A stretch of 64,000 nt of DNA from Octopus vulgaris (Eukaryota), in contig OX597823.1 of assembly GCA_951406725.2 (NCBI GenBank), forward strand, positions 35,216,001-35,280,000, given 5' to 3'. The position numbers and the translations under genes were made by a program. Position 1 is the first letter of the stretch. The number at the start of each line of letters is the position of its first letter. Positions 1 through 64,000 of this stretch are shown piece after piece. The notes under the pieces are model-generated. The model saw nothing but the letters and a program-made list of their open reading frames with translations, had not been told where the DNA came from and ran no database searches.

Positions 1-497
1 ACACACCAGAAAAGGTCACAGAAAACGAGAAATCGACCATACTCTGGGATATGACAATACACACAGATAGAGAAATTAAGGCCAATAGGCCAGATATAGT
101 TGTCAGGGATCATGAAGAAAAAAAAATGCTTTCTGATTGATGTATCAATACCAGTAGATGACAACGTTTCTCTAAAAGAAATGGAGAAACTTTCAAAATA
201 AAAAGACCTGGAAATAGAGGTAACTTGAATGTGGTATCTAAATACAGAAACAATTCCTATCATAGCGGGCGCATTAGCGGTGATAAAAAATATTCAGATA
301 TATACATAACAAAACCACCAGGACTTACAAATATATACATCATACAGAAAATTGCACTACAGGGCATGCACACATCCTACGCAAAACACTTTCAATACAG
401 TAACCATAAGAGCATTACAGCAAACCACAGCACATACTCAAGGCACACAGAGCTGCGCTCGGTAGTGAAATGAAAGTACGTTCTAAAAATAAAACTA

Positions 498-556
<59 letters not shown>
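1..556 (+). mobile_element. R4/Dong-type non-LTR retrotransposon 3' fragment (RLE domain, degenerate) with (AAT)n tail
   Basis: Translates to ILWDMTIHTDREIKANRPDIVV..CFLIDVSIP..EKLSK*KDLEIE with stops; followed by (AAT)n at 501-556. Confidence 0.85.
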
Positions 557-1185
557 GTTTATCATAGCAGCTCAAGATCAATGCTTACCTACCTACAAGG
601 AACTACCAGGCCAACATATTAAAGAACGGCAGTAGCCCAACATGTCGTGTATGTCAACAACAAAATGATACTATTGATCATGTCTCCAAGTGCAGTCTTC
701 TTGCGCCTACAGAGCATCTCAACAGGCATGATAGAGCTGCACAATATATTCACTGGGTAATTTGCAAAAGCCTGGACTTGCCCCATGAGAAAAACTGGTG
801 GGAACACAAACCACCTCCAGTGCTTGAAAATGATCACATCTCACTCCTCTGGAACTTCACCATTCAAATTGACAGAAAGATAGATGCGAATAGGCCAGAA
901 ATCATATTGAAAGACTGCAGACAAAAATCATGCCTCCTCATTGATATGACTGTCTCAAACAATATAAACGTATCTGTCAAGACCTACCAAAAATCTGAGC
1001 AAATATAAAGATCTGGAAAGAGTAATTAGCAAAATGTGGAACCTGAAGACTAAAACGATACCTGTTGTCATAGGTGCCCTGGGAATGATAGCAAAAGGGG
1101 CTGATTGCTACCTAGCTCAGATATCAGGAAACCCCAAAATGACAGAAATTCAAAAGATAGTGCTTATGGGAACTGCTCATATTAC
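557..1185 (+). mobile_element. Second R4/Dong 3' fragment (CCHC zinc knuckle + RLE), degenerate
   Basis: FIIAAQDQ.L, CRVC, RHD motif and LLWNFTIQIDRKIDANRPEII..CLLIDMTV; begins directly after the (AAT)n tract. Confidence 0.85.
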
Positions 1186-1200
1186 CATATTGTATATAAA

Positions 1201-1400
1201 TAGTGGAGGTTAATGGTTAGAACGCATGACGCGTTGGTTAGATTCTTGCAGCGGTCATGATGCTGTGTCATTTAACAAGGTACTTCATTTCAGGTTGCTC
1301 CTTTCTACGCAGAGAAAAATGGGTACTATCTTAGTGTTAGTGCATTCTTCCACTTGGGATTAAGGTATGTGTGTCTCTGTGCAACAACATAGGCTCTAAA
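1201..1400 (+). mobile_element. Degenerate tRNA/CORE-type SINE
   Basis: A-box-like aatggttagaacg followed by a CORE-like gctgtgtcatttaacaaggtacttcatttcaggttgctcc similar to 35535-35580. Confidence 0.45.
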
Positions 1401-1977
1401 GTATTTAGCGAAAACATAGTCAACAAGGTCACACAGGCTTACGAATGTCGGCTATAGTTGTTTACATGAGTGTATGTGTAGGTGTGTTAATATATTAACA
1501 GAAAAAAATTGCTTTCTAATGTAATGTGGAGATTAAGTACAATTTAATCTCACCTGCTAGGTAGCAAAATTTGATAGATGTTTGCAGAAGTGGAACTAAT
1601 TAGCAAGAATATCTGCTGCCAATATTGACAACACATCTGTTTTTCTATGAAAATATTATTTCTACTCACTATATGAATAGTGGCCATAATTTGACAGACG
1701 ACTATTTTCTATTGCTTTCTCTCCCCATCTTTCTCGCTCTCTTTCTCTTTCTGTCTTTCATTGGCGCCTTCTTTGTGGGTTCTATTTTGTCTTGATTTTT
1801 CTTTTTTCTATCTTTTCTCCTTCCTTTTTTTTGGTAGCTATATGTACAAATATACAAGCATATATACACACACATGTACACACACGTACACGTATGTATA
1901 TAGATAAACACATGCGCAAACACATGTATGTACACACACACACACACACATACATATATACATATATATAAATAAAC

Positions 1978-2259
1978 ACTGTCAATAAGCCAATTATTGC
2001 GAAATTTGTTCTGAGAAATATCTCTTACGGACGTGTTGTGTTAGGAACACTATAATAATCAGAAGGAAATGGAAATTTGTCTCAACAGAGGCCGGTAACA
2101 ACACCAGATTGAAAAGGCACAAGACCGGAAGGCATCTAATACTCTCGCCGATGAGACGGATTTTCGTCTCCTTCTGATAATAATAGTGTTTTTAACATAT
2201 CATGTCCAAAAGATATTGTTTCTCAGAACGAACACCGCTGAACCTGGCATATAGACAGT
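1978..2259. repeat. Imperfect fold-back (MITE-like) element
   Basis: Inverted arms, e.g. gttctgagaaa/tttctcagaac and aacactat..tcagaagga/tccttctga..atagtgtt. Confidence 0.6.
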
Positions 2260-2299
2260 ATTTATGCATTAATTATGATAGAGGGTTACTTTAATTTAA

Positions 2300-2380
<81 letters not shown>

Positions 2381-2530
2381 GGGGAAAGTAGGAAGAAAAA
2401 TAAGCGAAAATGCACATTGGAAATAAAAAATGAAAGGCTTTTTATGAAAAGTAACGATAGATATATATAATTAGATGAACTCAGGTAGGAATAAAAGTAA
2501 TAAAAGTCATTATTGGGAATTGCTAAGGAG

Positions 2531-2578
2531 ATTCAAAAGCATACCGGTTTCGGGAATTTACTAATCATTGCTTTGAAT
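2531..2578 (-). ncRNA. Minimal type I hammerhead ribozyme motif, A3-U8 variant
   Basis: Minus strand reads aagca-ATGATTA-gtaaattccc-GAAA-CCGG-TA-tgctt: stem I aagca/tgctt, palindromic stem III ACCGGT, weak stem II. Confidence 0.6.
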
Positions 2579-2643
2579 GCACACTGATATTAGTCCCTGA
2601 GTAAAAAATTATATATATACTTATAGTTGTAAGTACATATACG

Positions 2644-2708
<65 letters not shown>

Positions 2709-2825
2709 ATATATATGTATATATATATATGTATATATATATATATGTATGTGTATATATATATGTATGTATATATATATATGTATGTGTATGTGTATAT
2801 ATGTATGTGTATATATATATGTATG

Positions 2826-2864
<39 letters not shown>

Positions 2865-3097
2865 GGAGGCGCAATGGTCCAGTGGTTAGGGCAGCGGACT
2901 CGTGGTCGTAGGATCGCGGTTTCGATTCCCAGACCGGGCGTTGCGAGTGTTTATTGAGCGAAAACACCTACAAGCTCCACGAGTCTCCGGCAGGGGTTGG
3001 TGATCCCTGCGGTACTCTTTCACCACTCTTTCTCCCACTCTTTCTTCTGTTGGCCTGCTCGCTTAGCCAGCGGGGTGGCGTTATTCGAAGGCTAAAA
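2865..3097 (+). mobile_element. tRNA-derived SINE
   Basis: Pol III A box (tggtccagtggtt) and B box (ggtttcgattccc) followed by a non-tRNA body; directly follows a TA-rich microsatellite. Confidence 0.8.
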
Positions 3098-3473
3098 TAA
3101 TTTATATTATTATATGATTGAATGCCACGCATCCTCTTCCAAGTAAGTTTTATCTTAATAATTCTGATGCGCACTCTATACGATCTTTTTATTCTCTCGT
3201 TTTCTTCTCTTTCTCTCTTCTTCTTTTACCCCCTCTTCTCCCACTATTCTATCCTATTACTCTGTCGCTCTCTCTCCCTCACTCCTTCTTTGCTCACGTG
3301 GCTCCCACATGACCATCGGCCATCTTTTTTCTCTCCGTTGTAACTGGAACAAGAAAGGCGTGTTCTTGTTTGTCTCCTGTTCTAGTTTGATTCAGGCGTT
3401 CGCCACCACAACCTCGTTTAGTCTCAGCAGCTCTTCCTCTTTGTTTTCAGTGTCCTGTTTGCGTTACCTATTT

Positions 3474-3604
3474 TGACCCTCCGCAAAATCCCAAATTCTT
3501 TTCAATTTGCTTTGCGGGAGCAACTGTTTAATCGAAAGCGTATATTGTTGTTAAATGCTTGAAATACGAGACTAGAAAAACAGCCAACAGCTGATGAAGG
3601 GTCG
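3474..3604 (+). other. Three-way-junction CUGANGA RNA motif, copy 1
   Basis: P1 TGACCCT/AGGGTCG, P2 CCGCAAA/TTTGCGG, linker GAGCAA, P3 CTGTTT/AAACAG, then CCAACAG-CTGATGA. Confidence 0.45.
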
Positions 3605-3790
3605 TTCTTTATGTTTGCTTTGTTTTCCGTTTGTGTCTTTCGTTATTCGAAAGAATAGTTCATGTTCCGTGTACTCGTGCTTCGTACTCTTTTGTTGTAC
3701 ACATTTCATGACGTCCTGTGCTCACATATGCATATATATATATATATATATATATACGTATAGATGTATGTACATATACGTATGTATATA

Positions 3791-3849
<59 letters not shown>

Positions 3850-4135
3850 CCCTATTATTTCCTCTGCTACTGTCTAGATTATAGTAGGCTTAACAAGGTA
3901 TGCATTATTTTCTAAACTCATTCTGTCACAGATATAATAAGAAACAATTTAAATATTTTGGTTTCCATTATTTATGTAAGTTTATTAAAAATGTTTTATC
4001 CTTTATGATTGAAGTCTATGCGTAATTGATGTAATGTTTTCATTAATCAATCAAATGGATCCGGTTAAAACGGCTGTAATGGATTGACATCTAAACATAA
4101 ATCACAATTATAACAGAGAGGGTTGAAAAAAAACC

Positions 4136-4949
4136 TTGTATGTCTAGAAATAGCAGTCAAAACCACTACAAAGTCGCTATAAGCAATCATATTCTATCTC
4201 TTCATAATGAAGCTATCGGCGGGTGACGTAATGGATGTGACTGCTATTTCTAGACGTGCAAAGGTTTTTGTAACTCTCTCCGTAATGATTGTGATTTATT
4301 TATAATTATACACATTTCTTTTATGAAATTTATGATTATATGTTTGGTCATTGATATATTCATAAATAATTATGAATTATTTATGATATATCCATCTTAA
4401 TATATTTTTACATTACTCTTTAACTATTTAACCTTTTCACTCATTATCCAGTGAATCGCCGTGGCTCGATTTACCGTTCTTTTCTTAAAAACGCTGTGCA
4501 CGATTGGAATTCAGAAATTTGAATGTGTAGATAGAGTTTGACACATTATTCTTGCTGGTCGTGACACATGTAAGCCTCAAGGTAGATTTTTTTGTGTGTC
4601 TATTTGTATCTACAGTAATATTCTCCTGAAGAGAAGAATGGAACTTTAAGGTTCCCAACTTCGAAATTGCTCTAAAGAATTTACCTTTTATTTTTAAGCT
4701 TTGAATTTTATGTCATGTCGCCCGGCGACAGCTTTATTTTGGAGAGATAGAATATGAATATAGTGGCCTTAAGGTGGTTTTGTTTTGACTGCTATTTGTA
4801 GACATGCAAGGGTTTATAATTGCGATTTATTCATAATTATATACATTTCTTTTATGAAATTTATGATTATATGTTTGGCCATTGATATATTCGTAAATAA
4901 TTATGAATTGTTTCTGACATATCCTTTGTAATGTATTTTTACATTACTC

Positions 4950-4955
<6 letters not shown>
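4136..4955. repeat. PLE pseudo-LTR-like tandem/inverted repeat with degenerate hammerhead
   Basis: Direct repeat ~4240-4425 / ~4787-4955 and inverted segment at 4136-4166; CTGAAGA-GAAG..CTTC-GAAA-ttgc-TC at 4626-4672 with poor stems I and III. Confidence 0.55.
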
Positions 4956-4991
<36 letters not shown>

Positions 4992-5559
4992 TTTGTATAT
5001 AGTAAGTGATTTCCCCAAAGCAAATACTTACATAATAATTAATGTAATATTACATTGTGTGTTATGTTAATATAATTTGCTCTCCGGTATTCAAAATAAG
5101 TTATTCAGCAGTTAACATATAAAATCCAATAAAGTTCTAATAAGATAAGAAATTAGGAGGTATATTCCGTTGGATGATTTTGAATATATTTCCTTATCCA
5201 TATAGGTTTCTTGGAGCATAAATATCAACAATATTAATAATAAAGATTACTACAAAGTTGCTTATCATTACATTTAATTCTTTAATTCATATACAGCATT
5301 ACATAGGCCAACGAAGGTTTCAACTGCACCGATTAGTAACCGTTGTAATTGCAGCTCTGCTATAAAATCAGTGCGTTTTTTTTCTGGGTCTTTACTTGAT
5401 GTCCTTTGATTTGACTGTTTAACGATTTTATTTTATATACTCTGCGTTGTATGATGCAGAGCTGTCCGTTAAGTTAGACGCGAACCATCTCCATTTCAAG
5501 TTTTGATTGGATAATCACTTATAGCCCATTATTTCAACCCATTCTGTTGCTTAAATGTT

Positions 5560-6240
5560 TATTATTCATTTATACTAGGCAAATGCGAATTTCCTCATGT
5601 GCAAGCATCTCAAAACTTGTTCCCGTCTGTATTGGTTTTGCAGTACACAAAAAATCTCAATTGGTAGTGTAGTCTTTGTTTTTGTCCTTAATAGACTAGA
5701 TTAATTTACTAAGACTTGTTTGGAATCTTTTATTTTTATCTCTAAACGACGTCCAATGATTTGCCAGTCTCCTCTTGAAAATTAATGATGTCCTCCAGAT
5801 GTAAAAGTATTCATTACCCCCAGCTGTAACTTTACATATACATATTACATTTTTGGTCTTACACTTATTTTTCACATAACAAGAATCCCGCTTAGAACAA
5901 AGATAATTTTTTATATTTATCTCAGATTTAGTTTTAATTTGATCATTAATGGTAGAATCAAATGCATTTCCACCAAGTTCTTTATTACTAATTACTCCGT
6001 TAGATAACGTTATCTTTGTTCTAATTCTAGCTGAACTTTTATTCGATTTGACGTTATTTTAACTATGTTAAATTCTGTATAGTTCTAAAAATCTTTGACT
6101 CTCTCTGCGATGCAGATTTTACAACGGCTACTTCCATTAATATATGAGCCCGGATGATATATTAATTTCCACCTGATATCACGTGGTGTCTCTTGATCAT
6201 TGAGATGCCACACATGGAAATTTAAATTTATTTTCTAATA
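5560..6240 (-). pseudogene. Degenerate PLE (Naiad/Nematis-like) endonuclease region with two tandem GIY-YIG domains
   Basis: HVWHLNDQ..IRWKLI..GSYINGSSRCKICIAER, then CSKRDSCYVKNKCKTKNVI..YFYIWRTS..FKRRLANHWTSFR..TSLSKLI*; contains stops and frameshifts. Confidence 0.65.
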
Positions 6241-6840
6241 ATTACTGTTCTATTCTTTAGAGTGTGCTTCTCTTCTGATAGAAAGCCACGAATGAAGCGT
6301 TTTTTTGCCTGTCCTTCTAAATGTTGTTTCTCTTGCGTTTTTGTTCCATATATATATATATATATATATATAGCGGCGTATGTACACCTTTGTTCTCACC
6401 TTATAGTCGGTATGTATATAAATTTTGTACGACACTTACTCTATCTTTTATTCCCCCTCTCATTTTCTTCCTTTTTCTCGCTCTCCCTTTCTCATATTTC
6501 CTGGCCTTCTCTTTCTTTAACTCACACTATTTCCCACTCGTTTATCTCCCTTGTACCTTTATCTTTGTCTCTGATTTTTTTCTCATCCTTCAATCCCGCT
6601 GCCCCCTACCCATCTCTCCTCCTTCCACGTGACCGATGTCCGGCCAGCCATGATCTTTCTTTCATGGCCTGGCTGCCGACCGCCAACACCTCTTATGTCT
6701 ATCCCCTATGTTCCTACTTTTTGGCTTTCACTTCATACACACCAGCTCAATTTGATTCGTTCTCAGTCGAAAATTGTGTACTATGTTCTCCGTTTTTTTG
6801 TTTGCTTGTTTTTTGTTTTTGTTGCCGCACACATTCGCTA

Positions 6841-6967
6841 GCTTTCTTGCAAAGGGGTCTAATGCTCTTAGCTTAGACTTTTTTTTAGGAGTAACCAGAT
6901 CGAACCATCTCAAATGTAACTGCCCAAAATGGTTGTGACTTCTGGAACTTGACTGAGGAAAGAAAGC
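6841..6967 (+). other. Three-way-junction CUGANGA RNA motif, copy 2
   Basis: P1 GCTTTCTT/AAGAAAGC, P2 GCAAAGGGGTCTAA/TTAGACTTTTTT, linker GAGTAA, P3 CCAGA/TCTGG, then AACTTGA-CTGAGGA. Confidence 0.45.
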
Positions 6968-7109
6968 CACGAATGACCCGGCTTTCGTTTGCCTGTTCTT
7001 CTAATTGTTGTTTCTCTTGTCCGCCTTTGTGTCGTCTATCTGTCCAAATGTTTAATGTCCTCTACTGCGTCGTTTTTTTGTTCCATATATATATATATGT
7101 ATATTTATT

Positions 7110-7342
7110 TATGGAAAAAAGTCAAGGTAGTAAATGCTAAAATTATTTTATAAAAAACATTTCAGTACCGGTTTTAGTCATTGAGACTTCTTCAACTGAA
7201 AGCATAGAAAACAAATAAATTTTGGAAAAATTAAATGAAAAGTTTTTTAAAAGAATATTTGTGTAGTAATCAAATACAAGGGGCATTTTCTTTGTTTCTG
7301 CCTGTCTCTGTCTCTCTCGCTTACTCTTGTGGGTTCGAGGTC

Positions 7343-7345
<3 letters not shown>
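7110..7345 (-). mobile_element. Solo pLTR fragment related to the Penelope element at 38.3-44.4 kb
   Basis: Similar to 38375-38600, including a decayed hammerhead cag-TTGAAGA-agtc..gact-AAAA-CCGG-TA-ctg. Confidence 0.7.
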
Positions 7346-7398
<53 letters not shown>

Positions 7399-7453
7399 AG
7401 ATGTACTCGCATAGCAAGTAATTTGATCTGAGATCGTGTGCTGAAACGAAAAC

Positions 7454-7727
7454 AATTGCAGCGTGGAAGGTGTTTATAAGCCATTTAAGAAACACACAAA
7501 AGCCGTTCGATTCACTTCAACATTTAAGTTTAATTTGTCAAAATATTTTCGTCGCTAAAATCCGCGACCTGTTCACTGACAAAGTCCGTGCTGCACGGAC
7601 TTTGTCAGTGAACAGGTCGCGGATTTTAGCGACGAAAATATTTTGACAAATTAAACTTAAATGTTGAAGTGAATCGAACGGCTTTTGTGTGTTTCTTAAA
7701 TGGCTTATAAACACCTTCCACGCTGCA

Positions 7728-7730
<3 letters not shown>
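7454..7730. repeat. Perfect palindrome, 138-bp arms, 1-nt centre at 7592
   Basis: aattgcagcgtgg...ccgtgc-t-gcacgg...ccacgctgcaatt; abuts (TA)n on the right. Confidence 0.95.
7601..7650 (+). ncRNA. Minimal type I hammerhead motif, G3-C8 variant (mirror copy on minus strand at 7534-7583)
   Basis: tttgtca-GTGAACA-g-gtcgc-ggatttta-gcgac-GAAA-ATAT-TT-tgacaaa: 7-bp stem I, 5-bp stem II, palindromic stem III AATATT. Confidence 0.7.
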
Positions 7731-7811
<81 letters not shown>

Positions 7812-7963
7812 ATTTAATAAATAAAATATATGCATACATACATATATATACGTACCTACATCTACATGTGTATATACATGCATCGTTGTTAAAAAAGTCC
7901 GTTTCCTAGTTGTTTTATGCTTTCGTTTCTCGTGATCTACGTTTATTTGTGGTGTCCTGTATT

Positions 7964-7996
<33 letters not shown>

Positions 7997-8532
7997 GCAT
8001 GTATATATACATGTAGATGTAGGTACGTACATATATGTATGTATGCATATATTTTATTTATTAAATTATTGTATGACTGAGCGCCATCGCGTCGTTTCGT
8101 TTCTTTTCTCCAAGTAAGTTTTTATATATACTTAAGACGCGAACTCTGTAATCCTTTCCTTCCTTCCTATCTGTCTTCCTCTTTGCCTGTCTCTTCCTTC
8201 TTATTTTTCACCCTTTCTGGTTTCCTTTCCGCTCTATCTCTCTCTATCTCTCTCTCTCTCACCCCTCCTCATCTCTCTCACTGCCTAGTCGACTACCTAC
8301 CTCCTTTCACTGGCAGCTTTCTACAAGCCAACATGGCTTTTTTTGCGCTCTGAATTTATCCATCGTCTAGGCTTAAAAAACAGCCCTTAATGTTTTTTTT
8401 GTCCTGTTTTTATTCTTTATGTGTACTGTATTTTTTTGTATTTGTATTTTTATTTTGTATTTGTAATTGTATTTTATGTGTATTGCTTTTACGTCCTGTT
8501 CTTGTCACATTTTTTTCTTTCCTCGTTTTTAG

Positions 8533-8650
8533 CCCTCTGCAAAGGAATTTTATTTTAATTCTTTCGCAGGAAGGATTGGGTCGACGGGTCGTGTTCTGTC
8601 TTTACCCTCGAAACACGCATTGAGTCGATCCAGGGACAGCTGATGAAGGG
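8533..8650 (+). other. Three-way-junction CUGANGA RNA motif, copy 3
   Basis: P1 CCCT/AGGG, P2 CTGCAAAGGAATT/AATTCTTTCGCAG, linker GAAGGA, P3 TTGGGTCGAC/GTCGATCCAG, then GGACAG-CTGATGA. Confidence 0.45.
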
Positions 8651-8769
8651 GAATATTCCTTGTATTGTTTGTCTTGTACTCTGTTTTTTCGTTGTTAAAA
8701 AAGTCCGTTTCCTAGTTGTTTTATGCTTTCGTTTCTCGTTGTGTTCTACGTTTATTTGTGGTGTCCTGT

Positions 8770-8821
<52 letters not shown>

Positions 8822-8837
8822 ACAGAGACACACACAG

Positions 8838-8875
<38 letters not shown>

Positions 8876-9589
8876 GCATGTATATATACATGTAGATGTA
8901 GGTACGTACATATATGTATGTATGTACGCATATATTTTATTTATTAAATTATTGTATGACTGAGCGTTTCGTTTATTTTCTCCAAGTAAGTTTATATATA
9001 TATATGGGTATTCAGTACAGATTCCAAATCATAATTTAAAACACACAACGAAATAAATATATACATATAAATTTATAAATCAGTGAACAAAATTACATGG
9101 AAAAGTCATATGTGAAAACTATGCATTGTGTACGTTGGGTTCAGGTACCGAATGGAGGAGTGCCAAATACAGAGATAAAAATTTGAGGTAAGGGCCTCCA
9201 AAAGGAACAACTCGAATCGATTAAGAATTTAATGTTTATACGAAATGTCGGATGAAAGTTCAAAATTTAAAAATTCAGAGGTAAATAGGTTGATAAATAG
9301 GTAGATTAATAAATATATACAGATTCGAGTGAATTCGGGTATAGAATATCATCTACGGCCATTTCAAGGGTACAGTAAATGTATAAATGGCGTTTTAAGT
9401 ATTCTATCAAATTATTACCATGTAGGATTTCATCACGAAGGAAACCATCCTGATGAAAGGGGCATTATGTTTCTATATTTGGAATATTTAAAACGCCATT
9501 TATACATTTTGTTGGTGTTTCGTCTTTACTTAATTCGTCCGTTGCTTCTCTTGAACTGTATTACTGTATTACGATAGATAAAAAAATAC

Positions 9590-11600
9590 ACTGTAAAAGT
9601 GTTATAACAATACAAAATAAAAACAGCGGCAGTCACAAACACGCAACTAACCAACAATCAATATTTCCAACACACTTACTCGAACTGTAAACTGTACTTG
9701 GACTTCGAAGACCCAACTACGATGATTTTATCAAAGCCACAAGGGTTAAACAAAGAAGGGACACTACAAGAAACAAATGAGGTCGGGGATTTATCGAATG
9801 ATATTAACATGAATAAATATATTATAAATTCGGATGAGAAATGAGAAACAAAAATGAATGGAAGCGGAATGGGTTTGATCCCACCAACCACATTCCTGCG
9901 TTGCACCGTTTTGTCCTTTTTTTTTACTCCGCTTAATTTGGCACTTCCTAGCCCAATATTCGGGCTACTTTCTTTCATCTTCTCCCGCACATTTTTGCCA
10001 TCAGGCATTTCTTCTCCAGACATGTTTTCCCTCTTAGTTGATATAAAAAGAGGTTCACTAAAGCATGTCCGGAGACGTAGGTACCTGATGCGATACCTCT
10101 TCAAAGCGTCTCCCATATCACTTCTTTCGCTATAGCTGTTACGGCCAGAAAACAAAATTTCTCTTCTCCTTTTAGAGGAGACAGCGGAACGATCTTAATA
10201 ATCGATTCAGATGACAGCTGAACTCTCCCAAGCTGTGATAATACCCATTCGGACACTACGATTGTTTCGTTGCTCTGCCCGCAACCTGGGTACGTAAGCG
10301 AAACTGTGACGCCGTGCCTCGTGAGTTTATCCCAAACTGGCAAGCGACTTCGGAAGCACAGCCAAGCCAGGGACCTCTGGAAGTTGTCCTTGGGAACCGG
10401 GTCAAAAATCCGTCGATGCAGGTTGCAAGCTGATTTTCATAGAAACTTAGAGTTTCCCCCAGGCTGTCATCACACTTGCCCTCTACCAGCCCTCTATAGG
10501 ACATTGAGGTGGTACTCATTCGCGAGAGAACCACAAGCGCTTGTCGACACTTTGCTTGCCAAGCTCCCAGCCTTGGTTACGCCTGATCGAGATTTTCAGT
10601 TCACCAAAAGAGGTGAACCTGGGAAATATCTTGTCAACGAATGGCGACCACACTCACTCACCATCAAGGTAGAGTCAGCGAATGCCCGCGCATCTTTAGC
10701 CACGGCATCCCTAACCCACCCTTTAGCCTCTCTTCGTAGCTAACTCTCTACTAAATATAATTGACTCTTTTTTATGACTCTTTTGAGGGCATACCACCAT
10801 TTGTCGTTAATAATGGTCCCTGTCAATGCCATCATCACTAACTGTCTAATCCGACTCCTGTAGGCATCACAGGTCAGTAGCGACTTACTTAGCTTCCAGT
10901 AGCCGGATCCCTGTCTAGTCATGCTCTCTACATCCAGCTGTAGCTGACAATGGTTAACTGTGGACGACTAGCTATATTCTTGTCTTAACTCTTCATTAAT
11001 ATTCTGTCTAGGTATTATCTAGATGACCCATATTTACTTGACGACGTCCACTGTGGAATGTCCGGGTTATCTAGAATGTATTGATCTGCCTGCTGAAAAC
11101 GTCTGAGCAAATCGTTGAGGCAGGAGCCTACATTCCTAAAACGATTCGGGCCAGCGTAATCTACGCGTTCATTGCAGATTGTGTTGAAGTTACCTAACAC
11201 CACTAACATGTGTGATATAGCCAGAAAGTTTTCCAGGTTCTTGAAGAAGTCAGGCTGCCCTATCCCCACCGGGGCATAGATCACCACCAAACTGAAATCC
11301 TTACCACAACTGAGTGTCACATCTTGGACGACCAGCCTGCCTTCCGGATCAACAAAGATTGTTCTAGTTTGAGCACCTTCCTGACCCCCCCTCGCATCTA
11401 CCGGTTGACATGGAGAAATGACGTTCTCGTAGTCGTTAAGGAGCGGCGCAAGGTCCTGCAGTCCTCTCTGTCTGGCCTCAGTAAGAGCTATTACATCTAA
11501 CCGATGTGAACTGAGATCGTCTACGAGGCAAGATTGCTCCCAATCCAATCTCAGGCAATGCACATATATACATCCTAAATTAAGCGAGTACAAAATTGGT
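9590..11600 (-). mobile_element. Internally deleted, degenerate L1/Tx1-clade LINE
   Basis: APE endonuclease motifs (DVIALTE, LVVIYAP, VVLGNFN, WT), GSGYWKL, and a C-terminal zinc-finger-like region; no RT core seen between them. Confidence 0.75.
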
Positions 11601-11906
11601 ACTTACTGTTTTTTTTTAAATGTGTGCCGGCTGGGAAGTAGGTCCTTCCTCGACCGTTTCAGCAGTGGTTGGTAAATTGATTGTTAGTTGTATGTAAATA
11701 TCTCCAGAGAAATGTCTTACCCAAGGACCAACGTTTCTTCGTCGCTTGACAAGTTATTCATGTTTCACTCAAAAAATTTTTTTAACGTTGAAATTCTACC
11801 TTCCGCCTTCCAGGAAGGGGAAATGTATCGCTCGTCTGTGACACGGCAGAAATACAGTATATTTTTTTTACACAAAACAAATTCAATTAGAAATAAATTC
11901 TAACAC

Positions 11907-14070
11907 ATGTGTACACTAACTTCAGGTTTAATTCTTCACCTTCGCTTCCAAAATTCTTCACACTGCCATTCTACGAGGCGATATTCAACACGCGTTCGGA
12001 CACGCATTTCAGTACAAACGAGAAGCGCAAACTACAATCTGCTGACTACATCGGACCGCTACTATTTATATGTAGCGGTGCCGTCTATTCTCGTCAGAAG
12101 ACGTTGTACTCTTGCCACAACAGAAATTAAAAGCTGGTTATCAAGACAAGTTCCCTCACAAGGTATGTAAGTAGTGTGTCGGGAGTTTACAGATGTGAAC
12201 CTAGGGAACACGTGATTAGTTGGCATTTGGTATACCTGTGATTTGGCGAAGCTAAAACATCATTGCACATTGTTACTATTGTTTACTGAAAATTTCAGGA
12301 TATAACAAGGAAATCGAGTATCCCAGTGTACCATCATCTATACACCCAGTGCCTCATTCAGCTGAAAACCTAGTGCTACTTGTCCTTCACCTACCCTCCC
12401 TTGAAGATGTAGATCGTGATGAAATCAGTGACAGCAATGATGCAGATTTTGAAATTGAAGTTGACTCACCTTGTGGATTGAAATTCCAACATGACAATTC
12501 CAAATACAGCACATTTAACACTTAAACACTTGTTTAAGTAAAAATAGTAACTCAACATAATTACTTTCTTCTTTTTCATATCTACATTTTGATATACCTT
12601 TTCCATTTCTTTCATTTTCTCATTCCACATTTGGCTATTGTAATCTCTCTCCCTCCCCCTCTCTCAAAGTAAAAGTGTCACAAATGTTAGATCTTTTTCC
12701 TCCCCCAACATAACACATATTCTATGGGTTTAGTAGTTCACAATTGTGACGTTTGTTCCGACTTTTGATTGGATGCAATGTAAAAAAAAATGAAGTGGGA
12801 AAGTTTACTAATGCAGAAGTACCAAATGCTAAGAAGGCTAGACTTCTACAAGTCTATTGTCATTTTGTCTTTCCAGCATTTTAACTTAACGGCAATGTCT
12901 CATAATTGCTGCTTGGGTGTGCAACCGCACAGTCATTGTATTGGCACCATAGACATCAAAATGTTGCCACTCATTTTAATTTACAAATGCAACCGTTTTG
13001 GCCACAATACATTTCCGTTATTTCCCCAAATTGAGCACAGGATTCCCTTCACATCATATTGTGACATGCATTGCAGCTTCGTTTAATGACTAGTCAATGA
13101 GCAAGAGTTGAATGATTTGGCACAAGATCTGGGACGATATTAAAAGGCTTCAGAACTCCAAGCATCAAAGGCTTGCTTGAAAATGGAGCAAAGATATCCT
13201 ACTTCAGATCCAGAGAGAATGCATTTCTGCACCATTTTCGAAGTAACAGTAGGTTTGTGTATTGCTATAACATGCAGGGCTTACTGGAAGAATTGAGAAT
13301 TCCAATTTGCAACTCAACTGAATGGAAACTATTCATCGATAGCTTAAAGCACTCCACAGTGGAAGTTTATATGGTTGAGACCCAATTGGGTATTCAGTTT
13401 GTTTTCGTGAAGGAAATGGTTACATAAAGAGAGCCATCCAGTTGTTGCAGTATCACAAACAAAATTGGATCATCTGTGTTGACCTTAAAATAACATGCTT
13501 CTTTCTTGGTCAGCATTGTAGATACACTAAGAATCCCTGCTTTCTGTGCATGTGGGACAGCAGAGCTCGAGAGGAATTGACTTCTAAGATCTGACCGCAA
13601 ACCTGTGGTCTCAACATGAGCCACTTGTTGACATAAAGAATATTATATTCCCATCTCTGCACATGAAGGTCATAGAGGAACAATATCAAAGTAGAATGGA
13701 TGTAAATATGATAGCTGGCTATTGCTGGAGCATAAAGTGAAATTTTCCGGATTGAACACTCCAGGAAGAGCTGTAAGCGTAAATTTTTTACTTTAATTGC
13801 TTCCACAAAATTTGATTCACAGGAACAATATCCCTTGTGTGAACAAAATAAATTTGTACAAACATTTCTGTCAAGCAATGTTTTCTTATTTTCCATTGTA
13901 TGTAAATTTTTAAAGCATCCTATCAAATAAGTTCAGATTTGCTAGGTGTGGTATTTTCATGGTTTTTGAGACAAACCGAGTTCAAAACGTTGACGTGATA
14001 CAGAAAAACTGGAGCTATCTGTAGATTCAAGTATCAAATATAACTCAACAAAAATTGTGTTCATCAGTAT
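11907..14070 (+). mobile_element. Chapaev3-like DNA transposon relic, interrupted by an insertion at ~12475-13085
   Basis: Recognised motifs EYPSVPSSIHPVPHS, EQELNDLAQDLG, KISYFRSRE, FVYC..GLLEEL, EWKLFIDS; many lesions. Confidence 0.65.
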
Positions 14071-14289
14071 AATTATTGTTTATTATTCTGTCGAAGAATA
14101 ATGTTAACAATTAATGCCATTTCCCTTCCATTGAACATATTAAAACATATCTCTTCATTGTTAACAAAGTGTGGTGTAAGATAACGTGGTGTGGAGTAAG
14201 TGAGATAGATGATAGCAGCTATATGAATCTTGGTTTTCTTAAGAACGAGCACAAGTAGAGTTATATGACATATTTCTACAATAATTAGT

Positions 14290-16220
14290 ATATAGGAAAA
14301 AGTGAATCGTATATTACTGATGATTTTATAGTCTGTACAGCTGTGGCTTGTATTTTTAATAACGAATTTTCCTTATTTATTCCTGTTTGATCTGATATTG
14401 TCTGGATATTGATAGAGTGGGAAGACATGAAACTTGAGAGAATGGTAAATTGGTTTTTCACAGTAAAATCTTGTCTCGATTTAAATTTATAACCCATGAC
14501 CTATCGGTCAAACTTTTTTACTGTTGGTGTTGATCGTAGTTAGTTGTTTCGAGTTAGTGAGATTTTTTTTAGTTTGGGCGTCTTTTGCATTTGATTATTT
14601 TGTATGATTTAAGTGCCTTTTTCATTTTTGGGTCTCGACTCAATAATGTCCTGATGGATGATGCTGAATGTTTCTGTTTCTTAGTTAGTGTGCTGTAATT
14701 ATTGGCGTCTCTGAAACGTTTGTGGCTTTTCTTAATTCTTTAATGTCTATTGCTTTGGCGCGTTCTATCCTATTCTCTATTAGAGTAGACTGATATTTTC
14801 TTTCAAGTAGCGCCTGTCTTAAATCAAGGACTCTTTTCTTCTAAATTTCCAGATTTTGCTCGGATTCATCTAGCTAGTTTAAACGGAATAGTAGATTTGG
14901 TATGTTTTATGTGAGATGGAATTAATAGTAGGTACTTTTCAGAATCCGTAGGTTTATAGTACATGGCCCTTTCTAAGTTTGTATCATTCTTTATAATCAG
15001 AATCTCTAAGAAGGGTAGTCAGATATGTTAAACTCCATTGTGAATTGAATATTTTTTATTGAAACTGTTGTGCAAAAATTTGAAATCATTGAATTCATCT
15101 AGGTAATATACCTACAGAATAAAGCAGTTATCTAAGTATCATTTCCAATTTTCACCAGCTAATTTTGGAAGTTAATACTGTACCTTCTTTTGGCTTTTCA
15201 TATAATTGGACTTCTAGATATGTCATGGCTAGTTTGGCGTATCTTGGAGCAAATTCTGTACCCAAAAGAGTCCCAATTTATTGGTAGGTGTTTTCCTCGA
15301 AAATGAAGAAATTACTTTGAAGGATGAATTTTATTCCCTCTGTGACGAATTGTTTATCAATTCGGTCCGGAGTTTTCTTCGGGAATTTTATTTATCAAAA
15401 GGCTATTGCCTCAAGTCCGTACTCGTATAGGGTTGTAGTAGAAAGGCTTACTACATCAAATGAAGCGTTTATGGTACTCCTGTTAAAATTTTTCGGAAGA
15501 TGGTTGAGAAAGTCTAGGTCAACCCTTAGGAAACGTGGTATAAATTTTAAGAGAGGTTTTTAGAATATGTCAAAGAAGTTGATAAGTTTGTGAGTTTCAG
15601 AGGCCGGGCCTACCACAACTGGTTTTAATTTTAGAACTTTCAGAAACGGCATGTTTATGCAGATTGAATGTGATTCTTTGCAGGCATCATTAATTGTTTT
15701 ATTTTTGTGGATTTTAGGAAGTCCGTAGAAGAAACCGGTTTTAGCTTTAAAATCTATTAGATAATCAATTTCTTTATTACTTAAGCCTTTTCCGTGTTGG
15801 TTTATGAAAGCGTTAAGTTTAGACATGGCTTTTGTTTGTTGGTAGCTGTTTACTATTTTATAGTGGGTGGTATGCTGAAATAGGGTTAACGTGGAATTTT
15901 TGCATTGTTCCATTTTCAAAATAACTACAGCATTTCCCTTAGCTTCTTTTATAAGTATATTATTATTGTTTTTAGGTCATATATAGTTTTCCATTCTGTT
16001 CGACCAGTGTTGGACTACAGTTTAGGACGTGGAAATTCATTATAAGGGAAGGCGAATATAAACTCACAAAATTTGTCTAGTGTTTTGTTTCTTTCTTTTG
16101 TTGGATTATTGTTGCATTTATTTTGCACAACGGATTAATAAGTGTTTTCTTTATCGAATAATCCTTCCGTTAAATTTAATTTTCTACAAAGAATTAAAAT
16201 GTCATTTCGTACTTCACTGA
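14290..16220 (-). mobile_element. Degenerate Penelope-like (Neptune-type) RT/GIY-YIG copy
   Basis: FFYGLPKIHK, LKPVVVGPASETHKL; colinear with the intact element at 39181-41535; many frameshifts. Confidence 0.85.
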
Positions 16221-16711
16221 GGTAGTGCCAGGGTAAATTTTTTTTAATTTTGTCCTTTTGGGAGTTTTAAGTTTCTGAAATCTTTCTTCAGGTCTTAAAA
16301 ATTGTTTGTGACTTTTGTTCTTTTGCTTGTGTCTCTGAGTCTGTGTTCCAGAAAATTAGTGGAAAGAAATGGAGTGTTTCGTTTCTTTCCACTTTTCTGG
16401 AATAATAGTTACTCTTTGTATGCCACCTGAGGTTAAGACGTGAATGTTGACCAATCAATTTTGTACGTCAGCAGATACCTTTTTCTTTAAAAAGCAATTT
16501 TTATAACAACGGCCAGAATAGGCAAAACTCGCGAAACTCCATATAACTATGCACTTTTAAAAATCTAATGTGAAATCGGTAAAGTGCATTCCTACATTTT
16601 AAAATCTAATTAAATTCTACTTGAGTTTAATATATTCTCAGTGCATTTTCAACTTTCTTTCCACTTGTTTGGATTAGATTAACAGCAATTTAAATATGTA
16701 TATATATATTT

Positions 16712-16875
16712 TTATTCTTTTATTTGTTTCAGTCATGGGACTACGGCCATGCTGGAGCACTGATTTAAGGAATTTTCGTCGAACAAATCAATCCCAGCAC
16801 TTGTTTTTTAAAGGTAGGTACTCACATTCACACCAGTAGTCAAGCAGTGTTTAAGGATCAAACACAGACACAGAG

Positions 16876-16948
<73 letters not shown>

Positions 16949-17020
16949 ACGAGTTTCAGTTTCTGTCTACCAAATAAGACTTTGGTCGACTGAGGCTATA
17001 GAGGAAAATACTTGCTCAAG
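16712..17020 (-). mobile_element. Degenerate copy of the microsatellite-containing SINE family
   Basis: Reverse complement matches the 3' and middle parts of 17985-18405 (tgtttcagtcat..gccatgctggagcac; tttcagtttctgtctaccaaat). Confidence 0.7.
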
Positions 17021-17445
17021 TATACTATCATTAATACTGGTAACTTTTAAAGCTTATATCATACCTCTTAGTTTATAATTAATATATAGTTTGCATATTC
17101 TATGGTCTCAATATTCCTGTAGTTAATACCAGGTATCAGTCTTTATAGATACCACCTAATAAATAAATAATTTAGTTTTAAATGACTGAATTAATAAACA
17201 ATTTCTATATAATCTTCTCTTTTCTAGTGATGATAATAAGGTATATTTGCTTCATCATGGTTTTAGTGATTAAGTTATTTATTCCCTTCTATGGTGTTCT
17301 ACCCTATTTGATTGTTTTTATAATACCCTTTATGAAATTAAACCTAATTTTTGTACCCCTAGGTATTTATATTAGCTTATATATAACAGCACTGGTAGCT
17401 TTACAACTTGTAATATACCTCTTAGATTATAATTAATATATAGTT

Positions 17446-17619
17446 AGCGGCTGTGCGGTAAGTAGCTTGCTTACGAACTACATGGTTCCGGGTTCAGTCC
17501 CACTGCGTGGCACCTTGGGCAAGTGTCTTCTACTATAGCCTCGAGCCGACCAAAGCCTTGTGAGTTGATTTGGTAGACGGAAACTGAAAGAAACCCGTCG
17601 TATATATGTGTATATAGAA

Positions 17620-17665
<46 letters not shown>

Positions 17666-17895
17666 GTATGTGTGTGGATCTGTTTGTGTGTCTGTGTTTT
17701 TTCCCCCCAACATCGCTTGACAACCGATGCTGGTGTGTTTATGTCCCCGTAACTTAGCGGTTCGGCAAAAAGAGACCGATAGAATAAGTACCAGGCTTAC
17801 AAAGAATAAGTCGTGGGATCGATTTGCTCGACTAAAAGCGGTGCTCCAGCATGGCCATAGTCAAATGACTGAAACAAGTAAAAGAGTAAAGAGTA
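17446..17895 (+). mobile_element. Octopus tRNA-derived SINE with internal (TA)/(TG) microsatellite
   Basis: ggctgtgcggtaagtagcttgc..ggttccgggttcagtccc head, CORE-like ccttgggcaagt, tail gactgaaacaagtaaaagag; several near-identical copies in the window. Confidence 0.9.
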
Positions 17896-17985
17896 TATTC
17901 TGTCGCCTCAGTACTCCTTTATTAAATGCCAGTAAATGCCTGTGACCAATCTTCATAAATGCCATCTAATAAATAAATATTTAAG

Positions 17986-18149
17986 TAGGCCTAGGAGTGG
18001 CTGTGTGGTAAGTAGCTTGCTTACCAACCACATGGTTCCGGGTTCAGTCCCACTGCGTGGCTTCTTGGGCAAGTGTTTTCTGCTATAGCCTCGGGCCGAC
18101 CAATGCCTTGTGAGTGGATTTGGTAGACGGAAACTGAAAGAAGCCTGTC

Positions 18150-18216
<67 letters not shown>

Positions 18217-18405
18217 TTTCTGTGTCTAGCATTGCTTGACAACCGACGCTGGTGTGTTTTCGTCTCCGTCACTTAGCGGTTCGGCAAAAGAGACCGATAG
18301 AATAAGTACTGGGTTTACAAAGAATAAGTCCCGGGGTCGATTTGCTTGACTAAAGGCGGTACTCCAGCATGGCTGCAGTCAAAGAACTGAAACAAGTAAA
18401 AAAAA
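17986..18405 (+). mobile_element. SINE of the same family
   Basis: Near-identical to 17446-17895. Confidence 0.9.
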
Positions 18406-19072
18406 TATATATGAATAAATATTAAACTAATTCTATGTAATTTCTTTTCTCCCCTTATTGTAAATTTTGGTATATACTCAAAAGTATTCAAAAATTTATC
18501 CTTTTGGCTATGATATTCTTCTTAATATTTTTCTTGATAACCCTAAATTTTATCTTTATACAATATAACAATATTGTTTAAATCGTTCAACTGTAATACC
18601 CCATGATAAAATTTCCCCTGTATTATCATCATTGGCTTTATTAGAGTGTTGCCCCTTTAACTGATAACTAACATCTTGACTTAAGATCTTCCTTTACCAA
18701 CCTTCATTATAGACAGTTACTTTATACAACTTCAAACTAATTTTGACAAGTTTTGTGACTATATCCACTATGATTCTGCCAACTACCTCAGGCCCTTTCC
18801 TAACAGACAATGCTCTTTGGTCTTGGATTTTGATATACAGAGATTTGATAAACAAGACTATAAATTAAAACCGACCCAAAAATCAGTGACGAGCTAGATC
18901 TCTAACAAGTTGTTTTTCCTGAAGTCTTAGTAGCTTAGTCCATATAGCATGGACTTTGTTTTCTTACCCTGTTAGAGGATTTAGGTAAAATTATACAAAT
19001 GTGTCCGACTGATTAAATAAATTCTATTTATTTATTAATTAATTATCAAACACACACACACATGTATGTATA

Positions 19073-19969
<897 letters not shown>

Positions 19970-19978
19970 TATATGTAT

Positions 19979-20041
<63 letters not shown>

Positions 20042-21061
20042 CATATATATATGTATATATACTTATACACATACAGAGACAAATTCACTGAACACTTATA
20101 AACACACACACATACTCAGACGAACATTTAGCTTGGAGTCCTGCCGAACGTGATGCCAGGTGTGATTAAAATTTCTAAAAGTTGAAGTAGTAGCACAGAA
20201 CTATTTCCTTACCTTTGAAAGAAATATTTATTTTGATAATATTCTTGGTAATGGTATGAAGATTACACATTCCTGTTTCGATTTGTTTTAAAAATAGACA
20301 TTTTTCTACTTGCTAAAATATATTCAAATCTTTAAATGAATCTATAGAGTGTGTGTGTGTGTATATATATATATACCAGTGTGTGTGTCTGTGTGTGTGA
20401 TTGCGTGTGTGTGTGTGTGAGTGCGTGTGTGTATGTGTGTGTGTGTGTGCGTGTGTGCGCGCTCGCGAATTCTTCTCTTTTGAGATATAATGAAAACTTT
20501 GATAGAGGTATAGTATACTACTGGTATTACTGGGATGCATGAAAGTTAAGAACCAACAGTATAAGGACCCTGAAAAGAGCAGTATTTAAGAAGACTCCTT
20601 AAAATATCTACTAAGTTGCTTGCCTAATTTCGGATCTGGCCAGTTGGAACGCTTAAGTCTGTATCATCAATAGCTTAATCATCTATTACATAAATTAACA
20701 TGCCGTCCTTTCTAGCTCGAAAGGAAGCCGCTGTCGGGCCATTTGATCTGCAAAACGAGTAACCAAATTTTCCCCAACGGTTAAAGACACAGAAGGACAC
20801 ACATGATAGAACAATCTCAATTAATCTATAAATTAGTTGAAATTTTCTTGACTTTAACATATTTTATCACAGTTCTACGCGAGGTGGAAAATAGAAATAA
20901 ATGAGAGTTGAACTATTTAGCAAATGGATTACAAAATACTTTTGATTTAGAAATTAGTATTTACCAAAAAGCTCTCTCACGTTCTGTTTATCTCCATCTA
21001 TGTGCAAGCATGCATACATGCATTTATATATGCATATATACACTCATGTACCTACCTACCT

Positions 21062-21325
21062 ATCATTACATCAGTTTAAAATGCAGAGCAATCCTCAGCT
21101 GCACAAAGACATAAAATTTAATTAAATTAGAACAGATGGACACATTAGTATAACTTCTATGCTGGAGTGGATACAGCATATTCTCTGTCTATCTCCTTAA
21201 CTTCTTGGAGATTTTAGGTATAATGATATTAATGTGTCCATTAATTAAATTCTATGTCTTTGTGCAGCAGAGGATTGCTCTGCATTTTAAAATGATGTAA
21301 TGATTGCATTGTTCAATTAAATGTT
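21062..21325. repeat. Fold-back made of the same repeat as the arms of 44432-46011
   Basis: atcattacatca..ctgcacaaagacata..attaa is inverted against ttaat..tatgtctttgtgcag..tgatgtaatgat. Confidence 0.75.
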
Positions 21326-21542
21326 ACATATATAAATGTACATATGTAACATTTACATATATAAATGTTACATATACAAATATAACAACAAAAGAATGAG
21401 ATCCCGATATTAGAGAAGTAGGGGGTTATTTATATATGTTATAAATTAGAACAAACAGTAAAAGAATGTATCGTAGCTCTTCGCTCCGGCATTCGAAACT
21501 CCGAGTACTATAATGACAACCTTTTACTGTTTGTTCTAATTT

Positions 21543-21633
<91 letters not shown>

Positions 21634-21643
21634 TTATATATAT

Positions 21644-22240
21644 GCAAAATTTAGGTTAGTTAAAATATATTTGTGACATATTTCGAATGCTAAAGGCAAA
21701 TTCACTGCAGATACCTCAGGGAAAATATTTCCCTTATCGTAAAAATTTGTGAGGACACCCTATTTTTTCAGTGTCGCCATCTATTAGGACTCCCAGACAT
21801 CGATGTTTTCACACCTTTTTAATATATGAGAAATATATTCTCTATGGTAAGTGTAGTGAATTTGCCTTTTAGCAGTTGAATCATGCCACACAAACATATT
21901 TTAACTAACCTAAATTTTGCTTATGCCTGAACACTGCTTGGCGCTAATACTTCGCTATTTTCTACGACCGGGGGATCGACCATCTCAAATCAGTCAACAT
22001 TGTTGACTGTATTTTACATAATATGGCTTCATAAAATTTGTTCAGAATTGCCTCTCTTAGGTACTTCTGATTGATAAAAGCCAACAATGTTGAAACATCG
22101 ATGTCTGGGAATCCTAATAGATGGCAACACTAAACAAATTGGGTGTTTTTACGCCCTTTTACCATAAGAAAAATATTTTCTCTACGGTAACTGCAGTGTA
22201 TTTTCCTTTTAGCAGTTGAGATATGTCACAAATACTGTTT
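21644..22240. repeat. pLTR-like inverted/tandem repeat with a U3-A8 hammerhead candidate at ~22066-22112 (+)
   Basis: gcaaaatttaggttagttaaaat is inverted at ~21898-21920; TTGATAA..GAAA-CATCGATG-TC with palindromic stem III. Confidence 0.55.
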
Positions 22241-22243
22241 TGG

Positions 22244-22292
<49 letters not shown>

Positions 22293-24721
22293 TAAACTCA
22301 AAATTATAAAGATATTTATGTTCGTAATCTCGTAATCATGTATACATACAAAGATATATGTACGTACATTATTCTTTCATAAGACGTATGTACGTACATA
22401 CTTCTTTCATAAAACCAGAAGCGCTTTTAAGTGACTATGCTTTGATCCTCACATGAAGAGAATAAGAAATAAATATCGCCTAGGGTGAGTGAATTTTTAA
22501 CATTGATAACAGTGTGAGCGTAGTGAACTAAGGTAAAGCAGGATAAAATGTTCCTCCAATAAATAGATGAAACGGCTGCAAGAGATTTGAATTTATTACT
22601 CATAAACAGGCAGCTGAATAATTTATCTACTCAGCCATTTTTGACACACAATCATAGAGACACAGAGTAACACACACACACACACATTGTTATATTTCGC
22701 GCTGGTCATTTTCCTTTTATTCGTTTATTTAATTATTTATTTTCTATTTTCTCTCATTCCCTCTTAGGTATGTGCATGTGTGACTTGTGTGTGAGTATAT
22801 GGGTTTACGCATTATAATGTTTGTATCTGTGTATTTTATTCTTTTCTCATTTCGTCTTTAGTCGTCATGTTGCGTAGTGTGGGGGAGGGGTGCTATTGTT
22901 CCGTGCTATGTCTGTGGTCTTTGTAATTGGTCTAAGTATCATGTTTTTTCGATGTATTGATAATATCTTAACATCTATGTTTATTAACCGAACCTCTGTA
23001 TTCTAATTGAGCATGTTGGTAGAGCACCGGTGAGCTTTACTTCTTGAGCTCCCACCAGTGTTCATTTACCCGCTTCCTATGCTACGTGCTATCTCCACAA
23101 TGTATGTTGTCCTGTTTCTATACCGTCCCTCTGTACACCATATGGTACGTTCCTAACCTGTGGGTTCATCCTACATACTATAAGCTGCTATCCGTACATA
23201 GAGGCCTTTCGAGTGGATATATTCTACAAATTAGAGACTTTATGGGGTTTCCTGGCCTCTCTACTACATTAATCCTTATCTAAAGTTTTCTTAAAAGAGG
23301 CTTTCTAGTTCGCCGCAAAGGGTAGCATCAACGAACATGGCACATACATTTTTTGTTGTCATACCATGAGTTGGCCTTATCTACTTTCTTGGTACCTTCT
23401 ATGCTATTCCAGGACTTAACCCCTCTATAGCGGGCTCATCTCATTTGCACCATTCTCTATGATGGCCTTGTACTTATCCCTGACTCATTTGTATACTCTA
23501 ATCCTGTCCCTTTGGCCAGAGAATTGCAAGCGTTGGACGAAGTATTGTACGTGTCGTTCTCGGTCGCACATGCGGGACAGATTTCTCATCACTCTTACGA
23601 AGTTTGCATCAGGATATTGAACTCGGCTTTGTCCGCAATAGCTGCGGTCTTGTGGACCAAGTATTTAGAGGCCATACGTTTGGCATCGTGGGAAATGATA
23701 AAAATAATGATGAAGTGAAAAACGAGTATAGGGTGCATGAGGTTATTTGGCAAAATATAAAATAAAAATGACCATTCCGAAATATAACAATATCTATTTC
23801 AACACACGATTAGAGATCAGGAATTTTGCAAAACGAACACAAACACGCGCGCGCGCACACACATTGTCTGTGTATGTGCGCATGTGTGTGTGCGTGCATG
23901 TTCGTGCAAGTGTGGAACCGTTGAATACAAGGAAAGATAGAATTGATGCGGAATGAAAGCCTCCAAAGGCAACGATCAGTCAGTATTTTACAAAGTGAGA
24001 TCAGGTGTTAATAGAATTGAAGTCACATTTTCGTTCAAAAAGGAAAATAAATATGACATTTGATAGTAAGTCGCCAAACAATTTCATGATAGATATGCTC
24101 GGAGTGTAAGATATTAATACTTTTGAGAACATCAAGACGAAAACACCCCTCAATTATACATGTACACAGATAAATTATAAACATTCTGCATTATCCAGGC
24201 GGCATTCCATTAATTAAATAATTTTTTTTAGTTGAACTGTACTTTGAGAAGTAATGTCCATAGCATACAAGGCTACATGAGATGTAAAAAATGTTCAGGA
24301 CTTGCATTACATTAAAAATTTGATGGTAAGAAAAAAGACATTTTAAGATTTTCTCTCCTTTTGTATTGATTTTTAACTAGAAATATGGAAGGGTCTGGTC
24401 AAACCTTACAATGAAATTAGAAAGAAGAAAACACATAAATACAAAAGCGCAATACATACACACGCAGACACACACTGACACACACAGACACATACTTACG
24501 CGGCACACACAGGCAGAGATAATACGAAACATATTTTATTCACAATAAATCAAATGAAACCGTTTACGAACAGTTGGTTTCGAACGCACTGCAAGTTCCG
24601 AAACAGCAGCATGTAGCCGTAAACCGGATATTCAGGAATAGACTTCTCTAATGTTCACTCTGTGACCATGTAGCTGTTTCTAAATTTCAATGAGGAGCCT
24701 TTGTTTCTTGGTAACAGACAC

Positions 24722-25466
24722 GGGATCTTTTCTAAAAGAAGGCCAGATTTTTCTAGTTAACTAAATAATTTGAAACTTCGTATACTGGTAGAATGTGTCA
24801 AAAGAAAACATTAATTTCAACTAGTTTTTTTGAGAAAAATGTATTTTATAAGTTTAAACGTAGTTTAAATCTGCGAATTTTAACCAATCGTATTGTCTGT
24901 TTTGATCTGAAATTATTAGCTGCATGGTGTTACTGTGACGTAGACAGCTATTTTGTGAAAATTTTAAACAGCGTGGGTAAGAAGTAAGCAAACAGCTGTG
25001 GTAGATGTGGTTATCATGGCAGTGGTGGTGGTGGTGTAGTGGTGACAGTGGATGTGTATGATGGCATCAATTATAGTGTTGGTGTTTTTGTAGAGGTGGT
25101 GGTGGCGGCAGTGGATGATGATTATAATGATGATGATAGTAGTAGTGGCATTGATTATGTTAGGATGTCTCAGTGGTGGTTGTGAAGATGATTCTGATAT
25201 TGATAGTCTTTGCATTGAGGTGGTGGCAGAGTCAGAGTAAATAATAAGAGCCCAGTTAACACAAGATTCTTAAATTTCGGAGATCATAAGATAGAGAGCA
25301 AGAAGTTAAAAGTTCCAATACTGGCCCAATTCCTACACCCCAGATTCTTCAACTATTTTATAAGAAAGGGGTTAATGGCAGGATAGGGATTCAGCTTAAA
25401 AATAAATATAACAAAAAATACATAAATAAATTACTGCTCCAACGATGTAATTTTAGTATGCGTGTA

Positions 25467-25519
<53 letters not shown>

Positions 25520-27489
25520 ATGGATCAAAACAGTTTGATTCAAATTCTGTGGTACTTATATATTCATACATAGATATACATGTAGATGTATATAACATAT
25601 ATATATATATTGTATGTAAACATCTTTTATATATATATAATGTATGCATCTATAATACACACACATTATAAATATATACACATATATGCATATGCATTAG
25701 AATATGTGTGTATAGGTGTACATATATATATATATATGCATATGTGGCCCTGCTCGATCTGTAGGAAAGTTGTAGGTAGAAACTCCATAAGATGCACCCA
25801 ATGTAAGCTATGGACGCACAAGAGGTGCAGCAACATTAAAGGGAAATTAACAGATAAGATAGCTTTCATGTGCGGCAGATGCACAGGGACAATAGACACC
25901 ACAGACACTCAGAAAACAGATCACTCCAGGGAGAGGAACTAGAAGTAGTTGATAGTTTCCGCTTCCTGGGTGACCAAGTTAGTAGTGGAATTGGATGCAC
26001 AGAGAGTATCACCACTAGAATACGAATAGCCTGGGCAAAGTTCAGAAAGCTCCTACCCCTACTGGCGACAAAAGGGTCTCTCGCTCAGAGCGAAAGGTAG
26101 ATTGTATGATGCATGTGTGCGAACTGCCATGCTTCACGGTAGTGAAACATGGGCTGTGACTGCAGAGGACATGCGTAGACTTGAAAGAAATGAAGCTAGC
26201 ATGACCCGCTGGATGTGTAATGTCAGTGTGCACGCACGACAGAGTGTAAGCACCCTGAGAGAAATGCTGGATATAAGAAGCATCAGATGTGGTGTGCAAG
26301 AGCGACGCTTGCGATGGTATGGTCATGTGCTGCGGATGGATGAGGAGAGATGTGTGAAGAAGTGCCACTCCCAAACAGTTGAAGGTATCAGGGGGAGAGG
26401 TAGACCCAGGAAGACATGGGATGAGGTAGTCAAGCATGACCCCAGAGCGTTGGGCCTCACTGAGGCAATGGCGAAGGACCGAGATCTCTGGAGATATGCT
26501 GTGACTGCAAAGACCCGGGCTGCTTCCTGCATCAGTTCCGCATAGCCCCTGCCCATTCAAAGTACCCTGGATCCCAGAACGTCCCGCTGTGCTCGAGGAG
26601 ACCTGTTGAGTCAAGTACATGAACATGAACGTCGAAATAAATATCAATGGAAATAGTAGTTGTGATGCCTGTGCCGGTGGCACATAAAAAGCACTATCCG
26701 AACGTGGCCGATGCCAGCGCAGCCCCGACTGGCTTCTGTGCCGGTGGCACATAAAAAGCACCATCCGAACGTAGAAAAAGCACATAAAAAGCACCATCCG
26801 AACGTAGAAACTCTGCCAGATCAGACTGGAGCCTGGAGCAGCCCCTGGCTTCCCAGACCACGGTCGAACCGTCCAACCCGTGCTAGCGCGGAAAACGGAC
26901 GTTAAACGATGATGATGATGTTTGTATACATGTGTGTGTAGCTATTTAGGATCTACACAAATTTTATATATACTCCACGAAGTTTGAAAGTGTTTAGTTA
27001 GAAAAAATTATTTTAAAAATCTGTAGGTCAAAAGGTAAAGATCCGGTATTTTAAATTTTTGTTGCATTTCTAATCTTTCTGATGTCTAAGGATGGATATT
27101 TATGCGTATGAATCTTTTTCTTTTTATTTTGTTTCAAATATAATTCTAGGGAACTGAAAAAGCTGTGTACGATGCCAAGCGAATTTAGTTGTTTACGATA
27201 AGCGGATGTTTACGTTTTAGCTGTTTACATGTTTACGTTAAGTACGTCACAAAATAGCTGTTTACGTCACAGTAACGATATTTTGAGAGGCAGTAAATGA
27301 TATGAGGTCGAAACAAAGAATACCATTGGTTAAAATTCGAATTATTAAACAACGTTAAACTTAGAAATTACAATTCCGTTTTCATTTTGGTTTACAATTA
27401 TGTTTTCTTTTGACACATTCTACCAGTATACGAAGTTTCAAATTGTTTAGTTAACTAGAAAAATCTGTCCTTCTTTTAGAAAAGATCCC
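24722..27489. mobile_element. Non-autonomous DNA transposon with ~90-bp TIRs, carrying a nested RTE insertion
   Basis: GGGATCTTTTCTAAAAGAAGG..tgtgtcaaaagaaaaca at 24722 and its reverse complement ending at 27489; flanks agacac / agacat. Confidence 0.7.
25743..26920 (+). mobile_element. RTE-clade LINE 3' fragment with (GAT)n tail
   Basis: WPCSIC..CTQCKLWTHKRCS..C zinc finger, FRFLGD, LHGSETW, RRLRWYGHVLRM, RGRGRPRKTW; tail gttaaacgatgatgatgatg. Confidence 0.9.
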
Positions 27490-27574
27490 AGACATGTATT
27501 TTAGAGGAGAACTTGAATGAGCTAGATGAAATACTATGTAGACTTATGAACATACATATGTATATTCTAAGAAG

Positions 27575-27652
<78 letters not shown>

Positions 27653-27655
27653 ATG

Positions 27656-27723
<68 letters not shown>

Positions 27724-28075
27724 GAATGTATTAGGGTGTATTTTTTAGTATGCGTGAGTGTGGACTGTAAGCATGTATACGTATAAGTAGGTTTACAGGT
27801 ATATCTGCGTGTATGCGTATGCGTGCGTGTTAGCGTGCTTTTGAGTGTATGCGTGCATTTCTATATATTTATTTACATATGTATATCAGTACACATGCAA
27901 GTATACTTATATGCATACATCCATATCATATACGTACACAGGAAATTGAATTTACGTTTGCACTTAAAATTGTTCTAAATATTCTGTTGTTCTTCCAGTC
28001 TATTAACATGTCACTCAAATTACCAACATAATGGAAGCCGGATTTTAGTAGTGGTATTCATGTTTCTGAATTTCT

Positions 28076-28287
28076 TCAGTTTCTGGCTGTTTGTTCCAAT
28101 TTCTTCTTCATTGACATCAATCTGATATCATTCCTAGATGACAGCACAGTCACTGAGGTCGTTTCTTCGTCATTAACAAAGCGACTAGTCTTTGCTCTGT
28201 GTTGGAATACACTAAAGATCATGTAAATCCAGGGATTAGTACAGCTGTTGAGGGACGAGAGTAGCAATAATATCGTATAGATTGCAC
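28076..28287 (-). CDS. CTR1: Cephalotocin receptor 1, last coding exon (TM7 and C-terminal tail)
   Basis: Acceptor ttttttag|GT; reads (G)AIYTILLLLSSLNSCTNPWIYMIF..LEQTARN*; joins the phase-1 donor at 58146 to give 397 aa. Confidence 0.95.
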
Positions 28288-28409
28288 CTAAAAAATATTA
28301 AAGAAACAGTTAATTAATGAAATATGCGTTTAGTAAACATTCTTAAATACATTCAACTCAGATATATATATATAGTAACAGAAAAAGAGGAATTTCGATT
28401 ATCCCCACG

Positions 28410-31102
28410 TGGTGAGTTGTAATATATATAAGAAATTAAAAAAGGAAAATGCACACATTTTACATAGTTTTAATATAAGTTTTAATATAGCGAACGGTTT
28501 CGCTTTCCCCATTCATGATATTATGGTTTTCTTATTTGAATATGTATTTTCTTAAGAAGAAATTTTTGTCCATGTTGTGTGTGATGATATTTACGAGTGA
28601 ATGACTTCACAAGTAGAAAAGTTAGTAAAGGAAGATTTTGCACAATAGTGTTGAATGCCTCACTGTTTCTGGGGTTGTGTGTTGATATAAATAGTTGTGT
28701 TTTGAGATGAGGTGTGGTGTTATATTTTGTTGTTCTTAGTGTTTTTATGTTTAATTTTTTGGCACGTTTAATCCCCTCGTCTATAAGTGAGGGTGGATAT
28801 TGTCTTTCAGTAAGCGTTGTTTTGAGGTCTTGAAAACGAAGGTCCCGATAGTCTATCAGACACTATTGTGAAAATCCTTTTTGCCAAATTGAAAGGGATA
28901 TTTATTTTGATGTGTTTCGGGTGGCATGAGCTAAAGAGGAGATATTGTTTTGAATCAGTTGGTTTATAATAGATGTCAGTTATGATTTATTGTTGACTTT
29001 TTTTTTATCATGTCTAAAATTAGGAGCTGTTCTTTGTTATATTCGATTGTGAATTGAATGTTACTATTTATATCATTTAGTGTTGATTTGAAATCCAAAC
29101 GTTTGTCGATGTTATCCTTCCAAATGATAAAACAATCATCCAGGTATCTTTTCCAATTTTTTCTTATGTAAATGTAAAATGGGTAACCATATTTCCGAAG
29201 TGATACTTCATATAAGGTGAATTCAAAATAACCCATTATTAGGTTCTCAAGAACAGGAGCTGCTTTCGTTCCCATCGCAATTCCGCATTTCTGACGATAG
29301 TATGTGTCATCAAATAGAAAATAATTGTTCTGAAGTATATATTTTAAAGATTCAATAATAAAGATCTGATTTATGCGTTCCAGGAGTACTTCGGGGTACT
29401 TTTCCAACAAGAATTTAATTGCTTTTATTCCATAGTGATGTGGGATGTTGGTGTAAAGATTGATAACATCGAGGGTAACCAATATTGCCTCTTCATTAAT
29501 TGTTTTTGGTAGGTGTTCTAGCAAGTTTAAATCGTTTCTAATGAAACTTTTGATGTATTTCAGCAAGGGTTTCTGTAGGATGACTAGAAAATTGCTTAGG
29601 CAGTGGGTTTCACAGTCTGGCCCAGCTACAATGGGTCTTAAAGTTAAGTTTTCTGGCGTTTGGATATTTACGTATTTGCCTGGTGATTGTTTGCAGGCTT
29701 CATTGATTATGTGTATTTTAGGAAGGCCGTAAAAAAGACTGGGTTTACATTTGAAGTTCGTGATGTAGTCTGTTTCTTTTTCTGTCAGTCCTTTTCCATG
29801 TAGAAGAATTAAAGATGCAAGATTTTTCATTGTTTTTTATTGTTTATAGTGTATAACTTTTTCGTCGAAGGCCCCGTTTTCTAATATGGATAATACTAGA
29901 TCTTTCTAGTGTTCTGTGTCAATCAAAACTACAGCACTTGTTCTGTCTGCTTCTTTAATTGTCAGGTCTTTGTCGTTTTGTAGTTCAATTAGATTTTTCC
30001 ATCCTAGATTGTTGAGGTTCGAATTAATCTTTCGTTTACGGGATGTATAAGGGAAATTTTGGACATGGTCGCAGAAGTCATTCAGTGTTTAATTCCTACC
30101 CTTATGTAGAAGGTAATTACTTCTGTTTTTGACTAGTGATTCATCTTCATTTGTGCAAAATCTTCCTTTACTAACTAGAGATCCAAAAATGGACGACATC
30201 CTGAAAACGCACAAACTCCTCAAATACAAAAAGCAATACAAATCGCTAAAGAGTCTACTAACAAATGCGAAGCTTTACAAAACAACCACGAAACCAACGG
30301 TTAAAAAATGTGGACGCCCAAACTGTGGAAACTGCACCAACTTACTTGAAGGCTCGGATTACCTTTTCAAACAAGGATAGAGGTTCACAATTAAAACTAG
30401 TTTCCCTTGTGCCTCCGGGAACCTAATTTATGTAATAACCTGCTCGGGTTGCGGACAAAACTATATTGGACAGACGAGTATGACCTTGTGAAGGAGAACC
30501 ACTCTACATAAAGAGCAAATTAGTTTCGCGCAATACAGGCAAATTCCTCTCAGTGAACATATAGAAAAATGTGCAGATAACATCAAACCAAATTTCACAG
30601 TTTCCCCCTTCTACCTCTGCAAAGACATCATCTCTCCACAAGAAGGTTTAAATAAAGAAACTTGTTTCATTGAAAAATACAGAACACGTCTTAATATGCA
30701 CGCATAACCAACTTTTATCATTTTACATATTTCAATTTATAATTACACCACTGTATATAAATCCCTTACTAAACAAGATTTTCGAAACCTTTTTTGGTGT
30801 GTACACATATATATTCCTCTCCCCTTACCGAAAGCAGAAAAGTTATCTCCCTTGCCCACAACAACAACAACAACAACAACAATAATAACGATAACCAATT
30901 ACCTCCCCTTATTTTTCTATTTGTGAAGTCATTTACTTGTAAATATCATTACTCACAACATGAACAAAAATTTATTCTTAAGAAAATGCATATTCAAATA
31001 AGTAAACCATAATATCATGAATAGCGAAAATGAAACCGGTCGCTATATTAAAAATTGTATTAAAACAATGTAAAGTGTGCGTATTTTCCTTTTTAATTTC
31101 TT
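28410..31102. mobile_element. Degenerate PLE: 5'-truncated minus-strand RT copy joined to an inverted 3' copy
   Basis: Minus ORF 28976-29830 (LFYGLPKIH, GIAMGTKAAP, RYLDD); plus-strand CGRPNCGNC and GIY-YIG from ~30150; inverted ends ~28410-28620 / ~30915-31102. Confidence 0.85.
31010..31050 (+). ncRNA. Minimal hammerhead motif, A3-U8 variant (degenerate; mirror copy at ~28483-28522 on minus)
   Basis: taatatc-ATGAATA-gcgaaaat-GAAA-CCGG-TC-gctatatta; the two copies suggest a consensus stem II of GC-GAAA-GC. Confidence 0.5.
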
Positions 31103-31123
31103 ATATATATATATATATATATA

Positions 31124-32514
<1,391 letters not shown>

Positions 32515-32670
32515 AGTTTGTGTGTGTGTGTGAGTTTGTGTGTGTGTGTGTGCGTGTGTATGTTTAAGTAGGAAGAGAGGGAATGGGAAACTATTCATGT
32601 GTTCCTTCTTTTTACATACACACACGCCCACACAAACACAAACGCACATACACACATACACACATACGTA

Positions 32671-32731
<61 letters not shown>

Positions 32732-33229
32732 AGAGAGAGAGTGAGTGAGATAGAGAGAGAGCAATAAGAAAATGGAGGGGATCAGTAGGTGGTATTCATT
32801 AACTTTTAGACATTATGTCAATTTATTTGTTTATTTACAAAAAGGACAATTATTACAATATACATACATGTATAACATATGATGCTTTACAGATATAATA
32901 TATAAAATATTAAAATATCAGTAATTATTAAAATATATAACATATAGCAATAGAAATTGGGATAATATCTCACAGCTGTTTCATTCTACCTTTATCCCTC
33001 CAGTAGACTGGAGTAATTAGTAGATGAAATTGAGGTACTTGGGTGTTTCTCTAGGCTTAGTCAGAGATTTTAGAAAGTACATAAGGTTAAGTTATAAATA
33101 TAGATATACAAATATACATAATTTTACATATTCATGCATATACATAAATACATATACTTACACTTAAATATATATGCATATTTGCATGTATATTCATACA
33201 AATGAATCAATAATAATAATAATGATAAA

Positions 33230-33274
<45 letters not shown>

Positions 33275-34200
33275 TAGATGCTATATATTATTCTCATTAT
33301 ATAAAATATACACATAGGTATGAGAAAGTTATAAGAGGAGTAATTTTGTAATTTATAAAATCAATATATCTTAAATTATTTTAGTTATGTAAGAATGAAA
33401 TTGTATACACATGACGAACACACACATATATATATAAATACAGACACAGACACAGACACTGACACACACACACACATATATATACACACACATATATATT
33501 TCCGTACAAACATTCTCATAGGTACGTATGTATTAGATGTGTTTAGAGGGGAGGATTAATGCAGTAGTTCGTATCATTATAATTATATAATATAATTAGA
33601 ACAATAATACACAAACTTATATATATATTTTCATCTAAACATATGATATGTTTATTCCTCCGTTATTCTTTCTTTATGGAGTAGTTGAAATCCTGCAAGA
33701 ATATCAAACTTACACACAGGCAATTTAAACAGAAACGGTTTGAGGTTACTAGTAGCAGACACTGTCGAATTAAAAGCATCCAATCCATGTCTAATGCAGA
33801 TTGAAGCTTTGTTTTCTATTTGATAAAATATCACTGGTTAGATGAGGAAACCATTTCCTATATACATTTCAAAATATCTGACTATTGTGAACAAACAGTT
33901 TGATAATACTTTAAATGATGTTTATGTAAATACACACACACACACACACACACAAACACACACACTCTCATACACACACCCACGCACACACGCCCACTCA
34001 CACACGCATATAATATATATGTTTATATGTATAATCAATGCAAGGAAAAAAACATTTCTTTCAAAGGGATGTAAAATATCCAATTTTCACTGGTTTTTCA
34101 GTCAGATACTACAATACAGTAGAACAAATGTCCGAACATAAAATGGTACAATTTCAATATATATATATATATATATACATATATATACATATATATACAT

Positions 34201-35439
<1,239 letters not shown>

Positions 35440-35461
35440 ATAGTCACACTGCTTTTGTGAA

Positions 35462-35797
35462 GGCGCATGGCTCAGTGGTTAGAGCGTCGAGCTTACGATC
35501 GTGAGGTTGTGAGCTCGAATCCCGGATAGGGCTGCGTGTTGTGTTCTTGAGCAAGGCACTTTATTTCACGTTGCTCCAGTTCACTCAGCTGTAGAAATGA
35601 GTTGCGACGTCACTGGTGCCAAGCTGTATCGACCTTTGTCTTTCCCTTGGATAACACTGGTGGCGTGGAGAGGGGAGGCTGGTATGCATGGGCGACTGCT
35701 GGTCTTCCATAAAAACAACCTTGCCCGGACTTGTGTCTAGGAGGGTAACTTTCTAGGTGCAATCCCATGGTCTGTGTCGTGACCGAAGGGGGGTCTC

Positions 35798-35799
<2 letters not shown>
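35462..35799 (+). mobile_element. tRNA-derived CORE-type SINE
   Basis: A box tggctcagtggttagagcg, B box gagctcgaatccc, CORE-like ttcttgagcaaggcactttatttcac. Confidence 0.8.
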
Positions 35800-35859
<60 letters not shown>

Positions 35860-35875
35860 ATATATATATGTATGT

Positions 35876-35916
<41 letters not shown>

Positions 35917-35937
35917 TATGTATGTATATATGTATGT

Positions 35938-35971
<34 letters not shown>

Positions 35972-36010
35972 GTATATATATGTATGTATGCATATATATA
36001 TGTATGTATG

Positions 36011-36047
<37 letters not shown>

Positions 36048-36184
36048 GTATGTATGTATGTATATATATATATATGTATGTATGTATGTATATATATATA
36101 TGTATGTATGTATGTATGTATATATATATATATATAGATGTATGTATGTATGTATATATATGTATATATATGTATGTATGTATG

Positions 36185-36275
<91 letters not shown>

Positions 36276-36343
36276 ATATGTATGTATGTATATATATATA
36301 TATATGTATGTATGTATGTATGTATTTATGTATGTATGTATAC
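35800..36343. repeat. Compound (TA)n/(TATG)n microsatellite
   Basis: Directly visible; representative of dozens of TA, CA, AAT, GAA and TCTA tracts in the window. Confidence 0.95.
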
Positions 36344-36930
36344 ATGCTGCCAACAAAGCGCGAGGAATTCTGTTTTTGATTCGACGGTCATTCGGAATGC
36401 TCACAGCAGCCATATTCCTGCCACTCTATGTCACGCTGGTGAGACCCATATTGGAGTATGGGATTCAAGCCTCTTCTCCTTATCTCCTCAAAGACATACA
36501 GCACCTCGAAAGAGTCCAGAGGCTGGCTACCCGCATGGTTCATGGTCTCAAAAATTTGTCCTACGAAGAAAGGCTGAGGACGCTCGACCTTTGTTCTCTT
36601 GAAAAACGCCGCCGCCGTGGTGATCTCATTCTCGCCCACAACATCATAAGCGGGAAGTGTAACCTCTCGAAAGAGCTGTTCCGAAAAGCTCTACCTGCGA
36701 CGATTTCATCTCAATCGAAGGAGAGGAGCTTTCTCCGTCCGGGTTGCGGATCCGTGGAACAAGCTGCCAGACGAGATGGTGAAGATGCCGACGACCGCTT
36801 TGTTCAAAGCCTCCCTGGACCTCAAGTGGCCTGAACTCTTTACATGAACACCACCCTGTACTTAACTCCATGTCCCCCTACATGGCCTTGCTATTTGCTT
36901 TTGAGCCAAATTAACTAACTAACTAACTAA
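36344..36930 (+). mobile_element. CR1-type LINE 3' fragment with (AACT)n tail
   Basis: [47 protein letters not shown]. Confidence 0.9.
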
Positions 36931-36961
36931 CATATATATATATATATATATATCTTTATAT

Positions 36962-37198
36962 ATTATATAAAAGGGCTTAGTAAAATAAATTACTTTGCCG
37001 CATACTGAACTCATTAGAAATAGCAGCTAAAAAACTTTTTTAAAGCTATTTCTAATACTTAAAGAAAATCTCTCTCATATTATGAGAGAGATTTTCTTTA
37101 AGTATTAGAAATAGCTTTAAAAAAGTTTTTTAGCTGCTATTTCTAATGAGTTCAGTATGCGGCAAAGTAATTTATTTTACTAAGCCCTTTTATATAAT
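36962..37198. repeat. Perfect palindrome, 118-bp arms, centre 37080
   Basis: attatataaaagggc...ctctcata-t-tatgagag...gcccttttatataat. Confidence 0.95.
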
Positions 37199-37299
37199 GT
37201 AATAATTTGAATTCGCCTTAAATGGTCCCTTTGCATACTGAACACTTGGTGAAATTGATTAATAATTAATTAATTTTACCCTCAATTGTTGAAATTATA

Positions 37300-38305
37300 T
37301 CTTTATACATATAAAACTGAGAATGTGTGTCTGTCTGTCTGTCTGTGTGTTTCCCTAAAACTTGAGAATTACGCAACCAATTTCATTCAAATTTTACACA
37401 TGCCTTACTTAGGTCCATGTAGTTTCATGGGCAAAAAAATGTTCAACTTTTTGCATAGAGCGAGCCCACAGCAATATCATATCTTCTCCACTATTTCAGT
37501 ATTACGTGTTAAAAGTGAAACAAAAACGTTTCTCTATTTTATGTCAGATACTTTCACTTTAACAATAAAAATAATAATAACAATTGAATTATATGTAGTA
37601 AGAAATAATTAAAATCAAACTAAAGTAACATGACAAAAGTAAAAATAGCAATTGATATAAAATTGCATCAATGACTTGAATTTGAATAAGTGGATGAATG
37701 GGAATAAATTAAAAATAAGATTAGCGCGCAGAAATGGAATAGTCCAGATGGATAATAAAAAATTAAATTAAAGAAAAGACTATTGTCTATAAAGTATACA
37801 ATGTAGAGAAAAAAAGAAGATTTCAACACATGGAGGAAAGCACCTTCGAAAAGTGTCTTGGTGCGACTATGAAAGGTATCTAATCAGAGGCGGTAAATTC
37901 GCCACAATAGAAGTAAGGTTCGAGTCAACGGAGCGTGCAAGGGAGTACTCGACTCGAACTTGCAAAGTGGAAATATTTTATTTTTACCTTTATATCTGGG
38001 ACGTAGGACGTCCCGGATAAAAAATTTAAATGCCCCCCCCCCTCTGAAGTAGAGGTAGGCTGGATTGTAGCCACACTTCTATACAAGAGGGAGGACAAGA
38101 TACAATTGATCGAAATTACAAGAGACGGGCTAACAATTCCAGTCTGTTATATATTTTGAGTATTGTTATCACTAGCGATATCAAGATATATCTTTGTATT
38201 TTGTATTTTATGTGTAGATGTATATATATAGATGTACATGTAATATGTACACATATATACATGCACTAGCACTATGACCCGGCAAAGACGGGTCTTTAAT
38301 GCTAG
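37300..38305 (+). mobile_element. Non-autonomous Helitron
   Basis: 5' A|TCTTTATACATATAAAA with (TCTG)n; 3' hairpin GACCCG-n7-CGGGTC at 38276-38294, then CTAG|T. Confidence 0.75.
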
Positions 38306-38338
<33 letters not shown>

Positions 38339-38425
38339 AAGGGTGAAAAGGAACACACGAGTTGATATATATGAAAAAACAAGTAAAAAATAGAAAATGC
38401 TAAAATAATTTTATAGTGAACATTT

Positions 38426-38463
38426 CAGTACCGGTTTCGGTCATTTGGAGACCTTTTCAACTG
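38426..38463 (-). ncRNA. pLTR minimal hammerhead, U3-A8 variant (further copies at 42828-42865 minus and 44281-44319 plus)
   Basis: cag-TTGAAAA-ggtc-loop-gacc-GAAA-CCGG-TA-ctg. Confidence 0.75.
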
Positions 38464-39180
38464 TAACGATTAAATAATTAAATTTAGAAAAATTAGAAGA
38501 AAAGTTTTTTTAAAAGAATATTTCTATAGTAGTGTTCAGATTTAAGTGGCATTCTGCCTTTCTCTGACTCCCTTGTTTGCACTTGTGTGTTCGAGGTAGT
38601 TGTGAGTTCTTGGTAGGGTAGTAGAGGGAAGGCTGGTGAGGAAAGGGGGTGGGAGAATCTGGGAGTGCCCTGATGGTCGTATTTTGAATGGTCAGTGGCG
38701 GCTGGCAGTCTCAGTTCAATTCAGGATTGTTTATAGAATTAGCGTAGGTGTTATACTAAAAAACATTAGTGACAAACTTAAGGGGTAGGGGGTGGAGAAG
38801 AAGAAGAAGAAGAAGAAGAAGAAGAAGAAGGAGAAGGAGAGGATGATGGTGATGGTGGTGATGATTATGACGACGATGATGATGATAACGATGATGATGA
38901 AGAAGAAGAAGAAGAAGAAGAAGAAGAAGAAGAAGAAGAAGAAGAAGAAGAAGAAGGAGGAGAAGGAGAAGATGGTGGTGATGATGGTGGTGATGATGAT
39001 GACGCCGATGATGATGATAACGATGATGATGAAGAAGAAGAAGAAGAAAAAAACAGAGAAGGGAGAATATGAATGGGTGTAAATATAGCTATGAAGGGGC
39101 TGATTAGTAATGGATTCTATGGAGTGTAGTATTTGTGTGTGTATATATATTTTTTTCTTTTATTCTAAAGTTGAGGTATA

Positions 39181-41535
39181 TTAATTGTTTGTCGTAGACC
39201 CGTTAAGAAGTGGCTTGTATTTTGTAATAAAGAGATTTTCTTTACTTATTCTTTGTCTCGAGGTTGTATCGTCCCTAAATTGGTAGAGGGGGAAAATTCT
39301 GAAGTTTGGTGTTTTTTTGTTGGCGCAAGTATCTATGTGTTGGCTAAAAGCTATTTTTCTGTTTTGGGGAATTTTTATCTGGGATCTGTGCAGGGCCATT
39401 CGTTTACGCAAACCATTTTTTGTTTGGCCTATGTACTGCTCTTGACACCCGGAGCAGGTTAGTGAGTATATTAGGTTCTCCGAAGCACATGTGAAGTTGC
39501 TTTTCACTGTAAACCGTTGTCCCTGTTTGAAGGAGAACTCAGAACCCTCGATTAGATAGTCGCATATCCCGCAATTGGGTCTTCCACATTTTTTTACTGT
39601 CGGCTTCTGTGTTGAAGAGTGAATTCGGGCTTGTGTAAGGAGACTTTTCATGGATCTAGGCTGTCTTTTGCTTTTTATGATCGTGTGTGTTTGGAGGATT
39701 GTGTTCATTCTGTGGTCTTTTTTTAGGAGGGGTATGTTGTGGAGGATGGTGTCGAAGGCTTCGTTATTGAGAGGGTTGTGTGTGGAGATGTATGGTAAGG
39801 CTTTTGGTTGTAAGTTTTTCTTTGATTTGGGATGTCTCAGTTCCTTGATGTTAAGTTGAAGGGCACGTTGAATGCACTTGTCAATAAGTGAAGGTGGATA
39901 GTTCCTGGTGATTAGGGTATCTTTTAGTTCTTGTAGTCGTGTGTCTCTGGTGTTTGCGTTAGAGACTATAGTGCATATCCTTTTTGCTAGATTGAAGGGG
40001 ATATTCATCCTGGTGTGTCTGGGGTGGCATGAATTGAATGGAAGATATTGCTTAGAGTCTGTAGGCTTATAGTATATGTCTGTTTCTATTATATTATTAG
40101 CTTTCTTAATGAGGATATCGAGGAAGGGGAGTTGTTGTTGGCTATATTCCATCGTGAATTGGATGTTTACGTCCAGTCCGTTTAAAATTTTCTGGAATTC
40201 TATGAGTTTTTCTATATTTTTATGCCAAAGGATGAAACAGTCATCTAGATATCTCTTCCAGTTGTTTTCTATGTAGATGGAGAAAGGGCTGCCATATCTT
40301 TCTAGAACCTTACGATACAGACTGATCTCTAGGTATCCTATGACTAGGTTGGCAAAGGAGGGGGCCATTCGTGTACCCATCGCAGTCCCCGATTTTTGTC
40401 GGTAGAAGTTGTCATTGAAGGCGAAGAAGTTATTTTCCAGGATGAATTTAACCCCTTCTATCACAAATTCTTTTTTGATGCGGTGTGGTAGTTCGTTGGC
40501 GTGATTCTCTAGCCAGAATTGGATTGCCTCTAGTCCTAGGTTGTGGGGGATATTGGAGTAGAGGTTGACTACATCGAAGGATACCAGTATGGTGTTTTTG
40601 TTTATAGTATTCGGTAGGTGATTGAGCATATCTAAGTCGTCCCTTATATAGCTTTTGACATGTTTGAGGAGTGGTTTTAACAGGGTGTCTAAAAAGTTAC
40701 TGAGGCGGTGGGTTTCGCATGCGGGACCTGCTATTATGGGTCTCAATTTGAGGTCATTAGGATTAGGGACTTTAATTATTTTGTCTGTAGCTATCTTGCA
40801 TGCGTTGCTTATTTTTTCACTTTTGTGGATCTTAGGTATACCGTAGAATTGGCTAGTTTTACTTGTGAAATTGGTCATATAATCATATTCTTTGTCGGTG
40901 AGCCCTGCTTTGTATGGGTTTAATATGGATTTTAGTTCCCTCATTATTTTTTGTTGACTGTAGTTTTGTGCCTTTTCATAGTATGTTGTGTCTTCCAGCA
41001 TAGAAAGTACCAAAGTTATGTAAAATGTCGTATCCATTAAGACAACAGCACTCCCTTTATCGGCCTCTTTGATTGTTATTGTTTTATCTAGTTTTAATTT
41101 GTTCAACTCAGCCCATTCTTTTTTGCTGAAGTTTGGTTTGTGTTTTTGTTTGTGCATATGTTGATATGGGTAATTTGATATGTGGTCACAGAAATCATCA
41201 AGTGTTTTATTCTTACCTTTCGAGGGGGTGTAGTTACTCCTATTTCTGGCTAACGATTCGTCCTCGTTGTATTTATCGTATAGCTCCTCAGTAAGTCTTA
41301 ATTTTCTGCAGAATTCTGCGATGTCTTCTTTCATTTCATTGTAGTTGGGGTGTTGTGGGGTGGGTGTAAACTTGAGTCCTTTGGAAAGTATGTTTATTTG
41401 GTTTGCTGTTAGTTCCTTGTGAGTTAGATTAATAATTTTTATTACTTTTGGTTCCTCCTGCTTGTTTGGTGCTATCTTGTGTCTCTGTGTTTGCGTATTA
41501 GGTCTAAAAAATGAATGCGGTGGTTGGGACGGTAG
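39181..41535 (-). CDS. PLE ORF2: reverse transcriptase, Zn finger and GIY-YIG endonuclease (frame open from 41535, first ATG at 41334)
   Basis: LSKGLKFTPTP, ADKG, FYGIPKIHK, LRPII, GTAMG, RYLDD, FLD, CGRPNCGIC, NLIY..C..C..YIGQT..R..H; no lesions. Confidence 0.95.
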   Translation of the reverse strand, partial: LPSQPPHSFFRPNTQTQRHKIAPNKQEEPKVIKIINLTHKELTANQINILSKGLKFTPTPQHPNYNEMKEDIAEFCRKLRLTEELYDKYNEDESLARNRSNYTPSKGKNKTLDDFCDHISNYPYQHMHKQKHKPNFSKKEWAELNKLKLDKTITIKEADKGSAVVLMDTTFYITLVLSMLEDTTYYEKAQNYSQQKIMRELKSILNPYKAGLTDKEYDYMTNFTSKTSQFYGIPKIHKSEKISNACKIATDKIIKVPNPNDLKLRPIIAGPACETHRLSNFLDTLLKPLLKHVKSYIRDDLDMLNHLPNTINKNTILVSFDVVNLYSNIPHNLGLEAIQFWLENHANELPHRIKKEFVIEGVKFILENNFFAFNDNFYRQKSGTAMGTRMAPSFANLVIGYLEISLYRKVLERYGSPFSIYIENNWKRYLDDCFILWHKNIEKLIEFQKILNGLDVNIQFTMEYSQQQLPFLDILIKKANNIIETDIYYKPTDSKQYLPFNSCHPRHTRMNIPFNLAKRICTIVSNANTRDTRLQELKDTLITRNYPPSLIDKCIQRALQLNIKELRHPKSKKNLQPKALPYISTHNPLNNEAFDTILHNIPLLKKDHRMNTILQTHTIIKSKRQPRSMKSLLTQARIHSSTQKPTVKKCGRPNCGICDYLIEGSEFSFKQGQRFTVKSNFTCASENLIYSLTCSGCQEQYIGQTKNGLRKRMALHRSQIKIPQNRKIAFSQHIDTCANKKTPNFRIFPLYQFRDDTTSRQRISKENLFITKYKPLLNGSTTNN

Positions 41536-42707
41536 CTAGTATATAGTTGTTCTTTGTTGATTAGGGGTCTCCTGTTGTGATTTGTGGTGTGTGTTCTTGG
41601 AGCAGTATTGAGGAGAGCATCCCGATATCCCATATTCGGGTGTGGTGTTCTAGGAGGCCTTCGTTGGTAATCATTGCAAGTGGTGTGGGTTTGTTGTGCA
41701 TGGTTGTTTAACCGGTTAATGGGATGAATATTTCGTTGGTAACTCCTTTGGGTGGGGATGAGGTTGCAGTGTCTATGCTGTGGGTGTTGATTTATCCTTT
41801 CTCTGCTTGAAGTGGGGGTATTCCTGATATTGTATCGCTGGCTGCTTACAGAGTTGGGGTTAGGTCCTGTATTCTTTTTTTGATAGTAGTGAAGGTTCCG
41901 ATTTTTAGACAGGTGTGTATCGGTGTTTGGGTGTTGTTTTGGTTTTCTTATTTTCTGGAAAGGGTTGTTGGAGGCGTGCTCTGTTTGAAAGACGGCTTCA
42001 TAGTCTGAGAACCAAGTGGCGCTTTTCTCCCAGCGTTGGAGAGATTTTAGTTCTTCTTTTTCACAGTCCTCTTTCCATAGTTTGGAGAACTTCTCTTGAT
42101 CTGGGCCTTGGGTCATTTTGCGAATTTCTTCGTTGATATCTTCATCGGTGGATTTTATTTTATCCTCATTCGTTTGGGCCCTCAATTTCAGAAGTTCTAT
42201 TTCCATTTTCATTTTTTCCAGTGCCATTCTCTCCCTGAGGTGTCTTTGTGTTTCAGGTTCTTCTGTAATAGCTTTGAACTGGAATTTACGTGGGAGGATT
42301 AACGGGGTCCGGTTGAGCCATTTTTCGTATATATCCGCTTTGTTGTTGTTTTGGATCATCTTCCAAAAGGCGAACTTTCTATCTCTGAGTGATTTGTTCC
42401 ATTGTGGTATTATGTGGTGTTTCATTTGGTATGTTGTTAGAGTATTGATCCCATATATTGACGCGTTTGGAGGTCCTTGGTTAGCGTTGTTAGAGAAAAA
42501 TGTTCTAATTGTTTCGCATAAGTTTCCAAGGTTTTCGACAATTTCGGAGGTTGTATTTTTCGTATCTGTTTCTTCATTGTTCTCTCGATTGGGTTGAAGT
42601 GTCGAGTCGAATTTGTTCAAAAAAGTTGACAAATTTGTGTTGATTTTCTTGAGTTCTTTCAGTATTTCTTCGTTTATGGAGGTGATTGTGTCTGTTTTTG
42701 TCGGCAT
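41472..42707 (-). CDS. PLE ORF1, 411 aa, with predicted coiled-coil region and basic low-complexity C-terminus
   Basis: Uninterrupted ORF from ATG (MPTKTD) just inside the 5' pLTR boundary; E/K-rich helical segment. Confidence 0.8.
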   Translation of the reverse strand: MPTKTDTITSINEEILKELKKINTNLSTFLNKFDSTLQPNRENNEETDTKNTTSEIVENLGNLCETIRTFFSNNANQGPPNASIYGINTLTTYQMKHHIIPQWNKSLRDRKFAFWKMIQNNNKADIYEKWLNRTPLILPRKFQFKAITEEPETQRHLRERMALEKMKMEIELLKLRAQTNEDKIKSTDEDINEEIRKMTQGPDQEKFSKLWKEDCEKEELKSLQRWEKSATWFSDYEAVFQTEHASNNPFQKIRKPKQHPNTDTHLSKNRNLHYYQKKNTGPNPNSVSSQRYNIRNTPTSSRERINQHPQHRHCNLIPTQRSYQRNIHPINRLNNHAQQTHTTCNDYQRRPPRTPHPNMGYRDALLNTAPRTHTTNHNRRPLINKEQLYTSYRPNHRIHFLDLIRKHRDTR

Positions 42708-44386
42708 TTTCTGTATCTCGTGTGGGTTAATGATATGTATAAGGGTGAAAAGGAACACACGAGTTGATATATATGAAAAAACAAGTAAAAAATAGAAAAT
42801 GCTAAAATAATTTTATAGTGAACATTTCAGTACCGGTTTCGGTCATTTTGAGACCTTTTCAACTGTAACGATTAAATAATTAAATTTAGAAAAATTAGAA
42901 GAAAAGTTTTTTTAAAAGAATATTTCTATAGTAGTGTTCAGATTTAAGTGGCATTCTGCCTTTCTCTGACTCCCTTGTTTGCACTTGTGTGTTCGAGGTA
43001 GTTGTGAGTTCTTGGTAGGGTAGTAGAGGGAAGGCTGGTGAGGAAAGGGGGTGGGAGAATCTGGGAGTGCCCTGATGGTCGTATTTTGAATGGTCAGTGG
43101 CGGCTGGCAGTCTCAGTTCAATTCAGGATTGTTTATAGAATTAGCGTAGGTGTTATACTAAAAAACATTAGTGACAAACTTAAGGGGTCCTTCAAACAGG
43201 GACAACGGTTTACAGTGAAAAGCAACTTCACATGTGCTTCGGAGAACCTAATATACTCACTAACCTGCTCCGGGTGTCAAGAGCAGTACATAGGCCAAAC
43301 AAAAAATGGTTTGCGTAAACGAATGGCCCTGCACAGATCCCAGATAAAAATTCCCCAAAACAGAAAAATAGCTTTTAGCCAACACATAGATACTTGCGCC
43401 AACAAAAAAACACCAAACTTCAGAATTTTCCCCCTCTACCAATTTAGGGACGATACAACCTCGAGACAAAGAATAAGTAAAGAAAATCTCTTTATTACAA
43501 AATACAAGCCACTTCTTAACGGGTCTACGACAAACAATTAATATACCTCAACTTTAGAATAAAAGAAAAAAATATATATACACACACAAATACTACACTC
43601 CATAGAATCCATTACTAATCAGCCCCTTCATAGCTATATTTACACCCATTCATATTCTCCCTTCTCTGTTTTTTTCTTCTTCTTCTTCTTCATCATCATC
43701 GTTATCATCATCATCGGCGTCATCATCATCACCACCACCATCACCACCATCTTCTCCTTCTCCTCTTCTTCTTCTTCTTCTTCTTCTTCTTCTTCTTCTT
43801 CTTCTTCTTCTTCTTCTTCTTCTTCTTCTTCATCATCATCGTTATCATCATCATCGTCGTCATAATCATCACCACCATCACCATCATCCTCTCCTTCTCT
43901 TCTTCTTCTTCTTCTTCTTCTTCTTCTTCTTCTTCTTCTTCTTCTTCTCCACCCCCTACCCCTTAAGTTTGTCACTAATGTTTTTTAGTATAACACCTAC
44001 GCTAATTCTATAAACAATCCTGAATTGAACTGAGACTGCCAGCCGCCACTGACCATTCAAAATACGACCATCAGGGCACTCCCAGATTCTCCCACCCCCT
44101 TTCCTCACCAGCCTTCCCTCTACTACCCTACCAAGAACTCACAACTACCTCGAACACACAAGTGCAAACAAGGGAGTCAGAGAAAGGCAGAATGCCACTT
44201 AAATCTGAACACTACTATAGAAATATTCTTTTAAAAAAACTTTTCTTCTAATTTTTCTAAATTTAATTATTTAATCGTTACAGTTGAAAAGGTCTCCAAA
44301 ATGACCGAAACCGGTACTGAAATGTTCACTATAAAATTATTTTAGCATTTTCTATTTTTTACTTGTTTTTCATATATATATATATA

Positions 44387-44431
<45 letters not shown>

Positions 44432-44434
<3 letters not shown>

Positions 44435-46011
44435 CAAAATAAGTAACAAGGATATCCAGAGATAATGCAGTACGATCGTTTCATGCCACTCCATTTAATT
44501 GAACAATGCAATCATTACATCAATTTAAAATGTAGAGCGATCTTCAGCTGCACAAAGATATAGAATTTAATTAAATTAGGACACACTAGTATAATTTTAT
44601 CCAAAATCTCCAAGAGGATAAGGAGATAGACAAAGAACATGTTTTACCAATTACTTGATTTTTTCTTTTTCTCGAATAGCTCCACCCTACTGATCTTAGT
44701 ATGTATAAAGATCTTTATATAAATAACCTCTCTAAATAAGTACGAATTAAAAAATATATATATCATGTAGGGTGTAATAATAACAATTTCTTAAACCTAT
44801 AATATAACCCTTAATTTTATAAAAAGATTAGTTGATAGTAAAAGTTTGCTCCATAACTTAATTATTTTTTTAGCCGATATTAAACATCAGTCTTTTATAG
44901 ATTTTATCTTGACAAGTAAATATAATTTTTAGTCTAACATTTTGAATTACTAAATTTTTTTCTAAAAATCTTCCCTATTGATGTTAACAAGCTAAATATA
45001 CCTTACCATAGTTTTAGTAAGTAAACCATTTTACACCTTTTCTATAATGTTCTACCAATGATAATTTTATTTTTAAAACTAGCTCTAATTAATTTATTTA
45101 TAAAATTACTCTAAGTCTTGTATCTCTATAAATTTCATACTCAGCTTATATAAAGCTATGCCGGTATATTCACTACTTAAAATAAAAAATCTACTTAGAC
45201 TAAAATTTTAAATATATAATTAACATGTTTGTTTACCTCAATTTTCCTTTATTAATACCACTAAATACAATTTAATCAATAATTAAAGATATATGTTAAG
45301 TTAGTATTTAAGTATATAAATATTGAACTATTTCTATATTTTCTGTCCCTCTATTGTGTAAAATTTTGATATATACTGAAAGAATTCATAAATATTCTTC
45401 TTAATAATCTTTGGAATAACCCTAAACGTTATCTGTATATATAGATCTGCATTGTTTTATAGTAGTTAACTGTAGCACTATATGATAAGACTTCCCCTGT
45501 CCCATTAGCATTGGTCTGCTTAATAGCAGCCAACATCTTGTCTGAAGTATTCTCTTACCAAACCTCATGGCGTTGCTTCAAATAAATCTTCATTTATGGC
45601 TATGCCATTTAGAAGGTCTATCTACTCTACCCCACCCCAAACTGATACTACCCTCTGTCGTCTCTCAGATTTGATAAACTAGTCTATAAAATAAAAACTG
45701 ACCCCCCGTAATTGAAACTAAATAACAGAAATAATCAGTGAAAAGCAGTGTCTTCTTTGAAAAAAAATTCAGTTACAACTGTGATGTTGTTGGTAAAACA
45801 TGTTCTTTGTCTATCTCCTTATCCTCTTGGAGATTTTGGATAAAATTAAACTAATGTGTCCTTCAAATTTAATTAAAGTCTATGCTTTTGTGCAGCTGAA
45901 GATTGCTCTACATTTTAAATTGATGTAATGATTGCATTGTTCAATTAAATGGAGTGGCATGAAACGATCGTACTGCATTACCTCTGGATATACTTGTTGC
46001 TTATTTCGATT
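44432..46011. mobile_element. Element bounded by ~220-bp inverted hammerhead-bearing repeats, with ~1.1 kb AT-rich interior
   Basis: ~44432-44650 is inverted at ~45789-46011; interior ~45320-45700 resembles ~18420-18880. Confidence 0.7.
45891..45977 (+). ncRNA. Type I hammerhead motif with long irregular stem II (mirror at ~44466-44552 minus)
   Basis: tgcag-CTGAAGA-...-GAAA-CGATCG-TA-ctgca. Confidence 0.65.
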
Positions 46012-46094
46012 TTAATCACCTTATTTTAAATTTTATGGATAATGCCATACTAAATTCTGGTGCCTCAACTTAAGTACCGTATTCATCTGAATCT

Positions 46095-46169
<75 letters not shown>

Positions 46170-46585
46170 GGATATAGAGATATACAATTGACATAATAAA
46201 AATTTATTTACATTATAATATAATATAATTATACTATAAAAGATATAATATAATATAGCAAATAATTAAAGCAAATATATATCCTAAAATTTCATTCGAT
46301 TTATATCCGCCAGAGAATTTATAAAAATTCACATTTATGCATATGGGTCACCTCAGGGTAATATTTGTCTACAAAAAAACCCCCCAGACAAAATGTCATG
46401 CAATGACTGCTAAATCATAAAACAGACTGATTTAACATATACCTATGTTTACAAGCGTGAGCATCAATAATTTAAAAATAAATTAAATAAGCAAAACAAC
46501 GACAATAAAATGTTCTTATGCATCTTTAATAATATTAATCTAAAGATATTTTAATCTAAAATAATCACTGCTCATATTTATTAAA

Positions 46586-46992
46586 TAGGCGTAGGAGTGG
46601 CTGTGTGGTAAGTAGCTTGCTTCCCAACAACATGGTTCCGGGTTAAGACCTACTGCGTGGCACCTTGGGCAAGTGTTTCCTACTATAGCCCCGGGCCGAC
46701 TAAAGTCTTGTGAGTGGATTTGGTGGACGGAAACTGAAGGAAGTCCGTCGTATATATATATATATTTGCATGTATTTGTGTGTCAGTGTTCGTTCCCCAC
46801 CATCGCTTGACAACCGATGCTGGTGTGTTTACGTCCCCGTAACTTAGCGGTTCGGCAAAACAGACCGATAGAATAAGTACTAGGCTTACAAAGAATAAGT
46901 TCGGGGGCCGATTTGTTCGACTAAAGGCGGTGCTCCAGCATGACCGTAGTCAAATGACTGAAACAAGTAAAAGAATAAAGGAATAAAAGAAT
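46586..46992 (+). mobile_element. SINE of the 17986 family, inserted in one copy of a local direct repeat
   Basis: Full head-to-tail match; the empty site is visible at ~47808-47815. Confidence 0.9.
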
Positions 46993-48399
46993 AGTAAAAT
47001 CTATATAAAATGTAAAAATTTTATGGTGGAGTAGGAAATATATTTAATTAAAAATTTCTATATACTATTATGAAAAAATAAAAGGATATATTTTATTCAG
47101 ACACTAAATTCAATAAAAAAACTTTTAATCAAAAATTTCTACTAATAAAAAACGTTAACAGTTCACGTTTTAACCGGATGAAGAAAACTAATTAGAATTA
47201 TGAAGACTCAAATCTACACTGTATATTCTATAAAAATCAAGCACTTCCTGTAATTTACATTAAGTGATTCCATATAATCATTTACTTATTTCAAAATTTC
47301 ACAAATATTTAACGTTTTCATACTTTAAAAAGTGTTTGTTACTTTTGTTTCTTTTTAGTTGATCTTTACACACATACATAAATACATACATACATATGTA
47401 TGTGTGTGTGTGTGTGTGTGTGTATGTACTTTATTTATGGGTATATATAAATATACACATATCAAAGGAAACAGAGAAATAAATTGACATGTTAAAAATT
47501 TATTTACATTATTATATAATATAATTATAATATAAAAAAGATATAATATGATATAATATAACAAAACAAATAAATATCCTATAATTTGTTTCGATTCATA
47601 TCCACTAGTGAATTTATAAAAATTCGCATTTATGCATATGAGTTTCTTCAGGGTAATATTTGTCTAAAAAATAAGATAAAATTTCATGCAAGGACTGCTA
47701 ATTCATAAAATAGACGTATTTAAAATATGCCTATGTTTGCAAGCGTGAGTATTAATAATATTAGTCTAAAGTTATATTAATCTAAAATAAACACTGTCCA
47801 AATTTATTAAATAATAAAATCTATATAATATGTTAAGAATTTATGGAGGAGTAGGAAATATATTTATTTGTAATATCCGAACTTTTATCATTCGATAATG
47901 AATATGCAAATCAGTTATTAAAACTGCATATTCTGAAACTCTTCAATGAGCGTAGTTTCCAAAAGTCAATGATAAAAGTGCACTTTTGTGTGATTTTCCG
48001 CAAATGTACGCTATACAAACAAAACTATAATGAACAATTTGCAAAGCAACCTGAGACAAGTTAAATTTTCTCACAAAAGATTTATTTCTATCATCGCAAT
48101 CAAGTTTATTATTGGTTTCCGACAGCTATACAGCATCAAAGTAACTCCTTTACTTCTTTCTTGACTTATATTTGCAAATACATTATTTGAGGTACATTTT
48201 CAGGTTTCCCAACATTAAATAACATCAACAACAAAAAACAAGTGAAATATAAATAGAAAATGTAGGAAACAATATTTCATCAACTTGGATCAAATATATA
48301 GTATACATTACATGTAGCTGCGTTAACCTAATGAAAGGTTGTTGTATATCAACACAGCTTCTTATCCACGGCTTATTGTCTTTAAAAACCTCGTAAAGA

Positions 48400-48650
48400 G
48401 CTTGGTTAAGGACCGCATCTTCCATATACTGAACCTAATTCTCACAAAAGAGAGCGCTATCTTTAAGTTCTCTTGTTTTCCCTACCCTTCACAATGAGTG
48501 TGAACACTTGCTTTGGAAAGATCTTCCTTAAATTAGTAGATAAGCTTTTGTCACGGTCACATAGGTATAGTGAATTATTCAAAAGACATAACTTAAGGGT
48601 CACATTCAGCTGTGCACTAACAGCTTGGAGACCGCTATCCTACATATGTT
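48400..48650 (+). pseudogene. Naiad/Nematis-like PLE RT C-terminal fragment
   Basis: FSLPFTMSVNTCFGKIFLKLVDKLL..H.YSELFKRHNLRVTFSC resembles the WFNPPF..V.TN.GK.FL.L.DKHF..KVSYSC pattern. Confidence 0.6.
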
Positions 48651-48759
48651 ACATTAATGATGATGAGAACCAGATCAGAACCCATACCAGATCGGTTAGA
48701 GATCTAGTCAACAAGGGCTTGGCCTTTCACTTCCTATTAAGGAGGAAATGATAACCTCC

Positions 48760-49360
48760 ACCCTAATAGCTGATGAACAAGGGCTATAGAGGACGAAGAC
48801 CAAGGAAAAATGTCACCCTCGGTACCAGGAATCAAACAACCCTCCGAGAACCAAGAAAACTTGAGGAACTAGCTCACTAAGTGAACAGATATGAATGGAA
48901 TATCACAATATCACTCATATGCGGTGGAAGAGATACGGCGAGAAAGCCAATGATGAGGGCCATATGTTCTATTATAGCAGCAGGAAAGACAAACATGAAC
49001 AAGGCGCCGGATTTCTCGTGAAAATAGTTACTATCAAGTCAGTAATGGGATTTCATTCCATCTCCAGCGGGAACTGCACCATACGACTGAAGGCATTACT
49101 CCTTTTCATCACAGTTGTCCAAGTATATGCTCTTACGTCGGACTACGATGACGAACAAATGGAAATTTCTTCAACCATCTCTAAGGAATACATGACCAAA
49201 CACCCAAGAAGGATATCGTCATTGTACTTGGTGACTATAATGAACACGATTTTTCGTAATGCGGTCTATATGGCTACCACCAAGTCAGTAATAGGATTTC
49301 ATTCCATCTCCAGCGGGAACTGCACCATACCACTGAAGGCATTACTCCTTTGCATCACCG
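48760..49360 (+). pseudogene. RTE-clade APE endonuclease fragment
   Basis: MRWKRYGE..FYYS..KHEQGAGFLV..TIRLK..ITVVQVYA.TSDYDD. Confidence 0.75.
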
Positions 49361-50559
49361 CATATGAGCGATATCGTGATATTCAGAACCTTATGAAGAT
49401 GTCGTAGGCACAAACACAATCAGGCTATACATACACATGTTGATGGGATGTTAGGAGTTTCAAGAAAGAATATAAAGAACAGTGGTAACCAATACGAAAA
49501 ATCGTGTACTAAAGATTACGAGGATCATGAGAATCCCATGTCTAAGTCCCCCATAAGGCCGGCAGCGTAGCAAGGTACCTCTCCATAATTCAGATATTTT
49601 GGAACATTTTTCTGTTTCTGCGTGTGCAGTAAATTCCTGTGTTGCTATGTTTAAGAAGGGGTTTACCATTATTTAATATAATCTCCAACTCTTCCTTTGT
49701 TCATAATCCACAGGAACACTTATATCACATGTAAGATATCGCATTTGTCAGAAAACACGAATTCAATCTAGCTAATTTTAGAATAATTAGCTAGTGATTA
49801 AGGTGCTTCCTGGTGATTAGGAGAGTGCCGTCCCTATTGCGGAATTAGAAATTTGAGTCTGAAATTAAGGAATTATAAGGAAAAGAACTCATATAACATA
49901 TTTGATATTATGTTTACTCATTACGAGGTTCTTAATACTTCTAGTCGGTGGTAATCTCGAATAGTACTATATATTCTTTTAAGAAATTGTCCGTATGATA
50001 TAACGTGTGACTTATTAAAGAGAAAGCTTATGAAAAGAAACATTTCATTAAAAAGGCAATAATTTCAATCTTGAGGAAATTCACGGGAGGTATGTTTGTT
50101 TATAACGTTAGTTTAGAAAACAAAAGATCAGAAAGCAAGTTCTGAGTGTTTACATGCAAAATGATAACTGTTTCCAGGAATGTGTGCCTTATGAAAATAT
50201 CATATTGTTGCCTATAATTTCAGTTCTACAAATTCACAAGCTATTTATTCTTTGATGCGTAGACATTCTTTCACAGTTACTGTTTTATACTATGTCGTGT
50301 ATTGAACTCTTGATCGATATATAACAAATGCTTAACATTTGTTTAAATAATTAAAAACCGCCAGTCACATGACATGCTCGAGTTTTATGTGAAATTGTTC
50401 GACTTTTTCCTATAAATTGCAATTAAATTAACCGGGGAAAAAACCATCGATTCTATCACCTTTTTGATTAGTTAACTACTTAAATTGTATCGTGAGTTAA
50501 ATTGTTTTCGCTGTTAATTTTCTGACATATATTCCCTTAGCAAAAGCATGAGTAAAAGC

Positions 50560-51860
50560 AACAGCAAAGTACAAAGAAAAGAGAGTTGGGGCAAGGATGT
50601 CATCCTACTTGACACCATTCCCTACAGGAATGGGTCCGGCCATGCCACCCCAACATTGACCCAAGCCTCCATCCCATCATGAAATGATTTAATTATAGAT
50701 ACAAAGTGACCCGGACATCCAAGTTTGCCATGTGTTTTCCATAGCAAGGCCCTGTTCACATTATCAAAGGCCTTGGTTAAATCTCTTGCATCCGACTTGC
50801 TGTGAAAATCATATCCATTGTCCCTCTACCAGATCGGAAGCTACATTGAGATTCGGATAGGACATCATTTACGAGACACCCATTCAGGCGGTTAAGAAGA
50901 ATATTTGCCAGAACCTTGCGAGTAGCCAATAGTAGAGCAATACCTCTGTAGTTACAACACATTGTTCTGGCTTCTTTTCCTTTATAGAGAGGAAGAATAT
51001 TTGCATCTTACTAGTCATTAGGCATTACACCATCCCTCCAGACTACAGTAATAAGTTAATGAAGAGACTGTATGATGTAATCATCACCAAATCGTAAAAC
51101 CTGAGCACAAATCCATCCCTTCCATGTGCCCTACCAAGATTGAATTTAATTATTAATGTCATTACCTCATCTATTGAGGGCGCGGTATTTAAGGAGCCGA
51201 TGATAGGTCTTTGCTGCATAGTATCAATCACTGTTTTATACACCACTGACTCATGGTTTAGGAGTCCAGAGAAGTGTTCAAAAGATTCCTTGGAAAGCAA
51301 AAGAGCTAATGCAGAGCTTTTAGGCCCATAAACTTGTTTCATAAGATGGTAAAGCTTCTTGCTGTCATTTGCATCTGCAGCAGCCTGAACATCACGAGCA
51401 AGATCCTTCCACTAAGTGTTCTGCATCTTCCTGATTTTTCACTGCTATAGTGGGTAAGTGATAGATTTCGCTGCACAGTTGAAAGTCCTCTGCGTAACAA
51501 TACATTGAGTGTATGGCGTTTTACAACAAATAGCCGCTGAACTTCAGCCTCATTTTCCTCAAAACAGTATCTGTGTCTGGCAGTAGCATATCCCAGTATT
51601 TCAGCAGCATATTGAAGAAGATGGTCTCGAAAATCTTCTCATACTGTAGTATTTTCAATGCTGGGCAAGCGAATCTGAAGCTCTTTCCTCAACACAACAT
51701 CATATATGTTGTGGATATTCAGACGCCGAGGAATGCCAACTGGCCTTCTTCTCTCTTTCACTCTAACCATCATCCGGAACTTTGCTCGCCCCAGACTGTG
51801 GTCTGTCCAGCATTCCGATCCATGAAAGGACTTGACATTACAAATGTCATAGATGTCACA
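50560..51860 (-). pseudogene. RTE/BovB-like LINE internal fragment
   Basis: CWTDH, EHFSGLLN, CCNYRGIALL..KVLANILLNRL, ESQCSFRSGRGTMDMIF, GVK.G region; fragmented. Confidence 0.8.
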
Positions 51861-52944
51861 CAAACCCCGACACTAGAACCAGCACTACCACCTCTAGCTG
51901 GCGTAACAGTAAAGCCAACAATAACATGAATAACAACACCCACACCTACAACAATGAGAAAACTAATAAGAAGACTGATAATAATAACAGTAGCAGTAAT
52001 AATAACAATAACAATAACTGTATTCTATAAGAATAATGACAATAGTGAGGATAGTAATAACAACAACAACAACAACAATAACAACGAAAACAACGATGAA
52101 AATAAGCAAACCAACACAAACAATACTGATAACAAACAATACTGATAAAAATACACACAGAAACACCACCACCAAGGCCACCACCACAGACATTTCCAAA
52201 CTACATCCATACAATGTAACTCCACATCACCAACATGAAAATAGTGCATCCATCGGTGTCAGTATCGCTAGCGATGTGGCAAACCTCAATTAGCACATAG
52301 AAGCTCGGTTAATAACATAGAGGTTAATGTATTATCAACGCATAGAACAGAGATGCCATCTAGATAACAAAGGCAACACATATAATAAGAGACAGACCGA
52401 GACTCAACTGAAAATACAAATGAATCATAAATACCCCCACCAGCACACTACGCAACACGACGACTTAAGACAGAAGTGGGAAAAAGACACAAACCAAACA
52501 CACTATAATACATAAATCCATATACACACTCACAAAGGAGACATACATATTTATGATGAAATAAAGCAAAAGTGATAAATAAATAAATAAATGAAAGAAA
52601 AATGTCACAAATACAAACAATATAGTAAGCAAACTCATATGTACACATACAAAACACAGTCACGTGTACACATAGTCACAGATACAGACACAAATGCGTG
52701 TGCAGATAAGGATACACACCATACAAAGACAGAATGGACTAAACAGGACAGGAGGAAACATGTGCGATAGAAGAGTTTCTGAAGAGGTCACAGGTGTGTG
52801 ATGAAAGATTTCCAGACGATGGACATAAGATAAAATAAGAACAATAATAAACGGGTGAAGAACGAATATACAACACCTATGTTTATTTGGCAAGAAAAAC
52901 ATTACCATCCTGGAAAATAACAATATTGAATTTCCTTTTCTTTT

Positions 52945-53330
52945 TTTCTTTTATTCTTACTTGTTTCAGTCATTTGACTGTGGCCATGCTGGAGCACCGC
53001 CTTTAGTCGAGCAAATCGACCCCAGGACTTATTCTTTGTAAGCCTAGCACTTATTCTATCGGTCTCTTTTTCCGAATCGCTAAGTTACGGGGACGTAAAC
53101 ACACCAGCATCGGTTGTCAAGCGATGTTGGGGGGACAAGCACAGATACACAAACAGATCCACACACATACATATATATATGTACATATATTCGACGGGCT
53201 TCTTTCAATTTCCGTTTACCAAATCCACTCACAAGGCTTTGGTCGGCCCGAGGCTATAGCAGAAGCCACTTGCCCAAGGTGCTATGTGGTTGGTAAGCAA
53301 GCTACTTACTACACAGACATTCCTGCGCCT
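52945..53330 (-). mobile_element. SINE of the 17986 family, antisense, with internal deletion
   Basis: Reverse complement of 46586-46992. Confidence 0.9.
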
Positions 53331-55174
53331 AACAAATAATATATTTGTATTTGGATTAACATCAAGCTTCTAATGTGTAGTCATTTTTGTGTTACACATA
53401 AATTACTAAATACAAACTTGATAGACAATACCTAATATATGAATGACCGATGAGCCACTGTCATTTAAGGTCAAACAGAAATACATTATCTTACAATTTT
53501 TTTGATACCCGCTTTCATTAAGCGAATTAAGAAGAAAATAAGGGAAGTAGAAATGATTATTATATAGCTGACACGGTAACAACGTCGGAAAATGAAGTCA
53601 GAACTGCCATATATACAAATAAATATAATAAATGCTCATGCAGAGAGAAATCAAAATACCCATTGCTGAACCTCTGTATGAGTACAAATCTTGTATATAA
53701 ATGTTCCATGCACACAAGGGAAGGGCCATATGCACACATGCACACAAGGGAAGGGCAAGCGGCGGTAGGGTGGAAGGCATACATATCTGTGTTTGTAAAT
53801 GTGCTTTCTTTTGTGTTTTGGTTAAATTCTTGTGGCATTTCTGTATGCATTCGGTGTGTGTAGGTGTACAGTATGTGTGAGTGCTTATATTGTAGTGAAA
53901 AAATCTATTAGGTGGGTGTCGTCGATCTGGCCGCTTCTCACTCACTACTTCTTCCCTCACTTTCTATTAGCTATACTGCATCCTCATTATAATTGATTAG
54001 CATATCCCAAATATTACATCAGAACTTTCTAGCTTCTTCTGCATTAGGTATCTCATCTTTAGTACTTCGTTCTCCACTATTTATTTGGTTATAAAATCTC
54101 CTCTTGTCTGTCTCAAATAATCTATTCTCATTATACTGCTCTATTCTTTTCTCATATCTGGAAAGCTTACCTGCTACTGCTATGATACACTGTTTCAACT
54201 CTTCTATGATTGTCTAAAATTATTTCTCTTTGACTAAGTATTTTTCTCAAGATAAGATTTAAATGTTTCCTAATTTGTTCAGTTTCGAAACTTCTATTCT
54301 ACTCAGATCTTGGTTTGAGTCTTTTGTTATATAAGTTTTTGTATTGTGTGTTGTTTGTGCAGTGCAGCTTTTGTTCTATTGGGTATCGGACTTCTATGGC
54401 ACATGTTGTGGGCTTTGTTCAATTTATTGTGTATTTAGTGTATGAGTTTATTCCCGTATATTTTTGGAGGAGTGTTGCATAATACTGCGTGTAAATCATA
54501 AGTCAACCATTTCAAAGTATTCATGGTTATCTGTCCATCGTTCTTTATTTTTTCTTTTGGTTGATTTTGATATGAGACCGTCTTTACAGGTGTTGAAAGT
54601 TTGATAATTTTCAGAATTTTCAACCAATTAGAAAACAGCGCGTTCGCTACCTCTTCCATCATCGGGGGCGGGGGTGGGGTCATCGGCATGTCAAAACATT
54701 GCTATTTCCCTTATATCTGCACACACATACACATATATACTCACACAGAGTTGAAACGCTCCCACTGACAGTTTGTCATAACCTCTTCCTTCCTTATTCA
54801 TTTATCACCCCTTCCTTTCTCATTCATATGTTGTGACGGAGAAAAGCAGAAAAGCACAAGAGTATTATTATAGTAAGAAAATTATCTTTCTCGTATCACC
54901 TTCTCCTCTTTGTGCGCAATGGAAACCTCTTTGGTTACTATGGAAACAGAGCTTTTCGCCACAGTGATGTGTAAAATACTCTCTTCTGATCGGCTAAAAT
55001 ACCCAAATTCTTGAAGCATGTCCAGTAAACAAGTGTCGCCTTAGTCTGCTGGCTGTGGACAGCTGACACTTTCCATCATACCCAGGAAATTAAGCTGTGA
55101 GGTTTCATTACATAACAACAACAACAACAACAACAACAACAGCAATAATAAAAGTAGTAGTAGTAGTAGTAGTA

Positions 55175-55249
<75 letters not shown>

Positions 55250-55251
<2 letters not shown>

Positions 55252-57687
55252 GATAGGGTGCCGAATTTCTGGCTCGCATCGCTCCCATGCGCACACGGTA
55301 AGCTAGTTCAGCTGCTCAATGGAATTATGAGAGACCCAAAGAAAACACCTGAATGGTTAGCCAGTGGCATTACTTACCTACTCCCAAAGAATAACGAAAC
55401 CAACCTTCCAAAAAACTATCGGCCTATAACCTGTCTATCCACCACGTATAAAATCCTAACATCTATCCTGGCGGAGAAAACATATGCATTCATGGAGAAG
55501 AACGATATTTTCCCCATTGAACAAAAAGGGTGCCGCCGAGGCTCTTACGGATGCAAAGATCAACTGCTAATCAACCGTATGATCCTTGAGAACTGTCACA
55601 ACAAGCGCAGAAATCTCAGCACCGCATGGATTGACTATAAAAAGGCCTTCGACAGTATACCGCATCCATGGATCTTGAGATCGCTGGACATCTTCAAAAT
55701 TTCCTCTGTGATTTCAAACTTCCTGAAGCACAATATGTCGTTGTGGAATACGAATCTCCAATTATACCACTCTAATGGAGTACTTACCTCAGAAAATATA
55801 AACATCAACTGTGGAATTTTTCAAGGTGACTCACTTTCACCTTTAATATTCTGCATAGCCCTAATACCCCTTACAAGTGAATTAAACAGAACAGGGTATG
55901 TGTATAAAATTGCCAATAAAAAAATAAGCCATCTATTTTATATGGATGACTTAAAACTTTATGGTAAAGACAATAATGAACTTGAAGGCCTATTGCGCAC
56001 CGTGAAAGCATTCAGCGATGACATAGGGATGGAGTTTGGACTTGAGAAGTGTGCCAAGGCCACTTTCCAGAAAGGGAAAGTGAAGACCACAAATTCAGTC
56101 GTGTTAGATGTTGACACAGTCATAAGAGAGCTTGAGCAAGAACAAACATACAAATATTTAGGGATAAATGAAGGTTCTGGTATTCAGCATGCAAGCATGA
56201 AAGAGAAAATCAGGAAGGAATGTTATAGGAGAGTTCGTGCAGTCCTGAAATCTGAACTAAATGCACGTAACAAGGTGTTAGCTATAAATTCCTCAGTAGT
56301 TCCAGTTGTTACTTATAGCTACAATGTGTTGAACTGGAATATGAGTGAAGTAAAGAATATAGATAGGAAAATACGCAAGCTGCTGAGTTGTAATAGGATG
56401 CACCACCCAAAGGCAGACGTAGATCGCCTTTACCTTCCCAGAGCCCAAGGAGGTCGAGGCCTGATCCAATTTGAACTAGCTTACAAAACAACCACAATTG
56501 GACTGGCCAAATATCTCGAAATATCGAATGACTGGATGCTAAAGCTCGTGGAAAATCACGAGAGACGAAAGAAGCTTCATTCTATCATCAAGGAAAGCAA
56601 AAAATTTGCTATTGATCTCGTGCAGGATACCCAAACTGAACAACCCGAGGGAAGTACGGCAACTATTGTTGCAAAGAAGGTGAAAATGATGGCAATGAAA
56701 AAAGCGCACGAGCAATTGGCTGATAGGTGGGAGGAGAAACCTCTGCACGGCAAATATGTGACCCGCAGCAAACAAACTGATGTTGACCAGAAGCAAACCC
56801 ATCAGTGGCTACGGAGCTCAGGGCTAAAAGCAGAGAGCGAAGGTTTCATCCTGGCTGCTCAAGATCAAAGCCTATTAACCCGGAACTACCAGGCCAATGT
56901 GATGAAAAATGGAGCAGACCCAAAATGCCGATTCTGCAACGACATGATTGAAACAGTGGACCACCTAATCTCTGGATGTAAAGTCTTAGCACCAGTGGAG
57001 TATAAATTAAGACATGACAGAGTTGGCCAATATCTCCACTGGCTAATAAGTCGGCATTACAATATCAAAACTGCCGACAATGGTATAATCACCACCCTGA
57101 GGCTGTAACTGAAGGAGAAAATGTAACCATTCTGTGGGACTTTCCAGTACATACAGACCGAACCATCAAGGCCAATAAACCAGATATTGTTGTGAAAGAC
57201 CAAAACAATAAAGTTTGCTTATTGATCGACATGAGCATCCCCTGTGATCATAATATCTCAGCGAAAGAGTTTGACAAGCTCAGAAAATATAAAGACCTAC
57301 TCATTGAAATTGAGAAAATGTGGCATCTCAAGGCGGTTACAATACCAGTGATCGTAGGAGCACTAGGAATGATCAAGAAGGGAACCGAAAATTATATGAG
57401 AATGATCCCTGGCTTACCATCCCTGCAAGAAGTGCAAAAGATTGTCTTAACTGGTACATCACACGTATTGAGAAGAGCATTGTCGATGTGAGAACTGTTG
57501 CTGCTCATGTATTTTAATTTAACTTTAAAAAAAAAAAAAAAATGAACGAACTACTGAGTTTGGTTTAATGGCCTACCAATATATACTATGAGTTTCTTTG
57601 CCCTAGGAGTCGGGAGGACACTCGGCAAGAAATGGAAGCAAATTTGAAAGAAGAAAAAGAAAAAACGAAATCGATAATAATAATAAT
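55250..57687 (+). mobile_element. 5'-truncated, young R4/Dong retrotransposon (RT, CCHC, RLE) inserted in (TAA)n
   Basis: NYRPITCL, IDYKKAFDS, GIFQGDSLSP, YMDD, CRFC..H..C, RHD, KPD..D; a single frameshift at ~57080; TAA repeats on both sides. Confidence 0.95.
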
Positions 57688-58145
57688 TTCAAATGTGAGC
57701 ACAAGGCCAGAAATGTTTTCTAGAAATAATCTATCTAGGATTACATTGTCATAGATGCATCTGTTTACTTCTCTTTTTAAGAGGCTAGGGTGTGATTTGA
57801 AGATGTGGCTGCTATTTCTATCAGATTGAGCTTGTATGTTATTATTTCTACTTGGATTGGATGGATCACTAGAGCTGCAGGTAAAAGGAATTCAGGCATT
57901 TTAAACACATTCCTTTATATTTATGAATTCAGTCATAACGAGATCAAGTTTGTTTTCCGTCTTTCAGGAGTCAATAAAGTAAAGTACCAATAAATATACT
58001 ACAGTCGACTTAATTGACCTCATCCGCGTTCTTCAATTTGTTTTTAGGCTTGTGAGGAACCATTATATTACCCTTCTTTATGCTACATTTTCTTACAGAG
58101 TTATATTATCACATAAATACAATTCAAAATAAACAAAACACTTAC

Positions 58146-59127
58146 CTGAATATGGAGCATTTTCATCCCAAGCTGCCCACATCTGACACACAAAAAACGG
58201 TGACCAACATATAAAGTAACAGGCAACCACACTTAAAGTTAGAGCCACAGACCGGACTTTGGCTCGAGAAATTCCTCTGTTGTAATTGACGCTTTGTCCT
58301 TCCATATCCTCTTCGGAAAACCCTCGAGTTAAATGGTTTTGACCAATACGTGTAGACACACGATTCGTGAGAAAAGATCTATTTCGTGTTCGGGAACTGC
58401 CCAAAGTAGAACGTCCTCTTTTCCATACAGCAAAGCACATCATTCCATAAAACAGAGTCAGTGCTATTGTTGGTAAAATCCAAATCGCGACTGTTAACCA
58501 AGTGATATAAAATTTCAGAGTCCATTCTGGGTCAAAGGTCGCCTGACAAGTCAATCCAATATTTGAGAATTGCATGCTCCATATGAAGAGTTGCGGAGTA
58601 CTGAAGAGAAATGATAACATCCAGGCAATGAAAACCATGACGTGTACTCTGGCAGTTGTCCACTTGTGACTTGATAAAGGGTGACATATAGCAAAATAAC
58701 GGTCAATAGCTGTTGCCACAAGGACATAGCTCGATGCATACATAGCTACGCTTTGTAAGTAAGTAACGAGACGACACAGTAAATCAGTTCCAAGAAATAA
58801 AAATGTAATGTCCCAAATCATCTGCGGCAAATTATTAAAGAAGGCGACGAAGAGGTCAGTTACAGACAGGTGTAAAATAAACAGGTGCATTCGTGTCAGT
58901 TTCTTTCTACGCTGGAACAATGTTATTAAAACAATACTATTACCTATAACTGTAATTATTATAACAACAGCCAACGTAATAACTTCAGCATTAGCCAGGT
59001 CTTGATTACGTCTTATGGGCTGAGTTTCATTTTTTGCTGCGGAAAAGTTACTCCATATTTCGGTTGATGAGAAATTATTCCAAATTTGCGTCGATATTTC
59101 ATTTGGATGTGTAGTAATGTACCTCAT
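58146..59127 (-). CDS. CTR1: Cephalotocin receptor 1, first coding exon (N-terminus to TM6/ECL3)
   Basis: ATG at 59127 (MRYITTHPNEIS); GN, LPQMIWDIT, DRY, STPQ and CWSPFF motifs of vasopressin/oxytocin receptors; donor CAG|GTAAG. Confidence 0.95.
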
Positions 59128-59271
59128 TGCTGCTTTAATTTTATTAAAATAATTCTCTGTTGATACGTTAACAAAATTTGTTATTTTCAAATTCTACAAA
59201 TCGCTTTTGTAGTGTTGTAAACAGAATATTGCCAGATGAAATAAACCACAACATTGTACAGATAATCTGTG

Positions 59272-59323
<52 letters not shown>

Positions 59324-59361
59324 TGTGTGTCCTTGTGTGTATGTGTATGTGTGTATGTTTA

Positions 59362-59400
<39 letters not shown>

Positions 59401-59770
59401 TATATATGTATCTTTACGTACATTATGTGTGTGTGTCTGTGGTTTTATTCAATCACCTCCAAGTGGTAAAATAGATGGTCGAGGAAGTATAAAATTCCGC
59501 TCTTGATGTATGAATTTGCTGTATACAACCAGGAACTGAGGAATTGTATCAATACAGTTGTGTAAATAGATAATCCGTGTTTCGTTGAAGCAACGATGCC
59601 TGAAAAATGCAATAAATAATTATACGATAATCGAAATATTCCTTTATTCCATAAATATATATATATATATATATACATACAAGAAAATCATCATTATTGC
59701 ACTCTCTCTCTCTCTCTCTTTCTCTCTCTATCTATCTATTTATCTATCTATCTGTCTGTATATATATGTG

Positions 59771-59801
<31 letters not shown>

Positions 59802-59942
59802 ATTGCAGCAATGATGATCTTTTGTTCTCATTACTGTTGTTATAATTATTGGAAAAATTATCTCTTAAGCGAACAACATACAGACTTTCCCATACACACT
59901 CTCCCCTACACATTCAGACACTTACTCATTACCCCACCTTAC

Positions 59943-60153
59943 ATATATTAATATAATGCAGCCCTAATAGAGCATTAAAAGCGGATAATGTTTCCAAATA
60001 TTGCAACAAAAACATAAAATTGACAATTAGAAAGAACGACGAAGTTGAATTGAATGAGATTTGAAAAGAAGATAAGGGATTCTGACTCAATGGAGCGTGG
60101 CATTTTATGTGAATATTTTCCCAATCCACAACCAACACTGATGATTCCTACAC
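59943..60153 (-). other. Possible 5' UTR exon of CTR1
   Basis: Pyrimidine-rich acceptor ..tttcttctctttc..ttttgcag|G and donor |GTAAGG; a candidate acceptor tttgtag also lies at 59194-59195. Prediction only. Confidence 0.35.
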
Positions 60154-61670
60154 CTGCAAAATTAAATTTTGAAAGAGAAGAAACAAAGGTAAATGGTAAA
60201 ATGTTAGCTCTGTAGCTTTAACAGGGAGGCTGTTACACTTTATGAATTAGTTCCAACAAAATTTAAGAGGTAGACCAAACCCCAGTCTCGAGAAAATTTC
60301 GGACAGAACAAAATGATTTGTGAATCATAAATTAAGAGTACATATCCTCAATCGCTGTTCTGTTTAGATCAGAGTATTTTATTTAACATTTATTTGCTTA
60401 TTAAGCATTCAGAACTGCATATCAAATCTTTAGGATAATTATTTCCTGTTAAGAAGGCAATATTATCTCATTCACTTGATACTAACCAAAATCTAAATGA
60501 TCTCCATGTTTCATGACCCTCAATGGTTTGGAAAGAGATATCTATAGAGGGAAAGTGACCAAAAGGTATATTGCAGTGTTACTTTCTTAGTAAGTGTATA
60601 ACCTGTATGAGTTAGTAGTTAGCATCTATGCCTTGGATAGTAAGATTCGAAACCAAGGCGCAGAACTCGGCCACGTATCACACATTATTCAATGCATAGT
60701 ACACCATGAAATATATACGACGAATTTATCAGATAATTTATTTCGCCTTATCAATCTATTAGTCTGCCAAGCTCTCTATCATTATATCTATCGAATCTTT
60801 TCTGTTTGACTCATACTTTTTAAACTTTTTAAATGAAGTGAAAATGTTCAAATTTGGTACATTGATGTAGTTTTTCACGTTGTTATTCAGTTGTTCCAGA
60901 AAATCTTTAGAAAAATGTTACAGAGGTTTAAAGTTTGATTATTTTTACCCAATCAGAAAACAGGATTTGGAAGCAGATATGTGACAAAACAATCAACGAT
61001 GGAAGTTTTAATAAGCATTAATTTTTTTTTTTTGCGAGGCATGTAAACAATAGGAAAAGGAAAAATTCTCAATGAAATATTTTGCCAAGTTTTTACAAAA
61101 ATACAACAAAAAACAAAACAAAGCAAAACAGAACAAACTGGATGTTAATTACGAAAAAACAAGCTGTAGTTCAGTTCATCAAGAATCGACTGACGTATGT
61201 ATTCCTTCAATCTGCTGCGATTCCGACATGGTACTGCATAAAGTAAAACATGCATCGTATCGAGACACACCTCTTAAAAAAACAAAACAAAAAAAAACAC
61301 TGCACAAGCAGCAACCTTCCTCAGTTTTATTTACGCCTTGAGAAGACTGTTTCGTATATCCCAACAATCTTTCCTGGAGCACCAATCTGAACTGAGTTGC
61401 GGAGCAGATCCTCCGTACGTAGTCGACGAATATAGCTGTTGTAAGCTACAGCTGTGCAGTGGCAAGCAGACAAAACCTTGGCTTGTTACTATGATAACAG
61501 ATACACATGTGTCAGTGGCTTTCGATTTCCCCAAAACTTGAAAACTTTTCGAATTACCAAAAATTTGGAAACATTAAAAACTATGAAGTATCTTTTCCTA
61601 ATTAAAATACCAAACTACATCAATACACCAAATTTGAAACAAAATTGAATGAATTGAAAAGTGTGGATCA

Positions 61671-61882
61671 ATTTATGTTACTAAATTTCTTAATAACTAA
61701 TGTTGATTAAATAAAAACTAGTAGGGTATATTATTTCCTTATTTGATTTTAAAACATTAAGATTTAAAATTTAAAATCATTTTAAAGAATAGCATTCTTG
61801 TTATTCCTAAATAAGGAAATAATATACCCTACTAGTTTTTATTTAATCAACATTAGTTATTAAGAAATTTAGTAACATAAAT
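61671..61882. repeat. Inverted repeat, 74-bp arms, 64-bp spacer
   Basis: 61671-61744 is the reverse complement of 61809-61882. Confidence 0.9.
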
Positions 61883-62417
61883 AAATTAAATGAAGTTGAA
61901 TAAAATCTTTTTAAATTTCTATAATTATTACATAAATTCTATATATCTAATAAAATTAGTTGTATATCTAATTCACAATAAGTTTTAAAGAATTGGTAAT
62001 TTCCATATCTATTTCTGCAAGAATTCTACTCCACCTAATTCGTTTTTTTTTCCTTTTTTTAAATATAAATATTACCTCTGACTAACCTAAGTTATTATGC
62101 CTCATAAAAACCACACTTCATTCTTAAATACTAAATTTAAATATTCCTAATTCTAGGAACCTACATCTTGGTTGCCCCCCTTCCATTATATTTTAAAGTT
62201 TTTGATATGTGTGCCAATTAATACCTTATTTACTAGAAATATTCTGATAAAAAAGCTCTTCTAAATCCCCTTAATTAATATTCAAAACCTGATAAAGAAT
62301 AGATAATAATATTTAGGTTATTTGGTTTCTATTTCTACAAAACAACCCCACCTTCATGATCTTTGTATGTATTAGTAAGCTTTTAAAATAGATTTTCAAT
62401 ATCGTGGCCAGGACCCC

Positions 62418-62768
62418 AGATCTTTCTAGTTAACTAAATAATTTGAAACTTCGTGTACTCATAGAGTGGAACTAGTTTATTTGAGAAAAATCTATTTTAT
62501 GACTTTAATCGTAGATTAAAACTGCGAATTTTAACCAATGAGATTGCTTGTTTTCATATGTAAAACGTTACTGCGATCTGTTAGTGTGACGTTGAAAGCA
62601 GTTTTGACGTAGTCTGCTCTCTCTTTGTAAGTCTGTCTGCCTCCCCCTCTCTTACTATATTACATTTATCTTGCTTGAACTCATTGAAATAAAACGTCCT
62701 CCTTTTTTTCTGTCTGTCTGTCCTTTTCTCTCTCTCTCTCTCCCTCTCTCTCTATCTCTCTCTCTCTA

Positions 62769-62841
<73 letters not shown>

Positions 62842-63355
62842 GTATATATGTATGTTCATATATGTATGTAAATATTTATGAAATAAATAAACACACATAT
62901 TCGTGCGGATGTATTAAATATCTAAAATGTGTGAGCCTTATATAATTAAACTGATGATATATATATATATATACACATATATATATATATGTGTGTGTGT
63001 GTGCGTGCGTGTAATGTATGTATAATTATATATATGCGTGTGTGAGCGTGTGTGTGTGTGTGTGTGTGTGATGAAAGGCAAAATCGACCTCGGCGGAGAT
63101 GCCACTTCTTAATAGCAAACGAAAGCGCTTTGTTTACATTTAAGATGTTTAATACGTCACGAAATTGGTGGTCGAGACGGAGTAAATAAAATAAAGCCGA
63201 ATGACGGAATATCATTGGTTAAAATTCTAATTATTAAACAACGTTAAACTTAGAAGTTACAATTCCGTTTTCATTCTGGTTTACAATTAAGTTTACTTTT
63301 GACACATTCTACCAGTATACGAAGTTTCAAATTGTTTGGTTCAGTAGGAAAAATT
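62418..63355. mobile_element. Second, decayed copy of the 24722-27489 TIR family
   Basis: tttctagttaactaaataatttgaaacttcgt at ~62423 and gacacattctaccagtatacgaagtttcaaattg at 63301. Confidence 0.65.
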
Positions 63356-64000
63356 TGAAAAAACTGGCTTCAGAATAGAAAAGATCCATGGATTTTAAAT
63401 AAAGAAAATGAAAATATTTTACAAGTACCAATTAATAAATATAAATTATCATATTCTCCTAGACACTCACATACATACGTAGCACATGAATACAAACATA
63501 CATACATACCTACGTATGGGCATACACACGTACATACGCACGTACATGTACGCACACACATACATGGGCACATGCATACGAGCGCGTATACATACATACG
63601 CACATGCGTACGTATGTACATACATACATACATACATACATACATACATACATACATACGCACATACATACATACGAACAATAGTAAAACATTAGTTCTG
63701 TGATATAGAGATAAAAATCTGATAATAGATTTTAGGGTATAGTTCTTGTGAGCAAGCGTCATAAATTCACTTTCTAGCCTCGGCCGTAGGGAGTTGAAAT
63801 TTGATAGCGTTGTGATGAGTGGTCACTCTACATCCATCCATCGCTACAGGTTTATAGCTTTATGTTTTATAGAGTGTATGTGCGTGCTTATACACACACA
63901 TACATATATACATACATACATACATACATACATACATACATACATACATACATACATACATGCATACACAGGCGTATGTGCGTACATGCATACGTACATA

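Follow-up and report, generated by a model that had tools for sequence, protein, structure and literature searches.

A hammerhead-type RNA motif with a split core in Penelope-like repeats of Octopus vulgaris

Three repeats in a 64,000-nt stretch of the Octopus vulgaris genome (contig OX597823.1, positions 35,216,001 to 35,280,000, forward strand; here 'the window') carry a hammerhead-type RNA motif, and its drawing differs from that in the original prediction. Each copy contains the complete conserved hammerhead core with its blocks in the order S-G-C, and block C is split by two helices, P1 and P2, between A9 and G10.1. The fold is a double pseudoknot, as in type SGC of Eckert 2023. The hammerhead fold with this order is known, and the new part is the split-core wiring, of which we found no description in the literature.

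The explanation that we hold with high confidence is a hammerhead-type motif whose core nucleotides, all present, follow the S-G-C order, with two additional helices between A9 and G10.1, located at the 3′ end of Penelope-like repeats, with a related family in the 3′ UTRs of Naiad elements, and likely cutting the element RNA in cis just past the U-H site. A structured RNA of a Penelope-like pseudo-LTR, at the place usual for a ribozyme, had been predicted originally, and that placement agrees with what was found.

Layout of the motif in the window

All three loci lie on the plus strand and contain the elements first noticed there: P1, a hairpin P2, a 6-nt segment, P3, 6-7 nt, CUGANGA and P1′. 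Copy A (3475..3603) has an intact core. Its P1 pairs 3475-3480 with 3598-3603 and is followed by the P2 hairpin (3481-3517), stem II (3518-3522 with 3556-3560), P3 (3524-3529 with 3578-3583), stem III (3539-3543 with 3564-3568) and stem I (3545-3550 with 3585-3590), while GAAA occupies 3561-3564 and CUGAUGA 3591-3597. Two G-U wobbles occur at pairs where the family majority is Watson-Crick. By structural analogy with hammerheads, the predicted scissile bond is 3544..3545, where U3543 and H17 = A3544 precede a cut before 3545.

Copy B (6841..6967) has the same layout, with P1 at 6841-6848 and 6960-6967, P2 at 6849-6886, stem II at 6889-6893 and 6921-6925, P3 at 6895-6899 and 6941-6945, stem III at 6904-6908 and 6929-6933, stem I at 6910-6915 and 6947-6952, and CUGAGGA at 6953-6959. 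Its G12 has become A (6926), where the majority of its family has GAAA, and its helices contain mismatches; therefore, this copy is likely dead. The same analogy puts the predicted scissile bond of the family at 6909..6910, after U6908 and H17 = C6909.

Copy C (8533..8650), again with this layout, has P1 at 8533-8536 and 8647-8650, P2 at 8537-8569, stem II with one mismatch at 8570-8574 and 8605-8609, P3 at 8576-8585 and 8624-8633, stem III at 8590-8594 and 8613-8617, and stem I at 8596-8601 and 8634-8639. GAAA is at 8610-8613 and CUGAUGA at 8640-8646, and the bond predicted by analogy is 8595..8596 (U8594, H17 = U8595, cut before 8596). In the window, the full descriptor matched twice, whereas 100 shuffles averaged 0.04 matches; it missed the copy at 6841 because its G12 is A.

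The redrawing concerns mainly P3 and the purine-rich segment. P3 had been taken for a simple hairpin, but within its loop lie the U-H site, one strand each of stem I (1.x) and stem II (11.x), and the true GAAA. The segment described as an unpaired linker is the paired 10.x strand of stem II. The overall fold is a double pseudoknot plus an added junction rather than a three-way junction. The YYGCAAA said to open P2 is not conserved, as most family B copies have ACAAA and other families differ. The suspicion of a permuted hammerhead was right, but not the type II form with GCAA for GAAA, since a real GAAA lies inside P3.

CUGANGA alone is not above chance in the window (28 matches against 22.8 expected), nor are single-sequence folding energies (z of -1.2 to -2.0), nested folding being blind to pseudoknots. 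On both strands, inspection by eye did not find the motifs of HDV-like, twister and pistol ribozymes, whereas the hammerhead core fits completely. Rfam gave no match at the gathering score, and the 73 matches listed at E<=5 all lie outside the three motifs.

Copy number, conservation and covariation

The number of complete copies in the genome is estimated at 11,000-18,000. A G-then-C pattern matched 32,743 times genome-wide, compared with 4,126 for the reversed control, and the complete motif was present in 39 of 90 consecutive matches. Copies A, B and C of the window each belong to a separate high-copy repeat family with 2,606-3,614 candidates. A pattern with an intact block C and a long loop gave 125 matches (25 in the control), and two of the four that were read have the canonical type I form.

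From each of families A, B and C, 30 copies were selected by BLAST with no structural filter. In the three majorities, stems I (6 bp), II (5 bp) and III (4 bp + A15.1-U16.1) are perfectly Watson-Crick-paired; their stem letters differ, and GAAA, CUGANGA and U-H (AUA, AUC and GUU, respectively) are present in all. Among these BLAST-selected copies, CUGANGA stands beside stem I in 24/30, 26/30 and 28/30, and GAAA lies within P3 in 23/30, 20/30 and 29/30. CUGANGA is invariant in alignments A1 and A2.

Stems I, II, III, P1 and P3 covary across families, whereas the canonical stem II fails. In a cross-family alignment of 10 rows covering 22 pairs of stems I, II, III and P3, 90.9% of cells pair against 16-47% in slid controls, these and the following cross-family pairing figures being inflated because a pairing descriptor was used to choose most representatives and because the families are related to one another. 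Double changes occur at 17 of the 22 pairs (stem II, 4/5; stem III, 4/5; stem I, 4/6; P3, 5/6), a number reached by 0/500 shuffles, and the A15.1-U16.1 pair is U-A in 10/10 rows. The upstream 10.x strand forms Watson-Crick pairs in 98% of cells, with covariation. When the strand after CUGANGA is used instead, as in a canonical stem II, 26% of cells pair, and 326/500 shuffles score as high. P1 and P3 had been noted to vary in sequence from copy to copy while keeping their pairing; in a set of 16 family representatives, their own partners outdo all reshuffled ones (0/300 for P1; 0/1000 for P3 by duplex energy). In family B, the stem II pair 10.3/11.3 is A-C in 3, G-T in 4, A-T in 1 and G-C in 17 copies; because this compensation is not clean, it was not used as evidence.

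Core identity between families is ~43% at the median, and C3, G5, G8, G12, A13, A14, U16.1 and H17 (not G) are kept, while N7, as in hammerheads, may be U, A, G or C. None of 18 cluster representatives has G at H17, and all have G-C at 10.1-11.1, both being imposed by the descriptor; the linker from stem I to stem II is 2-5 nt in 18/18. P1 and P2 are variable: family E lacks P2, and some copies have only a weak one. Beside the P1/P2 junction, 15/16 representatives have 0-2 unpaired nt.

Host elements, Naiad link and 5′ junctions

Each copy follows a CT-rich tract and precedes a T/G-rich tail with a microsatellite, and partial tandem duplicates accompany two of them, as described at the outset. 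Host element A (approximately 3101..3731, plus strand) is short and non-coding; its monomer contains a splice-donor-like site (3143-3148), the CT-rich tract, the ribozyme motif and a tail up to (TA)n at 3732. Host element B (approximately 6277..7090, plus strand) contains an internal (TA)n (6348-6372), a donor-like site, the CT-rich tract, the motif and the tail, and its 3′ end is partly duplicated upstream, 6277-6335 matching 6958-7019 at 84%. Host element C (7883..9002, plus strand) is a partial tandem with a unit of ~810 nt plus microsatellite length variation, in which 7883-8128 repeats 8689-9000 (7883-7966 matches 8689-8775 at 95%, and 7983-8128 matches 8862-9000 at 89%). It has donor-like sites near 8112 and near 8985, and a short inverted piece at 7804-7847. 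Four contig sets guessed to be RNA span this region, and their depth dips near 8576-8603; since contigs cannot show ends, the dip was left out of the evidence.

The monomers measure ~600-850 nt with the microsatellite included. Families A, B and C yielded no ORF, and upstream walks in search of an autonomous partner met only microsatellite or the tail of a preceding monomer. None of 210 loci (with ~1.5 kb flanks, which rare autonomous copies could escape) matched Naiad RT, so that the Naiad status of these families rests on the shared motif and on insertion habits. A family A copy lying 2.2 kb behind a Naiad remnant proved to be a separate insertion. A near-complete element with a C-terminal endonuclease, at 39181-41535 of the window on the minus strand, lacks CUGANGA in its 3′ region.

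Another family of the motif, family D, sits in the 3′ UTR of Naiad RT remnants. It lies downstream of Naiad RT on the same strand at two loci (L131 and L171) and in the Naiad_Ovul and Naiad_Obim consensi, the assignment of the 5′-truncated L171 to Naiad, a group with an N-terminal GIY-YIG endonuclease, being based on identity to the published Naiad_Ovul. BLAST detected the family D segment in 27 of 50 loci with remnants of the Naiad RT C-terminus. A descriptor-complete motif follows the RT remnant on the same strand in 9/50 loci (eight from family D and one unrelated family A insertion) and on the opposite strand in 0/50. The motif of the published Naiad_Ovul has 141 exact copies in the genome. 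Read by eye, the published Naiad consensi of a ctenophore, cnidarians and cephalopods have the split S-G-C layout, and those of nematodes are type CSG.

The predicted cut was compared with the 5′ ends of 90 family G copies chosen by a tail motif; all 90 rows were kept because an automatic internal-deletion filter over-flagged (48/90 rows). Of 84 copies at risk, 27 start in the interval from 0 to +24 relative to this cut, against 5/57 at -25 to -1 (Fisher p = 8e-4) and 4 at +25 to +49 (p = 1e-6); with the filter, the counts are 23 versus 2 and 4. When steps were scanned from -20 to +30, the best one fell at 0, placing the upstream edge of the peak at the predicted bond. The peak is a 25-nt smear, with only 7/90 junctions within 3 nt of the cut, and RT stalling at the pseudoknot could be an alternative source of it. 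TA/AT steps number 4 in the 0 to +24 interval versus 2-3 in its neighbours. The pile-up of 5′-truncated copies from the predicted cut onward is indirect evidence for in vivo cleavage, and the motifs likely cut themselves at the predicted site.

Alternative readings and known ribozymes

A fold derived from a hammerhead that does not cut, serving the PLE RT as a signal for binding or template selection, with RT stalling behind the 5′-end pile-up, seems improbable to us. Such a role would suit the junction peak, which smears to +24 with no spike, and metazoan PLE hammerheads are weakly active in vitro with non-cleaving roles possible (PMC4209133). It would leave unexplained the core nucleotides that are kept at such low overall identity, as well as the upstream edge of the peak at the predicted bond. 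Somewhat less probable still is cutting that requires a dimer or a tandem arrangement of copies, with strands exchanged between two monomers and no pseudoknot threading, like minimal PLE hammerheads. The elements are indeed found in partial tandems, and dimer action has been proposed for metazoan PLE hammerheads (PMC4209133). However, stem III here has a full 5 bp and continues into P3 rather than being a dimer-forcing short palindrome, type SGC cleaves as a monomer (PMC10085705), and, since canonical stem II fails, a dimer too would have to use the upstream 10.x strand.

There is little to recommend an ordinary type-SGC hammerhead, with stem II built from the strand after CUGANGA and P1/P2 incidental. 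In family C, the bases past A9 can make 4/5 pairs with the 11.x strand, but across families that pairing is at the chance level given above, and its first pair is possible in just 4/18 representatives and 4/39 complete matches. As for the options named originally, we give almost no credence to either the k-junction protein-binding element or the type II hammerhead that replaces GAAA by GCAA. In their favour, nested folding programs give P1, P2 and P3 only, and CUGAUGA resembles box C/D words. A k-turn or k-junction has an unpaired purine-rich bulge adjoining tandem sheared G-A pairs, whereas the supposed linker pairs and covaries; true GAAA, stem III and U-H are present, GCAAA is not conserved, and N7 varies.

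In the preferred cutting reading, P3 would clamp the outer ends of stems I and II, as the 'interaction' stem of Eckert does. By reasoning rather than modelling, P1 may be stacked on P2 and the two joined to the stem II/core stack through a four-way junction, its crossing strands running from A9 into P1′ and from P2′ into G10.1; this would leave the pocket for catalysis as it is. Cleavage would leave a 5′-OH end at position 1.1; reverse transcription primed by the (TA)n tail might then run off near this end, which would account for the numerous short insertions beginning at 0 to +24. Complete and partial-tandem copies may come from RNA left uncut or religated into circles. A Penelope-like RT would mobilise families A, B and C in trans as non-autonomous monomers. 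The split form, type CSG of nematode Naiads and type SGC appear to share a common cyclic order as circular permutations of one another, which is what tandem pseudo-LTRs would yield.

We further consider it rather probable that the Naiad clade, from ctenophores to cephalopods, has in this motif its missing ribozyme, and that the motif is a seventh natural layout of the hammerhead in which the core has received a four-way junction at A9/G10.1. It would be active in vivo, setting the 5′ end of about one third of insertions, and would rank among the most abundant ribozymes of the genome. Along with type SGC and the CSG form of nematode Naiads, it would be one of the circular permutations of a single non-canonical topology that tandem pseudo-LTRs have shuffled; the type-CSG RNAs that Eckert et al. 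obtained from soil metagenomes may derive from nematode Naiads. If so, the permutation scheme presented as complete at six gains another layout, the core tolerates whole helices at A9/G10.1 (of use for structure work and ribozyme engineering), and non-circular permutations move from anonymous environmental sequences to animal genomes at very high copy. The stated puzzle of hammerhead-less Naiads, unlike other endonuclease-bearing Penelope-like elements, would become directly testable. The 5′-junction step is genomic evidence on the hammerhead role in Penelope-like retrotransposition, called unclear by Craig et al. (PMC8557442).

Naiads are said to lack canonical hammerheads, with no structure given in the sections drawn on here (Craig, Yushenova, Rodriguez and Arkhipova 2021, PMC8557442), where some elements are annotated with 'HHR_core' or 'HHR_half_core' and Naiad_Ovul and Naiad_Esco carry the latter flag in the 3′ UTR. 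The octopus motif shares with these annotated elements the 3′ UTR place, (TA)n insertion targets, 5′ truncation, partial tandems and inverted 5′ pieces. Unlike that annotation, the 'half cores' as read here are complete hammerheads in non-circular order, and the complete motif is also present in entries that lack any flag (Obim, three Acropora).

The type I minimal hammerheads of PLE pseudo-LTRs (Cervera and de la Pena 2014, PMC4209133) resemble the motif in their place in the element and in a proposed processing of precursor RNA, possibly circles. They are canonical C-G-S, dimer-dependent and short in stem III, whereas the octopus motif has a non-circular order, a full-length stem III and the two-helix insertion. 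More generally, types I, II and III have the circular C-G-S order without a core pseudoknot, whereas the order in the motif is S-G-C. Non-LTR retrozymes of animals are likewise short, non-coding, tandem-prone, PLE-derived hammerhead monomers (bioRxiv 10.64898/2026.07.22.740005). Those in the portion cited belong to other PLE clades, no Naiad ribozyme being given there, and differ from the octopus monomers, which measure ~600-850 nt and contain a microsatellite.

Type SGC likewise has all core nucleotides in S-G-C order, a short linker between stems I and II, two core pseudoknots, and a helix linking the other sides of these stems that corresponds to P3 (PMC10085705). In the octopus motif, block C is interrupted, A9 leading into the new helix P1 and the 10.x strand lying upstream behind P2; and P3 joins stem III on both strands, unlike in type SGC. 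Eckert, Friedrich, Weinberg and Weinberg 2023 assumed at most 1-2 inserted nucleotides at A9/G10.1, so the split block C breaks the assumption behind their six-permutation scheme (PMC10085705). Their SGC RNAs came from metatranscriptomes and CSG from metagenomes, with none reported there from genomes of known organisms except one GCS candidate, whereas the octopus motif is an animal genomic repeat in thousands of copies.

Split-core hammerhead

A three-way-junction RNA motif containing CUGANGA had been predicted at three loci, 3474, 6841 and 8533, and the loci are present at these places, where the nearby partial tandem duplicates are also genuine. They belong to three different repeat families, here A, B and C, with 3,614, 2,606 and 2,702 first-look candidates in the genome, respectively. 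The CUGANGA word by itself occurs at chance level (28 window matches against 22.8 expected), nested folds of the loci are nothing unusual, and the three motifs have no match in Rfam. In family alignments of 30 copies each, selected by BLAST only, P3 is not the plain hairpin of the original prediction, as the remainder of a hammerhead is found within it, and what had been taken for a purine linker is the 10.x strand of stem II, which is paired.

From 5′ to 3′, the motif runs through P1, hairpin P2, stem II 10.x, P3, stem III 16.x, U-H, stem I 1.x, a link of 2–5 nt, stem II 11.x, GAAA, stem III 15.x, P3′, stem I 2.x, CUGANGA and P1′. The suspicion of a permuted hammerhead held for the non-canonical S-G-C order of the hammerhead blocks, but block C itself is split, with helices P1 and P2 inserted between A9 and G10.1. 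In the family majorities, stem I has 6 bp, stem II 5 bp, and stem III 4 bp plus A15.1–U16.1, all perfect, and the stem letters differ among families, stem II being GAGCA/UGCUC, GGGCA/UGCCC or GAAGG/CCUUC. A descriptor of stems I–III and the core words finds 2 matches in the window, compared with 0.04 per shuffled window; copy 6841 escapes it because G12 is mutated.

The loci collected by that stage provided 191 distinct complete copies in 18 clusters, with a median similarity of 43% between cluster representatives. Watson-Crick pairing of strands with their own partners is 0.89–0.92, compared with 0.36–0.48 when strands are dealt among clusters (0/2000 per stem), a level inflated by the use of a pairing descriptor to select the copies, whose sequence diversity is not inflated. 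P1 and P3 are not part of the descriptor. As predicted, they prefer their own partners across copies, 0/300 and 0/1000 reshuffles, respectively, being as good with 16 representatives (the 18 minus three truncated or broken ones, plus one copy of family D). A cross-family alignment was limited to 10 rows of similar spacing, namely 9 of the 18 representatives and window copy B, the remaining representatives having been placed out of register by MAFFT. Here 17 of the 22 pairs of stems I, II, III and P3 show double changes, the observed covariation value is reached by 0/500 shuffles, and slid controls are 16–47% paired. A canonical stem II, with 11.x paired to the bases after A9, was rejected at a pairing of 26%, which is chance level.

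Most families have P2 as a strong hairpin, but it is absent in family E, one of the further families (D–G) carrying the motif elsewhere in the genome. Family E (loci L156–L170) is young, with 96–98% identity among top copies; its P1 continues straight into stem II, and no ORF was seen upstream of its copies in these loci. At one family G locus (L336), an internal deletion fuses both stem II strands at a short microhomology, with block S lost.

Reasoning from connectivity suggests that P1 and P2 would share a continuous strand, as would stem II and the core via C11.1–G12, and that the other two strands would cross (A9 to P1′, P2′ to G10.1) as in a four-way junction. By the same reasoning, such a junction at A9/G10.1 should keep the active site intact. 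According to passages of PMC4209133, an unpaired nucleotide at this step is common in hammerheads of Penelope-like elements.

The pattern CGAAA, 22–28 nt, CTGAHGA has 32,743 matches in the genome, compared with 4,126 for a reversed control. When the first 90 matches on one contig were inspected, 39 were descriptor-complete, and the others, by eye, were mostly 5′-truncated or decayed copies, about ten looking unrelated. If the start of this contig is typical, ~14,000 complete copies (10,800–17,700) would exist genome-wide.

Host elements and the Naiad link

The copies are 5′-truncated, with 3′ ends fixed at microsatellites, partial tandems and inverted pieces. These truncation, tandem and inversion habits match those of Naiads, a Penelope-like clade, in passages of Craig et al. 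2021 (PMC8557442), where Naiads are reported to be without canonical hammerheads, but 10 consensi are flagged HHR_core and 8 HHR_half_core, Naiad_Ovul and Naiad_Esco among the latter. By eye, the 3′ UTRs of the published Naiad_Obim and Naiad_Ovul consensi contain exactly the same split layout. A 25-nt piece of the Naiad_Ovul motif has 141 exact matches in the genome.

Family D is linked to Naiads in the genome itself. Its segment occurs in 27 of 50 loci with Naiad reverse transcriptase (RT) remnants (the top 30 and 20 hand-picked among weaker matches), and a descriptor-complete motif lies downstream of the remnant on the same strand in 9 of the 50, the count for the opposite strand being 0. 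At L131 and L171, the motif is ~900 nt downstream of the remnant. Families A, B and C, with no ORF found in the loci examined, look like non-autonomous monomers of ~600–850 nt, and we infer that they are Naiads as well.

In families A and C (3115–3148, 8075–8117 and 8955–8990), an A+T-rich spacer is followed by an ATG-initiated run of a few similar codons (M-x-E-R-H), which leads into a GTAAGT donor-like site, the donor-like sequence of family B being GTATGT. The ATG-to-donor segment may be a first micro-exon that has become detached; 'no start codon' is the annotation given to several Naiad consensi in passages of Craig et al. (PMC8557442). A tRNA-headed SINE-like repeat lies directly 5′ of copy A (2866–3100), and likewise of a family A copy in L056. 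A perfect inverted repeat with (TA)n on its flanks spans 7399–7730 (~135 bp per arm, centre near 7595).

The window also contains a near-complete Penelope-like element (39181–42812, minus) with RT and C-terminal GIY-YIG, a 784-aa open frame and a second frame of 446 aa upstream; CUGANGA is absent from its 3′ region. Its 3′ end recurs in inverted form (43008–43600, plus), and decayed relatives lie at 28976–29836 and 15560–15976. A tRNA match over the Rfam gathering score (35358–35439, plus) lies directly 3′ of a long (AT)n, and a 366-aa G-protein-coupled receptor frame (58093–59193, plus) is, by eye, presumably of the vasopressin/oxytocin receptor type.

5′ junctions and cleavage

If the RNA is cut, cDNA is expected to run off at the cut, so 5′ ends of copies were mapped. 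With 90 consecutive copies of family G, the most numerous family, picked by a tail motif 56 nt 3′ of the predicted bond, 27 of the 84 at risk have their 5′ start at 0 to +24. Fewer ends were found at −25 to −1 (5/57), −50 to −26 (4/52) and +25 to +55 (6/90), the Fisher p being 8e-4 for 0 to +24 against the upstream window, and a scan places the best step at 0. Only 7/90 junctions are ≤3 nt from the bond, and a few are internal deletions. In other families, where 33 matches were conditioned on GAAA and low-scoring rows without a close reference were set aside, 11 junctions lie at −1 to +15 and 3 at −22 to −4.

Junctions can also gather where RT stalls, and TA/AT steps are more numerous in the peak window (4 versus 2–3), although at −50 to −26, where the A+T content is equally high, junctions are few. 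Most likely, the ribozyme would cleave, in cis, the RNA of its own element. Priming of reverse transcription at the (TA)n tail may then yield short copies stopping near the cut, with complete and tandem copies coming from uncut or circularised RNA, an origin proposed for other Penelope-like elements in passages of PMC4209133. Mobilisation in trans may also take place.

Layouts in Naiads and known permutations

Passages of File S5 of Craig et al. (PMC8557442), with 54 Naiad entries, were surveyed by eye at 58/62 places of CTGATGA, 30/43 of CTGAAGA, 15/23 of CTGACGA and 15/25 of CTGAGGA, words split by a line end being missed. The split layout appears at these places in 11 of the 54 entries: Bfor (ctenophore, short stem I), three Acropora, Obim and Ovul, named by the following header, and one Clytia, two further entries, one crustacean entry and Esco, assigned by file order. 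In six entries from nematodes, three identified as Nippostrongylus by header and three by file order, block C is intact, the order is C-S-G and P3 is the same; one of the six carries one additional U at the A9/G10.1 step. Some of the passages from chelicerates resemble S-G-C, block C being nearly intact, and none was seen in bivalve entries at the places covered. Across these passages, the cyclic order is the same for every layout, and the layouts are set apart by the point at which the chain opens.

A separate octopus repeat family (L402, 105–180; L404, 100–175) has a canonical type I hammerhead whose loop II is long and stem III short, with dozens among the matches listed for an intact-block-C, long-loop pattern. 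Another repeat, in L182 and L185 (about 1478–1632, minus), has GAAA then CUGAUGA, is unparsed by the descriptor, and is possibly another variant or chance.

In the texts of the open literature that were searched, we found no paper giving Naiads a permuted hammerhead or describing a split block C; a passage of a later paper mentions, from a further reference, hammerhead variants with additional helices. According to passages of Eckert et al. (PMC10085705), type CSG is represented by two sequences from metagenomes, with soil DNA given as their source, and type SGC, validated in vitro, is found only in metatranscriptomes. The octopus motif resembles type SGC, as there described, in its S-G-C order, its short link from stem I to stem II and its interaction helix, which is P3, but differs from it in that its own block C is split.
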